DNA of 64,000 nt from a virus: IMG/VR virus record IMGVR_UViG_3300037467_001950. One strand, written 5' to 3'. The notes beneath the pieces were generated by a model. The model was given only the letters and a program-made list of their open reading frames with translations, did not search any database and had not been told where the DNA came from. Each line of letters starts with the position of its first letter. Positions within the stretch are counted from its first letter, which is position 1. The position numbers and the translations under genes were made by a program. Below are positions 1-64,000 of the stretch, piece by piece.

Positions 1-1
1 C

Positions 2-190
2 TCGGCCGACCACACGGCCGAGGTTCGGTACCCGCAGTGGCGGTTCCGCGACGAAGGGGCGTGGCTGATCCACGGCCACACCCACAGCCCGAACAAGGTC
101 TCCGGCCGCGAAATCCACGTCGGTGTCGACGCCCACGACCTGACCCCGGTGTCGCTGAACTGGATCGAAGACGTCATCGCCGCGGCATGA
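2..190 (+). CDS. metallophosphoesterase, C-terminal fragment (5' end outside window)
   Basis: The frame ending at TGA 188-190 reads ...RFRDEGAWLIHGHTHSPNKVSGREIHVGVDAHDL.... It carries the GHTH motif of calcineurin-like phosphoesterases. Its stop overlaps the next start (ATGA). Confidence 0.6.
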   Translation, partial: SADHTAEVRYPQWRFRDEGAWLIHGHTHSPNKVSGREIHVGVDAHDLTPVSLNWIEDVIAAA

Positions 191-606
191 GTGTGTTCCG
201 GCTGCTGGTCACCGGATCCCGCAACTGGTGCGACTGGCTCGCGGTGGACCGCGTGTTCACCCCGATCCTGCTCGCCCAGCCGCGGGGCACCGAGTTCGTC
301 ATCGTGCACGGGGCCTCCCCCGACGGGCGGCCCCGGCGCGGGCCCGGCCTGGACTACATCGCCGACTGCTGGGCCCGCTCCGCCACCATCGCCGCCCGCT
401 ACCCGCGATACCGGATCACCGCCGAACCACACCGTGCCCTGTGGGAGGTGTTCGGCAACGCCGCCGGCTCGCTGCGCAATCAGGCCATGGTCGACCTCGG
501 GGCGAACCTGTGCGTCGGGTTCCCCCTGCCCGGCTCGATCGGCACCTGGGACTGCATGGCCCGAGCCCGCAAGGCCGACATCAACGTGTTCAACGCGGCC
601 GCCTGA
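187..606 (+). CDS. DUF2493 / SLOG-family protein
   Basis: ATG 187. The pattern LLVTGSRNW...VIVHGASP...AGSLRNQAMV...GFPLPGSIGTWDCMARARKADI matches the DUF2493 (SLOG superfamily) pattern as I recall it. Confidence 0.7.
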   Translation: MSVFRLLVTGSRNWCDWLAVDRVFTPILLAQPRGTEFVIVHGASPDGRPRRGPGLDYIADCWARSATIAARYPRYRITAEPHRALWEVFGNAAGSLRNQAMVDLGANLCVGFPLPGSIGTWDCMARARKADINVFNAAA

Positions 607-617
607 CAGATGAAAGG

Positions 618-923
618 ATGAAGACTGTGGGAAATGAGCAGATCGCCTACCTGATTACCGAGCACCATACGGACACCGACGAAACCCAGACCGTCGGAGC
701 GTTCCTGGGTGCGGAGACCCGCGATCTCGCCACCGAATTCGCCCAGCAACGTGCCCTTGCCGCCGCCGGGAAGGGCTTCCCCCACACTCAGGTCTGGCTC
801 CAGAAGTGGTCGGCCGCTGCGGACGCCGACCCGCGCACCGGTCTCGAATTCGAAGACGAGTGGCTTATCCAAGGCCCGGACGTGATCGACGCCGAGGTTA
901 TACGCAAGGCTCTGGGCAGCTGA
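618..923 (+). CDS. hypothetical protein
   Basis: ATG 618 follows an AAAGGA RBS. The ORF has high GC3. No family was recognised. Confidence 0.55.
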   Translation: MKTVGNEQIAYLITEHHTDTDETQTVGAFLGAETRDLATEFAQQRALAAAGKGFPHTQVWLQKWSAAADADPRTGLEFEDEWLIQGPDVIDAEVIRKALGS

Positions 924-1014
924 TCTGCTGAAATTACGACTCGAGTTTGTCGGTCGGTCGTGTCACACTGAGGACTGAATGAACACACATTCGATCGGGG
1001 CCCGGTGAACCACA

Positions 1015-1218
1015 ATGGCGACAACGTACAAGGCGCGCGACAACGTTCGGCTGGCGCGCAGATGTAAGCGGTGCGGCAACTGGATCCACGCGCCCGCGTC
1101 GGTTCAGGTGATGCTGGGCCCGCGGTGTCGTGGCCATGAGCGCGCCGAGCGTGATCAGCGTCGGCGCGACGAGCAGTGGGCGCTCATCCCGGAGTCCGAG
1201 CTGCGCGCCGCGAGCTGA
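1015..1218 (+). CDS. small CxxC protein, DUF6011-like
   Basis: 67 aa. CKRCGNWIHAPASVQVMLGPRC fits the CxxCG...GPxC signature recalled for DUF6011. Confidence 0.5.
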   Translation: MATTYKARDNVRLARRCKRCGNWIHAPASVQVMLGPRCRGHERAERDQRRRDEQWALIPESELRAAS

Positions 1219-1327
1219 ATTGTCCGCGGTTTGTCCGACGTTGGCCGCAAAGCTGTCGAACAATCCGGTCGTCGGGTAGCGTCGCTGGTGGTTGCCTTCC
1301 TCGGGCAGGCGGGGCGACCAAACGCCG

Positions 1328-1652
1328 GAATCGCCCGTCTTTCAACGTCTTTCGGTTAGAGGACCGAGTTGGAAGGCGGGCGGTTTCGTGTATTCTAGAC
1401 GCCGTCGCTGCCTCCGATCTCCTGAGTAGCGGCCGAGTTGGAAGTCAAGTCAGGTGAATCACCCGCCCGCCCATAGCTTTTCGGGTTGCAGCCCGAGTGG
1501 GAAGGCGGGTGATTTGCGTGTAACGTACTCCCGTCACTTCCCTCCTCCATGAGAAGCGGCTGAGGTATCCGAAGGTCAGCAAAAATCGCCCGCCTATCCA
1601 CAGCTTTTCGGCTGGCACCGAGTGGACAGGCGGGTGATTTGCGTATCGGGCG
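1328..1652 (+). repeat. three tandem ~127-bp repeats, each with a ~60-70 nt imperfect hairpin
   Basis: Units start at about 1328, 1456 and 1583. The outer arms AATC(A/G)CCCGCC / GGCGGGTGATT are conserved, as are the inner CTTTTCGG / CCGAGTGG and the trailing TTTGCGTGTA. Several pairs are G-T, so they pair only as plus-strand RNA. Confidence 0.75.
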
Positions 1653-1669
1653 TCTGTAGAGTCCCCGCG

Positions 1670-1810
1670 GTGACCTGTGATGTGTGTGACCAGCCTGCCG
1701 ACGTGGCGATCGTCCAGCCCGGCGACGACACCAGCCCCGGGCCGTCCGCCCTGTGTGCCTACCACCTGGCCCTGTTCGCCGTGCAGCTGCTCGCAGGGCG
1801 CCGCGACTGA
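1670..1810 (+). CDS. small Cys-rich protein (46 aa), uncertain
   Basis: GTG 1670. It reads VTCDVCDQPADVAIVQPGDD...ALCAYHLALF, lies just upstream of the recombinase, and has a weak RBS. Confidence 0.3.
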   Translation: MTCDVCDQPADVAIVQPGDDTSPGPSALCAYHLALFAVQLLAGRRD

Positions 1811-1844
1811 CTCCTACGCCAATCTGTCGGTGCGCCAGGGCAAA

Positions 1845-2870
1845 ATGGGCCGAATGGGCGAACAGATAGATGTCGTCGCGTCGTTTTCCGGTGGTGGTGA
1901 ACTGGATCGGCTCGCGCAGCTCGACGAGCTGGCTGCCGAGCTGCGTCGCACAGCGCGCCCGGCCAACACCCGCCGCACCTACGCCGCGGCCTGGAACCTG
2001 TGGCGCGAATACTGCGGACAGATGGGGATTTCGCCGACAGCGAACACCGAGGGCGCGCTCATCGGGTTCGTCGGCTGGTACTCCCAGCGCCGGGTCCGGC
2101 CCGACACGATCCGCAACCGGCTCGCCGGCATCTACGTCCATCTGCGCGAAGACGACGCCGAGCCGACCACGCTGGTGAAGCAGCACGTCGCCGAGGCCGT
2201 GGCCCGGCTGGAGACCGAGCAGGTGCAGCGCGGGGAACTGGCGCCGCCGCGTCGGGCCCCGATCCTGGCCGACGGGCACCTGGAGGCCATGATGGCCGCC
2301 CAGCCCGACACTCTGCGCGGTCTGCGCGATACCGCGGTGCTGGCCATGTGGTTCGGGCTGGCGCGGCGTCGCAGCGAACTGGCGACCCGGCTGGATGCCC
2401 GGCAGATGCCGATCGGGCTGATGGTGCCCGACATCCAGGTCACCGAACGCGGCATGACCGTGGCCATCCGTGTGATCAAGGGCGGCCGCGCCGGCACGGT
2501 GGCCGTCCCCCGGCAGGACAGCCCGCTCTGTCCGGTGGCGGCGTGGACGCGGTGGCAGCAGGCCGCGGCGATCACGACCGGGCCCGCGTTCCGCCGGCTG
2601 ACGTCGCGGTCGGACACGCTGACACCGCACGGGATCGGGGAGAAGACGATTCGGCAGATCATCGCCGACGCCGAGCGGCGTGCAGGGTTGAACGTCGGCT
2701 ACACCGGCCACTCCGGTCGGCGCACGTTCGTCACCCGTGCGGTGGATGCGGGTGCCTCGTTGGGTGAGATCACCCGGGTCACCCTGCACGCAGAAGGTTC
2801 GGCGACGGTGCACAAGTACTACGACGTGCGCGACGAGTGGACGCAGAACCCGCTCAACAAGATCGTCTAG
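1845..2870 (+). CDS. int: tyrosine recombinase / integrase (about 341 aa, no obvious arm-binding domain)
   Basis: The catalytic signature is present: ...LARRRSELA..., GHSGRRTFVT (HxxR) and LHAEGSATVHKYY (catalytic Tyr). The N-terminal core-binding-like region reads RRTYAAAWNLWREYC. Confidence 0.9.
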   Translation: MGRMGEQIDVVASFSGGGELDRLAQLDELAAELRRTARPANTRRTYAAAWNLWREYCGQMGISPTANTEGALIGFVGWYSQRRVRPDTIRNRLAGIYVHLREDDAEPTTLVKQHVAEAVARLETEQVQRGELAPPRRAPILADGHLEAMMAAQPDTLRGLRDTAVLAMWFGLARRRSELATRLDARQMPIGLMVPDIQVTERGMTVAIRVIKGGRAGTVAVPRQDSPLCPVAAWTRWQQAAAITTGPAFRRLTSRSDTLTPHGIGEKTIRQIIADAERRAGLNVGYTGHSGRRTFVTRAVDAGASLGEITRVTLHAEGSATVHKYYDVRDEWTQNPLNKIV

Positions 2871-3157
2871 GCGCCCGGTTCGGGCGGTGGTTCGGGGGCG
2901 GTGCGCGGGAGGTTCACATCCCCCATTTCCAGACCGGCGGAGTAGACCGCGGCGACCAGATGTGCCAGCCGCGGCACCGGTACCCGGAGGGTGACGAACG
3001 GGTCATTGGTGGCGATGAACGCGGCGTCGACCACCGCTCCGAGCTTCATCTGAGCGTCTGCCCATTGCCGTAATTTCGCGGCATCGTCGCAGCTCACATC
3101 CACTGATGCCAGCACATGGGCGTAGCGGCGGACACCTGCACCGCCGCCCAGACTCAT
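2867..3157 (-). CDS. hypothetical protein, divergent from the XRE gene
   Basis: ATG (reverse) at 3157, 96 aa, high GC3. It is convergent with and overlaps the int stop. Confidence 0.45.
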   Translation of the reverse strand: MSLGGGAGVRRYAHVLASVDVSCDDAAKLRQWADAQMKLGAVVDAAFIATNDPFVTLRVPVPRLAHLVAAVYSAGLEMGDVNLPRTAPEPPPEPGA

Positions 3158-3264
3158 GCTGGACGGCACCGAAGGCAGTAGTTTAGGGTCCTGTCGTGTT
3201 GATGACGGATCAGTCATGTCAGTCATCATCTCCGAGGATTCCTCGTTTTGGAAGAAGGGCACGC

Positions 3265-3918
3265 ATGGAAACACATCAGATCATCCGCCACTACCGCGAT
3301 CTACGGGGGCTGACGATCAAGCAGCTCGCCAAGGAGGTCGGAGTCTCCGATCGGCAGATCGCCCGTTACGAAGACCCCGAGGACGGCGCGCAACCCTCAC
3401 TGCCGATCGCGTCCAAACTCGCTGCGACGCTCGACATTTCGCTGGCGACGTTGGCCGGTCACGGTGCGCCGACGGTCAACCTGTCCGGCGAGTGGTGGAC
3501 GGCGTGGCAGACGTGGATGAACGACGAGGAGCGGGTGGAGGTCGAATTCCTGCGCATCCACCAGGAGGGCAACTTCCTGTTGGTCACCGGTTCGCCCGAC
3601 CCGGCGCACGAGGCGACCGGAAGTTTCTCCTGGACCGGCGAACTGCGTCTGATCCGCGACCGGTGCCTGTCGGGCTGGTACGTGGCGACCACCGACGGTG
3701 TCGCCAGCAACGGCGCCATCCACCTCACCCTCGACCCGCAGGGCCATGTGGCCGTCGGGCGCTGGATGGGGTTGTCCCACGACGGAATCAACGAATGCGG
3801 GTGGGGTTCGATGGCTCGCGACCGTGAGACCGCTGAGGCGGCGCTCGAGGCGCTGCTCCCAATGTCGGGGACGCTCAAGGCCATTCCGGAGTTCGAAGTC
3901 AAAACCCCACGGTCGTAA
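3265..3918 (+). CDS. XRE-family HTH protein with a ~150-aa C-terminal domain
   Basis: ATG 3265. IIRHYRDLRGLTIKQLAKEVGVSDRQIARYE is a Cro/C1-type HTH. Confidence 0.8.
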   Translation: METHQIIRHYRDLRGLTIKQLAKEVGVSDRQIARYEDPEDGAQPSLPIASKLAATLDISLATLAGHGAPTVNLSGEWWTAWQTWMNDEERVEVEFLRIHQEGNFLLVTGSPDPAHEATGSFSWTGELRLIRDRCLSGWYVATTDGVASNGAIHLTLDPQGHVAVGRWMGLSHDGINECGWGSMARDRETAEAALEALLPMSGTLKAIPEFEVKTPRS

Positions 3919-3965
3919 CGGGTTCGCCGGAAATCTAGACAGCCCTCGCCGGTGCGGCTACAGTT

Positions 3966-3999
3966 CCTGTCATATTCATGACGTATCCGTCATGACAGG
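3966..3999. promoter_or_regulatory. AT-rich imperfect palindrome (operator- or terminator-like)
   Basis: CCTGTCAT-ATTC-ATGACG TATC CGTCATGACAGG, in the gap between the XRE gene and the next operon. Confidence 0.35.
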
Positions 4000-4076
4000 C
4001 TAAGGGACCTGGGAAGAGGCACCTGCAATGGCGAATTCTAGCCTGCCCCGGCTGATCTGCAGGATCGGGGCTTAAA

Positions 4077-4334
4077 ATGAACCAACCGACTCGTCGGATT
4101 CCCGGCGAAGCTGCTGTCCGCGAAGGGCTCACGCTCACGAACCAGCAGCATGAGCATCCCCCGGTCGACCTTCTCGAACGGGTGGTGGCGGGGTTGCGTG
4201 ACGCCCATTGCGTCCCCGGCCAGCGCCCTCGGTGCTGGAGTACTGCGTCCCCCAGCACCGAGGGCCGCGGGCCCTTGTCGCAGCGCATCCTCCCCCTGCA
4301 CGTGATCCGCGGCGTGAGGGGGTGTGCGGCGTGA
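4077..4334 (+). CDS. hypothetical protein
   Basis: ATG 4077 with mostly G/C third positions. Its stop overlaps the next GTG (GTGA at 4331-4334). Confidence 0.4.
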   Translation: MNQPTRRIPGEAAVREGLTLTNQQHEHPPVDLLERVVAGLRDAHCVPGQRPRCWSTASPSTEGRGPLSQRILPLHVIRGVRGCAA

Positions 4335-4657
4335 ACCGTGAACGTGTCCGCGAGTCCGCTGTCGAAACCGACAGCGAAGTCAAGATCGCGTTGTGGCGAC
4401 TGGAAGGTTCCAAGGCGGTGATCTTGCAGTTCACCGTCCGCGGCAAGCCGGGCCCGGCTGATGTGACCGCGTTCCTCAAGGACGAGCTGCCCGACTTGGC
4501 CGCGGTCCGTGACCGGTACCGCCAACACGAAGACCTGTGGGACCAGGTGCGCACCGACCGTGTGGTGGCCGTGTTCGACAGCAACGAGCTGCCCGTCATC
4601 CATCCGGGGTTACGTACTGGCGAGCTGCCGGTGCTGACCCCGGGTGGGGTCGCGTGA
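4331..4657 (+). CDS. hypothetical protein
   Basis: GTG 4331, with GTGA coupling to both neighbours. Confidence 0.55.
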   Translation: MNRERVRESAVETDSEVKIALWRLEGSKAVILQFTVRGKPGPADVTAFLKDELPDLAAVRDRYRQHEDLWDQVRTDRVVAVFDSNELPVIHPGLRTGELPVLTPGGVA

Positions 4658-4998
4658 GTCACTGGAATCCGCTCTGGGAGAAGACGTTAGCCGACGTCGA
4701 AGCGCTCGCCGCGAGCGTGGATATGAAGGTCGAGCTCCACCGGGAGCAGCCCTACGGCTGGGATCTGATCGACAGTGACGGCCATGTCCACGAGACCGGC
4801 TCCATCGAGTGGATCACCAGCTACCTGAACACCTTCATCGCCGCCCGCAAGACCGATCCCGACATCGCCGTGTTGCGAGGGCTGCACTGGCGCCGGTCGA
4901 GCCACGCCGCCACCTGCGGTCAGTGCGTGGACGACTCCCGCTACATCGAGACCTTTTTGCCCAGTAAGTGGAAATCCCAACCAGAGAAAGAGGAATGA
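4654..4998 (+). CDS. hypothetical protein
   Basis: GTG 4654 overlaps the previous stop. Confidence 0.6.
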   Translation: MSHWNPLWEKTLADVEALAASVDMKVELHREQPYGWDLIDSDGHVHETGSIEWITSYLNTFIAARKTDPDIAVLRGLHWRRSSHAATCGQCVDDSRYIETFLPSKWKSQPEKEE

Positions 4999-4999
4999 A

Positions 5000-5206
5000 A
5001 TGGCCGAGATCGACACCGACAAGCTCGAATGGAAGACCAGCAGCTTCACCAACCCCTCGGGCAACTGTGTCCAGTGGGCGAACCTGCCCAACGGTGGCCG
5101 CGCGCTCCGCGACTCGAAGGACCCGAACGGCCCGGTGCTGAAGTTCACCCACCAGGAGGTCGCGGCGTTCAACCTCGCGGTCGACGCCGGCGAGTTCGTC
5201 TCCTGA
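5000..5206 (+). CDS. DUF397 domain protein
   Basis: LEWKTSSFTNPSGNCVQWANLPNGGRALRDSKDPNGPVLKFTHQEVAAFNLAVDAGEF matches the DUF397 consensus (W.KSS.S...NCVE...RDSKDP.GP.L.F...W..F....GEF). Confidence 0.8.
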   Translation: MAEIDTDKLEWKTSSFTNPSGNCVQWANLPNGGRALRDSKDPNGPVLKFTHQEVAAFNLAVDAGEFVS

Positions 5207-5207
5207 T

Positions 5208-5552
5208 ATGACCACGCCCCGTAGCAGCGACTACTTCCGCAACCCCTCCTGCCAGGACAAGATGCGCACTCACGAGGTGCCGGTAGCCCTGGTGTTCGGT
5301 ACCGGGGTGCGTCGGTTCGGGGACATCCTGGCGCGAGTGGAAGTCACCGGCTCCGACCGCGAGGGGTTGGGCCGGTGGTCCGACGCTGCCACGGGGCTGG
5401 GCACCGCGGTATCCGCCGAACCACTGGCCGGCGGATACCGCATGGTGCTGTTGTCTCGGCTGCGTTCCCTGGCTGACCTGCTCGCCAGCGCGTACGAAGC
5501 CGACCTGGAGGTCTGCGCGGTGGTAATGCCCCGCACTGCACCCACCGAGTAG
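5208..5552 (+). CDS. hypothetical protein
   Basis: ATG 5208 lies 1 nt after the DUF397 stop. High GC3. Confidence 0.55.
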   Translation: MTTPRSSDYFRNPSCQDKMRTHEVPVALVFGTGVRRFGDILARVEVTGSDREGLGRWSDAATGLGTAVSAEPLAGGYRMVLLSRLRSLADLLASAYEADLEVCAVVMPRTAPTE

Positions 5553-5577
5553 CACCCTTTCCACCTCCAGGGCCGCA

Positions 5578-5613
5578 CGACCCCCGCCGCTTCCACCTCC
5601 GCGGCGGGGGTCG
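5578..5613 (+). terminator. stem-loop terminator candidate
   Basis: CGACCCCCGCCGC - loop TTCCACCTCC - GCGGCGGGGGTCG, 25 nt after the stop at 5552. Confidence 0.6.
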
Positions 5614-5664
5614 TCGTGTGCGGTAAGGACTTTCGCCGGTGCCCGGCCCCGATAGGATCGAGCG

Positions 5665-5946
5665 ATGGCACGCTTCGTCCGGCTCACCCGCGCCGACCTG
5701 GACACCCACACCCGGTCCGAGCTGCTGGACCGGCTCGAAGCCGAGCAGCAGTATTGGTTCCGCAAGGAGCGCCGCGGGATGAGCGACGCCGACCGGGCCG
5801 CCCGCGCCGAATTCGGAACCATCCTGGCCACCGTGCTCGATCCCGACGGCCTTGCCCAGTCGATGCGTGAAGACGCCGCATGGATACGCGGGGAGCGCGG
5901 TCGCAGCACATTCTGGGACGACAAGCCGGGCCAACCCAAGCCATGA
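5665..5946 (+). CDS. hypothetical protein
   Basis: ATG 5665, 93 aa. Confidence 0.5.
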   Translation: MARFVRLTRADLDTHTRSELLDRLEAEQQYWFRKERRGMSDADRAARAEFGTILATVLDPDGLAQSMREDAAWIRGERGRSTFWDDKPGQPKP

Positions 5947-6388
5947 ATCGGTCTGTTGGACGTTTTGCCCGAGGTGTCGAAACCGCCTCGATACGCTGAC
6001 CGCGTGCGGGGCCGGTGTGAAGGATCGTCGGTCGTGTGTGTGGTTGGTTTCCTGTTGTTCGCCCCGGGGTTTTGCCCCCATTGCCCCCGGGTGTGACGCT
6101 TGGGTAGACGAGTACCGCCGGCCCCGCGCATTCCATTCGTGCAGTAAAACCTTCGCCCCCGATTCTTTGGCTACGCGCCCCAGGCGCGGCGGGTGAGCGC
6201 GGGTTACTGCCGGTCCGCCCTGTGTGCGGGGGCGGATCGAGGCCGGGTTCACCGGGTGTGCGGAGTATGGAACGCGGGGATCGTGCCTGCCGCTGTTCGC
6301 TCTCGGGCGCGGGCACCACCACCATTTCCCCTGCGCCCCTGCGCGCCCCGAACCCGGCCTCCCACCTACGACCGTGTTGGGAGCCCGC

Positions 6389-6841
6389 ATGGTGCGGAAG
6401 AACAGCACCGGCCGGGCCTCGATCAAGCGTGCGTTCCGTCAGGAGCAGGCGCTCAAGCTGCGGCTGGCCGGTGCCACCTATACGGCGATCGCCGAGAAGC
6501 TGGGTTGCAGCCGGACTGTGGCCTACCGCGACGTCGCCGACGCCCTGGCTGAACTGAAACGTGAACCGGCGCAAGCGGTTCTTGACATGGAGATGCATCG
6601 GCTCGATCAGATGCTTCTGGGTTTGTGGCGGGACGCGGTGTCGGGCAACACGAAAGCCGTGTCGGCCGCGTTGCGGATCATGGACCGCCGTGCCCGCTAC
6701 CTGGGTCTGGATCAGGCTCCCCCGCCTGATACCAGCCTGGAGGCGCGGGTGGCGCTGGATGAGCTGCAGAAGGCGATCGTGGAGGCCGCCGAGAAGATCA
6801 ACCCCGATCTGGGTTATGGGTCGGCGGGTGCGCTCGGATGA
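6389..6841 (+). CDS. terS: terminase small subunit (HTH)
   Basis: ATG 6389. HTH LAGATYTAIAEKLGCSRTVAYRDVADAL. It lies directly upstream of terL with an ATGA overlap. Confidence 0.65.
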   Translation: MVRKNSTGRASIKRAFRQEQALKLRLAGATYTAIAEKLGCSRTVAYRDVADALAELKREPAQAVLDMEMHRLDQMLLGLWRDAVSGNTKAVSAALRIMDRRARYLGLDQAPPPDTSLEARVALDELQKAIVEAAEKINPDLGYGSAGALG

Positions 6842-8121
6842 GTCAGCCGGGGTCGATTGCCACGACGCCGGCCGCGGGGATGTCACGCAAACAGATTTTG
6901 TCGTTCGCGCGGGCGACGGGGCGATGCAACATCTTCGAAGGCGCGGTGCGTTCCGGTAAGAGCTTCGCGTGGACGTGGCTGATGTTGACCAAGATCCGCG
7001 AAGCCGGCACCCTCGGCTCGATCGTGCTGGTCGGCCGCTCCCGACTTACCGTGTGGCGCAACGTGTTCGAACCCCTGGAGCAGAACCCGGCGTTCGGGAT
7101 GTTCCGGCCGTTCGTCGAATACAAGCAGGGTGCGCCGACGGCGACGATCTTCGGGCGCGCGGTGCACATCTTCGGCGCCGACGACGCCGCCTCCGAATCG
7201 TCGCTGCGCGGTATGACGGTGCAGTTGGCGTTCCTCGACGAGCTGACGGTGCTGCACAAGGACTTCTTCAAGCAGCTGCTTGCCCGTATGTCGGTGCCCG
7301 GGGCCCAGTTGTTCGCCACTACCAACCCCGACGGCCCGGCGCACTGGCTCAAGGCCGACTACCTCGACAAGCTCGACGAGCTGCCGGACTGGCGGCGATT
7401 CCACTTCGTCCTCGACGACAACCCGAGCCTGGATGAGGCGTATAAACGCAGCCTGCGCGCGGAGTACACCGGCCTGTGGTATCGCCGTTTCATTTTGGGC
7501 CTGTGGGTCGCGGCCGAAGGCGCGGTCTATGACTGCTGGGACGAAGATCAGCACGTCATCGCATGGAAAGACCTGCCCCGCATGGTCGACATCCTCGGCG
7601 TCGGCGTCGACTACGGCACCACCAACGCCACCGCCGCCCTCATGCTGGGCATCGGTGAAGACCACAAGCTGTACCTGATCGACGAGTGGCGCTACAACCC
7701 GCGTGACGACGCGGCCCGGTGGACGGATTCGAAGCTGGCCGAACAGCTCGGCGAGTGGATCAACAAACCGCATCTGCCCGACTCGCACGGCCACAAGCAC
7801 GGCTCCATCATCGTCGACCCCGCGGCCGCCTCGTTCCGGGTGCAGCTGCGTGAAGACGGCATCTACACCCACCCCGCCGAAAACGACGTGCTGTACGGAA
7901 TCCGTACCACGTCAAGCCTTTTGGCCGCCGGGAAGCTGCTGGTGACCGACCGGTGCAAAGGCTTCCTGACCGAGGTGACCGGCTACTCCTGGGACACCAA
8001 GGCCACCGAGAAGGGCTTGGACGCGCCGGTGAAGATCGCCGACCACAGCTTGGATGCCGCCCGTTACGTCATCGCCACCACCGAACGCCGGTGGCGGCGC
8101 ACCATCGACCTCGCCGCTTAG
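6838..8121 (+). CDS. terL: terminase large subunit
   Basis: 427 aa. The Walker A-like motif EGAVRSGKS, the AFLDE Walker B-like motif and a C-terminal nuclease region (DHSLDAARY) are present. Confidence 0.9.
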   Translation: MSQPGSIATTPAAGMSRKQILSFARATGRCNIFEGAVRSGKSFAWTWLMLTKIREAGTLGSIVLVGRSRLTVWRNVFEPLEQNPAFGMFRPFVEYKQGAPTATIFGRAVHIFGADDAASESSLRGMTVQLAFLDELTVLHKDFFKQLLARMSVPGAQLFATTNPDGPAHWLKADYLDKLDELPDWRRFHFVLDDNPSLDEAYKRSLRAEYTGLWYRRFILGLWVAAEGAVYDCWDEDQHVIAWKDLPRMVDILGVGVDYGTTNATAALMLGIGEDHKLYLIDEWRYNPRDDAARWTDSKLAEQLGEWINKPHLPDSHGHKHGSIIVDPAAASFRVQLREDGIYTHPAENDVLYGIRTTSSLLAAGKLLVTDRCKGFLTEVTGYSWDTKATEKGLDAPVKIADHSLDAARYVIATTERRWRRTIDLAA

Positions 8122-8257
8122 CGGCCCCGATCTTGCAGCGCGTCAAACGGTTTCGTCCATTTCCGCAAGCGTGCCCCATGATCCGTCGTGGCGACCTCTG
8201 GGGAGGGCCCGCTGCGCGCTGCAACCCCCTTCCCCAACCCCCTGGAGAGCCACCACC

Positions 8258-8626
8258 GTGACGGACACCGAAATCGGCGACGGGTACCACACCCTCGACG
8301 ACCTATATCAGTGGCGAGCCCTGTACTCGGCGCTGCTGTTTTCCGACTGGGCCTACTTCGACGCCTACGACGTGCACAAGTCCCGCCGCCACCACGACGG
8401 TGAGCTGTGCTTCGGCGGCGACTACTTCATCGTCATGGCCGAGTTGCCGACCGGGCAGATCAGCCACCACTACCCGATGCGCGAATGGGACCGCTTCTAC
8501 GTCCCCGAACGCGAACGGGCCGCCAAGTGGGACGGCCACACCGCCGAGCAGGCCCGCGCCCGGCTGGCCGAGTTCGTCGACAGCGTGACCCCGTCGGGGT
8601 CGACCAGTTGCCTGATGGAGGAATGA
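8258..8626 (+). CDS. hypothetical protein (contains a W-D-G-H motif)
   Basis: GTG 8258 follows a GGAGAG RBS. Confidence 0.55.
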   Translation: MTDTEIGDGYHTLDDLYQWRALYSALLFSDWAYFDAYDVHKSRRHHDGELCFGGDYFIVMAELPTGQISHHYPMREWDRFYVPERERAAKWDGHTAEQARARLAEFVDSVTPSGSTSCLMEE

Positions 8627-8627
8627 C

Positions 8628-8720
8628 ATGCAGTGGGTGAGCGTGTGGCTGCACCGCCCGGTGGGCCACGAACCGGTGTTCATGATGCCGCTGGCCGTGT
8701 GGTCGTGGGGTGTCGCGTGA
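8628..8720 (+). CDS. 30-aa hydrophobic peptide, uncertain
   Basis: ATG 8628, MQWVSVWLHRPVGHEPVFMMPLAVWSWGVA. Its stop overlaps GTG 8717. Confidence 0.3.
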   Translation: MQWVSVWLHRPVGHEPVFMMPLAVWSWGVA

Positions 8721-8995
8721 CCTTCGAACAAGCTCTCACCGCGTTGAAGGCTGGCCGGCGGGTCACCCGCACCGGCTGGAACGGGCGCGGCATGTGGCTG
8801 GTACTGATCCCCGGCTCCACGTTCACCGTGGAGGCCGAACGCACCCTGGGGCAGGCGTTTCCGGCCCTGGTGGGCTCCACAGTGGTCTACCGGCCCCACA
8901 TCGACATCTACACCGCCGACAACACCGGCGTGCCGTGGCTGGCCAGCCAAACCGATCTGCTGGCCGAGGACTGGACCGAACTCGACGACCTCTGA
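8717..8995 (+). CDS. DUF2829 protein (Tad2-like candidate anti-Thoeris sponge)
   Basis: FEQALTALKAGRRVTRTGWNGRGMWLVLIPG...PWLASQTDLLAEDWTEL matches the DUF2829 pattern (GWNGKGM...W.ASQ.D.LA.DW). Confidence 0.7.
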   Translation: MTFEQALTALKAGRRVTRTGWNGRGMWLVLIPGSTFTVEAERTLGQAFPALVGSTVVYRPHIDIYTADNTGVPWLASQTDLLAEDWTELDDL

Positions 8996-9009
8996 AAGCG
9001 AGACCCGCC

Positions 9010-9129
9010 ATGTGGACTTTCCTGCTGCCGTTGATCGCCAACGCCGTATGGGATGCGGTGTCGGCCAACGACTTCGCGCTCGAACGTGGCATCGTGCACC
9101 TGATCGCCACCGGCTCCACGGGCGCGTGA
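9010..9129 (+). CDS. 39-aa membrane peptide, uncertain
   Basis: ATG 9010, MWTFLLPLIANAVWDAV.... Its stop overlaps GTG 9126. Confidence 0.35.
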   Translation: MWTFLLPLIANAVWDAVSANDFALERGIVHLIATGSTGA

Positions 9130-9332
9130 CCGCCCTCGGGCTGACCGTCGCGATCACGGGCGTGATCATCATGGCGGCCGGGGTGTGGGAGACCACCCGC
9201 CAAGCCCTCTCCGACGACCTGACCCACCTGTCGCTGCGCCGCTGGACCGCGGTGTGGCTGCTGGGCATCGCCCCATTCGTGGCCATCGCCGCACCGCTGA
9301 TCTGGCTCGGAGCGTGGACGGTGACCGGATGA
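9126..9332 (+). CDS. membrane protein (2 predicted TM segments)
   Basis: GTG 9126. Hydrophobic stretches LGLTVAITGVIIMAAGVW and WLLGIAPFVAIAAPLIWLGAW. Confidence 0.5.
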   Translation: MTALGLTVAITGVIIMAAGVWETTRQALSDDLTHLSLRRWTAVWLLGIAPFVAIAAPLIWLGAWTVTG

Positions 9333-9679
9333 GCGCCCCGCCGGCGTTACCGCCGATCACCAACCCGCAACCGCTGATCCGGCTGTGGGACGCCGAATGG
9401 AACCTGCGCGGCGTCGTCAACCCCGACGACATCATCCGCGACAACGGCAGCACACCCGGCCGGGTCCGGCTCACCTACCGCGCCGACCATGTCGTGTCCC
9501 AGTGGGTGATCGAAGAGACCAGCGCCCACCGGCCCCCGTTCATGACCGTCGACGAGAACGGCGGCCGTTGGATCGCCCGCCTCGACGGCTGGCAGATGCG
9601 CAAGGCCGGACCCTGCCCGCAGTGCGCGCACTGCCAGCAGACCATGCTCGATACCGATTGGGTGCCGGAGCCGCTATGA
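9329..9679 (+). CDS. stand-alone copy of the N-terminal domain of the minor tail protein at 30089
   Basis: QPLIRLWDAEWNLRGVV...TVDENGGRWIARL aligns with RPLIRLWDGNWNLRGRV...TVDKNGARWGGRM of the 30089 gene. Confidence 0.6.
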   Translation: MSAPPALPPITNPQPLIRLWDAEWNLRGVVNPDDIIRDNGSTPGRVRLTYRADHVVSQWVIEETSAHRPPFMTVDENGGRWIARLDGWQMRKAGPCPQCAHCQQTMLDTDWVPEPL

Positions 9680-9759
9680 CCACCGACCAGATATTGCTAC
9701 TGCTGATCGCCATCTTCACCGGCATCATGGCGGTACGGCCGTTCATCCCGCGCCCGTGA
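9676..9759 (+). CDS. 27-aa membrane peptide, uncertain
   Basis: ATG 9676 (ATGA overlap), MTTDQILLLLIAIFTGIMAVRPFIPRP. Confidence 0.3.
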   Translation: MTTDQILLLLIAIFTGIMAVRPFIPRP

Positions 9760-9923
9760 GCGGCAACTACGAGCTCACCGACTACCTCGAGGCCACCCGC
9801 GCACACCTCGACGTCATCCGCCACACCAACCCGAGCAACGAGTACGCGATCGAGCAGCTGTATCTGGCGACACGGGCGCTGTTCAACGCCGTGGAGATGA
9901 TGAACGGCAGTGGCGATGGGTAG
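9756..9923 (+). CDS. hypothetical protein (55 aa)
   Basis: GTG 9756 (GTGA overlap) with high GC3. It was not in the ORF track because it falls below the size cut-off. Confidence 0.4.
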   Translation: MSGNYELTDYLEATRAHLDVIRHTNPSNEYAIEQLYLATRALFNAVEMMNGSGDG

Positions 9924-9929
9924 TGAAAA

Positions 9930-9974
9930 GGCCCGTTACACCCAATCTCTTTGGCCGGAGCGCGGTAACGGGCC
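9930..9974. terminator. stem-loop between convergent genes
   Basis: GGCCCGTTAC ... GTAACGGGCC with a 25-nt loop, followed by CTGTTT. Confidence 0.4.
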
Positions 9975-10127
9975 CTGTTTCAACAGACGCGCGAGTACGA
10001 ATCGCGACGTCCGAACGGTACCAGATGCGACACAGGGATCGGAGCCGGTGATGAGTAGCAGTGTGCTGTTCCCGTGGATGTGCGCGCAGCTGATCAACCG
10101 GCTGCTGCACCCGTGGTTCCCGCGCGA

Positions 10128-10634
10128 CTACTGATTCTCGGCCGGCGGTTCGCCCATCACGGCCTCCACTTCGGCGACGAGTTCGGCGAGTTCGGCGCGG
10201 GCGATCGGGTTTTCCTTGACGAGGGCCCTCAGCTGTTGGAACTGCTCCCACCGGCGGGCAGTCGTCTCCGGGTCTTCCGGTGTCTGCGGCGGTGGGCGCA
10301 GCAGGTCCCGCACTTCTGCTTTGATGGCGTCTATATCGAGGTCTATGGCGTCTATATCGGGGTCGTCACTGGCGCTCTCGCTGCCGCCGAGTAGCTGTTC
10401 GGGCGAGGTGAACGCCCTGGCGAAATACTCCATGTCGGGGTTGCCCTTGGCCGCGCCCTCCTGGATCACGCCGAACACGCGCTGACGCTCGATGGTCAAC
10501 GCCTGGTGGCAATCCTCGGGGTCGACGCAATGCCGCTCGCCTTCACCGCCGAAGAAACACAGCGCCCCGATCCGTGTGCCTTCCGGCCCGTATGCCTCGC
10601 AGTCCCACATGCGCGTCAGTGTAGGCGGGCCCAC
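10128..10634 (-). CDS. hypothetical acidic protein (reverse-oriented insert)
   Basis: 168-aa reverse ORF with good GC3. The start is either GTG 10634 or ATG 10610. Confidence 0.55.
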   Translation of the reverse strand: MGPPTLTRMWDCEAYGPEGTRIGALCFFGGEGERHCVDPEDCHQALTIERQRVFGVIQEGAAKGNPDMEYFARAFTSPEQLLGGSESASDDPDIDAIDLDIDAIKAEVRDLLRPPPQTPEDPETTARRWEQFQQLRALVKENPIARAELAELVAEVEAVMGEPPAENQ

Positions 10635-10748
10635 CGACTCCCAGTAGCGGCCACTGGGTTACCAACGGCCGCAACACAATTGCATAGCGCCGGCCGAGGA
10701 GGCGCGCCCTCGGCCGGGCACCGGACACGAACGAAAGGGCTTCGCCGA

Positions 10749-11009
10749 ATGGCGCTCAACCCCGCCCAGACCGCTGCCGATGAACGCCTCGTCGACGCTA
10801 TCGACCAGCAGCATCGCGCCTATAGCCCCGAAGCCGAAGGGGTGATCACGAAGTACCTCGTGGTGGCGCAGCGGCAGTGGATCGACGAAGACGGCGATTT
10901 CGCCTCCGACGTGTACGCCACCACCGGCGACGACATGAGTTTGGCGGACACGCTCGGGTTGTGCGAGTTCGCGTCCACCCAGTTCAAGCGGATGATCGCC
11001 CAGGAGTGA
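10749..11009 (+). CDS. hypothetical protein
   Basis: ATG 10749 follows AAAGGG. 86 aa. Confidence 0.55.
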   Translation: MALNPAQTAADERLVDAIDQQHRAYSPEAEGVITKYLVVAQRQWIDEDGDFASDVYATTGDDMSLADTLGLCEFASTQFKRMIAQE

Positions 11010-11181
11010 GGACCGTGCTGCGTATCCGGTTCCGTGTGTCCCCGCGTACCCGCATGGCGCGGGCCCTGCTGCGGTGGGCGCTGCGGCTGGATCCGCATGT
11101 GGTCCCGGTCGCGCCGCCGGCGGTGGTGGGGCGCACGAGTTTGCAAGTTCCCTGGGTGCCGTGGGTGCCAGGGTCGGCCAA

Positions 11182-11254
11182 AGCGGAGTAGAGCAGTCGG
11201 TAGCTCGCTGGGCTCATAATCCAGAGGTCGTGGGTTCGACTCCCACCTCCGCTA
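11182..11254 (+). tRNA. tRNA-Met: tRNA-Met (anticodon CAT; could also be an Ile2 type)
   Basis: Hand-folded cloverleaf: acceptor AGCGGAG/CTCCGCT, D arm GAGC-AGTCGGTA-GCTC, anticodon arm CTGGG-CTCATAA-TCCAG, T arm GTGGG-TTCGACT-CCCAC, discriminator A. No CCA is encoded. Confidence 0.9.
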
Positions 11255-11269
11255 CAAACCTGTTGTGCG

Positions 11270-11281
11270 ACAACCGAATAC
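11270..11281 (+). promoter_or_regulatory. start-associated motif copy (ACAACCGAATAC)
   Basis: Immediately followed by the GAGGAG RBS and GTG 11294. Confidence 0.5.
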
Positions 11282-11293
11282 GAGGAGATTGCG

Positions 11294-11578
11294 GTGGCAG
11301 CCAAGAAGGGCATGGGCTCCGGTGGTGGCACCAAGTCCAACCGCACCGCCGGTGGCAACGTCTCGGCCGCAGCGCGGGCGAAGTCCGGATCCGGGAAAGA
11401 CAAGAAGTACCCGCTGCCGGACAAGAAGGCCGCCGTCTCCGCGATCAACCTGCGCAACAACAGCAACAGCATGTCCGGTGACGCCGTGCTCGACAAGGTC
11501 GCCCGCTCGAAGTTCGGCAAAGACCCCCAGGTCAAGGCCAAGATCGCCAAGGCTCGGCAGGCGGACAAGAAGAAGTGA
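11294..11578 (+). CDS. lysine-rich basic protein
   Basis: GTG 11294 follows AGGAGA. 94 aa rich in K, G and S. Confidence 0.55.
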   Translation: MAAKKGMGSGGGTKSNRTAGGNVSAAARAKSGSGKDKKYPLPDKKAAVSAINLRNNSNSMSGDAVLDKVARSKFGKDPQVKAKIAKARQADKKK

Positions 11579-11946
11579 CCCACCATCTGTGGCGCAACCA
11601 TCCCGCGGTGCGTACCGGCGAAGACCTGACCCGCGGTGAACGCGCCGCCGACCTGGCCGTCGCCGGGATGGGGTCGTGGGCGTTTCTGGGCATCCAGACC
11701 GCGATCATCGTCTGCTGGATCGTCGTCAACGTGTGCGCGGTGATACTGCGCTTCGACCCGTACCCGTTCATCCTGCTCAACCTGGCGTTCTCCACCCAGG
11801 CCGCCTACGCCGCGCCGCTGATCCTGCTGGCCCAGCGCCGCCAGGACACCAAGAACGCCGAGGTCGCACTGCACACCCTCGACAACACCACCACCATGCT
11901 GGCGACGCTGGCCAGCATCGAAGGCATCTTGCAGGACGCGATATGA
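11575..11946 (+). CDS. DUF1003 membrane protein
   Basis: GSWAFLGIQTAIIVCWIVVN...DPYPFILLNLAFSTQAAYAAPLILLAQRRQ matches the DUF1003 pattern. GTGA overlap with the upstream gene. Confidence 0.7.
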   Translation: MTHHLWRNHPAVRTGEDLTRGERAADLAVAGMGSWAFLGIQTAIIVCWIVVNVCAVILRFDPYPFILLNLAFSTQAAYAAPLILLAQRRQDTKNAEVALHTLDNTTTMLATLASIEGILQDAI

Positions 11947-12236
11947 GCCTGGCGCAGTGGTCGTGGGTCACCGCCGCCATCTCGATCGCCGGGGCGTGGT
12001 TTTCCTCCCGCTCCCCGCGACGCGGCTGGATGGCCGGAATAGTGGTGCAGCTGGTGTGGATCATCGCCGGCGTCGCCACCGGGCAGCCCGGCACCATCGC
12101 CCTGTCGATCGTGTTCATCGCCCTGGACTGCTACAGCCTGTGGCGTTGGCGCGGCACCGCCTTCACCCCGTCACACCGCCGCCACAACGGCCAACCCCAC
12201 ACCCCGCCCGTCATCGAGCAGGAGGTGGCGCCGTGA
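11943..12236 (+). CDS. small membrane protein (about 3 TM segments)
   Basis: ATG 11943 (ATGA overlap). Trp-rich hydrophobic sequence. Confidence 0.5.
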   Translation: MSLAQWSWVTAAISIAGAWFSSRSPRRGWMAGIVVQLVWIIAGVATGQPGTIALSIVFIALDCYSLWRWRGTAFTPSHRRHNGQPHTPPVIEQEVAP

Positions 12237-12760
12237 AACCCCGCCACGCCGACACCGACCGCATGAACCGGTTGCGCGCCGGGGTGCTGGGCGCCAACGA
12301 CGGCATCGTGTCGGTGTCGGCGCTGATCATCGGCGTGGCCGCCGCCCACACCGGCCGGTCGGTGCTGCTGACCACCGGACTGGCGGGGCTGATGGCGGGC
12401 GCGGTGTCGATGGCGCTGGGCGAATACGTGTCGGTGGCCACCCAACGCGACGCCGAAGCACCCATGGTCGCCGACGGGCGCATGTTCGCCGACGAGGTGG
12501 CCAACCCGTGGACTGCGGCCGCGTCCTCGGCGGTGTCGTTCACCGCCGGCGCGCTGGTGCCGTTGATCGCGATGTTGATCAGCCCCGTCTCCTGGCGGGT
12601 CCCGGTCACCGTCGCCGCCGTCATCGCCGCCCTGATCGCCACCGGCGCCACCGCGGCCCGGCTCGGCGACACCCCCGCGCTTCGGCCCGTGGTGCGCACC
12701 GTGTGCGGCGGCGCGGCCGCGATGGCCATCACCTACCTCGTCGGCTACCTGACGAACTGA
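12233..12760 (+). CDS. VIT1/CCC1-family (iron/manganese transporter-like) membrane protein
   Basis: GVLGANDGIVSVSALIIGV and MALGEYVSVATQRD are VIT-family signature segments. GTGA overlap with the upstream gene. Confidence 0.7.
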   Translation: MKPRHADTDRMNRLRAGVLGANDGIVSVSALIIGVAAAHTGRSVLLTTGLAGLMAGAVSMALGEYVSVATQRDAEAPMVADGRMFADEVANPWTAAASSAVSFTAGALVPLIAMLISPVSWRVPVTVAAVIAALIATGATAARLGDTPALRPVVRTVCGGAAAMAITYLVGYLTN

Positions 12761-12872
12761 AAACGCTTGTCCCCCAACAAGTCCCGAGAGAAAGAAGAAC
12801 ACCGATGATCAGCACCCTTGCTGAACTGTTGACCGCGCTCATTTCCGCTCTGGCGTCGGCTTCGGCGTAGCG

Positions 12873-13382
12873 ATGAGCCTGCTCGCCCTCTACCGGGTCG
12901 GCCGCGCCCATCACGAGCAGACCAGCGCCGCGGTCGCCCCCTATTTCATCCTCGAAACCTTGGAGTCCATTGTGACCGTGCTCGACGACATCACCTCCCT
13001 GCACAACCAGCTGCAGGCCGACGCCGCCACCATCGCCAAGGGCGTAGCCGACATCAAGGCACAGGTGTCCGCGCTGATCGCCGCCCAGGCCGCCAACCCG
13101 GAGGACTCGGCCGCTGTCGCTGCCGCGCTGGCCCAGCTCGAGACCGACGTGGCCAGCGTGCACGAGGTGGCGCAGGGCTTCGCCGCCCCGACCGACTCGA
13201 CCCCGGCCACCGACGCCCCTGCTTCGGACGCTCCGGCCGCCGACGCCCCGGCTTCGGACGCTCCGGCCCCGGCCGAGGATGCTCCGGCGCCGGCCGACGA
13301 GTCCGCCGCCCCGACGGGCAACCTGTCGGCTGATGTCGCCACCGGCGACGCCCCGGCCGCCGACGCGACCCCGAGTGCCTGA
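12873..13382 (+). CDS. hypothetical protein with a coiled-coil region and a DAPA(S/A) repeat tail
   Basis: 169-aa ORF. An alternative start is GTG 12972 after GGAG. The C-terminus reads DAPASDAPAADAPASDAPAPAEDAPAPADE. Confidence 0.5.
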   Translation: MSLLALYRVGRAHHEQTSAAVAPYFILETLESIVTVLDDITSLHNQLQADAATIAKGVADIKAQVSALIAAQAANPEDSAAVAAALAQLETDVASVHEVAQGFAAPTDSTPATDAPASDAPAADAPASDAPAPAEDAPAPADESAAPTGNLSADVATGDAPAADATPSA

Positions 13383-13416
13383 GACCGCCACCAGCGTCGG
13401 TGGTCAGCGCCAAGCG

Positions 13417-13881
13417 GTGCTGACCCCGGCGCAGCTGGCGCGTGAGGCGGCGTGGCAGGTCCGCTACCGGCTGTCGTGCCCGCCGCTGAACGTCGGCCGC
13501 GACGACGAACACGCCCTCGATGACACCATCAACGTCACCGATCCGCGCACCGGTGCCGTGGTGTCGCTGCACCTGAACCGGTGCGCCGACGTGTCGTTCC
13601 TGGTGTCCGCCGACGACTTGTGCCAGTCGGTGTCCGAGTTCGCCCACGAGTTCCTTGAACCGGCCGCGACCGCGCTGGTGCAGCAGATCGACCGCCAGGT
13701 CGCCGACGTCGGCCCCATGGCGCGACCGGTGTTCGCGCGGCTGCATCCTCCGCGCGGCGAGTTCGCGGCCGTCGAGGTCGTCGACGGTCTCGCGGTGCGG
13801 GTGGTGCAGGCCTACGACATCCAATGGCGGTCGATGGTGATTTCCGTCGACGCCCTGTACGGGATCATCGCCAAACCGTAA
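13417..13881 (+). CDS. truncated paralog of the major capsid protein
   Basis: It aligns with the N- and C-terminal thirds of the 17688 capsid: VLTPAQLAREAA / FLTPELIAQRAL; ADVSFLVSADDL..FLEPAATALVQQIDRQV / ADVSFAVTTEQL..LLTPACMALAEKVDQDI; GLAVRVVQAYDIQWRSMVISVDALYGI / GLSIRVAYAYDINHKKFICSLDTLYGV. The start is uncertain (GTG 13375 is an alternative). Confidence 0.6.
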   Translation: MLTPAQLAREAAWQVRYRLSCPPLNVGRDDEHALDDTINVTDPRTGAVVSLHLNRCADVSFLVSADDLCQSVSEFAHEFLEPAATALVQQIDRQVADVGPMARPVFARLHPPRGEFAAVEVVDGLAVRVVQAYDIQWRSMVISVDALYGIIAKP

Positions 13882-13892
13882 ACCATTGCGAC

Positions 13893-13904
13893 ACAACTGA
13901 ATAA
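13893..13904 (+). promoter_or_regulatory. start-associated motif copy (ACAACTGAATAA)
   Basis: Followed by the GAGGGGAG RBS and the portal ATG 13920. Confidence 0.5.
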
Positions 13905-13919
13905 CGAGGGGAGCTGTCC

Positions 13920-15629
13920 ATGCTCGCGCCCAGTGCGAACCTGGCTCTGGTCCCCTCGTTCGGTTTGGCGTCGGTACAGACCGAGCAGCTGCCCGTGGAG
14001 GGCCTGCCGATCGTCGGCGCGTCCTGGCCGCCGAAGCCGTTCGACGTGTCCCAGAAGCAATTCCACATCTGGGACAGCTGGTACGCCGGCGACGTCGCCG
14101 AACTGCAGAACATCTACATCCAGGAGAATATGGTCCGGCCCACCGCGTGGGCCGGTGGCCTGGTCGGCCGCCTGCAGCGGTTCTTCTGGGGTCGGCCGAA
14201 CCTGCAGAACTTCACCCGCATCCATGTCCCGATTGCGGCGGACCTGGCGCGCACCAGCTCCGATCTGTTGTTCGCCGAGCCGCCGACCACCTACATCGCC
14301 GACGGCGACAACGTCTCCAACCCGACCAAGGCGCAAAAGCGCCTCGACCAACTGCTGGGTGGCGACGACACCTACACCACCCTCGGCGCCGGCGGCGAAC
14401 TCGCCTCCGCGCACGGTGGGGTGTTTCTGCGGCTGTGGTGGGACGAGCAGATCGCCGATCACGTCATGCTCGGCGTCAACTCCGCCGATATGGCGGTGCC
14501 GACGTGGCGCTATGACCAGTTGCAGGCGGTGACGTTCTGGAGCGTGGTGGCCTCGGAGGAGGGCACCTGGATTCGGCACCTGGAACGCCACGAACCGGGG
14601 CGCATCCTGCATGGGCTGTATGAAGGCGACCAAGGCAACCTTGGTCGCCGCATCCCGCTGGAGGCCTCCCCCGACACCGCGTGGGCCGCCGACGTGGTCG
14701 ACTCCGAAGGCGCGATCGCCACCGGGGTGCCGTGGCTGACCGCCGCCTACGTGCCCAATCAGCGGCCCAACCGCAAATGGCGGCGCACACCGGGCCTGGC
14801 GCCGTTCGGCCGGTCGGACTTCGACGGTATCGAAATGCTGTTCGACGCCCTCGACGAAGTCGTGTCCTCCTGGATGAGAGACATCGACCTCGGCAAGGCG
14901 AGGTTGTTCGTCGACGAGTCCCTGTTGACCGATCAGGGCCCGGGACAGGGCGCCACGTTCGACGGTGAGCAGGCGATCTTTACGCCATTGCGCGGGACGA
15001 TCGGGTCGATGGCCACCGGCAACAACTCGGGCCTGTTCGCCAATCAGTTCAACATCCGGTGGCAGGAACACAGCCGCACCGTGTCCGAGATTCTGGACAT
15101 GATCTTGCGTGGGGCTGGTATCTCGCCGGGATCGTTCACCGACTCCAGCCTGTCGCCGGCGGTGACCGCCACCGAGGTCAACTCGCGTGACTCGCTGTCG
15201 GAGCGCACTCGCAGCAAGAAGATGTCGTTGTGGCGCAACGGCGTTGGCGCGCTCGCCCGGACGGCCATGAACATCGACGATCAGGTGTTCGGGTCGGGGT
15301 CGGCGATTTCCGATATCCCGGACATCAACTTCCCGCCTCGTTCGATGCAGGCCCCGCTGGAGATGGCGCAGACGATCGCGGCTCTCATGGCGGCGCAGGC
15401 GATTTCGACGCAGCAGGCTGTGGCCGAGCGGCACCCGGAGTGGACCGCCGCCGAGGTGAACGAGGAAGTGCAGCGTATCCGCGCCGACCTGGCAGCGCTG
15501 ACCGATGCGACTGGAGGTGATTCGACGTTGGCGCCGAACACCGAACCGTTGCAGACCCGCAAATACCGTCCGCCGTCGCCGTTCCCGACCCAGTCGAGCA
15601 TCGGTGACATGGCCAACAGCGGCGGATGA
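13920..15629 (+). CDS. portal protein
   Basis: 569 aa, positioned between the packaging genes and the MuF-like gene. It resembles an SPP1 gp6-type portal. Confidence 0.85.
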   Translation: MLAPSANLALVPSFGLASVQTEQLPVEGLPIVGASWPPKPFDVSQKQFHIWDSWYAGDVAELQNIYIQENMVRPTAWAGGLVGRLQRFFWGRPNLQNFTRIHVPIAADLARTSSDLLFAEPPTTYIADGDNVSNPTKAQKRLDQLLGGDDTYTTLGAGGELASAHGGVFLRLWWDEQIADHVMLGVNSADMAVPTWRYDQLQAVTFWSVVASEEGTWIRHLERHEPGRILHGLYEGDQGNLGRRIPLEASPDTAWAADVVDSEGAIATGVPWLTAAYVPNQRPNRKWRRTPGLAPFGRSDFDGIEMLFDALDEVVSSWMRDIDLGKARLFVDESLLTDQGPGQGATFDGEQAIFTPLRGTIGSMATGNNSGLFANQFNIRWQEHSRTVSEILDMILRGAGISPGSFTDSSLSPAVTATEVNSRDSLSERTRSKKMSLWRNGVGALARTAMNIDDQVFGSGSAISDIPDINFPPRSMQAPLEMAQTIAALMAAQAISTQQAVAERHPEWTAAEVNEEVQRIRADLAALTDATGGDSTLAPNTEPLQTRKYRPPSPFPTQSSIGDMANSGG

Positions 15630-16651
15630 CCGCCCCGGCCCCAGCGCAGCAGCAGCATGACGATGGCGCGGTGGCGGCGAGCGTGGCCGCTGCGCTGGCC
15701 ATGCTGGAGGCGCGGCTGCTGGCCGCGGCCCGCTCGGCGGCGGTGGAGGTGGCGACCGGGACCGCGACCGGGTGGAAAGCGTTGCTGACCACCCAAACCC
15801 GGTCCCGGCTGCTGGTCCGCCAGTTCATGCCGCAGATCGTCGCCGCCGCCCGTGGGCAGGCCGCCGCCGCCGAAGTCGCTGGCCGCAACGACATGCTGGC
15901 GCAGCTGTCGACGCGCGGGGTGCCGGTCGCGGTGCATCCGGCCGCGCGGGCACCGCACCCAACCGACATGGTCGGGTTGCCCGGCGTGGACGCGATCGTG
16001 GCGCGCATGATCACCGACCTGACCCGCGCCGGTGCCCAGGTCACCCGCTCTCAGGACGGGGTGTACCGCAAGCTCGTCGCCGCGGTGATCGAACGCGCGA
16101 TGCCCTCCACCCAAGCCCGGTTGGATGCCGCGCAGCAGGTGCTCGACGACTACGCCGACACCGGCATCATCGCCCTGGTCGACAAGCTGGGCCGGCGCTG
16201 GAACCTGACCACCTACATGTCGATGGTGGCGCGCACCGCCGCCACCCACGCCCGCGCTGCCGCGGCCGCGCAAGCGCTGCTGGCGTCGGGACAGAACGTG
16301 GTGGTGGTGACCACACGGGTGCACTGCTGCGACAAATGCGCGCCGTTCGACGGGCAGCTGCTCGCGATCGGCCCGACCACTACCCCCGTCGCGGCGACCA
16401 TGGCCGAGGCGATCGAGGCCGGTCTGCTGCACCCGAACTGCCGGTGCTCGATCGGGCCGTGGACCCCCGGTGACCCGCTGCCGGACCCGTCGCCCGCCCC
16501 GGACCCTGACGACCTGCTGATGGCTGATGTGGCCGCGCGGGCGCGGGTCGGGATGCGCGCCGCCCACCGCCGCCGCGCGCTGGCGCTGACCCCGCGCGCG
16601 GCAGCGAAAGCGTTGGGCCGCTTGCGGTTCTGGCGTAACCGGCTGCCCTGA
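15626..16651 (+). CDS. MuF-like / SPP1 gp7-like minor capsid protein
   Basis: LVDKLGRRWNLTTYMSMVARTA...CCDKCAPFDGQ...HPNCRCS are motifs typical of the Phage_Mu_F family. Confidence 0.8.
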   Translation: MTAPAPAQQQHDDGAVAASVAAALAMLEARLLAAARSAAVEVATGTATGWKALLTTQTRSRLLVRQFMPQIVAAARGQAAAAEVAGRNDMLAQLSTRGVPVAVHPAARAPHPTDMVGLPGVDAIVARMITDLTRAGAQVTRSQDGVYRKLVAAVIERAMPSTQARLDAAQQVLDDYADTGIIALVDKLGRRWNLTTYMSMVARTAATHARAAAAAQALLASGQNVVVVTTRVHCCDKCAPFDGQLLAIGPTTTPVAATMAEAIEAGLLHPNCRCSIGPWTPGDPLPDPSPAPDPDDLLMADVAARARVGMRAAHRRRALALTPRAAAKALGRLRFWRNRLP

Positions 16652-16766
16652 CACAAGCTTCCCGACGGCCCGATGGCCGCGGGTGTCCGAACCCCTGGTG
16701 CTCGAGGCCCGGGGGTGCCCTTCTCACCATTCACCCGCCAGATGCGGGAGAGAGAAACCATCCCAG

Positions 16767-17621
16767 ATGCCACCCGAAAACACTGCCGAACCCGGCACCG
16801 CTCCCGTCGAAACCCCCACCCCGGCCGCACCGCCGGCGCCTCCCGCGCCTCCGGCTCCGCCGGCTCCCCCTGCCGATCAGCCGGTCGAACCGGCCGCCGG
16901 TGCCACCGGGGAGAAGGTGTTCGGCGAGAAGTATGTCCACGAACTGCGTGAAGAGGCCAAGACCAACCGTCTCGAACTGCAGAAGGCGATCGCCGACGCT
17001 GAGGAGAAGGCCCAGAAGGCCGCCGCCGAAGCCGCCGCGAACGCCACCCGCGAATTGACCCAGAACCTGGGGAAGGCCCTGGGTTTGGTCAACGACGACA
17101 CCCCGCCCACCCCGGAAGCTCTGCTGGAGCAGGCCAAGGCCGCCCAGGCCGAAGCCGAATCCCAGCGCGCGGCTGCTGAGGCTGCCGCGAAGGCGGCCGC
17201 GGATGCGGCGCGTGCGGCGCAGGTGGAGGCCGAACTGTATCGGCGTGCCACCACCGCTGGGGCGGACCCGTTGGCGTTGATCGACTCGCGGCAGTTCATG
17301 ACCCGGCCCGACGTGCTCGCACTCGACCCCAGCTCCGCGGAGTTCAGCACGGCGGTGGATGCGGTGATCCGCTCCGCTGTCGACGCCGACCCACGGTATC
17401 GGGCCGCGCGTGTGGCTGCCCCTCGCTCCGGTGGCAATCACGCCGCCGGCTCCGGGGACCCGTCTTCCGGTGCGCCGACCAACACATCGGTGCAGCAGTT
17501 CATCGACGAGAAGTTCCGGGACTTGTCCGGCGGTAAGGGCGGCAAGGTCCATTCGCGGTTCCTGCGCGGCGTCGAGCGCGGCGTCAGCGCCGACCCGATC
17601 CCGGGCCAACCGCTGGGATAA
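16767..17621 (+). CDS. scaffolding protein
   Basis: ATG 16767 follows GGGAGAGAGA. Ala/Glu-rich coiled coil with a PAPP repeat at the N-terminus, directly upstream of the capsid gene. Confidence 0.7.
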   Translation: MPPENTAEPGTAPVETPTPAAPPAPPAPPAPPAPPADQPVEPAAGATGEKVFGEKYVHELREEAKTNRLELQKAIADAEEKAQKAAAEAAANATRELTQNLGKALGLVNDDTPPTPEALLEQAKAAQAEAESQRAAAEAAAKAAADAARAAQVEAELYRRATTAGADPLALIDSRQFMTRPDVLALDPSSAEFSTAVDAVIRSAVDADPRYRAARVAAPRSGGNHAAGSGDPSSGAPTNTSVQQFIDEKFRDLSGGKGGKVHSRFLRGVERGVSADPIPGQPLG

Positions 17622-17652
17622 CCCCCCCTCCCGCGCCCAGTTGTGGGCGCGC

Positions 17653-17675
17653 ACAACCGAATACCAATTGAATAG
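17653..17675 (+). promoter_or_regulatory. start-associated motif, double copy (ACAACCGAATAC + CAATTGAATAG)
   Basis: Lies upstream of the capsid GTG 17688. Confidence 0.5.
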
Positions 17676-17687
17676 AGGCAACCCGTC

Positions 17688-18602
17688 GTGGCGAATGTCT
17701 TTCTCACCCCGGAGTTGATCGCCCAGCGCGCCCTGGCGAACCTGTACCCGTCGCTGGTCATGGTGCCGCTGGTCTACACCGATGTGAGCTCGCAGTTCTC
17801 GGCTCAGAAGATCGGTAACACGATCAACATCCGCAAGCCCACCACGTTCACCGCCGAGGAGTTCGACGACACCTCCGGCATCACCATCCAGTCCGCCAAC
17901 GAGTCGGCGATCCCGGTCACCCTCGACACCATCGCCGACGTGTCGTTCGCGGTCACCACCGAGCAGCTGACCCTCGACATCGTCAACTTTGACGAGCAGC
18001 TGCTCACGCCGGCCTGCATGGCGTTGGCGGAGAAGGTCGATCAGGACATCCTGTCGCTGCGCTCGAACATCTCCAACACCGTCGGCACCAACTCCGGCTA
18101 CACCTGGGACACCCCCGAGGTGCTGATCGACTCCGGCCGCGTGCTGGATCAGGCCAACCTGCCGTCGTCGGCTCGCCACACCATCATCGGCCCGGCGACC
18201 AAGGCCAAGTGGCTCAACTCGCAGGACCTCAAGTACGTGATGAACGCCGGTACCAACGAGGATCTGCGTGCCGGTTCGCTCGGCGCCAGCCTGTTCGGCT
18301 CCGACATCTTCGTCACCACCAACATCGCCTCGCCCCCGGCCGACACCGCCGCGGGCCTGCCGACCACCGAGGTCGGTGTGATGTTCCACGAGACCGCGTT
18401 CTGCTTCGCCAGCGCTCCGCTGGAGCTGGCGCCGGGTTCGTTCGCGTCGGTGCAGACCTACAACGGTCTGTCGATTCGTGTGGCCTACGCCTACGACATC
18501 AACCACAAGAAGTTCATCTGCTCGCTGGACACCCTGTACGGCGTGAAGACCCTCGACCCCAACCGTGCCTGCCTGTTGCAGGGCGCGCTGACCGTCAGCT
18601 AG
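17688..18602 (+). CDS. major capsid protein
   Basis: 304 aa, downstream of the scaffold gene. The N-terminus MANVFLTPELIAQRAL resembles P22-coat-like/HK97-fold capsids of actinophages. Confidence 0.8.
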   Translation: MANVFLTPELIAQRALANLYPSLVMVPLVYTDVSSQFSAQKIGNTINIRKPTTFTAEEFDDTSGITIQSANESAIPVTLDTIADVSFAVTTEQLTLDIVNFDEQLLTPACMALAEKVDQDILSLRSNISNTVGTNSGYTWDTPEVLIDSGRVLDQANLPSSARHTIIGPATKAKWLNSQDLKYVMNAGTNEDLRAGSLGASLFGSDIFVTTNIASPPADTAAGLPTTEVGVMFHETAFCFASAPLELAPGSFASVQTYNGLSIRVAYAYDINHKKFICSLDTLYGVKTLDPNRACLLQGALTVS

Positions 18603-18614
18603 GAGGGCTGAAAG

Positions 18615-18839
18615 ATGAAGGTGCGTCACAAGACTCACGGAACCGTGGTCGAGGTGCCCGAGGAGCTGGCGAGCTGGTCTCCGGACCGCAGCGCCGGCCG
18701 CAAGCGCCCCGGCAAGCCGCAGTCGACCCCGTGGTTCCAGTGGGCCCAGTGGGAGCAGGTCGACGATTCCACCCCGGTCACCACGACCGCGAAGGCCGAA
18801 CCGGACGACAAGGCGGCCGCCGCCAAGTCGAGCAAGTAG
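18615..18839 (+). CDS. hypothetical protein
   Basis: ATG 18615 follows AGGAGGG. Confidence 0.5.
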   Translation: MKVRHKTHGTVVEVPEELASWSPDRSAGRKRPGKPQSTPWFQWAQWEQVDDSTPVTTTAKAEPDDKAAAAKSSK

Positions 18840-18854
18840 GGGCGGGGGGTCGCT

Positions 18855-19325
18855 GTGCTGATCTATGCGACCTCCACCGACCTGACCGGCGGCGGGTGGC
18901 TGACCAGCGACCAGCTCCCGGCCAACGTGGCCGCGCTGCTGCGCCAAGCCTCGGAGATGGTGCGTTTCGCTACCCGCACCGACCGTTACTACGTCTACCC
19001 GCTGGGGCCCGGCGACGCGATTCCGTCGTCGGCCCCGGCGGGCACCGACGACGGTAAGCCGACCGATCCGGTGCTGAGCCAAGCGTTCTGCGACGCGGTG
19101 TGCCAGCAGGTCACCTACTGGGTCAACGCCGCCCTCAACCCTGATGCCGGTTTGGCCGGGCTGGAGCCGGTGATCCATTCCCAGACCGTGCCCGGCGGGT
19201 CGGTCACCTACGCGGTGGCCATGACCCAGCAATGGCAGGAGCAGGCGATCAACGACCTGTGCCAGGCGTCGGTGGTCATCCTGCGCAACGCCGGACTGTG
19301 CGGCAACCGGCCGAATCTGATGTGA
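18855..19325 (+). CDS. head-to-tail adaptor (call based on position)
   Basis: GTG 18855. The call rests on synteny after the capsid gene. Confidence 0.5.
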   Translation: MLIYATSTDLTGGGWLTSDQLPANVAALLRQASEMVRFATRTDRYYVYPLGPGDAIPSSAPAGTDDGKPTDPVLSQAFCDAVCQQVTYWVNAALNPDAGLAGLEPVIHSQTVPGGSVTYAVAMTQQWQEQAINDLCQASVVILRNAGLCGNRPNLM

Positions 19326-19335
19326 GGAGGCCGCG

Positions 19336-19686
19336 GTGACCGTCGCCTCCGATCTGTCGTTCCCGGCCGGGTCGATGCTCGCGATCATCCGCGCCCCCTC
19401 CTACGACCCGTTCGGCGACGGCGCGCGAGCGATCCACCACTGGATCGGCCCGTGCGACATGCCGTTTCTGACCGGCCGCGGCTGGCAGCTACACGCCGAA
19501 CGGGAGTCGCGCGCCCATGTCGTCATCGACATACGCGCCCCCGCCGATTCCGATGTGCGCAAGTCGGACTGGGTGCAGCTGCCCAGCGGGGTGGTGGTGG
19601 CGGTGGTGTCCGAACCGAACCGTCCGCGCAACCCCTTCACCGGGTGGTCGCCGTTCATCCACTTCACGGTGGAGGAGGTGAGCTGA
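19336..19686 (+). CDS. head-tail connector component (call based on position)
   Basis: GTG 19336 follows GAGGAGG. Confidence 0.5.
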   Translation: MTVASDLSFPAGSMLAIIRAPSYDPFGDGARAIHHWIGPCDMPFLTGRGWQLHAERESRAHVVIDIRAPADSDVRKSDWVQLPSGVVVAVVSEPNRPRNPFTGWSPFIHFTVEEVS

Positions 19687-20000
19687 TGCTGTACAACCCC
19701 ACCGGCAACAACCTGCGTGAGGTGCCCAAGTCCTCCCCGCAGCTCAAGGCGCTGATGCGCCGCAAAGCCCGCGCGGGCATGGACTATTGGCGTTCCCACA
19801 GCGTGGTCGACACCGGCTACAACGCCTCCCACGTGGAGGGCCGTGACGGGTCGTCGGCCGAAGGCAACTTCCAGGCGATCATCTATTGCACCGGCTACTA
19901 CGCGAAGTGGCGTGAGATCGGCAGCTCCCGGGCCGGGCCTCGCGCGCCGGAATGGGTGCTGCGCCGGTCGATCCCGACGATTCGGGAGGCCGGCGGATGA
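19686..20000 (+). CDS. head-tail joining protein (call based on position)
   Basis: ATG 19686 overlaps the previous stop. Confidence 0.5.
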   Translation: MLYNPTGNNLREVPKSSPQLKALMRRKARAGMDYWRSHSVVDTGYNASHVEGRDGSSAEGNFQAIIYCTGYYAKWREIGSSRAGPRAPEWVLRRSIPTIREAGG

Positions 20001-20452
20001 CCGCACCCGAGACCGGTACCGGGTCGCTGTCGGTGGCCCTGGATGCCCCCTACCCGGAGCCGGGTGAGTTCCCGGACTGGGAGCAGGTGCTTATCGACCT
20101 GTTGACACCGATCGCTTACACCTGCCAGACGTTGCCGCCTTCTGCTGATGATCTGCAGGCGGCGTTGCCGTTGCTGTGGGTGCGCCGCGACGGCGGCGGC
20201 CTGGACTTCAACGCCATCACCGACACCGCGAACGTGCGGATCGTGGCCATGAGCCACACCCGTTCGGCCAGCTGGAGGCTGGCGCGTCAGGTGCGTGAGG
20301 CGGTCCTCGCCTGCCCGGCCGGATCGGTGAACGGGGTGCTCGTGGATTGGTGCGAGGAGATCACCGGCGAGCTGGAGATCGGCGACGCCGATCCGCTCAA
20401 CCGCACGGTGGAAGTCGCTTTCCGGATGATGGCGCGTCGCCAAAACCCTTGA
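19997..20452 (+). CDS. tail terminator (call based on position)
   Basis: ATG 19997 (ATGA overlap). It directly precedes the major tail gene. Confidence 0.5.
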   Translation: MTAPETGTGSLSVALDAPYPEPGEFPDWEQVLIDLLTPIAYTCQTLPPSADDLQAALPLLWVRRDGGGLDFNAITDTANVRIVAMSHTRSASWRLARQVREAVLACPAGSVNGVLVDWCEEITGELEIGDADPLNRTVEVAFRMMARRQNP

Positions 20453-20469
20453 CCTGCAACGCTTTACAG

Positions 20470-20481
20470 AAAACTGAATAG
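20470..20481 (+). promoter_or_regulatory. start-associated motif copy (AAAACTGAATAG)
   Basis: Lies upstream of the major tail ATG 20492. Confidence 0.45.
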
Positions 20482-20491
20482 AGGCTACCGG

Positions 20492-21415
20492 ATGACTGGT
20501 ACGACCCTTTCCGCCTTGAAGGCAGCGCAGAACTCGCTGCTGCTCAAGCCGTTGGATGCCGTCGTGTTCCTGGCGCCGTGGTACACCGCCGCGCCCACCT
20601 CCTACACCGACTCCACCGCCACCCTGCAAACCCTGCCGACCGCGTTCAAGTCCGTCGGCTACATCGACAAGAAGTCCGGTGTCGCGTTCGCCCGCAACAT
20701 CACCGCGGCCCCGATCGACTCCTACGGCGAGCTGGAGCCGACCCGCGACGACGTCACCGACGATGTGACCACGCTCGAATTCGAGCCGCAGGAAACCAAT
20801 GTCACCACCCTGCAGCTGACCACCAACACCAACCTCGCGGCGGTGCTGGCCGACGGGTCGAGCGGTGAGGTGTTCTTCGCCCAGCCGATCGCCCCGCAGA
20901 TCACCTACTACTCGGCGATCGTGATCGGTAAGGACGGCAACGACGCCGCGCCGATTTACATCATCAAGCACATGCCGAAGGTGGCGGTCACCAAGTACGC
21001 CGGCGAGCAGTGGACCCCCACCACCCTGGTGTCCCAGAAGCTCACCCTGACCGCGTTCAAGGACGACACCGTCGGCTATGCGGTGGGCCACGGCTTCGGC
21101 GGCCTGGGCTGGAAGAACATCCTGTCCCAGACCGGGTTCACCTACACCGTGTCCGCGATCACCGTGACCCCGACGACGCTGTCGCTGTCCCACACCGGCT
21201 CCCCGTCGGCGCCGCTGGTGGTCAAGGATCAGATGGGCACCGTCATCCCGAACGCGTCGGTGACCTTCACCAGCTCGCAGACCAGCTACGCGACGGTCGC
21301 CTCCACCGGCATCGTGACCCCGGTGGCGGCCGGTTCGACCACGGTTACCGCCTCCTACACCCCGCCGGGTGCCGGCTCGCCGCTCACCGCGACCTGCTCC
21401 GTCACCGTCACCTAG
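20492..21415 (+). CDS. major tail protein with a C-terminal Ig-like (Big_2-type) domain
   Basis: The C-terminus ITVTPTTLSLSHTGSPSAPLVVKDQMGTVIPNASVTFTSSQTSYATVASTGIVTPVAAGSTTVTASY is a Big_2-like repeat. Confidence 0.8.
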   Translation: MTGTTLSALKAAQNSLLLKPLDAVVFLAPWYTAAPTSYTDSTATLQTLPTAFKSVGYIDKKSGVAFARNITAAPIDSYGELEPTRDDVTDDVTTLEFEPQETNVTTLQLTTNTNLAAVLADGSSGEVFFAQPIAPQITYYSAIVIGKDGNDAAPIYIIKHMPKVAVTKYAGEQWTPTTLVSQKLTLTAFKDDTVGYAVGHGFGGLGWKNILSQTGFTYTVSAITVTPTTLSLSHTGSPSAPLVVKDQMGTVIPNASVTFTSSQTSYATVASTGIVTPVAAGSTTVTASYTPPGAGSPLTATCSVTVT

Positions 21416-21489
21416 TCACGGCGCGCCCCGCACCCCGCCTCCACCATCTGCTGGTGGGGGCGGGGTCGGCATGGTCAGCAAGGAGCCTC

Positions 21490-21780
21490 ATGCCCAACAC
21501 CATTCCGACCGATTTCCCGGTCACCCTCGTCGCCGATGATGGCCACGAATACGAGGTCACCACCCCGGCGGCGTATGTGACCGCGGTGTTTTCCCTCGGC
21601 CACAAGCCCAAGCCCGCCGCCTCCGCCCCGGCCCCGGCGCCGAACCCGGCGCCCACTCCGGAACCGGAGAAACCGCCGGTCAAGGGCTCGACCCCGAGCG
21701 TTGTCGGTCTCGACGAGATCGCCTCGCTCGTGCCGCGGAAATCCGAACCGACCCCGACCAGCAAGGAAGAAGGCAAATAG
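21490..21780 (+). CDS. hypothetical Pro/Ala-rich protein
   Basis: ATG 21490, 96 aa. Confidence 0.45.
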   Translation: MPNTIPTDFPVTLVADDGHEYEVTTPAAYVTAVFSLGHKPKPAASAPAPAPNPAPTPEPEKPPVKGSTPSVVGLDEIASLVPRKSEPTPTSKEEGK

Positions 21781-21782
21781 CC

Positions 21783-21971
21783 ATGGGTCAGACCGCTACC
21801 CCCAACTCGTCCGCCCCTGCCACCCCGGTCACCTCCACCCCGGCCTCGGAGTACTCCATGGTCGGCAGTGAGTCGATCGCCCAGGCCCACCCCAGCGACG
21901 CCCGCGCCCAAGGCGGCGGCTCGTCGGGCCCCATCGACGTGATCGGCACCGACGGCGCGCTGCGTCTGTGA
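21783..21971 (+). CDS. hypothetical protein
   Basis: ATG 21783, 62 aa. Confidence 0.4.
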   Translation: MGQTATPNSSAPATPVTSTPASEYSMVGSESIAQAHPSDARAQGGGSSGPIDVIGTDGALRL

Positions 21972-22020
21972 CACATCGCTGAAATCCATTCCCCCACAAA
22001 CGAATCCCCACGGAGAGCAG

Positions 22021-22353
22021 ATGGCAGGCAAGAAGACCGAGGACGGACAGACCCCCGAGCAGGCGCGTGAGGGCCGGTTCTACGAGCTGCAAGATCAGCT
22101 GGCGCCCGCGCGGCGCGGCCACTACCAGCTCACCCCGGACATCGTGTTGGCGATGCCGACGCGCCGCCACCTCAAGGCCTTCCGCAACGCCCCCGACGAC
22201 GAATCGAAGATCGCCGCGCTGCTGGGCGAGCGGTACACCGAGGTGGATGCGCTGTTCGAGGACCGTCCGGCCGACGAGTGGTTGGCGTTCCAGCGCGACT
22301 ACTACGACCACTTCTTCGGCGCCGGTGCGGCTGCTCTGCCGGGGGGATCGTAG
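22021..22353 (+). CDS. tail assembly chaperone (G-like, short product)
   Basis: ATG 22021 follows GGAGAG. It lies upstream of the tape measure gene. Confidence 0.7.
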   Translation: MAGKKTEDGQTPEQAREGRFYELQDQLAPARRGHYQLTPDIVLAMPTRRHLKAFRNAPDDESKIAALLGERYTEVDALFEDRPADEWLAFQRDYYDHFFGAGAAALPGGS

Positions 22354-22829
22354 GGCTCATAGCGTTCTGGGAACGCTATGGGCCAGCCCTGGACTATGAC
22401 CTGCTGGACCGGGGTATCGACGTGCGGCGCTGCTTCGGGCCCGCGCACCTGCGCGAGCTGGACTGGCGCACCGTCTGGTCGTTCAAGGACCGGCTGCCGC
22501 GCGGCGCGCACTACAAGGCGGCACTGGCGATGGACCCGGATTTGGCGGACAAGCTGCTCGAACGCGAAGACGATCCGGAGTTCACCGAGGAACCCGCGGC
22601 CACCCCGGAGGGCTACACCACCGAAACGTATCTGCTGTTGTCGGTGATCGACGCCCTGATGGGTGTGCAGGCCGCCGTCATCGCCGCCGCCGGCGCCGAC
22701 CCGCCGTCGATCGCGCCGATGCCGCGGCCCATCACCGCATTGGACGAGGCCCGCGAGCGCAAACGGATGCGCAACATGCAGGCGCTGATCGACCAGTTCA
22801 CCCAGCCCTCCGGGGCCCTCTTCGAATGA
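22021..22829 (+). CDS. tail assembly chaperone, -1 frameshift product (GT-like)
   Basis: Slippery run G GGG GGA at 22341-22347, just before the TAG at 22351. The -1 frame continues as ...GGIVGLIAFWERYGP... to 22829. Confidence 0.6.
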
Positions 22830-22845
22830 AAAGGTTTCAAGGCCA

Positions 22846-23229
22846 ATGCGTTTGAGCGCTGTTCTTCCCGCCCAGTCGGCCGGTGGTTCCACGTCGGTGA
22901 CGATGGCCGGTGTCTACTACCCCGAGCAGGGTCAGTCCGACACCATCAACGCCATCTACTTCACCGCGCCGTCGACCATCACCGGCACCAACACCAACTA
23001 CTTCACCGTCAACGTGCGCCAGCTGCGCGCGGGCACTGTGGTCGCCACCCTCGCCACCAAGGCGTTCACCTCCGGCACCAACGCTGCCGCCGAGAACCCG
23101 GTATCGCTGGCGACCCCGGCGTCGCCGGTGCTGCTCGAGGCCGGCGACGTCGTCGATGTTCAGCTGGTACAGACCGGCACCGGCCTCGCCGTCCCGGCGG
23201 GCTGCCTGGTCACGGTGATGATCAGCTAG
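22846..23229 (+). CDS. hypothetical beta-rich protein inserted between the chaperones and the tape measure
   Basis: 127 aa with a weak RBS. An alternative start is ATG 22903. Confidence 0.45.
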   Translation: MRLSAVLPAQSAGGSTSVTMAGVYYPEQGQSDTINAIYFTAPSTITGTNTNYFTVNVRQLRAGTVVATLATKAFTSGTNAAAENPVSLATPASPVLLEAGDVVDVQLVQTGTGLAVPAGCLVTVMIS

Positions 23230-23564
23230 CTACCGCACAGGGCGCGGTTCTCGCGCTCGAACACCGCGGCCGTGTTCGCCTTGCTCCGGTTGTACTGGGC
23301 GAGCGCGGCCTGCCAGCGGTTGTACTCATCGGTTTGGGTGTAGCTGTTGGTGGTGTCGGCGAACATCTCGTACTGGCGTTTCGCGGCACCGGCCGCGACC
23401 GCGTCGGCGTACTGGGCCCTCTCCGCGTCGTACAGCGCTTGGCTGTATTTGCCGCAGCTGGTCAGCCCGTCGTAGTAGCCGTCGGCGGTCGCGGTGCCCG
23501 CGACCACGGCAGGGATCAGTGCACCCACCGCGGCCGCGGTGAGGGCCAATGTGCGCATACGCAT
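23226..23564 (-). CDS. secreted protein (signal peptide), reverse-oriented moron
   Basis: Reverse ATG 23564 follows GGGGGAGA. MRMRTLALTAAAVGALIPAVVAGTATA is a Sec-type signal. The mature part has two Cys residues. Confidence 0.6.
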   Translation of the reverse strand: MRMRTLALTAAAVGALIPAVVAGTATADGYYDGLTSCGKYSQALYDAERAQYADAVAAGAAKRQYEMFADTTNSYTQTDEYNRWQAALAQYNRSKANTAAVFERENRALCGS

Positions 23565-23678
23565 TTCGGGTCTCCCCCGTTGAAGAAATGGCTCTCGTGT
23601 GGTGGCCGAACGGCCACCGACAAAGTGTAGAACCTCCCGCACCCGATCCATAGCCCTCGGCTCTGAATCGGGTGCGTC

Positions 23679-23690
23679 ACAACTGAATAC
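23679..23690 (+). promoter_or_regulatory. start-associated motif copy (ACAACTGAATAC)
   Basis: Lies upstream of the tape measure GTG 23707. Confidence 0.5.
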
Positions 23691-23706
23691 AGGGGCGGTG
23701 AGAACC

Positions 23707-26700
23707 GTGGCAGCTGACTACAGCGCCTACGACGCCGGAACGGCGTATCTCACCATCGAAGCTCGTCTCGACGACGACTTCGAGGCCAAGATCGCTGGTG
23801 CGCTGCAAGGCATCCCAGCCCAGCAGATCGCGGTCACCCCCGACATGGACGGGTTCACCAAAGACCTCGACGACAGCTGGAAAAGCCTCGACCACACCCT
23901 CAGCGTGAAGGTGCAGGCCGACCAGGACGCCCTCGCCGAGTTGGCCAAGCCGATCGAGCTGGTGGCCACCCTCGACACCACCGCCGCGCAGGCCGAACTC
24001 GACCGGTTCCGCGCCGAACTGCCCACGATCACCCTCTACGCCGCCCTCGACACCGCGGGCGCCGAGGCCGATCTGCAGCGGTTGCGCGACGACGCGGCCG
24101 CCGAGCCGGTGACCGTGCGCACCGACACCGACCAGGCGCAAGGTCAGGTCACGCTCGACACCAAGCCCGCCGAGCAGACGCTATCGGAATTCTTTGCACA
24201 AGAGCTGGTTTTCACTGTCCCGCTGGCTTTGGACACCTCCATCGCCGAGGAGCAACTAGCCGAGTTCCGGGCCAAGGCCGCCGAGCCGGTGACGATGAAA
24301 ATCAACGTCACCGAGTCCGGCGGGGGCACCCGGGGCGGCGGCCGGCGCCGCAAGGCCAGCGCCGCCGAAGACGGCCTCGAGGAGCCCACCTACTACCACC
24401 GCGAGCCGGTGGACCTCGACGCCTACATGGCCAGCCGTTCGGCCGCCCAAACCGATCAGGCCCAGGCGGCGCAGCGCATCCTCTACGGCGCCGCGGAGCA
24501 GAATCCGCAGCTGGCCGCCCAAGAGATCATGGGCGCGGCCAGCCAGACCACGCCGCAGGTGGCGCGTCAGATCGTGTCCGGCGCGCAGATGCACGGCGGC
24601 CCGTGGCCGGCGCCGAGTGCGTTCGGGCAGACCGAACGCCCCACCGACTGGTCGCGCTGGAACTTCGGGGAAAACACCGAGCCCGCGTCCATGCCCGGCG
24701 AGGGCCTGGCCAACCTCACCAAGTTCCTGCAGTCGATCGAGAAGGGCGGCATCGGCGGCGGCGCAAAGGGACTGCCGTCGCTGGTCGGCAGCAAGGATTG
24801 GGCAGGGCTGCTGTCCGACGCCGGCATGATGGGCGGCCCCGAAGCCGGGGCCGCGGTGGCGGCGCTGGGTGCGCTCAAGGGTGTGCTGTCGGACCTGGTG
24901 GGCCCGATCACCGACGCGATCAGCGTGCTGACCGAGGTCACGACCGCGTTCATGAAGTTCTCCCTCATGGGCGGGGGCCTGTCGCTGGGCGGTGCCCTGC
25001 TCGGCGATCTGGGTGCGATCGGCATCACCGGCGCGTTCGGGTTGAAGAACGTTCCGGCAGCGCTGCAGGCGGGGACAGCGCTGCGGGAATGGAACCGCGA
25101 CCCCAACGCCCAGTTGCAGCAGCAGTCGGCGGTGCTGTCGGCGCAGATGGGTGTGCGCACCGCCAACGAGGGTGTGCAGTCTTCGATCTGGAACCAAGGC
25201 GATGCCCTGTTCCAGGCCAAGGCGGCCACCGAGCAGTTGACCATGGCCCAGGAATCGGCCGTGCTGAGTCAGCGATCGCTGAACGACGCCTACAAAGAGG
25301 CTGGTCGCAGCGTCCGCGACATGAACGACGCCCTGGAAGACGCCAAGCTCAAGCAGGAGGGCGCGGCGCTGTCGGTGTCGGCGGCCCGGACCCGGTTGCT
25401 GCAAACACAGATGGATCCGTCGGCGTCGCTGCTGGACAAGCAGCTGGCGTTGCACGAATACAACGTCGCCCAGCAGGGCTACAAGGAGTCCAAGAACAAA
25501 ACCGCCGACCAGACTGTCGACACCGCGATCTCCAATCAGCGTGGGGTGCAACAGAATACGCAGGTTTTGCAGGCTGTGCGCGGGATGCAGTCGGCGACGC
25601 TGGGGGTGGAGGAAGCCGCCCACGCCCAGGTCGACGCCCAGCACCAGATCGTGCAAGCCACCTGGGGAATCGAGAACTCCCTCACGCAGGTGGCGTTGGC
25701 GGCCAACCAGATGAAGATCGCGCTCAACCCGGAGCCGGTGGATCAGTATCACCTTGCGCTGGACAAGCTTTCGCCTTCGGCGCGGGACTTCGTCGAGCAG
25801 ATGCAGGCGATGTACCCGGAGTTGAAGAAGGTCCAGAACGCGATCAGCGATCAGCTGTTCGACCACCTGGCCGATTCGATCCGCAAGTTCCTCAACGACC
25901 AGGGCATCTCCATCACCTCGGCCATGACCGGGATCGCGCACGCCATCAACGGCGGGCTGAAAGACACCCTGCAAGGGCTCGACGACCTGTTCACCAAGCT
26001 GCAGCGTGACGGCACCTGGGACAAGTTCGTCACCGGCGCGGAGAACCTGGCAAAGGGCATGGCCCCCATCATCACCGGGCTGACCGATTTGTTCATCCAG
26101 CTCGGCGCGAAAACGTCCGGCTCCGTCGGCCCGCTGATGACCCAGATCGGGCAGAGCCTGCAAACGCTGGCCCCGGCCCTGGGTGATCTGGCGAACGCGT
26201 TCGCCAAGGGGCTCACCGACGCCCTACCCAGCCTGACGACGATGATCCAGAAGCTCGCCGAGGCCGCGGTGCCGGTGATGCCCGAAATCTCGCACCTGTT
26301 CCAGGTTTTCGCCAACATCCTCTCCGACATCGGCCCCGACCTGGGTCAGATGGTGGGGGCGCTGCTCTCGGACGTGGCCTCGTTCCTGGAGGGCCTGGAG
26401 AAGTCGGGCGGGCTCAAGCAGCTCGTCGACCAGATGCGCGACATGTTCCACCAGATCGGCCCGCTGATGGGCCCTTTGGGCGAGATGGTCGGGCACCTGC
26501 TGCCGGCGCTGTTCGACGTCATCACCCTCGGGATTCCGTGGCTGATGAAGATGGCCCCGGAGTTCGAGAAGTGGTTCCACGAGGCGCAACCGCTGGTGGA
26601 GGCGGCCGGGCACCTGGCCGACCTGCTGCCCGCCATCATGGGCGCGATCGACGATCTGTCTCACCCGTTGCAGTCGATCACCGACCTGTTCAGCGACTGG

Positions 26701-29133
26701 ACCGGCTGGGTGGAACGGATCGTCGATGGGCTCGGGAAGATCGCCGACCACATGGGCAACCTGGGCGGCATCCTCGGCGGCTCCAGTGGCGACAACTCCG
26801 GCGGCGGCGGGTGGGGTTCGAAGATCGGGAAGTTCTTCAACCCGCTCAGCTTCGTACCCACCCGCGCCCAGGGCGGCCCCATCGCCGGAGAAGGGTCCTC
26901 GATATCGGACTCGATTCCGGCGATGCTGTCCGACGGCGAGTACGTGATCAACGCCCGCGCCGCGGCCGCCCACCGGCCGCTGCTGGACGCGATCAACGGC
27001 TACGCGTTGGGCGGGATCGTCAAGGGCGTCGCCTACGCCAACGACATCCGCGGCGGCCACTTCGGGCGCCTGTTCCGGCGCGTGGTCGAGCACAACGTGC
27101 TCCACTTCGCCTCCGGCGGCCCCGTCAACGCCCGCGACTGGGGTGCCGGCCACCCGAACATCCCCTACATCGAGGGCGGCACCGCCGCCGACGGTGTGGA
27201 CTGCTCCGGCTATGTGGGTCTGCTGCAGCAGATTTCGATGGGTGTGGCCAATCCGACCGCGCGCCTGGGTGTGACCGGGGACGTGGTCGGCGGGACGTGG
27301 CCGCAGTTCGTGAGCGGCGCCGACCCGAGCGATGCGTTCATCATCGGCGCCAACGCCGAGCACATGGCCGCGGCGATCCTGGGCACCAACTTCGAGGCCC
27401 GCCAGCCCGGTGAGAACGTGCGCATCGGCGGCAACGCCGCCTCCCCGTTCGATGGCCAGTTCACTACGGTCGGCCACGTCGACCCGAACGCGTTCCAGCC
27501 CGCCTACGACGCCACCGGCAACTCCGGTGGGCAGGATCCGTCCACCGCGGGCGGGGACACCGACGCGTTGGCGAACGAAACGATGCTGCCGCAGAAGGCG
27601 CCCACCCGGTTCTCCGAGTGGGCGGGCAACACCACCACCAACGTCATCACCTCCCTGCTGAACTACGGCACACCGACCCCGCCCATGGACGGGTCGGTGG
27701 TGCCGATGCAGGGGTTCCAGGACGCGTTCGACGCGATCATCAAGACCGCGCCGAGCAAGCGGCAGCACGACCAGGCCGCCACGTTCCTGCTGGGTGTGCC
27801 GTTGCCGGACCAGAACGCGCCCGGCGCGGGAACGCCGAGCGCGACACCGCCGGCGCCCAACGCCGATGCCTCCACCGGAGGATCGGCGGGGGTGTCGACA
27901 CCCGACAATCCGGACGCGGGCACCAAGGACGCCCCCGACATGCTGGGCACCGACAAGCTGGCCGGCGGTGAGGGTGTCGGTGGTGTGCTCGGCGCCCTCG
28001 AGGTCGGGGCCGGTGGGTTCGCCAAGGCCGCAGGCGAGTTCGTGTCCGGTCAGATCAGTTCCGCGCTCAACGTGCTGGGTGGCGGGTCGGAGCTGGACAC
28101 GGTGCCGGGGTGGATGCAGGCCGCCTACCAGGTGTGGGCGGCGGAGCAGACCAAACCGAAGGACAGCAAGAAGCGCGACACGGTCATCGGGAAGGACTAC
28201 AACGCGCCGAAGGCCTCGACGTCGGGTTCGACGCCTGGGTCGATTCCGAGGGTCGGTGGTGGGACGCCGTCGATTCCGCGGACCGCGAACACGCCGTCGC
28301 GGACCAACCCGGACCGGGGCAGCCCGAACGAGTTGAACGAGATGGCCACCGACAACTCCGGCGCCAGCAGCTCTGGTGGCGGGGACCAGCTCAACAAGAT
28401 GGCCGGGCAGGGCACCGCGGCCGGTGGGCTGCCGCCGCTGATCACCTACACCCCCGGCGGTGGTGTGTCGCAGTGGACTTCGACGTTCGCGGCGGTGCTG
28501 TCGTCGCTGGGGATGCCCTCGTCGTGGCTGTCGCTGGGCATGGCGCAAATGGAGACCGAGGACGCCAGCGGTGATCCGTACGCGATCAACAACTGGGACT
28601 CCAACGCCGCCAAGGGAACCCCGTCCAAGGGTCTGATGCAGGTCATCGACCCGACGTTCAACTCGATGTACCCGAAGTTCTCCTCCCTGGGCTACCCGGC
28701 CAACATCTACGACCCGCGGTCGAATATCGCCGCGGGCCTGGAGTGGGAGGTCTACAAGCGCGGCACGCCGGTCGGTGACTGGGGCCAAGGTCACGGCTAT
28801 GCCACCGGCGGTGACGTGTCCGGGGATGGGTCCTCGATCGGGGACGTGATTCCGGCGTTGCTGTCGGACGGGGAGTTCGTGGTCAACGCCCGCTCCGCTG
28901 ACGCCAACCGCTCGCTGCTGCACGCGATCAACGCTGACGCGGGCGCGGTGTCTCGGCTGGCGCTCAAGCAGATGATCCCGACCAAGGGATTGGTGGGAGT
29001 CGGTGCCGGGCGTGGCGGGGTCGACCAGTCGGCGACCTACAACATCCACGCTCACGACGTGGAGCAGGGCTTCCGCAAGGCGGCGCTGTACCACCAGCAG
29101 CGCGCGGCGACCTACACCAGCCGTTGGCGCTGA
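23707..29133 (+). CDS. tape measure protein with embedded NlpC/P60-like and lytic transglycosylase-like motifs
   Basis: 1808 aa. GVDCSGYVGLLQQ lies at about 27190-27230. MAQMETEDASGDPYAINNWDSNAAKGTPSKGLMQVIDPTF lies at about 28530-28660. An internal duplicated segment GSSI.D.IPA.LSDGE.V.NA..A...R.LL.AIN lies at about 26890-27000 and 28830-28935. Confidence 0.9.
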   Translation: MAADYSAYDAGTAYLTIEARLDDDFEAKIAGALQGIPAQQIAVTPDMDGFTKDLDDSWKSLDHTLSVKVQADQDALAELAKPIELVATLDTTAAQAELDRFRAELPTITLYAALDTAGAEADLQRLRDDAAAEPVTVRTDTDQAQGQVTLDTKPAEQTLSEFFAQELVFTVPLALDTSIAEEQLAEFRAKAAEPVTMKINVTESGGGTRGGGRRRKASAAEDGLEEPTYYHREPVDLDAYMASRSAAQTDQAQAAQRILYGAAEQNPQLAAQEIMGAASQTTPQVARQIVSGAQMHGGPWPAPSAFGQTERPTDWSRWNFGENTEPASMPGEGLANLTKFLQSIEKGGIGGGAKGLPSLVGSKDWAGLLSDAGMMGGPEAGAAVAALGALKGVLSDLVGPITDAISVLTEVTTAFMKFSLMGGGLSLGGALLGDLGAIGITGAFGLKNVPAALQAGTALREWNRDPNAQLQQQSAVLSAQMGVRTANEGVQSSIWNQGDALFQAKAATEQLTMAQESAVLSQRSLNDAYKEAGRSVRDMNDALEDAKLKQEGAALSVSAARTRLLQTQMDPSASLLDKQLALHEYNVAQQGYKESKNKTADQTVDTAISNQRGVQQNTQVLQAVRGMQSATLGVEEAAHAQVDAQHQIVQATWGIENSLTQVALAANQMKIALNPEPVDQYHLALDKLSPSARDFVEQMQAMYPELKKVQNAISDQLFDHLADSIRKFLNDQGISITSAMTGIAHAINGGLKDTLQGLDDLFTKLQRDGTWDKFVTGAENLAKGMAPIITGLTDLFIQLGAKTSGSVGPLMTQIGQSLQTLAPALGDLANAFAKGLTDALPSLTTMIQKLAEAAVPVMPEISHLFQVFANILSDIGPDLGQMVGALLSDVASFLEGLEKSGGLKQLVDQMRDMFHQIGPLMGPLGEMVGHLLPALFDVITLGIPWLMKMAPEFEKWFHEAQPLVEAAGHLADLLPAIMGAIDDLSHPLQSITDLFSDWTGWVERIVDGLGKIADHMGNLGGILGGSSGDNSGGGGWGSKIGKFFNPLSFVPTRAQGGPIAGEGSSISDSIPAMLSDGEYVINARAAAAHRPLLDAINGYALGGIVKGVAYANDIRGGHFGRLFRRVVEHNVLHFASGGPVNARDWGAGHPNIPYIEGGTAADGVDCSGYVGLLQQISMGVANPTARLGVTGDVVGGTWPQFVSGADPSDAFIIGANAEHMAAAILGTNFEARQPGENVRIGGNAASPFDGQFTTVGHVDPNAFQPAYDATGNSGGQDPSTAGGDTDALANETMLPQKAPTRFSEWAGNTTTNVITSLLNYGTPTPPMDGSVVPMQGFQDAFDAIIKTAPSKRQHDQAATFLLGVPLPDQNAPGAGTPSATPPAPNADASTGGSAGVSTPDNPDAGTKDAPDMLGTDKLAGGEGVGGVLGALEVGAGGFAKAAGEFVSGQISSALNVLGGGSELDTVPGWMQAAYQVWAAEQTKPKDSKKRDTVIGKDYNAPKASTSGSTPGSIPRVGGGTPSIPRTANTPSRTNPDRGSPNELNEMATDNSGASSSGGGDQLNKMAGQGTAAGGLPPLITYTPGGGVSQWTSTFAAVLSSLGMPSSWLSLGMAQMETEDASGDPYAINNWDSNAAKGTPSKGLMQVIDPTFNSMYPKFSSLGYPANIYDPRSNIAAGLEWEVYKRGTPVGDWGQGHGYATGGDVSGDGSSIGDVIPALLSDGEFVVNARSADANRSLLHAINADAGAVSRLALKQMIPTKGLVGVGAGRGGVDQSATYNIHAHDVEQGFRKAALYHQQRAATYTSRWR

Positions 29134-29172
29134 ACTATCCGGAAATTCCGGATAGTTCAAATCCATTGGGAC

Positions 29173-29184
29173 ACAACTAAATAG
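29173..29184 (+). promoter_or_regulatory. start-associated motif copy (ACAACTAAATAG)
   Basis: Followed by GAGAGA and GTG 29193. Confidence 0.45.
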
Positions 29185-29192
29185 GAGAGATT

Positions 29193-30092
29193 GTGGTGGA
29201 GATTACCCCTGCCATGATCCAGCTCATCGGCGTGGACGGGTCCGTGTGGATGCTGGCCGGTCCGGGCCGCGGCCGGGAAGGTGCCGAGCTGGGCACCTCC
29301 CCGTCGGGCCTCTATGACGCGCCGGTGACGACGATCTGGAACGCTTCGGCGTTCCAGGTCGGCTCCACCTTCGCCGGATACAAGATCGACAAACGCGATC
29401 TGGTGTTCACCGTCAACCTGTTCCAGCTGCCCGGAATGTCGTGGCAGACAGTGGATTCGGCGTGGCGCAAAGCCTGGGCCTATGACCGGGATTCGCAGCT
29501 GGTGGTCACCACCGAGTCCGGCACCCGGACCCTGAACCTGCGCATGACCCAGCAGCCGGGCATGACCACTATCCACGACCCGCACCTCAAGCAGTGGGCG
29601 ACGGTGCAGATGACCTGCTCGGCCGGGGTGCCGTGGTGGATCGAAGACGACACCACCTCGAGCTGGATCTGCCCGGTCGACACCCGCTCCGGCGCCATCG
29701 CCTACGGCACGGTACCGGTGGAAAACCCCACCGATCAGGACATGTATCTGCGGTGGGTGTGCAGCGCTCCGGCGCAGTGGACGCTGCCCGACTTCTCGTG
29801 GGGCAACGACTATTACGGGCGCGCCGCCCATGACGCCGCGCGCACGGTCACTCTGCCGCGCACCAGTGCCGGGCAGGACTTGACCGTCGACACCGACCCG
29901 ATGGCCGAGATGATCGTCTCCGCTGACGGGGCGGCGATCTGGGCGTTGATGGACGGGGTTTCCTTCGAATACCAGGTCCCGCCCTACACCCCATCCACGC
30001 AACTGCCGGTGTCGGTGACGTTCGCGCCCGCCGGCGCTGCAGTGCTGTGCGTGCAACCACGCAACTGGTCTCGGCCTTGGGGGTTGCAGTGA
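29193..30092 (+). CDS. minor tail protein (distal tail protein, call based on position)
   Basis: First gene after the tape measure gene. 299 aa. Confidence 0.65.
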   Translation: MVEITPAMIQLIGVDGSVWMLAGPGRGREGAELGTSPSGLYDAPVTTIWNASAFQVGSTFAGYKIDKRDLVFTVNLFQLPGMSWQTVDSAWRKAWAYDRDSQLVVTTESGTRTLNLRMTQQPGMTTIHDPHLKQWATVQMTCSAGVPWWIEDDTTSSWICPVDTRSGAIAYGTVPVENPTDQDMYLRWVCSAPAQWTLPDFSWGNDYYGRAAHDAARTVTLPRTSAGQDLTVDTDPMAEMIVSADGAAIWALMDGVSFEYQVPPYTPSTQLPVSVTFAPAGAAVLCVQPRNWSRPWGLQ

Positions 30093-31774
30093 GCGCGACA
30101 ACGCTGTCGGACCTGAAAGTCATCTACACCAACGCCCAAGCGGTCAAGGCGCAGCGGCAGAAGGACCGGTTCAAGCGGCCGCTGATCCGGCTGTGGGACG
30201 GGAACTGGAACCTGCGCGGGCGGGTGACCGGGGAGATCAGCGCCGACTTCGTGTGGCTGCTCAACGAGACCGGCACCGGCAAGCTCGTGCTCCCGTTCGA
30301 CCACTACCTGGCCAAGTGGGCCACCTCCACCGTCGGGTCGACGTGTCAGAACATCCACATCACCGTCGACAAGAACGGCGCCCGATGGGGCGGCCGGATG
30401 TCGAAGGCCACCGTCAAAACCGACGACCAAGGCATCTGCACGGTCGAGCTGGACTTCCTGCACGACTACGAAGAGCTCAAGCACATCTGTGTTTGGTCAA
30501 ACCCGCTGCTACCAGCCATTTTTCAGTTCCCGAAGGATTTTTTGCTGGCTGGCCCAAGCGTTTTCGTCCTCAAATTGGCCCTGTTCCTGCAGCTACTTCG
30601 CCTCGAAACACCCCTCTGGGCGCTGCCGGACGACCCGCTGGACATCAACGAATGGTTCGACCTCGACATGTCGAACTGGCCGATCGTGGTCATGCCCGAA
30701 GACATCCTCAACGACGGCTCGCTGTGGACCGTGTTCATGAGCCGCTGGAAGATGTTCCACGAAGCGGCCCAGCCCACAATGGATTTCGCGCAGATCAGCT
30801 GCGTGACGCGGCGCTGGCTGACCGGTGATCCGCCGCCGTGGCCGGGCGCGAATTTGCGCAACGGCACCCTCGTGGTCGATTTCGTCGACCAGTCCGGGTT
30901 CACCACCGGCACCAGCACGGGCGGCAACGCCTTCTCCGGCCTGGTGTACACGATCGAGGTTCTGGTCAACGACTTCCTCGACCACAACGACGTGGTGATC
31001 CCCGACCCGAACGATCCGGAGGAGTACCGCAACCCGGGTTGGATCGGCACCCTCCCGAGCGCGCCGTGGGTGATCTACAGGCCCGAAAAGCACACGGGCG
31101 TACAGAGTTCCAGCTTCTACATCACGCCCTACACCGACGTGCAGATGCTGTCCGGAGGGCACTCGATGCCCGGCGTGAACGCCGCCATCGGGGCAGGGAT
31201 CGAGATGGCCGGTGAGTTGCTGGGCGCCGCGATCCAGGCCACCGGCGTCGGAATCCTCGCTGGCGGCACCGGTATCGGCGCCAGCTTGGGCAACATCGCT
31301 GAAACATTGCTAGCCCCGCTCTACACAGATGTCGTGGCCGCCTGGGTCAGCTTCAAGGACCCGGTGCGCGCCCTGTACGCCGGATGGTCGCACTACTACG
31401 AGCATTTCCAGACCGGCGCCGACAACGCCTACACCCTCGACAGTCTGATCGCTCTGGTCGCGGCGCTGTGGGCTACGCGCAGCTTCTTCTCCCACGACCT
31501 CGTGATCGCCTCTGGCGCACCGTTCATCGTCGGAGACCAAGGTCAAGGCGCGTTTTTCATCGGCGATCGCATCGGCTCGACCGTGAAAGGGATGCCCCCG
31601 GGGCAGATTTTCGTGGACCAGGTGTCGCAGATCGAGTTGGCGTGGGACCGCACCACCGCCCCGGACTGGAAGGTCACCATCGGCACCGCCCGCGAGACGG
31701 AGGACCCGTTCGCCAAGGCGCTCAAGATGTTGCAGTCCACCATGACCGCGCTGGCGGACCTGTCGGTCGTCTGA
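30089..31774 (+). CDS. minor tail protein (tail tip / Tal-like, call based on position)
   Basis: GTG 30089 (GTGA overlap). 561 aa. Confidence 0.7.
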   Translation: MSATTLSDLKVIYTNAQAVKAQRQKDRFKRPLIRLWDGNWNLRGRVTGEISADFVWLLNETGTGKLVLPFDHYLAKWATSTVGSTCQNIHITVDKNGARWGGRMSKATVKTDDQGICTVELDFLHDYEELKHICVWSNPLLPAIFQFPKDFLLAGPSVFVLKLALFLQLLRLETPLWALPDDPLDINEWFDLDMSNWPIVVMPEDILNDGSLWTVFMSRWKMFHEAAQPTMDFAQISCVTRRWLTGDPPPWPGANLRNGTLVVDFVDQSGFTTGTSTGGNAFSGLVYTIEVLVNDFLDHNDVVIPDPNDPEEYRNPGWIGTLPSAPWVIYRPEKHTGVQSSSFYITPYTDVQMLSGGHSMPGVNAAIGAGIEMAGELLGAAIQATGVGILAGGTGIGASLGNIAETLLAPLYTDVVAAWVSFKDPVRALYAGWSHYYEHFQTGADNAYTLDSLIALVAALWATRSFFSHDLVIASGAPFIVGDQGQGAFFIGDRIGSTVKGMPPGQIFVDQVSQIELAWDRTTAPDWKVTIGTARETEDPFAKALKMLQSTMTALADLSVV

Positions 31775-31792
31775 CCTCAATCACCAACTGTC

Positions 31793-31804
31793 ACAACTGA
31801 ATAC
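31793..31804 (+). promoter_or_regulatory. start-associated motif copy (ACAACTGAATAC)
   Basis: Lies upstream of ATG 31823. Confidence 0.45.
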
Positions 31805-31822
31805 ACACATGGGGGTGCCGTG

Positions 31823-31981
31823 ATGCGCGCTTTCAAGCTGGCCCTTTTTCTTCGCCTGATCCAGCAGCAGCGCCCGCTGTGGGAGCTGCCGTCCGATCCG
31901 TTCGGCACCGAGGCCTGGATCACCCCGCGCCCGTCCCAATTCTCTACTGCCACAACTGAATACAACGAGGTGTCGCAATGA
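31823..31981 (+). CDS. 52-aa ORF resembling an internal segment of the 30089 tail protein
   Basis: FKLALFLRLIQQQRPLWELPSDPFGTEAW aligns with LKLALFLQLLRLETPLWALPDDPLDINEW (about 30560-30650). Its stop overlaps ATG 31978. Confidence 0.35.
   Translation: MRAFKLALFLRLIQQQRPLWELPSDPFGTEAWITPRPSQFSTATTEYNEVSQ
31952..31963 (+). promoter_or_regulatory. start-associated motif copy (ACAACTGAATAC)
   Basis: Lies upstream of ATG 31978. Confidence 0.45.
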
Positions 31982-32451
31982 TTCCTTTGCAGGAACACCA
32001 GGACCCCGACAACCCCGAGGAGCACTTCCTGTGGGCGTTGGTGGGGCTGCCGGGCCCGCGCGGGGCGGCGATGCTGATGTCGCCGAAGATCCTGCGCAAG
32101 TGGTCGGAGCACCTGTGGAACGCGGGGTTTCGGCACATGCCCCAGCATCAGACCCACGAATACCATCCGCCGGCCCGCGGTGAGCAGCACTGGCTCAACG
32201 GGGCCGGACGCTGGGTCGAGCGTGGCACCGTCGAGCGGGCCCAGCGCATCACCGCCCCCGACATCACCCACTTCACCCCGCAGGAGCGGCGCAACCTCGT
32301 CGACCAGCTGCGTGCGCATGGCGAGCTGGATCATCTGCTCGACCGCGCGGAGCTGGAAGGCGAGAAGCGCGAGCACAAGGCGCGGGTAGGGCGCGCGGGA
32401 CGGCCGGGCCACGGGCGGGCCGGAACCCATGAACCGGAGTCGTCGTCGTGA
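31978..32451 (+). CDS. hypothetical protein in the tail module
   Basis: ATG 31978, 157 aa. Confidence 0.55.
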   Translation: MIPLQEHQDPDNPEEHFLWALVGLPGPRGAAMLMSPKILRKWSEHLWNAGFRHMPQHQTHEYHPPARGEQHWLNGAGRWVERGTVERAQRITAPDITHFTPQERRNLVDQLRAHGELDHLLDRAELEGEKREHKARVGRAGRPGHGRAGTHEPESSS

Positions 32452-33653
32452 CCGACCCGTCCGGCTACATCCCCTCGGGCACCGACATCTTCTCCTACAC
32501 GCCGGAGACGATTTCGTCGCTCAAGGACATGACGCAGGCCTCGGCCATGTCGATCATGACCACCTCCACGGTCAGCACCTACACCAACACCGGGTCGATG
32601 ACGACGAGCTTCGTCAAGGCCGCCGGTGATCAGGGCATGGCCGACCTGTGCGAAGCGATCGCCGGGATCCAGGTGTTCGGGATCAAGCCGTTCGCGTTCA
32701 TGCAGGCGTGGGCTGATCAGCTCCACGCCGACGCACAGGAGGCGTTGGCCACTGGCGCGCAGGCGATGACCAACACGAACACGATCGCCAACGGTGTCAC
32801 GGCCAACATCACCGGCTCCGTCGCCTCCAACAACCCCAGCGACGTGGGCACGTCGGTCGGCATCCTCAACAACACGGTGCAGGCCAGCAGCCAGCCGCCG
32901 CAGACGGTGATCGTCACCTCCAGCCAGACGGTGTCCCTGCCGACGGGTACGCGCACCGTGGTCATGAATGTCTTCGGCGCCGGGGGCGGTGGCGGGCGCG
33001 GCAACTCGGTGTCGGGTTCGGGTCTGGCGGCTGGCGGGGGCGGGGTCGGGGGCTGGCAGAAAGACATCAGCCTTCCGGCTTACAGCCTCACGTCCACCCT
33101 CACCTGCCATGTGGGCACCAAGGGCCTGGGCGGGGGCACCGACAACTACTCCGGGTCCGACGGCGGCACCAGCTACGTCGCCGATGCTGCCGGCACCACC
33201 ATCTACGTGCAGGCCACCGGCGGCGGCGGCGGGCACCCGATGTCCTCGGGCAGCTCCAACCCCGACTTCGGGCCGCTGACCGGCTCCCCCGGTTCGGGCA
33301 ACGGCGTCTCGCAGCTGCCAGGTACCAGCGGCGGCCACGGCGGCATCTACAACCTGGTGGTCGCCACGGCCGGGGCGGGCGGCATCAACGTCGGCGGCGG
33401 CGGGGCGGCTGGTGCGGCCGGTGGCGGCAACGGCGGCACCGGGGCTACCGACACCTCGAGCCTGACCCCGGGCAACGGCGGATCCGGTGGCGGCGGCGGC
33501 CCGGCGGGCAGTTCCGGCAACGCGGGCAACGGCGGCAACGGCGGCCATCCCGGGGGCGCCGGCGGGGGTGGCGGAGCCTTCTACAGTTTCGGCTCCAACG
33601 GGAACGGTGGCGATGGCGCCGACGGGGAGATTTGGCTGACTTTCGTTTTCTAA
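32448..33653 (+). CDS. glycine-rich minor tail protein
   Basis: GTG 32448. It has long GGxGG tracts (GAGGGGGRGNSVSGSGLAAGGGGVGGW, GNGGSGGGGGPAGSSGNAGNGGNGG). Confidence 0.7.
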   Translation: MTDPSGYIPSGTDIFSYTPETISSLKDMTQASAMSIMTTSTVSTYTNTGSMTTSFVKAAGDQGMADLCEAIAGIQVFGIKPFAFMQAWADQLHADAQEALATGAQAMTNTNTIANGVTANITGSVASNNPSDVGTSVGILNNTVQASSQPPQTVIVTSSQTVSLPTGTRTVVMNVFGAGGGGGRGNSVSGSGLAAGGGGVGGWQKDISLPAYSLTSTLTCHVGTKGLGGGTDNYSGSDGGTSYVADAAGTTIYVQATGGGGGHPMSSGSSNPDFGPLTGSPGSGNGVSQLPGTSGGHGGIYNLVVATAGAGGINVGGGGAAGAAGGGNGGTGATDTSSLTPGNGGSGGGGGPAGSSGNAGNGGNGGHPGGAGGGGGAFYSFGSNGNGGDGADGEIWLTFVF

Positions 33654-33668
33654 CAAGGGATTTCACCG

Positions 33669-33893
33669 ATGTTCATGCCTGATTGGACGTGCCCGACGTG
33701 CGGGCGGTTCACCATCCTCGGCGGCGATATTTCACAAGCCAGCTACGACATGCAGCAGCGGCGCATCGCCGAGCACACCGGCCACCACGCCGCGCAGCTG
33801 GCCGAGCACGACGGCGACGAGGACGCGCTGGCGCGGCGGCTACAGACTCCGGCGGTGCACGCGGCGCTGACCCAGATCCAGGAGCAGCCGTGA
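33669..33893 (+). CDS. hypothetical CxxC protein
   Basis: ATG 33669. MFMPDWTCPTCGRFT.... Confidence 0.45.
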   Translation: MFMPDWTCPTCGRFTILGGDISQASYDMQQRRIAEHTGHHAAQLAEHDGDEDALARRLQTPAVHAALTQIQEQP

Positions 33894-34762
33894 CCATCTA
33901 CGGCATCGACATCTCCAACAACAACGGCCCCGACATCGACATGGAACAGGTTGCGGCCGAAGGGTTTTCGTTCGTGTTCGCCAAGGTGAGCGAGGGCGAC
34001 TACTTCGTCGATTCGACCTGGCCCGCCTACCGTGACGCCGCCAAGGCCGCCGGGCTGCTGGTTGCCGGGTACCACTACGTGCGCGGCGACTGCGATATCG
34101 ACGCCCAGGCCGACTTGTTCTGCAAGTACCTCGGCGACGCCCCGGCCATGCTCGACTTCGAGGCGAACTCGGGGAACATGGTCACCTTCTGGGCGTTGGC
34201 GCGCGCGCTCAACGACCGCGGGGTGCGCCTGGCGTTGTCCTATATCCCGCGCTGGTATGCCGCCGAGATCGGCAACCCGGACCTGTCGCAGGTGCCCGGG
34301 TTGATCCAGTCCAGCTATGTCGGTGGCAGCGGGTTCGCCGCCGAGCTCTACCCCGGCGACGACACCGTGTATTGGGACCCGTTCTGCAACCGGTCCCCCG
34401 ACATCTTGCAGTTCACCGACGCCGCGCAGGTCGCCGGTCACACCGTGGACGCCAACGCCTTCCCCGGCACCCGCGACCAGCTCGCGGCACTTCTCAACGG
34501 CCAACCCCAAGGAGCTTTCATGGCCGCACTCACCGACGCCCAGCAGGCCGACCTGTACGCCAAGATCGCCGACCTGTGGGATCAGGCGCGCGGACCCGGC
34601 GGTGCCGGGTGGGCGCAGCTGGGCACCAACGCCGAAGGCAAGAACCTCACCCCCGTGGACGCTGAGGCCGCGATCGAGGCGCAGCTGACCAAGCTGGGCA
34701 CCCAGATCGGGGAGCTGGCGTCGGTGGTGGCTCGCATCGCCGCGAAGCTGGGTGCGGCGTGA
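33890..34762 (+). CDS. lysA: endolysin, glycoside hydrolase family 25 (lysin A)
   Basis: IYGIDISNNNGPDIDMEQVAAEGFSFVFAKVSEGDYFVDSTW is a GH25 muramidase N-terminal signature. Confidence 0.8.
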   Translation: MTIYGIDISNNNGPDIDMEQVAAEGFSFVFAKVSEGDYFVDSTWPAYRDAAKAAGLLVAGYHYVRGDCDIDAQADLFCKYLGDAPAMLDFEANSGNMVTFWALARALNDRGVRLALSYIPRWYAAEIGNPDLSQVPGLIQSSYVGGSGFAAELYPGDDTVYWDPFCNRSPDILQFTDAAQVAGHTVDANAFPGTRDQLAALLNGQPQGAFMAALTDAQQADLYAKIADLWDQARGPGGAGWAQLGTNAEGKNLTPVDAEAAIEAQLTKLGTQIGELASVVARIAAKLGAA

Positions 34763-35079
34763 GCGGGGCGAAGATGGCCGCCAACGCCAAGGCGGTCATC
34801 GCCGCGGCCGGCGGGGTGGTGTCGGTACTGGCCGCCGGGACTGCGTTGTTCGTGTACGCCCCGGCTTCGATCGCGGGCCCGGGGACGGCGGTGCTGGCGG
34901 TCATCGAGATCATCCGCACGTTGAACGTGTGGCTGGTGCGCAACGAACCGGCCATCGAGAACGCGGTGACCGCGGCCGGTGAGCTCGTCGACGATATCCG
35001 TGAAGGCCTGCACCAGGCCGCCCCGATCGCCGTGCAGCCGGTGCCCCCGCCTGCCCCTGGGGTGAGCGAGGGCAGCTGA
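34759..35079 (+). CDS. holin-like membrane protein
   Basis: GTG 34759 (GTGA overlap). Two hydrophobic segments. It sits directly after lysA. Confidence 0.5.
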   Translation: MSGAKMAANAKAVIAAAGGVVSVLAAGTALFVYAPASIAGPGTAVLAVIEIIRTLNVWLVRNEPAIENAVTAAGELVDDIREGLHQAAPIAVQPVPPPAPGVSEGS

Positions 35080-35423
35080 TGCTCGCAGCTTTCCTGGCCG
35101 AGCTGCCCTGGGCAACCATCACGCCGGTAACCACGATGGCGACCTTCACCGGGCTGGTCTGGGCGGGCAAGCTCGTCCCCCGTTCCTGGGTGGACAAAAC
35201 CACGCACGACCTGGAAGAACGCGTCCGGTTTCTGCAGGAATCCAACGAAGCTCAGGCCGAAACCATTGCCTCACTGACCCAGCAAACCCGTGACCTCGGC
35301 GTCTCGGGCGAGCTGTCGGTGGCGTTGCTGCGCTCCCTCCAGGACTTGAACCACACCAATCATGCGCGCGCCATCGAGCCCGGAGGAGGAAGTGCCGTTG
35401 TTCCGTCGAAAAACACGGAATGA
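35079..35423 (+). CDS. N-terminally anchored coiled-coil protein (lysis accessory?)
   Basis: ATG 35079. One N-terminal TM segment followed by a coiled coil. Confidence 0.45.
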   Translation: MLAAFLAELPWATITPVTTMATFTGLVWAGKLVPRSWVDKTTHDLEERVRFLQESNEAQAETIASLTQQTRDLGVSGELSVALLRSLQDLNHTNHARAIEPGGGSAVVPSKNTE

Positions 35424-35625
35424 GCGCCGGTGCCGCCGTGAACCCGAGGACGTGCGCAAGGCGCGGGTAGAGGCCGAAAAGGCAGCCGAGCGGCGCGATC
35501 ACGCCAGATCCAATGAGGCCAAGGCGCGTCGGATCGGCTCCCTTCTGCGCGATGCCCTCGAGGGCGACGCCTTCGGTGAGGCCTTGGAAACCGCGCTGGC
35601 GCTGCGGAAAGGAACTGCGCGATGA
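35392..35625 (+). CDS. hypothetical basic protein
   Basis: GTG 35392 follows GGAGGAGGAA. It overlaps the previous gene's end. Confidence 0.35.
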   Translation: MPLFRRKTRNERRCRREPEDVRKARVEAEKAAERRDHARSNEAKARRIGSLLRDALEGDAFGEALETALALRKGTAR

Positions 35626-36014
35626 AAACCCGCTGGGCCGCGCTGGTGGCGACTGCTGTCGCGAACGCCGCCATCATCGCCATCATCACCCCGATCTGGG
35701 GAGTCAAGGCGTGCGGGGATGTGATGTTGGGCCTGATCTTGTTCAAGGCGGGCCTGTTCGTCGCCCTGTACGGGTGGCGATCCAACTGGCGCGCCACCGC
35801 CGCCGGCCAAGCCGTGATGGCGTTGATCGGCTGCATCTTCGCGGTCGCGGGTGTGGCCGCGTTGGGTGCGTGGCTGGGCCCGACCTACCCGGGGCGCACG
35901 TTCGTGCGGCTGAGCACCTTCGTCGCCGTCGGCCTGGTCCTGATGAACATGCTGGTCACCCTCATCTCCGCCCAGAACGGGCACAGCGACCCGCGCGATC
36001 GGAGGGATGAATGA
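35622..36014 (+). CDS. four-TM membrane protein (holin-like)
   Basis: ATG 35622 (ATGA overlap). Four hydrophobic spans. Confidence 0.55.
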   Translation: MKTRWAALVATAVANAAIIAIITPIWGVKACGDVMLGLILFKAGLFVALYGWRSNWRATAAGQAVMALIGCIFAVAGVAALGAWLGPTYPGRTFVRLSTFVAVGLVLMNMLVTLISAQNGHSDPRDRRDE

Positions 36015-36352
36015 CCGCCCCCACCCTGCCCAGTTACCTGGGTCCCGAGGCGACGGTGCTGCCGCTGCTGCTCTACACCGGCTGCACCTTCGCTCAAACC
36101 ATCACCCCCGGCGCGACGGGCGTATTCCCCACGGGCACAACAGCTTCGCTGCTGATCACCACCCCCGGCGGAGCGTCGATCGCGACGTGGGCGGCGACGG
36201 TGACACCGACCGCGGCTACCTGGTCGGTGTCCAACACCCTCGCCGATGTCGTGCCGGTGAATTCCCGCTACCTGATCACCGTCACCTATCCCACCACTCC
36301 GCCGGTGACCTACCCGTGGTTCACCGGGCCCGTGCTGCGGCCCAACGGCTGA
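36011..36352 (+). CDS. small Thr/Pro-rich beta protein (tail-associated?)
   Basis: ATG 36011 (ATGA overlap). Confidence 0.5.
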   Translation: MTAPTLPSYLGPEATVLPLLLYTGCTFAQTITPGATGVFPTGTTASLLITTPGGASIATWAATVTPTAATWSVSNTLADVVPVNSRYLITVTYPTTPPVTYPWFTGPVLRPNG

Positions 36353-36365
36353 AAACTGTTGCCCC

Positions 36366-36388
36366 ACAACTGAATACCAATTGAATAG
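36366..36388 (+). promoter_or_regulatory. start-associated motif, double copy (ACAACTGAATAC + CAATTGAATAG)
   Basis: Followed by GAG and ATG 36398. The arrangement matches the one upstream of the capsid gene. Confidence 0.5.
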
Positions 36389-36397
36389 GAGCCGGGT

Positions 36398-36742
36398 ATG
36401 GCTATCGCCGTCACCGCGACCAAGAACGCCTTGTGCACGACCTACAGCCAGCAGGGTTCCTGGATTTCCCTGCACACCGCCTCCCCTGGCGGCACCGGCG
36501 CCAACGAGGCCTCCGGCGGCAGCCCGGCCTACGCCCGCCAACAGACCACGTGGGGTTCGGCGTCGAACTCCCAGATCAGCGGCTCCCAGGTCACCATCAA
36601 CGTGCCGGCCGGAACCTACACCTATGCGGGGCTGTGGACCGCGCAGACCGGCGGCACGTTCGTCGACCAGGTCCAGATCAGCTCCACCACGCTCGGCGCG
36701 CAGGGCACCTTGCTGATCACGCCCACGTTCTCGATGACCTAA
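36398..36742 (+). CDS. hypothetical small beta protein
   Basis: ATG 36398, 114 aa. Confidence 0.55.
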   Translation: MAIAVTATKNALCTTYSQQGSWISLHTASPGGTGANEASGGSPAYARQQTTWGSASNSQISGSQVTINVPAGTYTYAGLWTAQTGGTFVDQVQISSTTLGAQGTLLITPTFSMT

Positions 36743-36786
36743 TCGCCCCACCACCCGACGGCGTTAACGAACTGTAGGAGGGTGTC

Positions 36787-38046
36787 GTGGCGACGTGGAC
36801 TGCACCGCTACCGGCCGCCCCGTCGATCGCCTCACCCCTGCCCGGCGTTCCGGAGCAGCTGGCGCCAGGCATGTTCGGCGCGGCGGTGATCATCCCCGCC
36901 GACACCATCCCCTACATCCAGCCCGTCGCCGCTGCCCTGTTCACCGGCGCGGGCACGTTCGCGGTGCCTTTCGCGCCGTCGGTCCCCTTCGCTGCCGCCC
37001 TGTCCTCCAGCGGGTTCCTGGCCCTGCTGTTCACCACCTGGCGTGAAGCCCAAGCCCCGAACCCCGGGTCGACCGGCACCGCCGTGGCGAAGGTGAAGAT
37101 CAACTCCGGTGGCGCGGTGGTCGGCGCCGCGTTCACCGGCGAGGGTTCGCTGCGCCGCGGGGACGCTACTCCCGCCGCCGAAGGCTCGCTCACCGTGGGT
37201 GTGGTGCTGTCGGCGGCTGTGGTGGCCGCGTTCACCGGCACCGGCACCGACGCCGGGGCCGAGAACACCACCGCCGGCTACAGCGGTGCGGGCGTGTTGT
37301 CGGCGGCCGCGCAGTCGACACCGGCGATCGGCGCCCCACCGGCGGGGGTGGGAACGCTGTCGGCGGTGGTCGTGGCCAACGGGTCGGTAGCGATGATCGC
37401 TACGTTCTCCGGCGCCGGTTCCGAATCGCAGGTGTCCAAGCCGTCGGCGATCATCGCCGCCGCGCCCACCGGCGCCGGTTCGCTGTCGGTCACCGGCGGC
37501 GGCCTGGGCGCCAGCACCGGCGTGGGCACGCTGTCCACGGTCACCGGCCTACCCGCGGCCCTGACCTCGACCGGATCCGCTACCGCCACTGTGGTGTTCG
37601 GCGCCAGCTTCGGCGGCGAGTCGAGCGCGGCGTTCCTTGTGGCCCCACAGGCCCGGTTCTTCGCCACCGGCACACTGTCGGTCGCGGTGACCGCGTCGGT
37701 GGCCGAGACGGCCGCCCAGACCGGCACCGGCACACTGTCGGTGCTCGCCTCCCCCGGCTTCACCCTGCCCCTCGGCGCGGTAGGCACCCTCTACCCCACC
37801 GAGTACATCCAGTGGACCGCCTCGGCGGCCGGCACCGGCACCGGCACGGTCGCCGTCGACTGGAGCGAGGAAGAGGCCGGGGCGTTCGACGCCACGGGCA
37901 CCCTCACCGCCACGGTGTTGGTGCAGGGGCGTGGCGCGGTGTTCGCGTGGGTCTTCGAGTCGCTGGACCCGGCGCGCATCTCCGCGCAGAACGAGGCGTA
38001 CGCCGCGTTGTTCCAGCCGATGGCGCCCAACGAAAACCAAGTGTAA
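36787..38046 (+). CDS. Ala/Gly/Thr-rich repetitive fibre-like protein
   Basis: GTG 36787. About a dozen degenerate G(T/A/V)G(T/S)LS(V/A) repeats. Confidence 0.55.
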   Translation: MATWTAPLPAAPSIASPLPGVPEQLAPGMFGAAVIIPADTIPYIQPVAAALFTGAGTFAVPFAPSVPFAAALSSSGFLALLFTTWREAQAPNPGSTGTAVAKVKINSGGAVVGAAFTGEGSLRRGDATPAAEGSLTVGVVLSAAVVAAFTGTGTDAGAENTTAGYSGAGVLSAAAQSTPAIGAPPAGVGTLSAVVVANGSVAMIATFSGAGSESQVSKPSAIIAAAPTGAGSLSVTGGGLGASTGVGTLSTVTGLPAALTSTGSATATVVFGASFGGESSAAFLVAPQARFFATGTLSVAVTASVAETAAQTGTGTLSVLASPGFTLPLGAVGTLYPTEYIQWTASAAGTGTGTVAVDWSEEEAGAFDATGTLTATVLVQGRGAVFAWVFESLDPARISAQNEAYAALFQPMAPNENQV

Positions 38047-38057
38047 TCCCTTGGTGC

Positions 38058-38069
38058 ACAACTGAATAC
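38058..38069 (+). promoter_or_regulatory. start-associated motif copy (ACAACTGAATAC)
   Basis: Followed by GAGGAG and GTG 38083. Confidence 0.5.
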
Positions 38070-38082
38070 GAGGAGACGCTGA

Positions 38083-38445
38083 GTGTCGACGAACCTGCTC
38101 ACGGCATCGAGTCTGATGCTGCAAACCCTGTCTTCGGGCTATCTGGGCACCAGCGACGCCGCGGTGTACACCGCTCCGGCCAGCTCCAGCGCCAAGATCG
38201 CCACCGGCACCCTGTGCAACACCAGCGGCTCCACGGTCACCGTCTACGTCGGGGTGATCCCCTCCGGCGGCACCGCCGGGGCCAGCCACCACGTGGTCCA
38301 CGCCTACTCGCTGGGCCCCAACGACACCCTCTCGCTGACCCCGTACCTGGGCGGAACGTCGCTGACCGCCGGTGACGCGGTCAGCGGCTACGCCTCCACC
38401 GGCAGCGCCGTGGCCATGGTGCTCACCGGCGCCGTCGCCTCGTAA
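38083..38445 (+). CDS. hypothetical small beta protein
   Basis: GTG 38083, 120 aa. Confidence 0.5.
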   Translation: MSTNLLTASSLMLQTLSSGYLGTSDAAVYTAPASSSAKIATGTLCNTSGSTVTVYVGVIPSGGTAGASHHVVHAYSLGPNDTLSLTPYLGGTSLTAGDAVSGYASTGSAVAMVLTGAVAS

Positions 38446-38457
38446 GGAGAGGACCCG

Positions 38458-39393
38458 ATGACGCTGCTGACCGGGGCCACCCTGCTCAACCCGCTGGCCG
38501 ATCTCGCCTCCCCCGCACTGACCGGAACACCGACCGCACCCACAGCCACCTCCGGCACCAACACCACCCAGTTGGCGACCACGGCGTTCGTGACCAGCAC
38601 CTACGCCCCGCTGGCCTCGCCCACCCTGACCGGCACCCCAGCCGCGCCCACGGCCGCCTCCGGGACCAACACCACCCAGATCGCGACCACGGCGTTCGTG
38701 CAGACCGCGGTGACGGTGGGCGGCGGGACGGCCGCCATGCAGGGCTCGAAAACCTCCGCCTACACCGCGGCCGCCGGGGACTTCGTGCCCGTGTCGGCAT
38801 CCGGTGGCGCGGTGACCATCACCCTGCCCACAGCACCGGCGGGTGGCACCCGCGTCACAGTGATGAAAACCGACACTTCCACCAACGCGGTCACCATCTC
38901 CCGTGGCGGCACCACCGACGTGATCAACGTCGCCGCGCAGACCAGCCTCACCCTGCCCAACTACCTGTCGGTGGCGACGCTGGAATACGCCTCAGCCGCG
39001 GGCATCTGGTACAACCAAGAGTCTTCCGCGCCAGCGCATTTCACGTGGCTGGTGCAGAGCGGGGCCCGCGCCAGCGGCTACGGCGACATGCCCGAGGGCA
39101 TTTACATTCCGCAGGCGCTCGAGCTGCTGGCCGTCCAGTTCCGCATCGGGACCGCCGACGCGTCGGGCACCAGCGCCGCCCAGATTTACACCAACACCAC
39201 CAACGCCTCCACAGGGTCGGCGTTGGCCAGCGCGAACGTGGCCTCCGCTGCCTGGAACGTCGCCAACACGAAAACGCTGGTGACGGGCCCGTGGGTCATC
39301 GCTGCGGGCACCTACCTGCAGTGCAACGTGACCGCGGTCGGCACCACGCCGGGCAAACGGCTGTCCGTCGACTTCGTGGGGGTGTGGCTGTAG
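38458..39393 (+). CDS. tail fibre protein
   Basis: Tandem SP(A/T)LTGTP(T/A)APTA.SGTNTTQ(L/I)ATTAFV repeats, as seen in many tail fibre N-termini. Confidence 0.7.
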   Translation: MTLLTGATLLNPLADLASPALTGTPTAPTATSGTNTTQLATTAFVTSTYAPLASPTLTGTPAAPTAASGTNTTQIATTAFVQTAVTVGGGTAAMQGSKTSAYTAAAGDFVPVSASGGAVTITLPTAPAGGTRVTVMKTDTSTNAVTISRGGTTDVINVAAQTSLTLPNYLSVATLEYASAAGIWYNQESSAPAHFTWLVQSGARASGYGDMPEGIYIPQALELLAVQFRIGTADASGTSAAQIYTNTTNASTGSALASANVASAAWNVANTKTLVTGPWVIAAGTYLQCNVTAVGTTPGKRLSVDFVGVWL

Positions 39394-39819
39394 ATGTTCG
39401 TCGCCCGCGTGGCCGCTGTCGCCTTTGTGCCTTCGGGGATGAATCTCAACTCCAACTTCACCATCCCCAGCTCTTACACCACGATGACCGGGTTCGTCGC
39501 CGACACCACCAACTACCCCGGCTCGTCGGTCGTCTCCAATGGCTTGATCGTGCAAACCACCTACGCCACCGCGACTGTGACCGCGAATATCCCGTGGACG
39601 TCGAGTTTTTCGGAGACGGTGACGGTGCGGCTGCTACAGAACGGCACGGTGATCGCCACCGGCACCGGTGTCGCCGGCACCTCGGGCACATCCACCTGCA
39701 CGGTGACGGGAGTGTCGGTGACCGCAAGCGACTCGATCACCGCGCAGATCGTGGGCACGCAGAACAACTTCGGCACCGCCACGGCCGGGACGAACTGCTA
39801 TGTCCGCGTGACCACGTAG
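39394..39819 (+). CDS. hypothetical Thr-rich protein (fibre-associated?)
   Basis: ATG 39394 abuts the previous TAG. Confidence 0.5.
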   Translation: MFVARVAAVAFVPSGMNLNSNFTIPSSYTTMTGFVADTTNYPGSSVVSNGLIVQTTYATATVTANIPWTSSFSETVTVRLLQNGTVIATGTGVAGTSGTSTCTVTGVSVTASDSITAQIVGTQNNFGTATAGTNCYVRVTT

Positions 39820-39822
39820 CGC

Positions 39823-40149
39823 TCAGGCGGCCGCGCGCAGGCTGGCCAGCACTCGAATCGCGTCCGACAGCGGGATCATCCGGCCGGGCTGCTCGGCAGC
39901 CAAGCCCAGTTCGATGAACTGACGGATCAGCATCGACACGGTGATGGCGCGCTCCCCCGACAGCTCGCGCAACCGGTCCCGCATCTCCGGGGGGAGTTTC
40001 AGCGACGTGGTGATCATGTTCTTTTCGATCTCGTCGCTGGTCGGCAGGTTGGGGCCCGGCTTGGAGTCGTCGAACTGGAGCGAGGACAACCATTCGGCGG
40101 GGTCCTGGTCGATTCCCAGAATTTCCTTGAGCTTGTCGTCGTGGCTCAT
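39823..40149 (-). CDS. ribbon-helix-helix antitoxin (BrnA-like)
   Basis: Reverse ATG 40149. The C-terminal ITTSLKLPPEMRDRLRELSGERAITVSMLIRQFIELGL is CopG/RHH-like. 4-nt overlap with the upstream toxin-like gene. Confidence 0.6.
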   Translation of the reverse strand: MSHDDKLKEILGIDQDPAEWLSSLQFDDSKPGPNLPTSDEIEKNMITTSLKLPPEMRDRLRELSGERAITVSMLIRQFIELGLAAEQPGRMIPLSDAIRVLASLRAAA

Positions 40150-40463
40150 CGCTGTCGTTCCTCCCACTGGGTGAATATCGCGAGGCTACGGGGGCTCATC
40201 GGGACAGCCCTGATGATTTCCCACTGGTCGCAGCCGGGTTCTTTCTCGTGTAGCACCACCACCAGCGGCCGTCCTTCGTTCGTGCGGCCCCAGACGGTGA
40301 GGACTTCGGGTCCGTGTGGAGTGCGTGCGTATCGCTCCCAGTGTGCGGCGTACAGCACTTCCACTACTTCACTTCGTGTGACGTTGGCGCGGACGAGAAG
40401 CGATTCTGCGCCGATCCACCATTCGTATTCCACCGGAGCGAAGGTACTACACCGGTATTTCAT
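40146..40463 (-). CDS. BrnT/DUF497-like toxin candidate
   Basis: 105 aa. YEWW...VTRSEVVEVL...ER...VWGRTNEGRPLVVVL...WEIIRAVPMSP follows the BrnT order of conserved blocks. The toxin-first gene order is as in brnTA. Confidence 0.5.
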   Translation of the reverse strand: MKYRCSTFAPVEYEWWIGAESLLVRANVTRSEVVEVLYAAHWERYARTPHGPEVLTVWGRTNEGRPLVVVLHEKEPGCDQWEIIRAVPMSPRSLAIFTQWEERQR

Positions 40464-40505
40464 TGTCTCTTTTGGATGCTACACCAATCTGTGGGGGGAA
40501 GACGC

Positions 40506-41282
40506 ATGATCACCGTTCTCACAGTGCGCGGCACCGGTGAAATTCAGGGGTCCACGGGCAATATGCTCACCGCGGTCACCGCCGCCCTCGACCCGGCCTG
40601 CTACACCACCGGCCCCCAGTACGACATCTCCTATCCGGCCAGCGTCGGCCCCGCCAACCCCAACCACAGTCTCGGCGGCCCCAGTGAGCTGACCTCCGTC
40701 GGTGAGGGGCTGGCCAACCTCGTGGCCACGATGCGCGCCCTGCGCGGGCCGATCGCGATACTGGGCTACAGCCTCGGCGCGCTCGTGGTGACCGCCTTCC
40801 GGGAGTCGCAGGCCCAAGGCCAGTACTCCGACTGCCCGATCGCGTGGTCGGCGTGCGTGGCCAACCCGCGCCGGCGGGCCGGGGACTCCATCGACCCCAA
40901 CCCGTATGGGTACGGGATCACCGGGCAGGCCGGACCGTTCACCGACGTCCCGCATCTGGAGGCCGCCAACCCCGCCGACGCCATCACCTCCTGCAACCCG
41001 GACTCCCCGCTGCGCGGGCTGGCCGACGGGATGGCCGCGTTCTCCTTCGCCTGCCTGGGCGGGTGGAGCGAAACGCTGGTGGCCGACCTGCTGGCCAAGC
41101 GGGTGCAGCCGTTCTCTCTCGGCTATTGGCGCAACCCGGTGCGCACGTGGCAGCTCTACGACGAAGCCGCCCGAAACGTCATCGGGTACGTGTCGAACAC
41201 AACCCATGTGGCGCAATACGTTTCGGGCGGCTTCTGTCAGCGGTTGGCGGAGCGGATCAACTCTTCGTCCGTTCAGGCTTGA
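40506..41282 (+). CDS. lysB: lysin B (cutinase-like mycolylarabinogalactan esterase)
   Basis: ATG 40506. LTVRGTGE at the N-terminus and the serine-esterase motif GYSLGA. Confidence 0.8.
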   Translation: MITVLTVRGTGEIQGSTGNMLTAVTAALDPACYTTGPQYDISYPASVGPANPNHSLGGPSELTSVGEGLANLVATMRALRGPIAILGYSLGALVVTAFRESQAQGQYSDCPIAWSACVANPRRRAGDSIDPNPYGYGITGQAGPFTDVPHLEAANPADAITSCNPDSPLRGLADGMAAFSFACLGGWSETLVADLLAKRVQPFSLGYWRNPVRTWQLYDEAARNVIGYVSNTTHVAQYVSGGFCQRLAERINSSSVQA

Positions 41283-41571
41283 CGCCGCGCGAACGGTCGG
41301 TGGTGAGGTGATAGTGCGACGAGCGCGAGCGGTCGCAGATGTAGGCCGTTTGCCGCTGGGATCCGAGCTGTTCCCGCAGTTCCTTCGCGCAGGCGAGGGC
41401 CTGTTCGCGGGTGTCGTAGATGACCTTGCCGTCGTTTCCCGGCGGCATCCGCCGGAGTACGGTTCCGTTCAGCTCCCGCCGACTCGGCGTGCACCTCATC
41501 GGGGTGCCGTTGCGTGTCAGTCGCGCATACTTCACGATCACGGCGCGGGTGCGTGGGTCCGAGCGGGTCAC
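41257..41571 (-). CDS. hypothetical protein
   Basis: 104-aa reverse ORF with an uncertain start. The C-terminal part reads AYICDRSRSSHYHLT. Confidence 0.4.
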   Translation of the reverse strand: MTRSDPRTRAVIVKYARLTRNGTPMRCTPSRRELNGTVLRRMPPGNDGKVIYDTREQALACAKELREQLGSQRQTAYICDRSRSSHYHLTTDRSRGVKPERTKS

Positions 41572-41614
41572 CGGCGAGATATTACGTCGGGATTGTGCAG
41601 CACGACAACGAACC

Positions 41615-41914
41615 TCACGGCTGTGGCCCGTCGTCGTCGGCGGTGACTACCGGCATGAACCGGGTCTCCTGCACGGCCGCAACTTCGGCTTCGTGGCGGG
41701 CGCGGGCGTTGACGTGGTTGCGCCACATCTCACGGACCAGCCACACCGCCCAGAACACCTCGACGACCGCGGCGATGATGTAGCAGCCGACCGGCGGGGT
41801 GTTCACCGACCGGAACATGAACAGCACCCCGAAGAACGGGAACACCAAGAGCACCACCGTGATCACGACCAGTGCGATGAGCGCGGAGATTCTGCGAACG
41901 GTTTTCAACAACAC
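41615..41914 (-). CDS. membrane protein
   Basis: The start was moved to GTG/TTG at 41914-41908, after a GGAAGGAAG RBS and downstream of the hairpin at 41927-41959. Two hydrophobic spans. Confidence 0.45.
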   Translation of the reverse strand: MLLKTVRRISALIALVVITVVLLVFPFFGVLFMFRSVNTPPVGCYIIAAVVEVFWAVWLVREMWRNHVNARARHEAEVAAVQETRFMPVVTADDDGPQP

Positions 41915-41926
41915 TTCCTTCCCGGG

Positions 41927-41963
41927 CAGCCCCCGGCCACATGCTGTGGCCGGGGGCTGTTTT
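41927..41963. terminator. perfect 15-bp stem-loop
   Basis: CAGCCCCCGGCCACA-TGC-TGTGGCCGGGGGCTG followed by TTTT. It lies just downstream of the DUF732 gene stop on the reverse strand. Confidence 0.6.
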
Positions 41964-41977
41964 CGCATGTCAGGGGG

Positions 41978-42310
41978 TTAGTCGGCGTACTCGGGGCACA
42001 GCTCGTGAGTGGCGACCACGACGTAGTCGGCCGACTCCTGGCTGGTCCAGGTCGGGTCCTTCTCCAGCAGCATCACCGCGTCGAGGGTGCTGTGGCCGTC
42101 GCCGAGGTAGTCGCACAGGCTGTGTCCGAGCTTGATGTCGGCGTCACGTTCGGCCTGCGACCGGGCCGGGTGCCCCATCAGCGCGAGGCTGTGGATGTAG
42201 CTGTCGTCGTCGGCGGCCGCCGGCCCGGCGCCGAACGCGGCCACCGCGGCCGCGGCGGCCGCTCCGACGGCCAGCATGAGGGCGGGACGGATGATCAGAT
42301 GTCGTTTCAA
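41978..42310 (-). CDS. DUF732 secreted protein
   Basis: TTG 42310 follows GAGAAGGAAAG. Signal peptide LMLAVGAAAAAAVAAFGAGPAAA. The mature part DDDSYIHSL...GHSLCDYL...ATHELCPEY matches the DUF732 pattern, including the conserved Cys pair. Confidence 0.7.
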   Translation of the reverse strand: MKRHLIIRPALMLAVGAAAAAAVAAFGAGPAAADDDSYIHSLALMGHPARSQAERDADIKLGHSLCDYLGDGHSTLDAVMLLEKDPTWTSQESADYVVVATHELCPEYAD

Positions 42311-42471
42311 TGGCTTTCCTTCTCGTGGGTTGTGCGTGGTGCGAGCAGGGTGGAACACCCCGGGCCGGTCGCTCGCGGACCGGCCGGGACATCTGGCGCA
42401 GGTTTGCCCCCCTGCAAATGTGGGCACCGTGTAATCCGAGGCGGTCTGGCAGTCGTTTCACCGCCCGGCGT

Positions 42472-42501
42472 GTTCCCGGCTGTGTCGCGCGTGCCGGGAA
42501 C
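42472..42501 (-). terminator. stem-loop after the 42506 gene
   Basis: GTTCCCGGC - 12-nt loop - GCCGGGAAC, 5 nt downstream of the reverse-strand stop. Confidence 0.5.
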
Positions 42502-42505
42502 GTGT

Positions 42506-42919
42506 TCAGCTGGCCGCCTTGGCATTTCGGGCGGAGACGAACACTGAGACGGGATACTCACACACCGCACCGACATATCCCTCCCCGCCCAGGGCGGGCC
42601 GCCGGTCGAGCGAGAGCCCCAGGGCCGCGATGACGGCCTCGGGGTCCTCGCCGCGATAGGTGCCATGGAAGCCGCCGCCGCGGATTTCCCACTCCACGCC
42701 GGGGGCCTGCTCGCGCAGTCGCGCGAGCGCGGCATCCCCGGCGTTGGTGTAGGGCGCTATCTCGGTGATCAGCTCGTTGAGCCGGCGGCGCAGGATCTCG
42801 TTCTCCACGATCGCCCGGTTGGACGGGTCGTCGGGGTAGCGGTAGGAGGCGTCGGCGGCCGAACGGTTGAGCATCGCCGCGAGCCGCTGGTGCAGCCGGT
42901 TGGCGTCGAAATCGCTCAT
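42506..42919 (-). CDS. hypothetical protein
   Basis: Reverse ATG 42919, 2 nt after the ssb stop. 137 aa. Confidence 0.55.
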   Translation of the reverse strand: MSDFDANRLHQRLAAMLNRSAADASYRYPDDPSNRAIVENEILRRRLNELITEIAPYTNAGDAALARLREQAPGVEWEIRGGGFHGTYRGEDPEAVIAALGLSLDRRPALGGEGYVGAVCEYPVSVFVSARNAKAAS

Positions 42920-42921
42920 GG

Positions 42922-43461
42922 CTAGAACGGCGGTTCGTCGCCGGGGCCCGCGCCGAAGTTGCCGGGCCCGGACGGGCCCGACCCCCACGGATCGTCGCTG
43001 GCGCTGTAGCCGCCTCCGCCTCCGCCATAGCCGCCGCGCTGGCCGCCGCTGCTACGCTGCTCCTGGCCGCCACCGCGGCCACCACCGCCGCCCTCGCGGG
43101 CGACCTTGTTCAGCTTGGCCGTGGCATACCGCAAGGAAGGCCCGATCTCATCGACTTCCAGCTCCACGACAGTGCGCTTCTCGCCTTCCTTGGTTTCGTA
43201 GGAGCGCTGCTTCAAACGGCCGGACACGATGACTCGCGACCCGCGGACCAGCGATTCGGCGACGTTCTCGGCCGCCTCACGCCAAATGTTGCAGCGCAGG
43301 AACAGCGCCTCCCCGTCCTTCCACTCGTTGCTGGTACGGTCGAACACGCGCGGGGTGGAGGCGACGGTGAAGTTCGCCACCGCCGCCCCGGTCGGGGTGA
43401 AACGCAGCTCAGGATCGGCCGTCAGGTTGCCGATGACCGTGATTACGGTGTCGCCTGCCAT
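42922..43461 (-). CDS. ssb: single-stranded DNA-binding protein
   Basis: [35 protein letters not shown]... OB fold, a Gly-rich tail and the acidic tip DEPPF. Confidence 0.92.
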
Positions 43462-43490
43462 GATGGTTGTCAGTCTTCTTTCTGCCCAAG

Positions 43491-44369
43491 TCAGGGCGCG
43501 ATTTCGAAGTGGCGTTGTGTCCATTCCTCTTTCGGGCGCTGGATGCGGTGCAACCGGCCGCCGCGACGCCATGCGTTCCAGGCCTGGATGTAGAAGCCCA
43601 TCGTGTCGCGGTCCGAGAGCCGTTCGCGGGTGCGCTGCGACTTGGCGAAGCGCTCACGCAGCGCCAGGATCGGCGACCCCGGTTCCAGGTTGGCGCCGGT
43701 GCACATGAAGTCGAAGAACTCCTCGGCCGCGCGCTGATCTTTGCGGGCGAACTGGATCAGCATCGCGCCGCTGATCTTGGGTTGGGCGCCGATCTTGCGG
43801 ATGCCGGAGTGATAGTTGTTGGCCAAGTCCATCTCCGCGCGATGCTCAGCCACCCACTGCTCGACAGCGGTGTTCGACATCTGGGAGTTGCGGATCGCTT
43901 TCCAGATGTGGCCTTCGTCGATGGCGTGGCAGGTGCGCGCGACCGAGGCGAGGTACATGCCGTTCTTGTAGCCCTGCATGTCGAGCTGCTGCCCGGCCTG
44001 ACGGCGGCGGCCCTGGTCCATCGCGGCCTGGGAGGCGGGGTCCATGCCACGGATCACCAGTACCTCGATGATCACTTCTTCTTTGTCGCCGAGCGTGCCG
44101 GCCAGTGCCTCGAGCCGGTGCTGTCCGTCGATGAGGTGGCCGTACCAGTCGAACTTGATCGCCTCGGCGGTGAACGTCCAGCGGCCGCCGCGCATGTCGG
44201 CGCGGTAGGTGTTGACCGTGGTTTCCGTCGTGGACCGGTTGCGGACCTGCGTGGACAGCCATTCGATCGCGATTTCGGCGTTGATGACCGTGCGCTCTTG
44301 GGAGTAGGGGATCTTCTCGGCGTCGGCGACGTCGTCGGGGATCTCCACGATCTGGGTGCGGATTGCCAT
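43491..44369 (-). CDS. ParB/Srx-like nuclease-domain protein
   Basis: 292 aa. [14 protein letters not shown] is the ParB N-terminal-domain-like catalytic box. Confidence 0.75.
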
Positions 44370-44386
44370 TGTGGGTGTCTCCTTCT

Positions 44387-44824
44387 CTAGTGGCGGGGGT
44401 CGGTGCGCAGGCAGTCGGGCGCAGGATCGAGGATCGGCAGCTGGAAGTGCAGCGCCCACTCGTTGACCTTGCAGTCCACCGCGGACCCGGGCACCCGGCG
44501 CGGGTGGTCGATGATGGCGGCCAGCCGGGGACGCATGTCGTAGAAGGTGCCGCACTCGTGGACCTCGGTTTCGGCGTAGTCCGGCGACTCCATGTCGTCG
44601 CTGGCGCCGGTAAGCTTGAGCCACAGCACATCCCAGACAGCCGGGTACCCGTCGGGGGTGACCAGGTGGAACCAGTGGGAGTCGGTGGACAGGTCCAAGC
44701 CCAGGTCTTCGTGGCTGTCCACGATCAGATGGGTGTAAATCTTCCAGGCGTCGCGCCCGCGCGAAGCGATCGACAGTTCGCGGGCGGCCTCCCTGCGCGC
44801 GGGAGGTACTTCGATGGTGGTCAT
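44387..44824 (-). CDS. hypothetical protein
   Basis: Reverse ATG 44824 follows GAGAAGGAAAC. Confidence 0.55.
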   Translation of the reverse strand: MTTIEVPPARREAARELSIASRGRDAWKIYTHLIVDSHEDLGLDLSTDSHWFHLVTPDGYPAVWDVLWLKLTGASDDMESPDYAETEVHECGTFYDMRPRLAAIIDHPRRVPGSAVDCKVNEWALHFQLPILDPAPDCLRTDPRH

Positions 44825-44830
44825 CGTATG

Positions 44831-44870
44831 TTTCCTTCTCGGTATCGCGGGCCAGCGGTGTTGGCGCACC
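44831..44870 (-). promoter_or_regulatory. conserved early 5'-UTR box, copy E
   Basis: The reverse strand reads GGTGCGCCAACACCGCTGGCCCGCGATACCGAGAAGGAAA, then ATG 44824. Confidence 0.5.
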
Positions 44871-44905
44871 GTGGTCGCGGGTGTAGGCCGGTCGGCCCAC
44901 TAGCT

Positions 44906-44934
44906 ATATTACATAACCCGTACAGATTATACAA
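44906..44934 (-). promoter_or_regulatory. SigA-like promoter (TTGTAT-17-TAATAT)
   Basis: The reverse strand reads TTGTATAATCTGTACGGGTTATGTAATAT. The spacer is shared with the promoter at 54438. Confidence 0.5.
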
Positions 44935-44941
44935 GCACAAC

Positions 44942-45997
44942 TCAGGCGGGTGAAGCCGCCAAACCCGAGCCTGCCAGGCCCCGCCAACTCGTGCGCAGCC
45001 GGTCCCTCGTCGCCGCCGACGCCGCCTGCCCCGCCGGGGTCAACGCCGCCAACCGATCCGCCACCGGCGGCGGCACCGGCGTCACCGGCGCAGCCGGAGC
45101 CTCCCGTGGGCGCACAGCCCGGCCCACCCGCACCGGATACGAACCCCGCGCCGCCGCCGTCGACATCCACCCCCGCCACGCCGCGTCCGGATCAGCCCAC
45201 CGGTTGCCGTGGGAGATGTTGTAGTTCACGAACGCCCGCGTCGCCTGCCCCACGTCCACACCCGGGCACTCACGCAACGCCCACGACACCAACGCCGCCG
45301 ACGGCCGGTAGTCGGCCGCGATCGGAACCCGCACCCGCGCACCCGAATCCCCGCCATCATCTCCGGTCCGGAAAATCCCTTTAGTTTTCTCTTTCAAGAC
45401 TTTTAAAGGGGACCGCGAAACCGCAGGTAGACCGGGGTCCGATACGGTATCCGATACCCTATCGACCCCCACCTCCGATAGGGTATCGACCGCCTGTGAC
45501 ACGACCGGTTCAGCGGCGACGCTTACCGACCCCGAACCGCTTCCCGGGACGACGTTTCCCACGAGCTCGGCCACCGCGGGGTGGGCCCACCCGGCCGGAT
45601 TCAATGCCACCAGACGCCGCAGCACCGCCACCGCCAGGGCCCGCAACCGGCCCGACAGAATCGCCGAGATCGCCCGCGCTACAGCGGGCCGCAGTTTTGG
45701 GGAGCGCACCGCACCCCCCTTCTCGATGCGGTCCACCAACCACAACTCGCCGGTGTCGGCGTCGAGCACCACCATGTCGCGGGCGGCCAGCTCGTCGACG
45801 GCCGCGCGCACCGTGTCCGCGGTCCAACCGCGCGTCCAGCCCGCCACATGCTCGGGATTCCACGCCACCACCCCGGCGTGAGTCAGTTCCGTGGTGCGTT
45901 CCAGCATCATCGCCAGCAGGGTGGCGTCCGGCGATAGCCCGTCGTACCAATCGGGGGTGTAGATGCTGATCGTCGGCAGCGTGACATGTCCAGCCAA
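44942..45997 (-). CDS. putative replication initiator/organiser (function uncertain)
   Basis: TTG 45997 follows GGAAGGAGA. 351 aa: two folded-looking halves joined by a low-complexity linker whose DNA carries the ori-like patch. Confidence 0.5.
   Translation of the reverse strand: MAGHVTLPTISIYTPDWYDGLSPDATLLAMMLERTTELTHAGVVAWNPEHVAGWTRGWTADTVRAAVDELAARDMVVLDADTGELWLVDRIEKGGAVRSPKLRPAVARAISAILSGRLRALAVAVLRRLVALNPAGWAHPAVAELVGNVVPGSGSGSVSVAAEPVVSQAVDTLSEVGVDRVSDTVSDPGLPAVSRSPLKVLKEKTKGIFRTGDDGGDSGARVRVPIAADYRPSAALVSWALRECPGVDVGQATRAFVNYNISHGNRWADPDAAWRGWMSTAAARGSYPVRVGRAVRPREAPAAPVTPVPPPVADRLAALTPAGQAASAATRDRLRTSWRGLAGSGLAASPA
45372..45492. other. candidate origin of replication inside the 44942-45997 gene
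   Basis: AT-rich island GAAAATCCCTTTAGTTTTCTCTTTCAAGACTTTTAAAGG (45372-45410) followed by CCGATA / TATCG iterons: CCGATACGGTATCCGATACCCTATCGAC...CCGATAGGGTATCGAC (45439-45492). Confidence 0.4.
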
Positions 45998-46020
45998 CGT
46001 CGTCTCCTTCCAACAGGGGT

Positions 46021-46308
46021 TCAGCTCACGAGGCGACGAGCGGCCAAACCCAGCTCGTCGCGGATTCGGGCCGTCGTGGCCAAGGTCATGCGGGTATGGG
46101 CCGCGATCCGGGAGTCGGACCACCCGGCCTCCCACAGCTGGCGCACCAGCATGTGCCGGTCGCGGCGGGTCAACGCATCAGCCGGGGTGTCCCCAGCCAA
46201 CGCCGAGGCGTACGGGCCCGGCTCGTCCGGTCCGCCGGCCGGAACCGGGGGCGGGGACCACCAGGTGCGCCGCCCCGCAGAGTCGCGGCGCACCTGGGCC
46301 TCACCCAT
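46021..46308 (-). CDS. HTH DNA-binding protein
   Basis: Reverse ATG 46308. The C-terminal RRDRHMLVRQLWEAGWSDSRIAAHTRMTLATTARIRDELG is a sigma-70 region 4 / LuxR-like HTH. Confidence 0.55.
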   Translation of the reverse strand: MGEAQVRRDSAGRRTWWSPPPVPAGGPDEPGPYASALAGDTPADALTRRDRHMLVRQLWEAGWSDSRIAAHTRMTLATTARIRDELGLAARRLVS

Positions 46309-46519
46309 CCACGCCTCCGCGGCGGACGCGTTCGGCGTGCAGCTCGGCCAGCAGCCGTGTCGCCAACGCCCGCCCCGTCCCGGGCGGCAGGGCCGCGATC
46401 TGCTGCTCCCAGATACGAAGCAACCCGCCCGTTGGGCGGGGTGAGGCCCCGGAGGGGTCGCGGGCGAAGTCGGCGACCAACGCCAGATGGCGGGCCGCGC
46501 GCGGGTCAGGTGTCTGCAT
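46301..46519 (-). CDS. hypothetical protein
   Basis: 72 aa. It overlaps both neighbours by a few nt. Confidence 0.4.
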   Translation of the reverse strand: MQTPDPRAARHLALVADFARDPSGASPRPTGGLLRIWEQQIAALPPGTGRALATRLLAELHAERVRRGGVDG

Positions 46520-46745
46520 TGCGTCGTCTTCCCCACGGGTACACCCCGCGCTGAATGCGTGAGACCTTGGAGCGGGTGTTGGCCAGCGACCGGTGATCGC
46601 TCGGGCTGCCCGGCACGCTGACCTTCTGTCCGGTGCCTGGCCAGCGCAGCTTCCAGTGCCCGCGCGAACACCCGAGGTCTTCCCACCCGTCGGCGATCAT
46701 CCTCTCGATCAGCTCCCGGGTCTCTTTGTGCGGGGGCCCGCTCAT
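46506..46745 (-). CDS. HicA-like protein (toxin-family fold, weak call)
   Basis: TRELIERMIADGWEDLGCSRGHWKLRWPGTGQKVSVPGSPSDHRSLAN resembles the HicA layout (..L...GW.....GSH......G....V.......). Confidence 0.45.
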   Translation of the reverse strand: MSGPPHKETRELIERMIADGWEDLGCSRGHWKLRWPGTGQKVSVPGSPSDHRSLANTRSKVSRIQRGVYPWGRRRNADT

Positions 46746-46936
46746 CGGCCCTCCTGCACCACGTACCAGACGACCCAGCCGGCGGCGATCGCGGAGACCG
46801 CGACCAACGCCAGCACCAGTGACACGAACAGCAGGCCGATGCCGACCGACAGCATCAGCCCGGCCCGCCCCACGTCACCCCACAGCCCGAGGGCTTCGGG
46901 GTCGACGTGGGGCAGGTGCGGTAGGTGCGGGTTCAT
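46742..46936 (-). CDS. small membrane protein
   Basis: Reverse ATG 46936 (ATGA overlap). LMLSVGIGLLFVSLVLALVAVSAIAAGWVVWYVV. Confidence 0.45.
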   Translation of the reverse strand: MNPHLPHLPHVDPEALGLWGDVGRAGLMLSVGIGLLFVSLVLALVAVSAIAAGWVVWYVVQEGR

Positions 46937-47859
46937 GCCGCGTCCTCGGCCGGTTTGGCGGCGGAGGCCTTGTTGGCCGCCGCCATGCGCGCCCACATGT
47001 CGCGCAGGTAATCCACCAGCACCGTCGGCTTGCCGAACTCGTCGAGCATCGGCGCGCCCTCGAGCTGCCACCGCTTGGCCTCGGCCCCCAGCGCTTTGAG
47101 CTCGTCCGGCGACGTCGCGGCCAGCGCGCGATCACGCAGCTCCGACGGGACGGGTCCGCGTTCACCTTCGGACAGGAACCGGTCGATCGCCTGGGCCAAC
47201 TCGATGCCCGGCTTCTTCCACACGTCGCCGGCGTCGATGTCTTCGATACGGGACTTGCCGACGACGAGGTTATGTTCCAGATCCATATCGCCGACCAAGT
47301 CGAACTCGTATTCGATACCGGCGCGCTGCTCTGGTTTCAGACCCACCCGGGTCGGCTGCTGCTTGCCGGAGCCGTTGGTGGACAGCACGTATTCCGTCTT
47401 CACCCGCAACGTGGTGATGATGTGGCCCGGGTAGGCGAGGATGGCGTCGAGCATCCTTTTCTCCTCCGGGCCCATCTCCTTCCAGCCGGAGGTGAACTTG
47501 TTGCCGTTGACGGTGCGCCGGTCGACCTGCTCCAACATGCCGTCGGTGCCCATCCAGTAGTGCGACAGGCTGTCGATCATCATCACGTCGTAGCCGTGCT
47601 CGGCGGCTTGGCCGAGGTAACGCACCAGCGACATCGGCTCGAAGCGGGTCGGGCAGATGGTGTCGAACCGCCAGCCGTTGCGCCCGACGTACTTGGAGGC
47701 GGTGCGCCGCTCGGAGTCGATGACGGCCACCTTCTCGCCGAGACCGAACGCGAGCATCAGGCCGGTGTAGGTTTTGCCGCTCCCGGATGGGCCGGTCAGG
47801 CACACCCGCGCCTTCGTGGCCTCCTTGGTGGCGGGCGCGAATTCCAAATCTTCGATCAC
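46933..47859 (-). CDS. RecA-fold ATPase, AAA_24 / Sak4-like
   Basis: Walker A LTGPSGSGKT, Walker B VMMIDSLS, and a size and layout typical of phage Sak4-like annealase ATPases. Confidence 0.75.
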   Translation of the reverse strand: MIEDLEFAPATKEATKARVCLTGPSGSGKTYTGLMLAFGLGEKVAVIDSERRTASKYVGRNGWRFDTICPTRFEPMSLVRYLGQAAEHGYDVMMIDSLSHYWMGTDGMLEQVDRRTVNGNKFTSGWKEMGPEEKRMLDAILAYPGHIITTLRVKTEYVLSTNGSGKQQPTRVGLKPEQRAGIEYEFDLVGDMDLEHNLVVGKSRIEDIDAGDVWKKPGIELAQAIDRFLSEGERGPVPSELRDRALAATSPDELKALGAEAKRWQLEGAPMLDEFGKPTVLVDYLRDMWARMAAANKASAAKPAEDAA

Positions 47860-47929
47860 GAAATCGTTCCTTGCTCGGGATGCGGGTGCGCCGCACCCAC
47901 GCGGGGGCGCACCCGGGGGAATGGGGGTT

Positions 47930-48157
47930 CTACGCGGCGGCAGTGGCGCGGCCGCTGTAGCGGGCGAAGTAGGCGGTGTTGGCGTCCCGGCACGGCGGGC
48001 ACCGGCACAGCCACCCGTTGTAGATGGAACGCGAACCGTGCCGCGGCGCGTTGACGGCGAACCAGAAGCCGCCGTTCTCGTCCTCGACCCAGATCAGTTC
48101 GCGTTCCCGGCGGGCCAAGGTGTCGGCCACTCGTGGACTACTGGTCTTTTCGTTCAC
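47930..48157 (-). CDS. hypothetical protein (CRCPPCR motif)
   Basis: 75 aa. YNGWLCRCPPCRDANTAYF. Confidence 0.5.
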   Translation of the reverse strand: MNEKTSSPRVADTLARRERELIWVEDENGGFWFAVNAPRHGSRSIYNGWLCRCPPCRDANTAYFARYSGRATAAA

Positions 48158-48701
48158 CGCTGATCAACTCCGGGGGGAAAGAGGCGCCGTCAAACAGTTG
48201 GCGCAATTCGAGGCGACCGTCACGGAACATCGCCATCAGCTCGTCGAACAGCTGTTCGTCGGTGACACCGCGGGTTCTGGCGAAGGTGGTGTGGCGGGGG
48301 GCGGTGGTGACACGCACCCCGGGCGGGAGCGGCTGCTTGGCCGCGTGAGCCTTCTTCGCCTCGGCGAGCAGACTGTTTTCGTACTGGGGGCGGATGCGTA
48401 GCTCGGTGACCTCTTCCACCGCTTGGGCGCCGTAGCGGTCGACCAGGTAGTCGATGGCTGCTTCGGTGTCGGCGATCGAAAACGACGTGCGACCCTTCTC
48501 CACCGCGACCGCACCTAACTGGATGGGGTCACCGGCCTCGTCGACGCGGTGGCTGACCACCGGGAGGCGGGTGCCGCGTGGGTTGGCGCGGGCGAAGCTT
48601 TCACGCTCGCCGCTGGCAAGGGACCCTATGGCGTCGCCGAGGATCTTGAGCGCCGCTATGCGCAGGTGAGGTGGGATTTCATCTACCACGCGATCACCCA
48701 C
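48138..48701 (-). CDS. hypothetical protein
   Basis: GTG 48701 (an alternative start is 48689). 187 aa. Confidence 0.55.
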   Translation of the reverse strand: MGDRVVDEIPPHLRIAALKILGDAIGSLASGERESFARANPRGTRLPVVSHRVDEAGDPIQLGAVAVEKGRTSFSIADTEAAIDYLVDRYGAQAVEEVTELRIRPQYENSLLAEAKKAHAAKQPLPPGVRVTTAPRHTTFARTRGVTDEQLFDELMAMFRDGRLELRQLFDGASFPPELISGERKDQ

Positions 48702-48874
48702 ACGACCGCGATCACACTCACCGCGATCGCGGCGACGGTGTAGATGGCGATCAGCGTCCCGGGGGACGCCGGCGTGCGGGCGCGGCGATGCCTACCCGGG
48801 GGTAGGTGACGAAAGACTGTGAGGGCGCTATGATGGGCGCGTCCCAATCTAAGTGGACTCTGGTGGTTGAACAT
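48683..48874 (-). CDS. small protein with a C-terminal TM segment
   Basis: Reverse ATG 48874 lies 10 nt after GAGAAGGAAAG and follows the conserved 5'-UTR box. GC3 is poor in the first third. Confidence 0.4.
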   Translation of the reverse strand: MFNHQSPLRLGRAHHSALTVFRHLPPGRHRRARTPASPGTLIAIYTVAAIAVSVIAVVWVIAW

Positions 48875-48884
48875 CTGGGTACTG

Positions 48885-48952
48885 CTTTCCTTCTCGGGAC
48901 GGGAGCCCCCCTACCGCGGGAACCGGCCTAGCCGGTTTAACTGTTGGCGCAG
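48885..48952 (-). promoter_or_regulatory. conserved early 5'-UTR box, copy D, with nested stems
   Basis: The reverse strand reads CTGCGCCAACAG...AACCGGC-TAG-GCCGGTT...GAGAAGGAAAG. The outer stem pairs GCCCCCCTACCGC with GCGGTACGGGGGGC. Confidence 0.45.
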
Positions 48953-49025
48953 TGCGGTACGGGGGGCTTTCTCTATATCCGGTCAGCCTCCGCTCGATCC
49001 ACCTCCCGGCGGGAAGACCGGGGTG

Positions 49026-49056
49026 TTGTGACAGGGCCAACACTGGGTAACAATAT
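49026..49056 (+). promoter_or_regulatory. promoter candidate for the XRE/ImmA operon
   Basis: TTGTGACA...GGGTAACAATATAGG. The -10 region resembles the GGTATGTAATATAG promoters elsewhere in the window. Confidence 0.35.
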
Positions 49057-49228
49057 AGGCTATCTCAAGCTAACACAACACCGAACCATCAACCATCGGT
49101 AGAACCGGCTGTCACCAGGGTAGACCCGCTGTACACTCCGGATCACCGACGACACAGCAGGCACCGCGCCGACCCCGTGGATCCACCACGGGGGCCCGGC
49201 CGTGGGCCGGCGGATAGGCTGCCCCACG

Positions 49229-49618
49229 ATGACCCCCGAAGGTATCGACCTCGCCACGACCCAGAAGATCGGCGAACTGCTCAAAGCCGCACGCGAAGCG
49301 AAGTCGTTGTCCCGGCCCGACCTGGGCGTGCTCGCCGACCTGTCGCGCAACCGGCTCCAGCAGATCGAGCAGGGCTACATCATCCGTGCCGGCGAGACTG
49401 TGAAACGGCCCACTCAACTCAAGCGCGACCAGCTCCTCGCGGTGTGCGACGCACTGGAGATGCCGCCGGAAATTGTTGACCGTATTCTGACCTTGTCCGG
49501 CTATAAGCCACTGGATCGCAGCAGGGAAATCGTATATTTACACGGGCTCTCGGAATCCGAGCGCAACCGGCTGCAGGCACAGGCGGAGAAATACCGGGCC
49601 AACCGGAAGAAGAAATAG
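49229..49618 (+). CDS. XRE-family repressor candidate
   Basis: ATG 49229 (GTG 49202 is possible). QKIGELLKAAREAKSLSRPDLGVLADLSRNRLQQIEQG is a Cro/C1 HTH. Confidence 0.75.
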   Translation: MTPEGIDLATTQKIGELLKAAREAKSLSRPDLGVLADLSRNRLQQIEQGYIIRAGETVKRPTQLKRDQLLAVCDALEMPPEIVDRILTLSGYKPLDRSREIVYLHGLSESERNRLQAQAEKYRANRKKK

Positions 49619-49650
49619 CAGTAGAACTCGGACAAGGTGGTGCGCATTCG

Positions 49651-50232
49651 ATGTCGACGGCCAGCGATCCGGGGTCCACGGGGGCCCTTCGTACCTACGA
49701 CGCCTACGCCGACGCCGAAGCCCTCGGAATCGAGGTCGGGTTCGAGCCGCTGCCCGCCGGCGTGACCGGGGTGCTGCTGCGTGAGCAGTCGGTGGTGTTG
49801 ATCGAAGAAACGCTCGACGAATGTGCCCGCCACGACGAGCTGGCCCATCAGCTCACCCACTGGCGCCACCGGCCCCGGCCGGGCGAAGCCGACCCGCGCC
49901 GGATCGAGGAGGCGGTGCGCCGTGAGACCGCGCGCCGATTGATCCCGCTGCCGACCCTGGCCACCGCCATCGCCACCATCATCGCCACCGACAACGTCAT
50001 CGAACCGGACCCGGCGCTGGTGGCCAACCTGCTGGGGTCCTCGCTGAACACCCTCTACGACCGGCTGCTGTCGATTACGCCCACCGAAATCGGGGGCGCT
50101 CCGGCCGCGGTGCTTCTCGGACTCCTCAAGGTCCAGCCCGCACCGGGCCACACCCACCGCTGCATCCAGGACACCGCGCCGAACGCGGGATGGATGGACC
50201 GGGTACGCGGAATCTTTTCCCGCACAGACTGA
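49651..50232 (+). CDS. ImmA/IrrE-like metallopeptidase
   Basis: The HExxH motif lies within CARHDELAHQLTHW. It is directly downstream of an XRE repressor, as in ImmR/ImmA modules. Confidence 0.6.
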   Translation: MSTASDPGSTGALRTYDAYADAEALGIEVGFEPLPAGVTGVLLREQSVVLIEETLDECARHDELAHQLTHWRHRPRPGEADPRRIEEAVRRETARRLIPLPTLATAIATIIATDNVIEPDPALVANLLGSSLNTLYDRLLSITPTEIGGAPAAVLLGLLKVQPAPGHTHRCIQDTAPNAGWMDRVRGIFSRTD

Positions 50233-50418
50233 TTCGGGTAGCGACAGCGCCCCGACGCGGCGGAACGAATCGAGGCGCTGTCTACCACACACACCCCCGC
50301 CCATAGGCTGGAAGTGGTGAGCCCAGCATAGCGCGCGGCGCCGACACCCCACCCGCCAAGTCTGTATTGGTACAGACCGTGTGCCGTGGACCACTCCCGT
50401 TTCGATAGAGCGAAATCA

Positions 50419-50436
50419 GTACGTGGTATGTAACAC
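50419..50436 (+). promoter_or_regulatory. GTACGTGGTATGTAACAC box upstream of parA
   Basis: The first 15 of its 18 nt match the spacer/-10 of the promoter at 54449-54466. It lies 39 nt upstream of the parA ATG. Confidence 0.4.
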
Positions 50437-50474
50437 TGGGGCCACACACACACTCCACGTTCTGAGGACGCTTC

Positions 50475-51224
50475 ATGAGCAAAACCGAAATCCCCGAAAC
50501 CCTCGAATGGCCTGACTGCCTTGTCATCTCGTTCGGGAACCTGAAAGGTGGCCCCGGAAAGACCACCGCCGCCTTCTTCCTGGCAACCTTCTTCGGCGGT
50601 GAGCTGGGCAAGAAGACCCTGCTCATCGACGCCGACCCGCTGAGCCAGACCGCCTACAGCTGGTACCGCAAGCTCAAAAAGCTGGAAGACACCACGGTCC
50701 CGTTCGACCTGATCCCGTTCCCGTCTCCACAGCTGGGCAACTGCATCGCCGACTACGCGCCGAAGTACGACGTGATCCTGGTCGATGTCGGCGGCGAGTC
50801 CGACGCGATCTTCAAGGCCGCCGTCACCGAATCCGACATCCTGGTCATGCTCGCCACCGCCCAACCGGCGGACGTGAACCGCATCGCCTCGACGTTCGCC
50901 GCCGCCGAGGAGGCTGCGGCCCGCGCCGACAAAACCATTGATGTCTACGTGCTGATGACCAAGATCAAGGAGTTCAAGCGCGACGGCAAGAACGTCTCCA
51001 AGGAGTACTGGGGCCAGCGCCGCAAGCTCGAGGACGCCGACTTCACCGTGCTGGACCGCTACGCCAGCGATTGGAAGTGGTACCGGCAGGCCACCGATGG
51101 CGACCTGGACGGGGGGGTCGCCAACCCCCTGGATAGCGTCGGAGAGTTCAAAGACATCGGCTTCGAGATCCTGACCCGGTTCGCCGACTTCCAGCGTGAG
51201 ATGGCCGAGGAGGCGACCGCCTGA
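50475..51224 (+). CDS. parA: ParA partition ATPase
   Basis: Deviant Walker A GNLKGGPGKTT, then LLIDADP and VILVDVGG. Confidence 0.9.
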   Translation: MSKTEIPETLEWPDCLVISFGNLKGGPGKTTAAFFLATFFGGELGKKTLLIDADPLSQTAYSWYRKLKKLEDTTVPFDLIPFPSPQLGNCIADYAPKYDVILVDVGGESDAIFKAAVTESDILVMLATAQPADVNRIASTFAAAEEAAARADKTIDVYVLMTKIKEFKRDGKNVSKEYWGQRRKLEDADFTVLDRYASDWKWYRQATDGDLDGGVANPLDSVGEFKDIGFEILTRFADFQREMAEEATA

Positions 51225-52366
51225 TGCCCCCGAAGGAACGTAAGCCCCGCCGGCTCGGGGGCAACCAGGCGGCTGCACCCAACCCGCTGACCGACGGCAG
51301 CAACACCCCGGCGGTGTCGCCGCTGGCGAACGCGGCATGGACGCCCGGCATGAAACCGGTAGGCGTCGAGGATCCCTACGCGGGTGGTAACACTGTTACC
51401 ACCACACCGGAAACAGCCCCCGCTGGTAACAGTGTTACCACCTCGCCGATCGCCACCCCGAGTGGTAACACTGTTACCACCTCGGCCAACGGCAACGGTT
51501 CGACCCCGAATGGTGGTAACACTGTTACCAGCCCGCCGACTGGTAACAGTGTTACCAGCTCGCCGGTCGCCCCGATCGGCGAGTTTGCGCACCGGCCGCG
51601 CAACGCCCGCCAGGACTACGAATACGACGTGACCGCCGATCCGGAGCTGGCGTCCCTGTCGGGCAGCATCGCCACCTACGGTCTGCTGCAGGCGGTCACG
51701 GTGTGTTCACGCGACGCGTGGTTGCACCACAACCCGGGCGACGGCGCCAAGATCGGCGATGCGCCGTGGGTGGTGCTCATGGGTAACCGGCGTCTCGCCG
51801 CGGCCCGCGCGGCCGGACTCACCGAGCTGCCCTACTTTCGAGCCGATGCCCTGGCCGACCCGAACCGAGTGCTGGAAGCGGGCATCAGCGAGAACTACCA
51901 CCGCAAGGACACTGACCCCATCCTGGAGGCGGTCGAGTTCCACCGGGCCCTCACGGCGAACAACGAGTCGCGGCGCCAGCTCGCGGCGCGGTTGCGGGTC
52001 AGCCATGTCCACATCGGCAATCGGCTCAACCTGCTGAACCTGATCGCGCCGTTCCAGACGCTCGTGTCCCGGGGTGTCGTGGCGCCGAGCAAGGCTCTGC
52101 CGATCGCGGCGCTGGAGGACAAGGAACAAGAGAGGCTGCTCGAACTCGGCGAGCCCTACAACCCGACCCGACTGCATCGGCCTGTCCCGACTCCGGTGAG
52201 TGGTAACACTGTTACCACCCGCAAGGCGTTGCACATCCCGAAGGCGGTCCCCGCGGGGATCGTCGCGGCGAAGCTGCGCGACAGCATGGACCCGGAGATG
52301 CTGGACGAGGTCGTGAAGCTGCTCACCGATCCGAGTGGTAACAGTGTTACCACCGCGGCGGAATGA
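51224..52366 (+). CDS. parB: ParB partition protein with GN(T/S)VT(T/S) peptide repeats
   Basis: The ParB N-terminal domain box reads LLQAVTV...VVLMGNRRLAAARAAGLTELP. An HTH region follows. ATGA overlap with parA. Confidence 0.85.
   Translation: MPPKERKPRRLGGNQAAAPNPLTDGSNTPAVSPLANAAWTPGMKPVGVEDPYAGGNTVTTTPETAPAGNSVTTSPIATPSGNTVTTSANGNGSTPNGGNTVTSPPTGNSVTSSPVAPIGEFAHRPRNARQDYEYDVTADPELASLSGSIATYGLLQAVTVCSRDAWLHHNPGDGAKIGDAPWVVLMGNRRLAAARAAGLTELPYFRADALADPNRVLEAGISENYHRKDTDPILEAVEFHRALTANNESRRQLAARLRVSHVHIGNRLNLLNLIAPFQTLVSRGVVAPSKALPIAALEDKEQERLLELGEPYNPTRLHRPVPTPVSGNTVTTRKALHIPKAVPAGIVAAKLRDSMDPEMLDEVVKLLTDPSGNSVTTAAE
51385..51557. promoter_or_regulatory. parS-like cluster 1: five copies of TGGTAACA(C/G)TGTTACCA inside the parB 5' region
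   Basis: Copies at 51385-51401, 51424-51440, 51463-51479, 51514-51530 and 51541-51557. Confidence 0.75.
52201..52352. promoter_or_regulatory. parS-like cluster 2: two copies inside the parB 3' region
   Basis: Copies at 52201-52217 and 52336-52352. Confidence 0.7.
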
Positions 52367-52548
52367 GGGAAGCCGTGGCTCACTTCAACTTCCTCACCGG
52401 CCAAGGTATCGACATCCGGATGGAGATCAGGGACAAGCGCGAGGATGTGGAGACGACTGCGCGTATCGACTTCACTCTGGAAGAGGCTGAGGCCTTGCAC
52501 CGGGCGTTGGGTGACAGCATCCGCCAGGTGCGGGCGCATCGTCCCTGA
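52363..52548 (+). CDS. hypothetical protein
   Basis: ATG 52363 (ATGA overlap with the parB stop). 61 aa. Confidence 0.4.
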   Translation: MREAVAHFNFLTGQGIDIRMEIRDKREDVETTARIDFTLEEAEALHRALGDSIRQVRAHRP

Positions 52549-52555
52549 TGTCGGC

Positions 52556-52688
52556 TGGTAACACTGTTACCACCGCGGCCGACTGAGACGCCGGGCCGAC
52601 GAGTGGTAACAGTGCTTCCATCTCCACTCAGCTGGTAACAGTGTTACCACCAGGCGACACAACCGATCAACTGGTAACAGTGTTACCA
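52556..52688. promoter_or_regulatory. parS-like cluster 3: four copies downstream of parB
   Basis: Copies at 52556-52572, 52604-52620 (degenerate), 52633-52649 and 52672-52688. Confidence 0.7.
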
Positions 52689-52744
52689 CCCAACGGAAAA
52701 CGCCCCGTCTGCATCAGCAGGCGGGGCGTTTCGCTGTCCGGGGG

Positions 52745-53431
52745 TCAGGGCCGGTGGGTGGCGACGTAGTCGCGCACGGCCTTGGCGGAGTAGATGTGGT
52801 TGGCGCCGATGGTCCCGATCGGTTGGGGCGCCGTGGGGTCGTTGCGGGTCATCGTCGCCCAGGTGCCTTGGGAGACGCCGGCAGCTTCGGCACACATGCG
52901 GGTGGTCCACCGGCTGGGCGGAAGGGTAGCCTCCACTTCCTCGGTGGTGGGGCGGAAGCGGTTGCCGGGGCCGGGCCGGTGGGCGATCCAGTCCACGACG
53001 GCCTCGGGTTCCCAGTAGCGCCACATCTTGTATTCCGGCGGCACCCGCGGGTCGTGGGTGGTGTCGATCGGGTCGGGCGCCGGGTTGGTCATGGTCTTGA
53101 CGCGCACCGCCTCCCACCATGCGGAGCGGGAGATGCCGGCGGCGTCGGCGCACTGCTGGGCGTGCCAGAGCCCTTCCACGGGCGCGGTTTCCACACCGCC
53201 ACCGCGGCCGGGCCGGTTGGCGGCCCAGCGGATGACCTCGGCGGCCTTCCATTTGCGTCGGGGTCGTCCACCGAGGGCGGAGGGGAACAGTTGGGGGACG
53301 GGGTCGGGGGCGGGGTTGTTCTTGGTCTTGGAGGAGACGGCGCGCCGCCACGCTTCGACGGTCATGGGCCGTCCGGAGACGTCGGCGATGAGTCCGACGC
53401 ACTCCTCAGCGGTGACTAGTACGGGGTCCAT
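52745..53431 (-). CDS. DNA-binding protein with three tandem excisionase/MerR-like HTH repeats
   Basis: Reverse ATG 53431. There are three internal repeats of about 70 aa (for example AEECVGLIADVSGRPMTVEAWRRAV.. / AQQCADAAGISRSAWWEAVRV.. / TRMCAEAAGVSQGTWATMTRN..). Each ends in W..RPG or a similar sequence. Confidence 0.65.
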   Translation of the reverse strand: MDPVLVTAEECVGLIADVSGRPMTVEAWRRAVSSKTKNNPAPDPVPQLFPSALGGRPRRKWKAAEVIRWAANRPGRGGGVETAPVEGLWHAQQCADAAGISRSAWWEAVRVKTMTNPAPDPIDTTHDPRVPPEYKMWRYWEPEAVVDWIAHRPGPGNRFRPTTEEVEATLPPSRWTTRMCAEAAGVSQGTWATMTRNDPTAPQPIGTIGANHIYSAKAVRDYVATHRP

Positions 53432-53438
53432 CCCACCA

Positions 53439-53467
53439 TTGTTACATACCTTGTCCAGGACACTCAG
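53439..53467 (-). promoter_or_regulatory. possible leaderless promoter for the 53431 gene
   Basis: The reverse strand reads AAGGTATGTAACAATGGTGGGATG. The -10-like TAACAA ends 7 nt before the ATG. Confidence 0.3.
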
Positions 53468-53560
53468 CAACAGAGCCGGACAAATCGACAACGGCGTTTA
53501 CCGATCATCGTTGCAGCTCAGATGGGGTGTTACGGCATGGTGCCGACGCTGTGGAGTTCA

Positions 53561-53589
53561 TTGTAAACACCTGAGACCGAACGTAACAT
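53561..53589 (+). promoter_or_regulatory. SigA-like promoter (TTGTAA-17-TAACAT)
   Basis: TTGTAAACACCTGAGACCGAACGTAACAT, about 110 nt upstream of ATG 53700. Confidence 0.45.
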
Positions 53590-53650
53590 AGACAGTGATG
53601 GCGAAGCGCCGTCGACCTGGGTACGATCCAGGTCACATCTTTTCCGGGTT

Positions 53651-53688
53651 GGTGCGCCAACACCTCCCGGGGAGGCACCGAGAAGGAA
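53651..53688 (+). promoter_or_regulatory. conserved early 5'-UTR box, copy A
   Basis: GGTGCGCCAACACCTCCCGGGGAGGCACCGAGAAGGAA, then ATG 53700. Confidence 0.5.
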
Positions 53689-53699
53689 CCCGACCCTAG

Positions 53700-54140
53700 A
53701 TGACCCATACCTTCACACCGGCACCCGTGTCGCTGTTTCACCATCCGCGACTCAACGACGACGACGCCGAGATCATCGCGCAGCGCTTGGCCGTGCGCGC
53801 GGCGTACCTGTCCGGCCCGCTGGCCGGGGACTGGGTGCGCCTCGAAGAAGGCCTGCTGGTACCGATCGCGTGGACCAGCAGCGAGAAATACACGGTCCGG
53901 CTGGGAAGTCCCGACGGACTGTTCTATCTGGAGAGCGACGGAACGATGTCGTATGGGGGCAATTTCGTGCGCGGAGTACCGCGTGACCTGTTGCACCCGA
54001 CTCCGGAGCAGCACCCCACGCGGGCGTGGATCATGCACCACGGTCAGTGGGGGCCGCGCGACCAGGTGGAGTTCGACATCGAGCTGCCTGTCTGGTCGTG
54101 CCCGTATGTTCGTACGACCGAGAAGGAAGCAGTTTCATGA
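53700..54140 (+). CDS. hypothetical protein
   Basis: ATG 53700, 146 aa. Confidence 0.55.
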   Translation: MTHTFTPAPVSLFHHPRLNDDDAEIIAQRLAVRAAYLSGPLAGDWVRLEEGLLVPIAWTSSEKYTVRLGSPDGLFYLESDGTMSYGGNFVRGVPRDLLHPTPEQHPTRAWIMHHGQWGPRDQVEFDIELPVWSCPYVRTTEKEAVS

Positions 54141-54463
54141 ATATCGACACCGGCATCGAGCTGAGCGCCGCGCAGCTCGACGGCCACATGGTCAACTTCG
54201 GCATCCAGCGCACCCGGTTGACGCTGGACCGGCTGGGGATGGCTCGCCGCGACGAGGACCGGATGCGCGCGCTGCTGGCGGTGATGGAGTCGGCGGTGAC
54301 CTCGGGCAGGCGGCTGGACACCGACCGGGTCGCGGCGATGCTGGGCCAGTTCCGTACGTCGCTGGCTCGGGTGGATGCGGCGGTGGCCGACCTGGAGGCG
54401 GCGATGAAAGATTATTCCGCTCATTTCGCCGAAAGGGTTGTAAAGCCTGTACGTGGTATGTAA
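54137..54463 (+). CDS. hypothetical protein
   Basis: ATG 54137 (ATGA overlap). Confidence 0.5.
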   Translation: MNIDTGIELSAAQLDGHMVNFGIQRTRLTLDRLGMARRDEDRMRALLAVMESAVTSGRRLDTDRVAAMLGQFRTSLARVDAAVADLEAAMKDYSAHFAERVVKPVRGM

Positions 54464-54466
54464 TAT
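54438..54466 (+). promoter_or_regulatory. SigA-like promoter (TTGTAA-17-TAATAT)
   Basis: TTGTAAAGCCTGTACGTGGTATGTAATAT. It overlaps the end of the previous CDS. Confidence 0.5.
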
Positions 54467-54514
54467 AGAGGTATGGGACGGGGACAACCCCGGACCACCA
54501 CCCCGCCCCCGGCC

Positions 54515-54552
54515 GGTGCGCCAACACCGACCGGGGGAACACCGAGAAGGAA
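54515..54552 (+). promoter_or_regulatory. conserved early 5'-UTR box, copy B
   Basis: GGTGCGCCAACACCGACCGGGGGAACACCGAGAAGGAA, then ATG 54560. Confidence 0.5.
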
Positions 54553-54559
54553 ACCAGAA

Positions 54560-55615
54560 ATGAGCCACGACCTGGACGTCACCGACGGCGTCTACAGCTT
54601 CGCCGACTCCCTCACCGACGGCCGCGGCCGCGTCGACGCCTGGCACAAGCACGGCCAAGCGGTCGGGCACTGCATGACCGCCCAAGAGGTCATGAAGGAA
54701 GCCCACCTGGGCAACTGGCGGGTCCACAAGGTGCCGCTGGTCGGCCGCCCGGCCCCGATCATCACCGAGGACGGCGTCACCACCGAACCGGAGCTGGAGA
54801 TCCCCGACAAGTTCGCCTCCGCCCGCTTCAACCCCATCACCGGCGCCCGGGAATACCTGGGCATCGTCGGCAACGTCTGGGAGCCGATCCAGAACGAAGC
54901 GATCTGCGAGATGCTGAACATGATCGTCGACGAGTCCGGCGCCCACTTCGAGACCGCGGGCGCACTCGCCGGCGGGGCGCGGGCCTTCGTCACGATGAAG
55001 ATGCCCCAGTCGATCGAGCTGCGCGACAACGCCGGCAACGTCATCGACACCACCGACATGTATCTGTCGGGCCTCAACGCCCACGACGGCATGAACGCGC
55101 TGCGCGCCATCGTCACCGGCACCCGCATCGTGTGCGCCAACACCGAAACCATGGCCATCGCCGGCGCCAAGTCCACGTTCTCGATCCACCACACCCCCAA
55201 CTACGAGAAGGCCATGAAGGAGGCCCGCAAGGCGCTCGGGCTGACCTTCAAGTACATGGAGGCCTTCGAGGCCGAGGTGCAGAAGCTCTACGCCCAGGCC
55301 ATGAGCGACGAGCAGATGAAGACCTTCGCCACCCAGGTAATGAAGGTCGACAAGGCCGAGACCGAGCGCCAGGCCACCAGCCGCCGCGCCCACGCCGACA
55401 ACATCGTGAAGCTGTGGACCTCCAGCCCCACGCTGGACAACGTGCGCGGCACCAAGTGGGCCGCCTACAACGCCGTCACCGAGTACACCGACTTCTACGC
55501 CCCGGTCAAGGGCCACGGCGACCCGGCCGACCTGCGCGCGCTGCGTGCACTGACCCCGGCGTCGGTGAACCAGAACCTCAAGATCGACGCGTTCCGGCTG
55601 CTCACCACCGTCTGA
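54560..55615 (+). CDS. DUF932-family protein
   Basis: 351 aa. The layout and motifs (AWHKHG..., GLNAHDGMNALR.., RIVCANT) match the phage/plasmid DUF932 (TIGR03299-like) family as recalled. Confidence 0.7.
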   Translation: MSHDLDVTDGVYSFADSLTDGRGRVDAWHKHGQAVGHCMTAQEVMKEAHLGNWRVHKVPLVGRPAPIITEDGVTTEPELEIPDKFASARFNPITGAREYLGIVGNVWEPIQNEAICEMLNMIVDESGAHFETAGALAGGARAFVTMKMPQSIELRDNAGNVIDTTDMYLSGLNAHDGMNALRAIVTGTRIVCANTETMAIAGAKSTFSIHHTPNYEKAMKEARKALGLTFKYMEAFEAEVQKLYAQAMSDEQMKTFATQVMKVDKAETERQATSRRAHADNIVKLWTSSPTLDNVRGTKWAAYNAVTEYTDFYAPVKGHGDPADLRALRALTPASVNQNLKIDAFRLLTTV

Positions 55616-55671
55616 CCACCCGCGCGGCCGGGGGATTCGTCCCCCGGCCGCCCCATCGAAAGAAGAACCCC

Positions 55672-56004
55672 GTGCCCTCGTTCATCGACCTCGAGCGCAG
55701 CGAACTGCTCCAGACCTCGATCCGCGGCAAGTGGTCCACCCTCGACCGCCGCTTCCAGGTGGTGCGCCGACAGAACCGCGGCTGGCAACTGCTCGACAGC
55801 AAAGACCGCCACGCCGTCGTGCCGACCTGCGACAGCCGCGAAGCCGCCCAGGTCGAAATCGTGAAACGCCTGGTCACCGAACAGCTGACCCCGATCGCGG
55901 CCGCCCTGCACACCCACGACCTCGACGAGGCGTCCAACCGGATCGACAAGCTGATCCGGGAGCTGGCCACCCCGCGCCCCACGGCCGTCGGTCGGAGCGC
56001 CTGA
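55672..56004 (+). CDS. hypothetical protein
   Basis: GTG 55672 follows GAAAGAAGAA. Confidence 0.5.
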   Translation: MPSFIDLERSELLQTSIRGKWSTLDRRFQVVRRQNRGWQLLDSKDRHAVVPTCDSREAAQVEIVKRLVTEQLTPIAAALHTHDLDEASNRIDKLIRELATPRPTAVGRSA

Positions 56005-56306
56005 TGAGCCACCGCCTGATCTACATCGCCATCCCCGCCGAGACCACGCCCCGCCAGATACGCGGCGCGATCCACCGCGCGATGCGCGCCCACTCCGACC
56101 AGTGGGACTACTGGGACCGCGCCCAGATCACCGAACACGACGAACGCACCTACGCCCGTCTGTCCGAAATCCCGCCCGAGCACCGCGACTTCGACACCCT
56201 GATCGACACCGGGGGCGAGTGGTGGAGCGGGTTCATGCTGCGCCGCAACATGCTCGACAACCTCCCGCCCGACACCTGGATCGCCGCCGTCGACAGCCAC
56301 ATCTGA
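56004..56306 (+). CDS. hypothetical protein
   Basis: ATG 56004 overlaps the previous stop. Confidence 0.5.
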   Translation: MSHRLIYIAIPAETTPRQIRGAIHRAMRAHSDQWDYWDRAQITEHDERTYARLSEIPPEHRDFDTLIDTGGEWWSGFMLRRNMLDNLPPDTWIAAVDSHI

Positions 56307-56320
56307 AAGGAACCACCCCC

Positions 56321-56623
56321 GTGCCCGAACTGACCGACGAGCAGAAGACGGAGCTACGCGAATTCGCCCAGTCCGGCGTTGCTCTCGACCTGTACCTGGG
56401 CGGACTGCAATCCGGCTACGCGTCCGCCCTGATCAAACACTCGCACCTGTCCGTGGAGCAGGCCCAGCGGGTCACGATCGCCGCGATAGACAACCTGCGC
56501 GGCGACCCGATCGCCCTGCAGCAGATCCGCGACCAGCTCGGCGCCTGGATCACCGGCGACCACCCGGGCGGCGTCGCCATCGTCCGCGCCTACAAAGGCC
56601 ACCCCGAAGGAGACACCCCGTGA
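56321..56623 (+). CDS. paralog family member 1 of 3
   Basis: GTG 56321. LDLYLGGLQSGYASALI...IDNLRGDPIAL. Confidence 0.55.
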   Translation: MPELTDEQKTELREFAQSGVALDLYLGGLQSGYASALIKHSHLSVEQAQRVTIAAIDNLRGDPIALQQIRDQLGAWITGDHPGGVAIVRAYKGHPEGDTP

Positions 56624-56943
56624 ACATCCCACCCGAGGCGCAAGCGATGTTCCGGGACGCGTTGCAGCAGGCAGTCGACCGCTTCCTACGCAATTCCGAC
56701 ATTCCACTCGAAATCTATTTCACCGGTCTGCGTAGCGGCGCCATCAGCGCGCTCGCCGACGTCGGCGTGGACCTGGAAGAGGCCAGATCCCGGGCGCGGC
56801 AGATGACCGAGGTGGCACGCTGCGACCCGATCGCCCGCGAACTGCTGCGCGAAGCGTTGATCCGCACTCTCAACGGCGAGCAGCTCGACGAACTCGTGAA
56901 GATCACCGCCTACGGCTTCCCATCGAGAGAAGAGAACCGATGA
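56620..56943 (+). CDS. paralog family member 2 of 3
   Basis: GTG 56620 (GTGA overlap). LEIYFTGLRSGAISALA...VARCDPIAR. Confidence 0.55.
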   Translation: MNIPPEAQAMFRDALQQAVDRFLRNSDIPLEIYFTGLRSGAISALADVGVDLEEARSRARQMTEVARCDPIARELLREALIRTLNGEQLDELVKITAYGFPSREENR

Positions 56944-57242
56944 GCGACGAGATCGTCGAGATTCCCGCAGCTGTCACCGAGTGGCTGATCGCCAACCCCA
57001 CGTTCCTGCTGCAGGTCTACCTGTCAGGGATGAAGGGCGGTATCGCCTCGGCGTTGAACCAATTCGGCCGCGTCCCCGACGCGCTGGCCGGACAGGCGGC
57101 ACAGGCCGCGATCGACATCATCGTCGGCGACCCGATCGCTATGGAGCAGACTCGCACCTTCGTCATCGACGCGTTCGTGCACCAGCGCGCCGAGGCCGAC
57201 ATGACCGTGATCCAGGCCCATGGTCGCCACCCCGCCCCGTGA
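56940..57242 (+). CDS. paralog family member 3 of 3
   Basis: ATGA overlap. LQVYLSGMKGGIASALN...IIVGDPIAM. Confidence 0.55.
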   Translation: MSDEIVEIPAAVTEWLIANPTFLLQVYLSGMKGGIASALNQFGRVPDALAGQAAQAAIDIIVGDPIAMEQTRTFVIDAFVHQRAEADMTVIQAHGRHPAP

Positions 57243-57441
57243 CGAGCGCGCCCACCCGCCGCGCCTGAAAGCGGAGACGATCGTCGCGTTGATCGCCGCC
57301 TACCGGCGCGGCACTCTCGATCACCTGCCGATGCTCGACGAACGCGACGTGTTACCCATGCTCGACGGCACCCCCGTCGAGGTCGACGCGGCCTCCACCC
57401 TGATCGAAGCCGAACGCGTGTTCTACCCGAAAGTCAAGTGA
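57220..57441 (+). CDS. hypothetical protein
   Basis: ATG 57220, overlapping the previous gene by 23 nt. Confidence 0.4.
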   Translation: MVATPPRDERAHPPRLKAETIVALIAAYRRGTLDHLPMLDERDVLPMLDGTPVEVDAASTLIEAERVFYPKVK

Positions 57442-57475
57442 CACAACCGATTACACCTGAAAGGACGATAGTTCG

Positions 57476-58117
57476 ATGACCACTGCGATGAGTGGCGACG
57501 AGTGGGAGAGCAAACCGCCGTGGTACCGGCGGGCGCTGATGTGGCTGGGCCACAATGTGCTGCGGGTCGCCCTGGCCTTGGCGGTGATCAGTCTCGCCCT
57601 GGAGCTGGCGGCCCAGTTCACCGACGGGCTGGTCTTCTACGGCCTCGACAACGCCGCCGCCTGGATCGGCACCTCCATGATGTTGGCCTACTTCGCCTCC
57701 GACTACCACGACGACAGGCTCTGCGACTACTGCTTGCACGGCCGCATCATGGAGTCCGGCACCGAATCCGCCGAACGCAATGACCGCTGGCTGCGCTACT
57801 ACCACCGCATCCACAGCGGCCCCGTATGGAAGAAGCTCGCCGTCGTCGCCGTCTTCACCCTCACCCTCGCCTTCAGCAAGGTGTTGCCGCCGGCGTATGA
57901 GCCGGTCGTGCGCTGGCTGAGCTTCGCCGCGTTCGTCGCGTGGATCGGCGGCACGTCGTCCGTGACCACCATCCACCGCTGGAACCGGCTGTACTGCAAG
58001 TACTGCAAGCACCCGCGTGACGACCGCGACGACGAGCCGGCACCGGACTGGACCCCGCCACCGGACCCGACCGGAGAGCAGAAGACGCCCACCCCGACCC
58101 TGGTGCGTCTGCGATGA
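57476..58117 (+). CDS. membrane protein with CxxC pairs
   Basis: ATG 57476. About four hydrophobic spans. CDYCLHG and CKYCKHP. Confidence 0.55.
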   Translation: MTTAMSGDEWESKPPWYRRALMWLGHNVLRVALALAVISLALELAAQFTDGLVFYGLDNAAAWIGTSMMLAYFASDYHDDRLCDYCLHGRIMESGTESAERNDRWLRYYHRIHSGPVWKKLAVVAVFTLTLAFSKVLPPAYEPVVRWLSFAAFVAWIGGTSSVTTIHRWNRLYCKYCKHPRDDRDDEPAPDWTPPPDPTGEQKTPTPTLVRLR

Positions 58118-58515
58118 CGGGGCGGCTCCCGGATGCGCTGTTCGCACAGCTGGCGCACTTCCTGCCGTTGACCTACGAGGGGTTCCCGTGGCAGGACGGC
58201 CCGGCGTGGCTGGTCGGGACCGTCCTGCCGAACGGGGAATGGGTGTATGGGTGGCTGGGCCCCGACGGCGGGGTGCTGTCGCTGCTCAACGAACTCAAGA
58301 ACGAACGCCAGCGCGCCGACGCGTTGGCGCTCGCGTTGACCGGGACCCGGCAACGTCTCGACCACGTCGTCGCCATGCACACCGTCTACCAGCCGCCCAC
58401 CATCAGCTACCGGTGCTGCATGGCCTGCACCCGGCTCACCGGCGGGTTCGTGGCGTGGCCGTGCGAAACCTACACCGCGGCCACCGGCGCACCGGTCAGG
58501 GCGGCCGCGACGTGA
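58114..58515 (+). CDS. hypothetical protein
   Basis: ATGA overlap. 133 aa. Confidence 0.5.
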   Translation: MTGRLPDALFAQLAHFLPLTYEGFPWQDGPAWLVGTVLPNGEWVYGWLGPDGGVLSLLNELKNERQRADALALALTGTRQRLDHVVAMHTVYQPPTISYRCCMACTRLTGGFVAWPCETYTAATGAPVRAAAT

Positions 58516-58802
58516 GCGACACCACCGCCCTGCACCATGCGGCCACCTGCTGGCGTGCCCGCCACAAGATGCGCGGCCACATCGCCCTCCTGCGCGACGC
58601 GCTGGCGGTGATCGGCACCGACATCGAGGAGTTCTTGGCCGAACACGACCGCCGCGCTCTCCCGCGGGAGGTGATCGAGCTGTTCGACGGCATCGCCGAA
58701 CAGGTCACCACCGCCCTCGAAGCCACCGCCCGGGAGCTCGCGATGGCCTCCGAAAACGCCAACGACGACAAGCTGGGCGAGTACGGCGACACGACGGGAT
58801 GA
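58512..58802 (+). CDS. hypothetical protein
   Basis: GTG 58512 (GTGA overlap). 96 aa. Confidence 0.5.
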   Translation: MSDTTALHHAATCWRARHKMRGHIALLRDALAVIGTDIEEFLAEHDRRALPREVIELFDGIAEQVTTALEATARELAMASENANDDKLGEYGDTTG

Positions 58803-58882
58803 AATTGCTACCCGAATCCGGTGGATGTGTGTATGGTTACGCGGCAGAGAGCACTAGCACCGAACCAACAAAATATGTGATC

Positions 58883-59038
58883 CCCTGTGGGCGGGCCTTT
58901 TTCGGCCGGTTATCCATGAGGAGGACGAGGTTGCGGGGTTCAAGTCCCCGTCACCGCTCAGCGGCCCTGGCGGTGTAGCTCAACGGCAGAGCGCGTAAAC
59001 CCGGTCGGATCTCCATGTCCGTCCACCACCCCCACAGA
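58883..59038 (+). ncRNA. Y RNA-like 1 (YrlA-type, permuted tRNA-like module)
   Basis: The closing stem pairs CCTGTGGG with CCCACAG. The GGGCC..CGGCCGGTTATC box (58893-58914) pairs with AACCCGGTCGG (58998-59008). Internally there is a T-arm CGGGG-TTCAAGT-CCCCG, an acceptor-like hairpin CACCGC...GCGGTG and a D-arm GCTC-AACGGCA-GAGC. Confidence 0.7.
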
Positions 59039-59042
59039 TTTG

Positions 59043-59194
59043 CTCGACACGAGGATGGGCCTCGTCCGGCCGGTTATCTATTGGATATACAGGTTCGAAT
59101 CCTGTCGGCGGGGCCCGCAACCCCCCGCTGGCGGTGCCGCGACTTCGGCAGCGGCACATCCGGTCAGCACCACACGTCCCATCCTCCCGTCGAG
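59043..59194 (+). ncRNA. Y RNA-like 2 (T-arm present, D-arm replaced by another hairpin)
   Basis: The closing stem pairs CTCGAC-AC-GAGGATGGG with CCCATCCTC-CC-GTCGAG. The box GGGCC..CCGGCCGGTTATC (59057-59078) pairs with ATCCGGTCAG (59158-59167). T-arm ACAGG-TTCGAAT-CCTGT. Additional hairpins CGGCGGGG..CCCCGCTG and GTGCCGC..GCGGCAC. Confidence 0.65.
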
Positions 59195-59196
59195 AA

Positions 59197-59273
59197 GTGG
59201 TAGCGGGCCTTGCCTGCCGGTTATCGGCTGACACTCCACTCAACCCGGTAGGCGCCCCACGCCCGCTACCCAC
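59197..59273 (+). ncRNA. Y RNA-like 3 (short, no tRNA-like module)
   Basis: The closing stem pairs GTGGTAGCGGG with CCCGCTACCCAC (one bulged C). The box GGGCC..CTGCCGGTTATC (59205-59225) pairs with AACCCGGTAGG (59242-59252). Confidence 0.6.
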
Positions 59274-59280
59274 CACAATT

Positions 59281-59447
59281 GCAGATCGAGACGGGCCTCA
59301 GCCGGGCGGTTATCTTTTAATCCGCTGGTCGCAGGTTCGATTCCTGCCTCGTGCCCCCCGTAACAGCGCTACGGGGGCGCGTGTAGCTCAGATGGCAGAG
59401 CATCGGCAAATAACCCGGTCGGCGCCCACACGCCCGTCTCGCCCTGC
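59281..59447 (+). ncRNA. Y RNA-like 4 (YrlA-type, permuted tRNA-like module)
   Basis: The closing stem pairs CGAGACGGG with CCCGTCTCG. The box GGGCC..GCCGGGCGGTTATC (59293-59314) pairs with ATAACCCGGTCGG (59410-59422). T-arm GCAGG-TTCGATT-CCTGC, hairpin GCCCCCCGTA..TACGGGGGC, D-arm GCTC-AGATGGCA-GAGC. Confidence 0.7.
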
Positions 59448-59466
59448 ACACCACCACGCCCCGCCC

Positions 59467-59503
59467 GGTCGCGCCAACGACCCCGGGGCCTACGAGAAGG
59501 AAG
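59467..59503 (+). promoter_or_regulatory. conserved early 5'-UTR box, copy C
   Basis: GGTCGCGCCAACGACCCCGGGGCCTACGAGAAGGAAG, then ATG 59513. The similarity to copy B extends about 30 nt further upstream. Confidence 0.5.
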
Positions 59504-59512
59504 AACCACCCG

Positions 59513-64000: not shown

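Follow-up and report, generated by a model that had tools for sequence, protein, structure and literature searches.

Triplicated hairpin modules, possibly tandem terminators, upstream of a Cre-like recombinase gene in a putative actinobacterial phage-plasmid

The 64-kb stretch of viral DNA analysed here (the window) carries three diverged copies of an imperfect hairpin upstream of a tyrosine recombinase gene. We tentatively read these repeats, at somewhat short of an even chance and from sequence comparison, as paralogous plus-strand transcription modules or tandem terminators, standing apart from a Cre-like recombinase that would target a palindrome. Each module would comprise a −10-like G/TG-TANNNT element, a poorly conserved leader of 46–60 nt and a conserved imperfect hairpin of ~60 nt ending in UUU. 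Our verdict on the element as a whole is that it appears to be of an ordinary kind, with a layout resembling that of known phage-plasmids, plus one uncharacterised family of apparent RNA hairpins.

A repeat search of the window recovered the ~60-nt hairpin at positions 1327–1387, 1455–1516 and 1582–1641 of the plus strand (units 1, 2 and 3), with start-to-start spacings of 128 and 127 bp. The same search returned inverted arms at 1457–1473/1498–1514 and 1583–1601/1622–1640 as well as direct repeat families, and Tandem Repeats Finder did not report the array. Together with a covariance model built from the copies, these results bear out the preliminary description of three tandem diverged repeats with a period of 127–128 bp. 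The units are indeed hairpins with inverted arms as quoted there, but the quoted sequences do not hold for unit 1, whose arms deviate (AATCGCCCGTC / GGCGGGCGGTT and CTTTCGG / CCGAGTTGG). Good conservation is limited to the hairpins, which are 66–94% identical between copies; spacers and leaders share 48–63% identity and are nearly unalignable, except for S2 against S3. According to the ORF list, the inter-hairpin spacers contain no ORF. The arms lie 35–37 bp apart, and the central loops vary between units. All three units are followed by UUU, unit 3 being also preceded by a run of five A; UUU (UUUU in one copy) is where the stable plus-strand hairpins end.

As plus-strand RNA the three window copies fold with −43.4, −44.6 and −36.2 kcal/mol (z = −6.5, −7.3 and −5.6 against shuffled sequences). 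Across six distinct copies, which stem from only three closely related genomes so that the covariation counts are not independent, the consensus has 25 pairs with 95.3% of cells paired, and five pairs show compensatory changes. In 500 shuffles neither the paired percentage nor the covariation score was equalled even once; slid controls reached 33–55%. The preliminary description had argued from G–T stem positions that the helices form better on the plus strand, and this was borne out: the same six copies contain 21 G.U cells versus 2 C.A cells, and five of the six fold better on the plus strand, unit 3 being the sole copy that folds about equally well on the minus strand. The covariance model gives 71–82 bits on the plus and 23–34 bits on the minus strand (72 and 28 for unit 1, 82 and 34 for unit 2, 71 and 34 for unit 3), and nothing in the rest of the 64-kb window scored above 12 bits. 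The plus strand is also preferred under DNA parameters (three of three window copies). With 22–25 bp interrupted by internal loops, the stems are far longer than the phage's other terminator-like hairpins. One internal loop is asymmetric, the outer arms are conserved, and the middle is variable yet paired; the outer arms and a GCUUUUCGG / CCGAGUGG core are more conserved than a pure terminator requires.

The preliminary description had proposed looking for the repeat in related genomes, and it was found in two: one copy in locus L001 and two in L185. Loci L003 and L005 have none, nor do more distant relatives. Apart from the copies of L001 and L185, the covariance model detected none in related loci, nor any further one in the window, and a sliding-window hairpin scan around homologous recombinase genes revealed no comparable conserved hairpin. 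A two-arm pattern found no true copy in IMG/VR or the JGI metagenomes (one JGI and two IMG/VR matches lacked the 5′ arm), and a 3′-arm pattern run on GTDB genomes gave at least 120 matches, all of the 120 listed being without the 5′ arm. By eye, a large share of these listed matches are tRNA genes and the rest look like chance. The 3′ arm also bears, again by eye, a likeness to a tRNA D-arm/anticodon stem, which was discarded as a product of the search pattern itself. Rfam searches of the locus were empty, both at the gathering threshold and with E relaxed to 10. A Ro60 gene (58925–59431) had prompted the idea of a Y RNA (YrlA) at the array, which was rejected because the YrlA-like RNA matches adjoin the Ro60 gene instead; there is no YrlA match in 1150–1900.

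The array starts 109 nt past the stop codon of the last gene of a long rightward operon (1015–1218, plus strand), which encodes a 67-aa protein with a weak DUF6011 match; L001, L003 and L005 have a syntenic gene, and a homologue search with the protein returned the query alone. All genes flanking the array are on the plus strand. TANNNT hexamers occur five times in 1219–1680 versus 1.0 per kb across the window, a ten-fold enrichment, and all hairpins, whether of the window, L001 or L185, have one 46–60 nt ahead of them. These putative −10 elements, all on the plus strand, are TAGCGT at 1277–1282 (46 nt upstream of hairpin 1; TAGCTT in L185 and TAGCAT in L001), TATTCT at 1391–1396 (60 nt upstream of hairpin 2, preceded by TG and conserved in L185) and TAACGT at 1521–1526 (57 nt upstream of hairpin 3, also preceded by TG). 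In the single unit of L001, the hexamer directly follows the upstream stop codon. Two further candidates on the same strand precede the genes downstream of the array. TAGAGT at 1657–1662, preceded by TG and identical in L001, stands 7 nt before the GTG of a small ORF, and would thus imply a leaderless mRNA; CAAAAT at 1841–1846 may serve the recombinase gene, 7 nt before the ATG at 1854. In L003 and L005 a −10-like hexamer (GACACT and GATACT, respectively) is found 8 nt before the recombinase ATG.

The small ORF (1670–1810, plus strand) encodes 46 aa with a CxxC...CxxH pattern and differs from its L001 counterpart by ten synonymous and one non-synonymous codon differences, which indicates purifying selection. 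It is missing in the close variant L185, whose indel starts exactly at a hairpin's 3′ end and leaves the last hairpin ending 30 nt before the recombinase ATG. In L003 and L005, other cargo occupies the space that separates the DUF6011 gene from the recombinase gene, and the covariance-model scan found no hairpins in it.

Under the favoured terminator reading, each module would be transcribed into an RNA of ~100–115 nt whose hairpin acts as an intrinsic-type terminator. A stack of one to three hairpins would keep transcripts of the long upstream operon, and those started within the modules, from reading through, so that the leaderless small ORF and the leaderless recombinase gene, which adjoin the immunity region, would be driven by their own promoters only. 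Like intrinsic terminators and terminator-bounded phage small RNAs, the modules have a GC-rich hairpin followed by U, a place at an operon end ahead of genes that would be independently promoted, and a −10-like element upstream of each unit. They differ from intrinsic terminators in a stem of twice the usual length, conserved internal loops, only three U and their triplication, and neither an Rfam family nor a consensus terminator scan captures them. That scan called no terminator and no sigma-70 promoter at the array; its terminator threshold is at least five T in eight, and the U tract after the hairpins measures only 3 nt.

A family of small structured RNAs, one of the options raised in the preliminary description, is still a live reading of the sequence. 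The modules may be genes of trans-acting small RNAs (a regulator or protein decoy), with the conserved hairpin as their functional part, termination as a side effect, and three paralogues for dosage or target diversity, for example in lysogeny control or plasmid maintenance. In this specific form we consider the idea unlikely rather than negligible. It would account for the conservation of a −10-like hexamer ahead of all hairpins, the lone L001 unit among them, and for arms and an internal loop that are more conserved than pairing demands; of four leaders that were folded, three are predicted to form a small CU-rich 5′ hairpin, and the array adjoins the immunity region. The leader, however, is poorly conserved (48–63% identity), an antisense search across the 64 kb found no complementary target above shuffles, no Rfam family matches, and L003 and L005 lack the element.

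The gene downstream of the array (1854–2870, plus strand) encodes a tyrosine recombinase of 338 aa if translation starts at ATG 1854, the more likely start, or of 341 aa from ATG 1845; the ORF of about 341 aa described previously is real. The full catalytic set is present (R161, K212, H289, R292, H316, which is W in relatives, and Y325), and an alignment of 77 sequences shows no variation at K212, R292 or Y325 and conservation of at least 90% at R161 and H289. The PF00589 match (25.4 bits) falls slightly below the cut-off of 27.1. A profile search against PDB gave Cre at E 5e-36 over residues 34–322, XerC/D at 1e-22 to 5e-21 and IntI4 at 2e-12. With the AF2 model (pLDDT 93) as query, the best 31 Foldseek matches were all Cre or the Cre-derived Tre (TM 0.73/0.77), at 16–18% identity to Cre, and IntI4 had lower TM scores than Cre. 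A helical N-terminal core-binding domain and a catalytic domain match the two-domain layout of Cre over the full length, and the predicted model contains no arm-binding or extra N-terminal domain. By profile and predicted fold, the recombinase is Cre-like and not a lambda-type integrase. The suggestion of a Cre/Xer-like resolvase therefore agrees with the data as to type, Cre being the best profile and fold match and XerC/D weaker, and multimer resolution or genome circularisation is its most likely function, judging from the sequence.

In relatives, the recombinase gene is accompanied by a dif/lox-like palindrome, CGATAA-N6-TTATCG, with arms of 10–16 bp, located 0 to 9.5 kb upstream. It was found with Cre-like genes in L001, L003, L005, L138–L143, L147, L160 and L172, in phage ZL12 and on plasmid CP109187. 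The distance is 0–200 bp in L142, L147, L172, phage ZL12 and plasmid CP109187, and 0.9 to 9.5 kb in the other relatives, the three closest included. L001, L003 and L005, the relatives with enough upstream DNA, all have it, L001 together with one hairpin and L003 and L005 without a hairpin. The palindrome is absent from the whole 64-kb window, and no lox-like inverted repeat was found near the recombinase gene there; the copy of this genome is predicted to lie ~7.5 kb to the left of the window, just outside it. The core of the palindrome, with arms CCGATAA / TTATCGG, matches the XerC arm of the proposed Frankia/actinobacterial dif (in Frankia CACGCCGATAA-TGCACA-TTATGTCAAGT; PMC3025954), and the palindrome is symmetric because both arms are of XerC type. 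It shares its 11-6-11 architecture with dif, cer and psi, the sites of XerC/XerD; unlike in those systems, the enzyme is phage-encoded and Cre-like and no accessory sequences were identified. Taken together, CGATAA-N6-TTATCG is the probable target of the recombinase.

The hairpins, by the same comparison, are probably not its target site. That the adjacent recombinase uses them as its DNA recombination site, or as accessory sites, had been put forward in the preliminary description and seems to us improbable, given that the palindrome accompanies this recombinase family. In favour of this reading, array and gene are neighbours in L001 and L185 as well as in the window, and inverted repeats are part of the hairpins; by eye, the inner hairpin arm TTTTCGG resembles the palindrome arm TTATCGG. 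Compensatory changes and the G.U bias, however, point to single-strand folding rather than duplex half-sites, and an arm separation of 35–37 bp with differing central loops is unlike any Cre- or Xer-type core. The canonical palindrome (11–16 bp / 6 bp / 11–16 bp) co-occurs with a hairpin in L001, and the recombinases of L003 and L005 (62–68% identity) are kept without hairpins; the module would therefore be dispensable for the recombinase.

Single-strand folding could also take place in DNA, with the hairpins as folded plus-strand ssDNA that serves as an attC-like substrate at a cargo hot spot or as a single-strand origin for lagging-strand priming. Integron attC hairpins measure 57–141 nt and act as one folded strand. 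The units share with them imperfect hairpins, conserved outer boxes, a variable paired middle and an arrayed position beside a tyrosine recombinase, and the asymmetric internal loop and the plus-strand preference under DNA parameters fit as well. So do the L185 indel that removes the small ORF from a hairpin 3′ end onwards and the differing cargo of L003 and L005. We nevertheless hold this reading to be very improbable: the recombinase is Cre-like and not IntI-like (IntI4 E 2e-12 versus Cre 5e-36), the "cassettes" between hairpins contain no ORF, the cargo of L003 and L005 comes without hairpins, and no R/L box motifs are visible. Moreover, the strand that folds is also sense for the genes on either side, an orientation that suits RNA equally well. 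No sign of rolling-circle replication was found, the sole replication gene identified being a PHROG-annotated initiator. The more specific proposal that hairpin-bounded units, small ORF included, would be gained and lost in integron-attC manner, as folded single strands, by a non-IntI recombinase is scarcely plausible.

Just as slim is the chance that the region serves as an attP, equipped with structured arm sites, through which the phage would integrate at a host attB. It adjoins a tyrosine recombinase gene, a tRNA-Thr-like gene is found at the same place in L005, and a 36%-identical homologue is encoded in a Streptosporangium chromosomal prophage. That homologue, however, is internal to the prophage and not at its border, with phage genes 10 kb to either side. 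The earlier suggestion of such an attP is further weakened by a recombinase without an arm-binding domain, by the lack of a tRNA-like core or of any tRNA/tmRNA fragment in 1150–1900, by the absence of the intact hairpin motif from the viral and metagenome scans and among the genome matches listed, and by the presence of Rep and parABS in the window. That the units are replication iterons, or a REP/MITE-like element spread through the host and without bearing on phage biology, is equally hard to credit. Either would explain their even spacing, but iterons are unlikely because the ori-like region, an AT-rich stretch with repeats, sits in the rep gene at 45.4 kb (44 kb off, the array being 43 kb from the rep gene), and a host-wide element disagrees with the copies found, all of which belong to this one locus (of the window, L001 and L185), with no further covariance-model copy in the window or related loci, no true two-arm copy in IMG/VR or the JGI metagenomes, and no 5′ arm in any of the 120 genome matches listed.

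The proposal of a plasmid-prophage fared better. A replication initiator ORF (44942–46135, minus strand; annotated by PHROG) contains an ori-like stretch with an AT-rich run at 45380–45410 and CGATACCCTATCG repeats at 45440–45488. The previously described parABS system is present: a ParA-type ATPase (50475–51224, plus strand; PF13614, PF01656 and PF09140 matches) is followed by a ParB HTH ORF (51224–52366, plus strand; PF17762, HTH at residues 229–304), and 11 copies of the 17-bp parS palindrome TGGTAACANTGTTACCA, versus 0.03 expected by chance, lie within 51385–52688 in two clusters (51385–51557 and 52201–52688). The true start of ParB may come after the first parS cluster. Terminase, Rep initiator, SSB and ParAB-parS occur together in the one window, which contains no host DNA, and ORF 23599–29133 is read as the tape-measure gene from its size and position only. 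The identification of the element as a phage-plasmid (plasmid-type prophage) is supported at the sequence level, because the window has ParA, ParB, 11 parS palindromes and a Rep initiator.

In this layout the element resembles phage P1, a temperate phage that exists as a plasmid, with a Rep initiator, ParA/ParB/parS, a two-domain Cre-type recombinase and the recombinase gene a few kb from the terminase genes. The probable site differs from loxP (13-8-13) in its 6-bp spacer and Xer/dif-like arms, and in this clade it would lie 8–9.5 kb from the gene, outside the window. P1 is not known to have an array comparable to the hairpins. The nearest isolated element with a homologue is the Streptomyces plasmid-phage pZL12/phiZL12 (GQ919031), whose protein is 34% identical and annotated as integrase/recombinase; homologues are also found on 71 Streptomyces plasmids. 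The dif-like CGATAA-GCTCAC-ATATCG lies just upstream of the pZL12 gene. Overall, pZL12 is a distant relative, with no nucleotide similarity to the window and no hairpin module by the covariance model. Its 90-kb genome encodes ParA and ParB (PMC4487206). The combination of an integration with a partition cassette, which the preliminary description had regarded as out of the ordinary for temperate actinophages, is not exceptional, since pZL12 and pSLE1 both have ParAB plus genes annotated as integrases. The cluster A mycobacteriophages RedRock and Miko are extrachromosomal and carry parABS (Wetzel et al, 2020; PMC7157519). In the portion of that paper cited here, some cluster A phages have a leftward RepA beside parABS, as in the window, and parABS replaces the integrase at the same locus, with no recombinase mentioned (PMC7157519); in the window, by contrast, the Cre-like recombinase coexists with parABS at a separate locus.

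With these comparisons, the P1/pZL12-style layout, in which a Cre-like recombinase accompanies Rep and parABS, is extended to an uncultured lineage of soil actinophages whose contigs measure ~98 kb, and the "integrase or parABS" rule of cluster A would not be general. They also provide a candidate site, CGATAA-N6-TTATCG, for a large and mostly unannotated family of Cre-like recombinases of actinobacterial phages and plasmids which, if confirmed, might yield new orthogonal pairs of recombinase and site for use in high-GC hosts. The hairpin module, a structured RNA of very narrow distribution on the present reading, would be important only if it regulated lysogeny or recombinase expression. Lastly, a LysB-like gene in the window suggests a host of the mycolic-acid type rather than Streptomyces.

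The Cre-like recombinase (1854/1845-2870, +; 338 or 341 aa) contains all of the catalytic residues (R161, K212, H289, R292, H316/W and Y325). A 77-sequence profile matched Cre over its full length (E 5e-36), XerC/D at about 1e-22 and IntI4 at 2e-12, and the first 31 Foldseek matches of an AF2 model (pLDDT 93) were Cre or Cre-derived (TM 0.73/0.77). With 4985 cluster representatives found at an E-value of 1e-3 or lower, the family is a large one; homologues are present in the Streptomyces plasmid-phage ZL12 and 71 Streptomyces plasmids. The window is phage DNA from end to end, encoding a large terminase (6838-8121), SSB (42922-43572), a replication initiator (44942-46135, -), a Sak4-like protein (46933-47859), ParA (50475-51224) and an ORF with a ParB HTH (51224-52366); the long ORF at 23599-29133 is assigned as the tape-measure gene from its length and placement only. 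The 17-bp parS palindrome TGGTAACANTGTTACCA occurs 11 times in the window (chance expectation 0.03), in two clusters (51385-51557 and 52201-52688). Because the first cluster falls within the ParB-HTH ORF, parB itself probably starts downstream of this cluster. The Cre-like profile and fold, the initiator, ParA/ParB and the 11 parS sites support the plasmid prophage with a Cre/Xer-like resolvase proposed in the preliminary description, whose further suggestion that the repeats are the resolvase's site fared less well (see below). The element is probably a phage-plasmid with a Cre-like recombinase, a kind already known. It does combine a tyrosine recombinase with a partition cassette, as had been remarked. 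The "integrase or parABS" rule is one of cluster A mycobacteriophages (PMC7157519); given the homologues in ZL12 and plasmids, and ParA and ParB encoded by pZL12 and pSLE1 also (PMC4487206), that rule is not applicable to elements of this kind.

A probable dif-like site for this recombinase family is a more useful lead than the hairpins. Scanning for inverted repeats yielded a perfect palindrome of 13-16 bp with an asymmetric 6-bp spacer in its middle at the related loci L001 (707-742, GCTTGTGTTCCGATAA-CTGTCC-TTATCGGAACACAAGC), L003 (506-541) and L005 (1793-1828) and in Streptosporangium prophages (L138-L140; L138:7487-7522). With core CGATAA-N6-TTATCG and arms of 10-16 bp about the 6-bp spacer, the dif/lox-like palindrome goes together with genes for Cre-like recombinases in phages and plasmids of actinobacteria; it also lies at L142:9808 (190 bp upstream of the gene there), L147:7018, L160:2463, L172:583, L181:11774 and L182:3879. 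ZL12 and plasmid CP109187 carry CGATAA-GCTCAC-ATATCG 0-45 bp upstream of the gene, and CP109285 has a looser form. A blind IMG/VR scan with TYCCGATAA-N6-TTATCGGRA matched 36 loci, five with a G+C of 0.56 or more, and in three of these five (L147, L160 and L172) a Cre-like gene lies 40-900 bp from the site; most low-GC matches resemble A/T-flanked terminators. In sequence its arms agree with the XerC arm of a dif site proposed for Frankia (PMC3025954). The Cre-like family probably acts on this palindrome as its target site. It was not found in the 64-kb window; since L001 1-8400, which contains it, has no counterpart there, the genome's own copy is predicted some 7.5 kb to the left of where the window begins.

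The three hairpin repeats described before the recombinase were confirmed as imperfect hairpins of about 60 nt at 1327-1387, 1455-1516 and 1582-1641 (+), although Tandem Repeats Finder does not report the array. Conservation is confined to the hairpins (66-94% identical among copies; spacers 48-63%). Their plus-strand RNA folds reach -43.4, -44.6 and -36.2 kcal/mol (z-scores -5.6 to -7.3). The consensus hairpin of six distinct copies comprises 25 pairs. Of its cells 95.3% are paired (33-55% with partners slid), none of 500 shuffles reached the observed pairing, and two-sided changes affect five pairs and nine cells. The earlier observation that G-T pairs favour the plus strand held, with 21 G.U cells versus 2 C.A cells and the better fold on the plus strand in five of the six copies. 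Pairing, G.U excess and computed folds argue that the element works as a folded plus strand, and since this is the sense strand of every flanking gene, RNA is the simplest reading. Folded single-stranded DNA is possible, as the plus-strand preference persists with DNA folding parameters in all three window copies. The small structured RNAs considered earlier are compatible with all data; the hairpin RNA module is uncharacterised and narrowly distributed.

Four close relatives of the recombinase were found among 5.8 billion protein clusters. The suggested search for the same repeat in related genomes gave one hairpin in L001 (recombinase 89% identical), with the small ORF and then the recombinase gene after it, as in the window; two in L185 (contig of run X2), where the small ORF is absent and only 30 nt separate the end of the second hairpin from the start of the recombinase gene; and none in L003 (68%) and L005 (62%), which have minus-strand genes at that position. 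The cargo of the slot between the DUF6011 gene (1015-1218, +) and the recombinase varies between relatives, and L005 holds a tRNA-Thr(ggt)-like gene there (9766-9842, -).

TANNNT occurs once per kb across the window and five times within 1219-1680: 46-60 nt upstream of each hairpin (1277, 1391 and 1521, +; equivalents at L001 9682 and L185 1398 and 1513), as TAGAGT at 1657, 7 nt before the small ORF's GTG and identical in L001, and within hairpin 2. CAAAAT (1841-1846) precedes ATG 1854 by 7 nt, and translation from this ATG gives the 338-aa recombinase on record; GACACT/GATACT stand 8 nt before the ATG in L003/L005. We infer that each repeat has a promoter-leader-hairpin-UUU layout and that the small ORF and the recombinase have leaderless mRNAs. 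The small ORF (1670-1810, 46 aa, CxxC...CxxH pattern) differs from that of L001 by 10 synonymous and one non-synonymous codons, which by sequence comparison marks it as a real gene under strong purifying selection. The long rightward operon would stop at 1218, followed by one to three modules whose hairpins may end read-through as well as the modules' own short transcripts; the small ORF and recombinase, which adjoin the variable immunity region, would then be transcribed from their own promoters. The main rival, that module RNAs of about 100-115 nt act in trans, finds no complementary target above chance in the window. TGTCGG(T/C)G at 1825-1832, 10 nt upstream of the recombinase's -10-like hexamer, is conserved in all five relatives compared (window, L001, L003, L005 and L185) and could be an operator or half-site for autoregulation.

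Other proposed roles for the repeats fit less well. That they are the recombinase's site is unlikely, because they appear to act as a folded strand, the probable site is the palindrome and some relatives are hairpin-free. Replication iterons are unlikely because an ori-like stretch lies within the replication-initiator ORF (45380-45490), comprising an AT-rich run (45380-45410) and then CGATACCCTATCG repeats and a palindrome (45440-45488). An attP is unlikely given that the recombinase has no arm-binding domain, the array locus has no tRNA core and a homologue carried by a chromosomal prophage sits inside that prophage, not at its border. A REP/MITE-like element finds no dispersed copies among the genome matches listed, the related loci or the rest of the 64-kb window.

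The immunity region differs between the window (2870-4000; 240-aa HTH_3 protein, +) and L001 (11023-12390; 401-aa HTH protein, -) within flanks about 85-98% alike, a pattern that points to heteroimmune variants. Where the first gene past this region begins, a 13-bp inverted repeat, CTCGGTGCTGGAG-TACTGCGTC-CCCCAGCACCGAG (4228-4262), is kept in all four relatives (window, L001:12615, L003:13471 and L005:12619) and could be an operator or regulatory hairpin. No isolated phage near the window at the nucleotide level was found; the source of the window is a soil metagenome, and rhizosphere and compost metagenomes contain close variants. A LysB-like esterase (40314-41282; PE-PPE domain match at Pfam's cut-off) hints at a host with a mycolic-acid envelope (Mycobacteriales), not Streptomyces. 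In the late region, a 108-bp tandem repeat (38506-38700; 1.8 copies, 85% matches) is likely within a coding gene. Finally, a Ro60/TROVE plus vWA orthologue (59513-61174, +) is directly preceded, in the 58925-61174 region, by two candidate Y RNAs that resemble YrlA and contain a tRNA-like module, at 58925-58998 (25 bits) and 59303-59431 (38 bits, E 1e-5, under the gathering score).

Follow-up and report, generated by a model that had tools for sequence, protein, structure and literature searches.

The window analysed here, 64 kb of a ~99-kb source contig, carries a candidate partition operon of two genes on the plus strand. The first gene, parA (50475..51224), encodes a 249-aa deviant Walker-A ATPase with the motif KGGPGKT, which matches Pfam AAA_31 (1.1e-11; 45.5 bits, cutoff 27), also CbiA and MipZ, and the ParA-like PHROG 164 (1.6e-25). 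The second gene, parB (51224..52366), begins with an ATG that overlaps the parA stop codon as TGATG and encodes a 380-aa HTH ParB. In this protein a basic N-terminal peptide and a tail (aa 1-111) precede a core with the motifs GNRR and ENYHRKD, which is followed by the HTH, a linker and a helical C-terminal domain. The HTH is recognised by Pfam PF17762 HTH_ParB (3.8e-7; 30.6 bits, cutoff 22.6), and ParB_N (PF02195) reaches 16.4 bits, below its cutoff of 26.3, so that the CTPase domain is considered divergent. The ParB family profile matches Caulobacter ParB (6T1F/7BM8) and B. subtilis Spo0J (6SDK), and the alignment spans both GNRR (GERR in the Caulobacter and B. subtilis proteins) and ENYHRKD (ENLQRxDL there). 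The operon would pair a short Walker-type ParA with a predicted CTPase-type HTH ParB. Downstream of parB, a 61-aa ORF (52363..52548, plus strand) overlaps the parB stop codon (ATGA) and has no family match; it is missing from a related locus, L024, whose ParB is 87% identical, and is probably an insertion between two copies of the palindrome described below. In addition, a G+C-rich hairpin (52698..52732) lies between the par operon and the convergent gene 52745-53491. It folds as RNA to -36.4 kcal/mol (z = -6) and is a putative bidirectional terminator; it was obtained by folding, and a simple terminator scan made no call at this position.

A 17-bp palindrome is repeated inside and behind parB. 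The pattern TGGTAACASTGTTACCA, with the architecture 8+1+8, has 11 matches in the 64-kb window; canonical chromosomal parS is an even-length palindrome (16 bp). Searched as TGGTAACA(C/G)TGTTACCA, it is present in 10 perfect copies and one copy with two mismatches, all within 51385-52688, i.e., 11 copies inside 1.3 kb and zero in the rest of the window. Chance would supply practically none (mean of 0.00-0.01 matches when the 64-kb window is dinucleotide-shuffled). The window has 21 occurrences of the 8-mer half-site, every one of them in 51380-52700, with ~0.28 expected per strand; the palindrome and half-site counts cover the window as a part of the larger contig. A scan of IMG/VR for exact copies of the palindrome returned 19 contigs with one site each and zero arrays, which we take as the chance level. 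The sequence-only reading, which had described 11 palindromes in three groups, is thus borne out by the pattern search. Five copies lie in the part of parB encoding the N-terminal tail: copy 1 (51385..51401, read as GNTVTT, aa 55), copy 2 (51424..51440, GNSVTT, aa 68), copy 3 (51463..51479, GNTVTT, aa 81), copy 4 (51514..51530, GNTVTS, aa 98) and copy 5 (51541..51557, GNSVTS, aa 107). Copy 6 (52201..52217, GNTVTT, aa 327) falls in the linker that joins the HTH to the C-terminal domain, and copy 7 (52336..52352, GNSVTT, aa 372) in the extreme C-terminal tail, where the site and its own 3' flank are a near-duplicate of the first downstream site. The downstream, non-coding cluster consists of copy 8 (52556..52572), the degenerate copy 9 (52604..52620, TGGTAACAGTGCTTCCA), copy 10 (52633..52649) and copy 11 (52672..52688).

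The seven in-gene copies share one frame offset and are all read as G-N-(T/S)-V-T-(T/S), as had been claimed from the sequence alone, and the peptide string quoted in that claim agrees with the parB translation. However, the common frame is less remarkable than it appears, because one of the alternative frames of the palindrome is interrupted by a TAA stop and the other would require the codons GTA and TTA, of which TTA is used for none of the 516 Leu codons in ten genes of the window. The frame would thus be partly forced, and we rejected its recurrence in seven copies as independent evidence of selection. A 177-aa antisense ORF (51059-51592), which also reads GN(S/T)VT, was likewise rejected as a gene, as it mirrors the palindromes and runs antisense to parA and parB. 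The codons that the sites impose are rare in this phage (ACT 2.6%, AGT 2.6%, GTT 4.8%), and the same sequence stands in the downstream non-coding DNA, both of which support the earlier proposal that the peptide repeat is dictated by the DNA sites. In an AlphaFold model of ParB, which is weak overall (mean pLDDT 60.8, from 8 sequences), residues 1-111, 320-333 and 368-380 have pLDDT <50 and no secondary structure, and 7 of the 7 in-gene sites are within these segments. For the tail, the low pLDDT is suggestive of disorder but not proof of it.

The comparison with L024 points in the same direction. This relative has 10 sites at orthologous places, namely the five tail copies, the linker copy and the four downstream copies; copy 7 has no counterpart. 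Between the two loci the palindrome arms changed at 1 of 160 positions, compared with 116 of 1077 elsewhere (p = 1.6e-6), and in the tail alone at 0 of 80, compared with 22 of 121 for the remainder (p = 9e-6). Copy 1 is kept in L024, the degenerate copy 9 is kept with the same degenerate sequence, and copy 11 has one mismatch. The centre base is flipped in two of the 10 orthologous sites (copies 2 and 3). Conservation of the arms against diverged spacers, and a T/S alternation that follows the unconstrained centre base, further support the dictation of the peptide by the DNA. A relative with the same ParB tail and no in-frame copies had been named beforehand as evidence against this proposal; L024 keeps the in-frame tail copies and so does not count against it.

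Outside the phage lineage, the closest ParBs (44-49% identity) belong to plasmid par loci of Nocardia and Kutzneria, for example N. farcinica pNF2 (NC_006363). In eleven loci of this Nocardia type, whose ParBs are 59-94% identical among themselves and which have parAB alone in common amid varying flanking genes, the palindrome TGGAAAGA(C/G)TCTTTCCA stands once at the homologous linker position of parB and one to three times upstream of parA, the full upstream sites lying ~20-50 bp before the parA start. The 8+1+8 architecture, the in-gene linker position and the frame are the same as in the phage. The arms are different (GGAAAGA there, GGTAACA in the phage), these loci have only 2-4 copies, with full ones upstream of parA, and their ParBs lack the tail array and have an N-terminal region ~60-70 residues shorter than that of the phage ParB. 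Copy 6 appears to be at the ancestral position, which is common to the Nocardia-type plasmids and reads GK(T/S)LST there. A possible relic of an upstream operator copy is found in the phage at 50425..50441, ~42 bp 5' of the parA start, a position occupied by a full palindrome in the Nocardia-type loci; 12 of 17 positions match and the GTAACACTG core is intact. This weakly suggested assignment comes from position and the 12/17 match, since the sequences preceding parA in the window and in the Nocardia-type loci are not alignable and comparing them was uninformative.

The Nocardia-type loci also show what is conserved within the site. The in-site codons GGA AAG A(C/G)T CTT TCC are identical in 11 of 11 loci, and the codons of invariant residues that lie wholly within the site are a single codon in 4 of 4 cases, compared with 18 of 99 elsewhere. 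The constraint extends from the last base of the preceding codon to the first base of the following codon, exactly 17 bp. These data bear on the idea that GN(T/S)VT(T/S) was selected as a functional peptide motif of ParB, with the palindromic form of the DNA being incidental. In favour of this idea, the motif is found seven times, and its linker copy corresponds to the G-K-(T/S)-L-S-T conserved in the relatives. Against this, non-coding DNA has the 17-bp site as well, in four copies here and also upstream of parA in the relatives, the synonymous positions are frozen, the codons used are rare, the boundaries of the constraint start and end inside the flanking codons, exchanges of T and S between orthologous copies go with the centre base, and the Nocardia-type ParBs are without the tail segment. 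We therefore regard selection for the peptide as extremely improbable; the peptide looks like a tolerated by-product of the sites.

A third variant of the site, TGGATAGA(C/G)TCTATCCA, is present three times downstream of parB in another relative, L036. Read in the parB frame it would give a TAG stop, and the in-gene position has decayed in L036. The arm changes between the three site classes are all mirror-symmetric, and the recognition helix of ParB differs between the three classes and is conserved within each, so the site sequence appears to track the recognition helix across the relatives. Such covariation is hard to combine with the suggestion that the repeats are iterons of a replication origin, or sites of another DNA-binding protein such as the product of the gene 52745-53491. 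In favour of that suggestion, a replication-initiator homologue is encoded ~5 kb upstream, a gene for a DNA-binding protein lies directly downstream, origins inside genes are known, and parS-dependent effects on copy number are reported from actinophages (PMC7157519). However, in at least 15 related loci parA and parB are the only genes that consistently accompany the palindromes, the neighbouring genes being different, and in the homologous SCP1 system described below the sites were assigned to ParB by ChIP-seq and BLI. We find this suggestion scarcely credible. The claim that the palindromes are parS-like sites of the adjacent ParB is instead supported by the site/protein covariation together with that experimentally characterised homologous system. 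ParB-alignment scans added only 4 loci from genome contigs and only 1 from metagenome contigs, and no GenBank phage matched the par locus in a megablast search. A tblastn search with ParB through 50,697 phage records recovered no ParB of an actinophage and only four weak matches (31-35% identity over 35-46% of the ParB query), three of them to cyanophage records and one to an unannotated fecal phage contig.

Centromeres composed of many close-set copies of a short inverted repeat adjoining a parB-type gene are known from the F plasmid, where 43-bp units repeated in tandem downstream of sopB make up the non-coding array sopC. A multi-copy centromere beside a parB-type gene is common to both, but no sopC unit is translated, unlike the in-gene copies here. 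A centromere site within the gene of its binding protein is likewise known, from B. subtilis, in which parS-359 is located inside parB/spo0J, and from the repABC replicons of Rhizobiales, in which parS lies at the 5' end of repB (PMC9040568). These are single sites and create no peptide repeat, unlike the phage array.

The nearest experimentally studied likeness is with parABS1 and parABS2 of the Streptomyces coelicolor linear plasmid SCP1, also actinobacterial HTH-ParB systems with odd-length inverted repeats around one central base. SCP1 ParB1 and ParB2 bind such repeats around their own operons, one repeat being inside each parB, as mapped by ChIP-seq and BLI (NAR 2026), and both are CTP-dependent sliding clamps; with motifs similarly divergent to those of the phage ParB, they are active CTPases (PMC13245405). 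The ParB2-like protein of an SCP1-like plasmid of S. anthocyanicus is 29% identical to the phage ParB over 200 aa (BLASTP, E = 6e-15), and its internal parS2 site is in the post-HTH linker, as is the copy at 52201 (residue 327, in the low-complexity segment 320-333). The SCP1 comparison covers the ParB2-like protein; a search of PLSDB with the SCP1 parS1 oligo returned zero records. The differences are in number, sequence and carrier. SCP1 has three sites per system, one of them internal, compared with 11 and seven here, and it has neither the in-frame five-copy array of the N-terminal tail nor the copy at the C-terminal end. The SCP1 sites are ATTACGGCGTAAT and ATTATCACGGCGTGATAAT, unlike TGGTAACASTGTTACCA in the phage, and the carrier is a linear plasmid whose system was tested by experiment, whereas the present locus belongs to a phage genome known from its sequence. 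Among phages, the mycobacteriophages of the RedRock type (cluster A) also have a parABS cassette that replaces or accompanies integration in a temperate actinobacteriophage. RedRock parS-L and parS-R are arrays of eight direct 8-bp repeats flanking the genes, and its ParB autoregulates through parS (PMC7157519). In contrast, the phage studied here has 17-bp palindromes, seven of them in-gene, and no array upstream of parA, and its ParB matched none of the cluster A phage ParB families in the tblastn search.

Taken by comparison, the parS assignment of the palindromes is strongly supported, and we consider it very probable that the eleven palindromes form the parS centromere of a ParABS system in a temperate actinobacterial siphovirus, most likely a low-copy plasmid prophage. 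The plasmid-prophage context includes a replication-initiator homologue at 44942-46135 and genes for an Xre-type repressor and an M78 protease adjoining parA; because an ORF at 1677-2870 resembles tyrosine recombinases, the phage may also be able to integrate. The sites, their frame and conservation, their covariation with ParB and the homology are observed; that ParB binds the sites and clamps with CTP, that the locus acts in partition and that the phage lives as a plasmid is what we infer, with the mechanism drawn by homology from chromosomal ParB and from SCP1 ParB1/ParB2. ParB dimers would recognise the two 8-bp arms via the HTH recognition helix S-H-V-H-I-G-N-R-L, shut as CTP-dependent clamps and then slide off the site, and repeated loading at the 10-11 close-set sites would build a partition complex over the 1.3-kb par locus. 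ParA would move this complex, stimulated by the basic ParB N-terminal peptide MPPKERKPRR. In the poorly ordered segments of ParB, the DNA requirement would override codon preference, leaving GN(T/S)VT(T/S) as the by-product. As for its evolution, the ancestral layout would be that seen in the Nocardia-type plasmids, with operator copies upstream of parA and one linker copy in parB; in the phage lineage the site specificity would then have changed, the copies multiplied in the tail and downstream, the upstream copy decayed, and a non-coding site been captured as a new C-terminus of parB.

The in-gene array could also be mainly regulatory, with ParB, bound to it or clamped on it, acting as a roadblock or silencer of parB (and parA) and the true centromere being the downstream non-coding cluster. 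This would supplement the partition reading without excluding it, and we regard it as possible, though on the unlikely side. The five tail sites are ~160-330 bp into parB. The Nocardia-type relatives have full sites at an operator-like position before parA; as the phage has only the putative 12/17 relic there, autoregulation, if kept, would act from the in-gene copies or by spreading. RedRock ParB represses via parS-L (PMC7157519), and repABC replicons show specialisation of parS copies (PMC9040568). On the other hand, a scan for sigma-70-type promoters found none in 49000-53600, and because the in-gene and downstream copies are identical in sequence, nothing in the sequence separates their roles.

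Alternatively, the palindromes might act as RNA, forming hairpins or long inter-site helices in the 5' parB mRNA that tune its translation or stability. The region 51360-51590 folds to -124.8 kcal/mol, compared with -77.5 +/- 5.3 for shuffles (z = -9), and the 5' coding end of Caulobacter parB contains a regulatory mRNA structure (PMC13371061). However, a strong fold follows automatically from repeated palindromes, a stem does not need the identical sequence in each copy, an RNA function needs neither the copies upstream of the promoter region in the relatives nor arms that track the ParB recognition helix, and an Rfam search of the par locus matched no known RNA family. Hence we think an RNA role very unlikely. 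A broader proposal combines both ideas: the five-copy array would be a selected, self-referential control element in which ParB clamps, loaded within the first third of parB, and stable mRNA helices set the ParB:ParA ratio, disordered linkers would be a general 'parking space' for DNA-binding sites of mobile elements, the dyad centre would lie on codon position 2, and changes of specificity that create a stop would be vetoed. L036 fits this codon-position and stop-veto rule, as its variant contains TAG and its in-gene copy is lost, but the proposal as a whole is rather doubtful.

With regard to novelty, an internal parS as such is already known from SCP1 parB1/parB2, B. subtilis parB and the repABC replicons. 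The statement of the sequence-only reading that mutual constraint of a centromere and a coding sequence is unusual therefore has to be narrowed, because internal sites are established in these systems and recurrent in the actinobacterial plasmid relatives; what stands, and what is new, is the scale, i.e., seven copies within the gene, five of them in one in-frame array, and the carrier being a phage. The phage locus is an extreme version of an arrangement experimentally shown in a Streptomyces plasmid, and a clear natural case in which a single stretch of DNA obeys two codes at once. It leaves a readable evolutionary trail, from a single in-gene site through a mirror-symmetric switch of specificity to expansion into the disordered tail and capture of a non-coding site as the C-terminus, with the in-gene copy gone where a stop codon would result from the new site. 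It also cautions annotators that a low-complexity peptide repeat in the tail of a ParB can be the imprint of DNA sites. Moreover, the locus provides a compact 2.3-kb candidate partition cassette of new specificity for actinobacterial genetics, and three closely related pairs of site and recognition helix in which the evolution of ParB specificity can be studied. Since transcription and translation must traverse five to seven predicted ParB loading sites, the interplay between ParB clamps and RNA polymerase would be directly testable in this phage.

Pattern search of the window found the 17-bp palindrome TGGTAACA(C/G)TGTTACCA in ten perfect copies and one with two mismatches, all within 51385–52688; no further copy appeared in the window when three mismatches were tolerated, and dinucleotide-preserving shuffles of the window gave essentially zero matches. 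The half-site 8-mer occurs 21 times within 51380–52700 and not once elsewhere in the window. The sequence-only reading had placed eleven copies in three groups, and its counts and placement are exact: five lie in the 5' part of parB (51224–52366, its ATG overlapping the parA stop), two in the 3' part and four downstream. The product of parA (50475–51224) carries a deviant Walker A box, with matches to AAA_31, CbiA and MipZ. A 61-aa ORF (52363–52548) overlaps the parB stop. As had also been claimed, all seven in-gene copies are read in one frame as G-N-(T/S)-V-T-(T/S), at residues 55, 68, 81, 98, 107, 327 and 372. This common frame is largely forced, because one of the other frames contains TAA and the second requires GTA and TTA, the latter being used for none of 516 Leu codons; the codons of the frame in use are rare as well (ACT 2.6%, AGT 2.6%, GTT 4.8%). 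An antisense ORF of 177 aa (51059–51592, minus strand) also carries GN(S/T)VT repeats, since palindromes translate symmetrically on both strands; it almost certainly is no real gene, but could mislead gene callers.

The ParB of the window scores above the Pfam threshold for HTH_ParB and below it for ParB_N. A profile of its family could be aligned to Caulobacter ParB (6T1F, 7BM8) and to B. subtilis Spo0J (6SDK) through GNRR (versus GERR) and ENYHRKD (versus ENLQRxDL), which argues that the protein is a CTPase-type HTH ParB, if a divergent one. Moreover, the basic N-terminal peptide is conserved (MPPKERKPRR in the window, MPAPxRPKR in relatives), and together with the overlap of the parA stop and parB start this points to a translated ParB tail. 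In the best-scoring AlphaFold model, residues 1–111, 320–333 and 368–380 score below pLDDT 50 and are without secondary structure, and all seven in-gene sites fall within these segments. Since the model, made from an 8-sequence alignment, is weak overall (mean pLDDT 60.8), this location is only suggestive that in-gene sites are tolerated where ParB is poorly ordered.

A close relative, L024 (a farmland contig in ENA), encodes a ParB 87% identical to that of the window; its five tail copies, its linker copy after the HTH and its four downstream copies are at orthologous places, the same degenerate copy included; the in-frame tail copies are thus kept in a relative. Between the two loci, 1 of 160 positions in the palindrome arms has changed versus 116 of 1077 elsewhere (Fisher p = 1.6e-6), and in the tail alone 0 of 80 versus 22 of 121 (p = 9e-6). 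The centre base is flipped in two of the ten sites, which swaps T and S. At the 3' end of the window parB, copy 7 with its flank (TGGTAACAGTGTTACCACCGCGGCGGAATGA) is a near-duplicate of the first downstream site with its flank (TGGTAACACTGTTACCACCGCGGCCGACTGA); the near-duplicate covers site 7 plus 15 bp of flank against site 8 plus flank (window 52336–52572; L024 7090–7215). The 61-aa ORF sits between these two sites and is missing in L024, whose ParB ends ...GGAAACGGGGCCGACTGA, read as D-G-N-G-A-D-stop, and looks like the copy-7-plus-flank unit of the window minus 12 bp, by deletion. From the near-duplicate and this L024 end, we infer that the C-terminal G-N-S-V-T-T-A-A-E of the window ParB amounts to a centromere copy plus flank translated to the first stop, which suggests recombination or indel turnover at centromere copies.

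A different palindrome, TGGAAAGA(C/G)TCTTTCCA, is carried by all 11 distinct Nocardia-type par loci, which come from Nocardia and Kutzneria plasmids and metagenomes and encode ParBs 44–49% identical to that of the window and 59–94% identical among themselves. These loci share only parA and parB, with differing neighbouring genes, and by alignment their ParBs lack a 60–70-residue tail segment, in agreement with the low-pLDDT tail of the model. The palindrome occurs once at the homologous parB linker, as G-K-(T/S)-L-S-T, and one to three times just upstream of parA. The site codons GGA AAG A(C/G)T CTT TCC are identical in 11 of 11 loci, and the codon before always ends in T and the codon after always starts with A, which makes the invariant stretch 17 bp exactly, with free variation immediately beyond it. 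Among codons for invariant residues, the four lying wholly within the site each use a single codon, as compared with 18 of 99 elsewhere. These frozen codons and the unchanged tail arms of L024 support the earlier proposal that the peptide repeat is dictated by the DNA sites, and indicate that the constraint acts on DNA; selection of the repeat at the protein level is poorly supported.

Immediately 3' of parB, the more distant L036 (ParB 36% identical) carries three copies of a third variant, TGGATAGA(C/G)TCTATCCA. The changes that separate the three site classes fall at positions 4, 5 and 7 and, mirrored, at 14, 13 and 11, which leaves the dyad symmetry intact. Each class has a recognition helix of its own, conserved inside the class: S-H-V-(H/Y)-(I/V)-G-N-R-L in the phage class, S-H-(S/T)-Q-(V/I)-N-Q-R-(L/I) in the Nocardia class and S-H-G-Q-V-W-Q-R-L in L036. 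That the palindromes are bound by a protein other than ParB is likewise poorly supported; the differences in site and recognition helix, the arm conservation in L024 and the SCP1 homologue favour parS-like sites of the adjacent ParB. In the usual parB frame of the family the L036 variant would give TAG, with which the absence of an in-gene copy in L036 is consistent; its homologous linker position (S-D-P-L-S-T, CTG TCC AC) resembles a right half-site that has decayed.

Further actinobacterial plasmid loci, with ParBs 31–40% identical to that of the window, share the 8+1+8 architecture but have different arms. Saccharothrix has five copies of TGGCAACG-S-CGTTGCCA, of which two, one at the C-terminal end of ParA in its tail and the other in the linker of ParB, are read as G-N-G-V-A; Pseudonocardia alni has TGTAAACGACGTTTACA in the ParA tail (VNDVY) and downstream of parB; Streptomyces has one copy of CAAAACCCGGTTTTG in the ParB linker; and in another Pseudonocardia plasmid all copies are intergenic. 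For all in-gene cases that were examined, the dyad centre is on codon position 2 (loci L037 at 2270 and 3052, L038 at 2302, L041 at 3163 and L042 at 2515, all in-gene sites of the window and the SCP1 parS2-like site), a phase in which the strands read symmetrically, with pairs G/T, N/V, K/L and G/S. As a general placement rule this is suggestive at most, the three to four independent placements being too few to test it.

By homology and from the SCP1 work, it is very probable that ParB dimers would load at the 10–11 sites, close as CTP clamps and slide, and form a single partition complex over the par locus that ParA would position. Relatives have operator-like copies before parA, whereas in the phage this position holds only a possible relic (12/17 match; 50425–50441), so any autoregulatory feedback that persists would need to operate through the copies inside parB or through spreading. 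Very stable helices are predicted in the tail region of the parB mRNA (z = -9) and could affect parB translation, as has been described for the 5' end of parB in Caulobacter (PMC13371061); however, such a fold comes automatically with repeated palindromes.

The window belongs to the genome of a siphovirus-type actinobacterial phage (about 67% G+C) and has genes for terminase (6838–8121), portal (13920–15629, about 52% identical to Gordonia phage portals), major capsid protein (17688–18602) and tape measure (23599–29133); its par locus has no match among GenBank phages. Between terminase and portal lie a tRNA-Met gene (11182–11255, plus strand) and a VIT1-family gene (iron/manganese transporter-like; 11957–12760, plus strand), unusual cargo for that position. 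The genes directly preceding parA, for an Xre-type HTH protein and an M78/IrrE-type protease, look like an immunity pair. Two other inverted repeats occur between the M78 gene and parA (50240–50283 and 50360–50377): GACAGCGCC...GGCGCTGTC, hairpin-like and immediately 3' of the M78 gene, and GTCTGTA-ttgg-TACAGAC, which could be the operator of another regulator. A replication-initiator homologue (44942–46135, minus strand) and parABS coexist with a tyrosine-recombinase-like ORF (1677–2870, plus strand; Pfam Phage_integrase 2.1e-5, below threshold; PHROG integrase 7e-8); this weak candidate may encode an integrase or, for a plasmid prophage, a Cre/Xer-like multimer resolvase. Judged from gene content, the phage looks temperate and capable of persistence in plasmid form. 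A convergent gene (52745–53491, minus strand, 248 aa) directly follows the centromere cluster, with an orthologue at the same place in L024; residues 191–246 of its product match PHROG 597 (DNA binding protein, 3.7e-11), and the Trp-rich motif matched there occurs, by eye, about three times along the protein. The phage also encodes a Ro60 homologue (59513–61174, plus strand; TROVE 4.5e-39, Ro60 vWA 3.6e-56), followed by an inositol-monophosphatase-family gene (60976–62172); Rfam at gathering threshold found no Y-RNA-like RNA in the entire window.

In the Streptomyces coelicolor linear plasmid SCP1, ChIP-seq and biolayer interferometry demonstrated binding of ParB1 and of ParB2, in each case to three identical odd-length inverted repeats placed around the operon of the protein concerned; each parB gene holds one internal repeat whose synonymous recoding was needed for complementation, and although their CTPase motifs are divergent, the two proteins act as CTP-dependent sliding clamps (PMC13245405). 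The window ParB shares 29% identity (E = 6e-15) with a ParB2-like protein of an SCP1-like plasmid, and that protein has its internal parS2 in a low-complexity linker after the HTH. Internal parS is also established in B. subtilis (parS-359 within parB; PMC4442127) and in repABC replicons (within ORFs and at the repB 5' end; PMC9040568). The observation is confirmed and the parS interpretation supported, save for the claim that in-gene parS is unusual in itself. SCP1 has three repeats per system with one in parB, whereas the window has 11 copies with seven in parB; the known actinophage system, of mycobacteriophage RedRock, has direct 8-bp repeats flanking the genes and a ParB unrelated to that of the window (PMC7157519). 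No description of an in-frame five-copy array or of the Nocardia-type sites was found in the literature searched, the coverage of which was incomplete. What is new is the seven in-gene copies, the five-copy in-frame array creating a peptide repeat in the ParB N-terminal tail, a phage as carrier of a plasmid-type ParB clade, and a comparative series with an apparent specificity switch and stop-codon veto. The locus is not a new principle but a neat, well-supported case of dual coding, of which the regulatory angle is testable.
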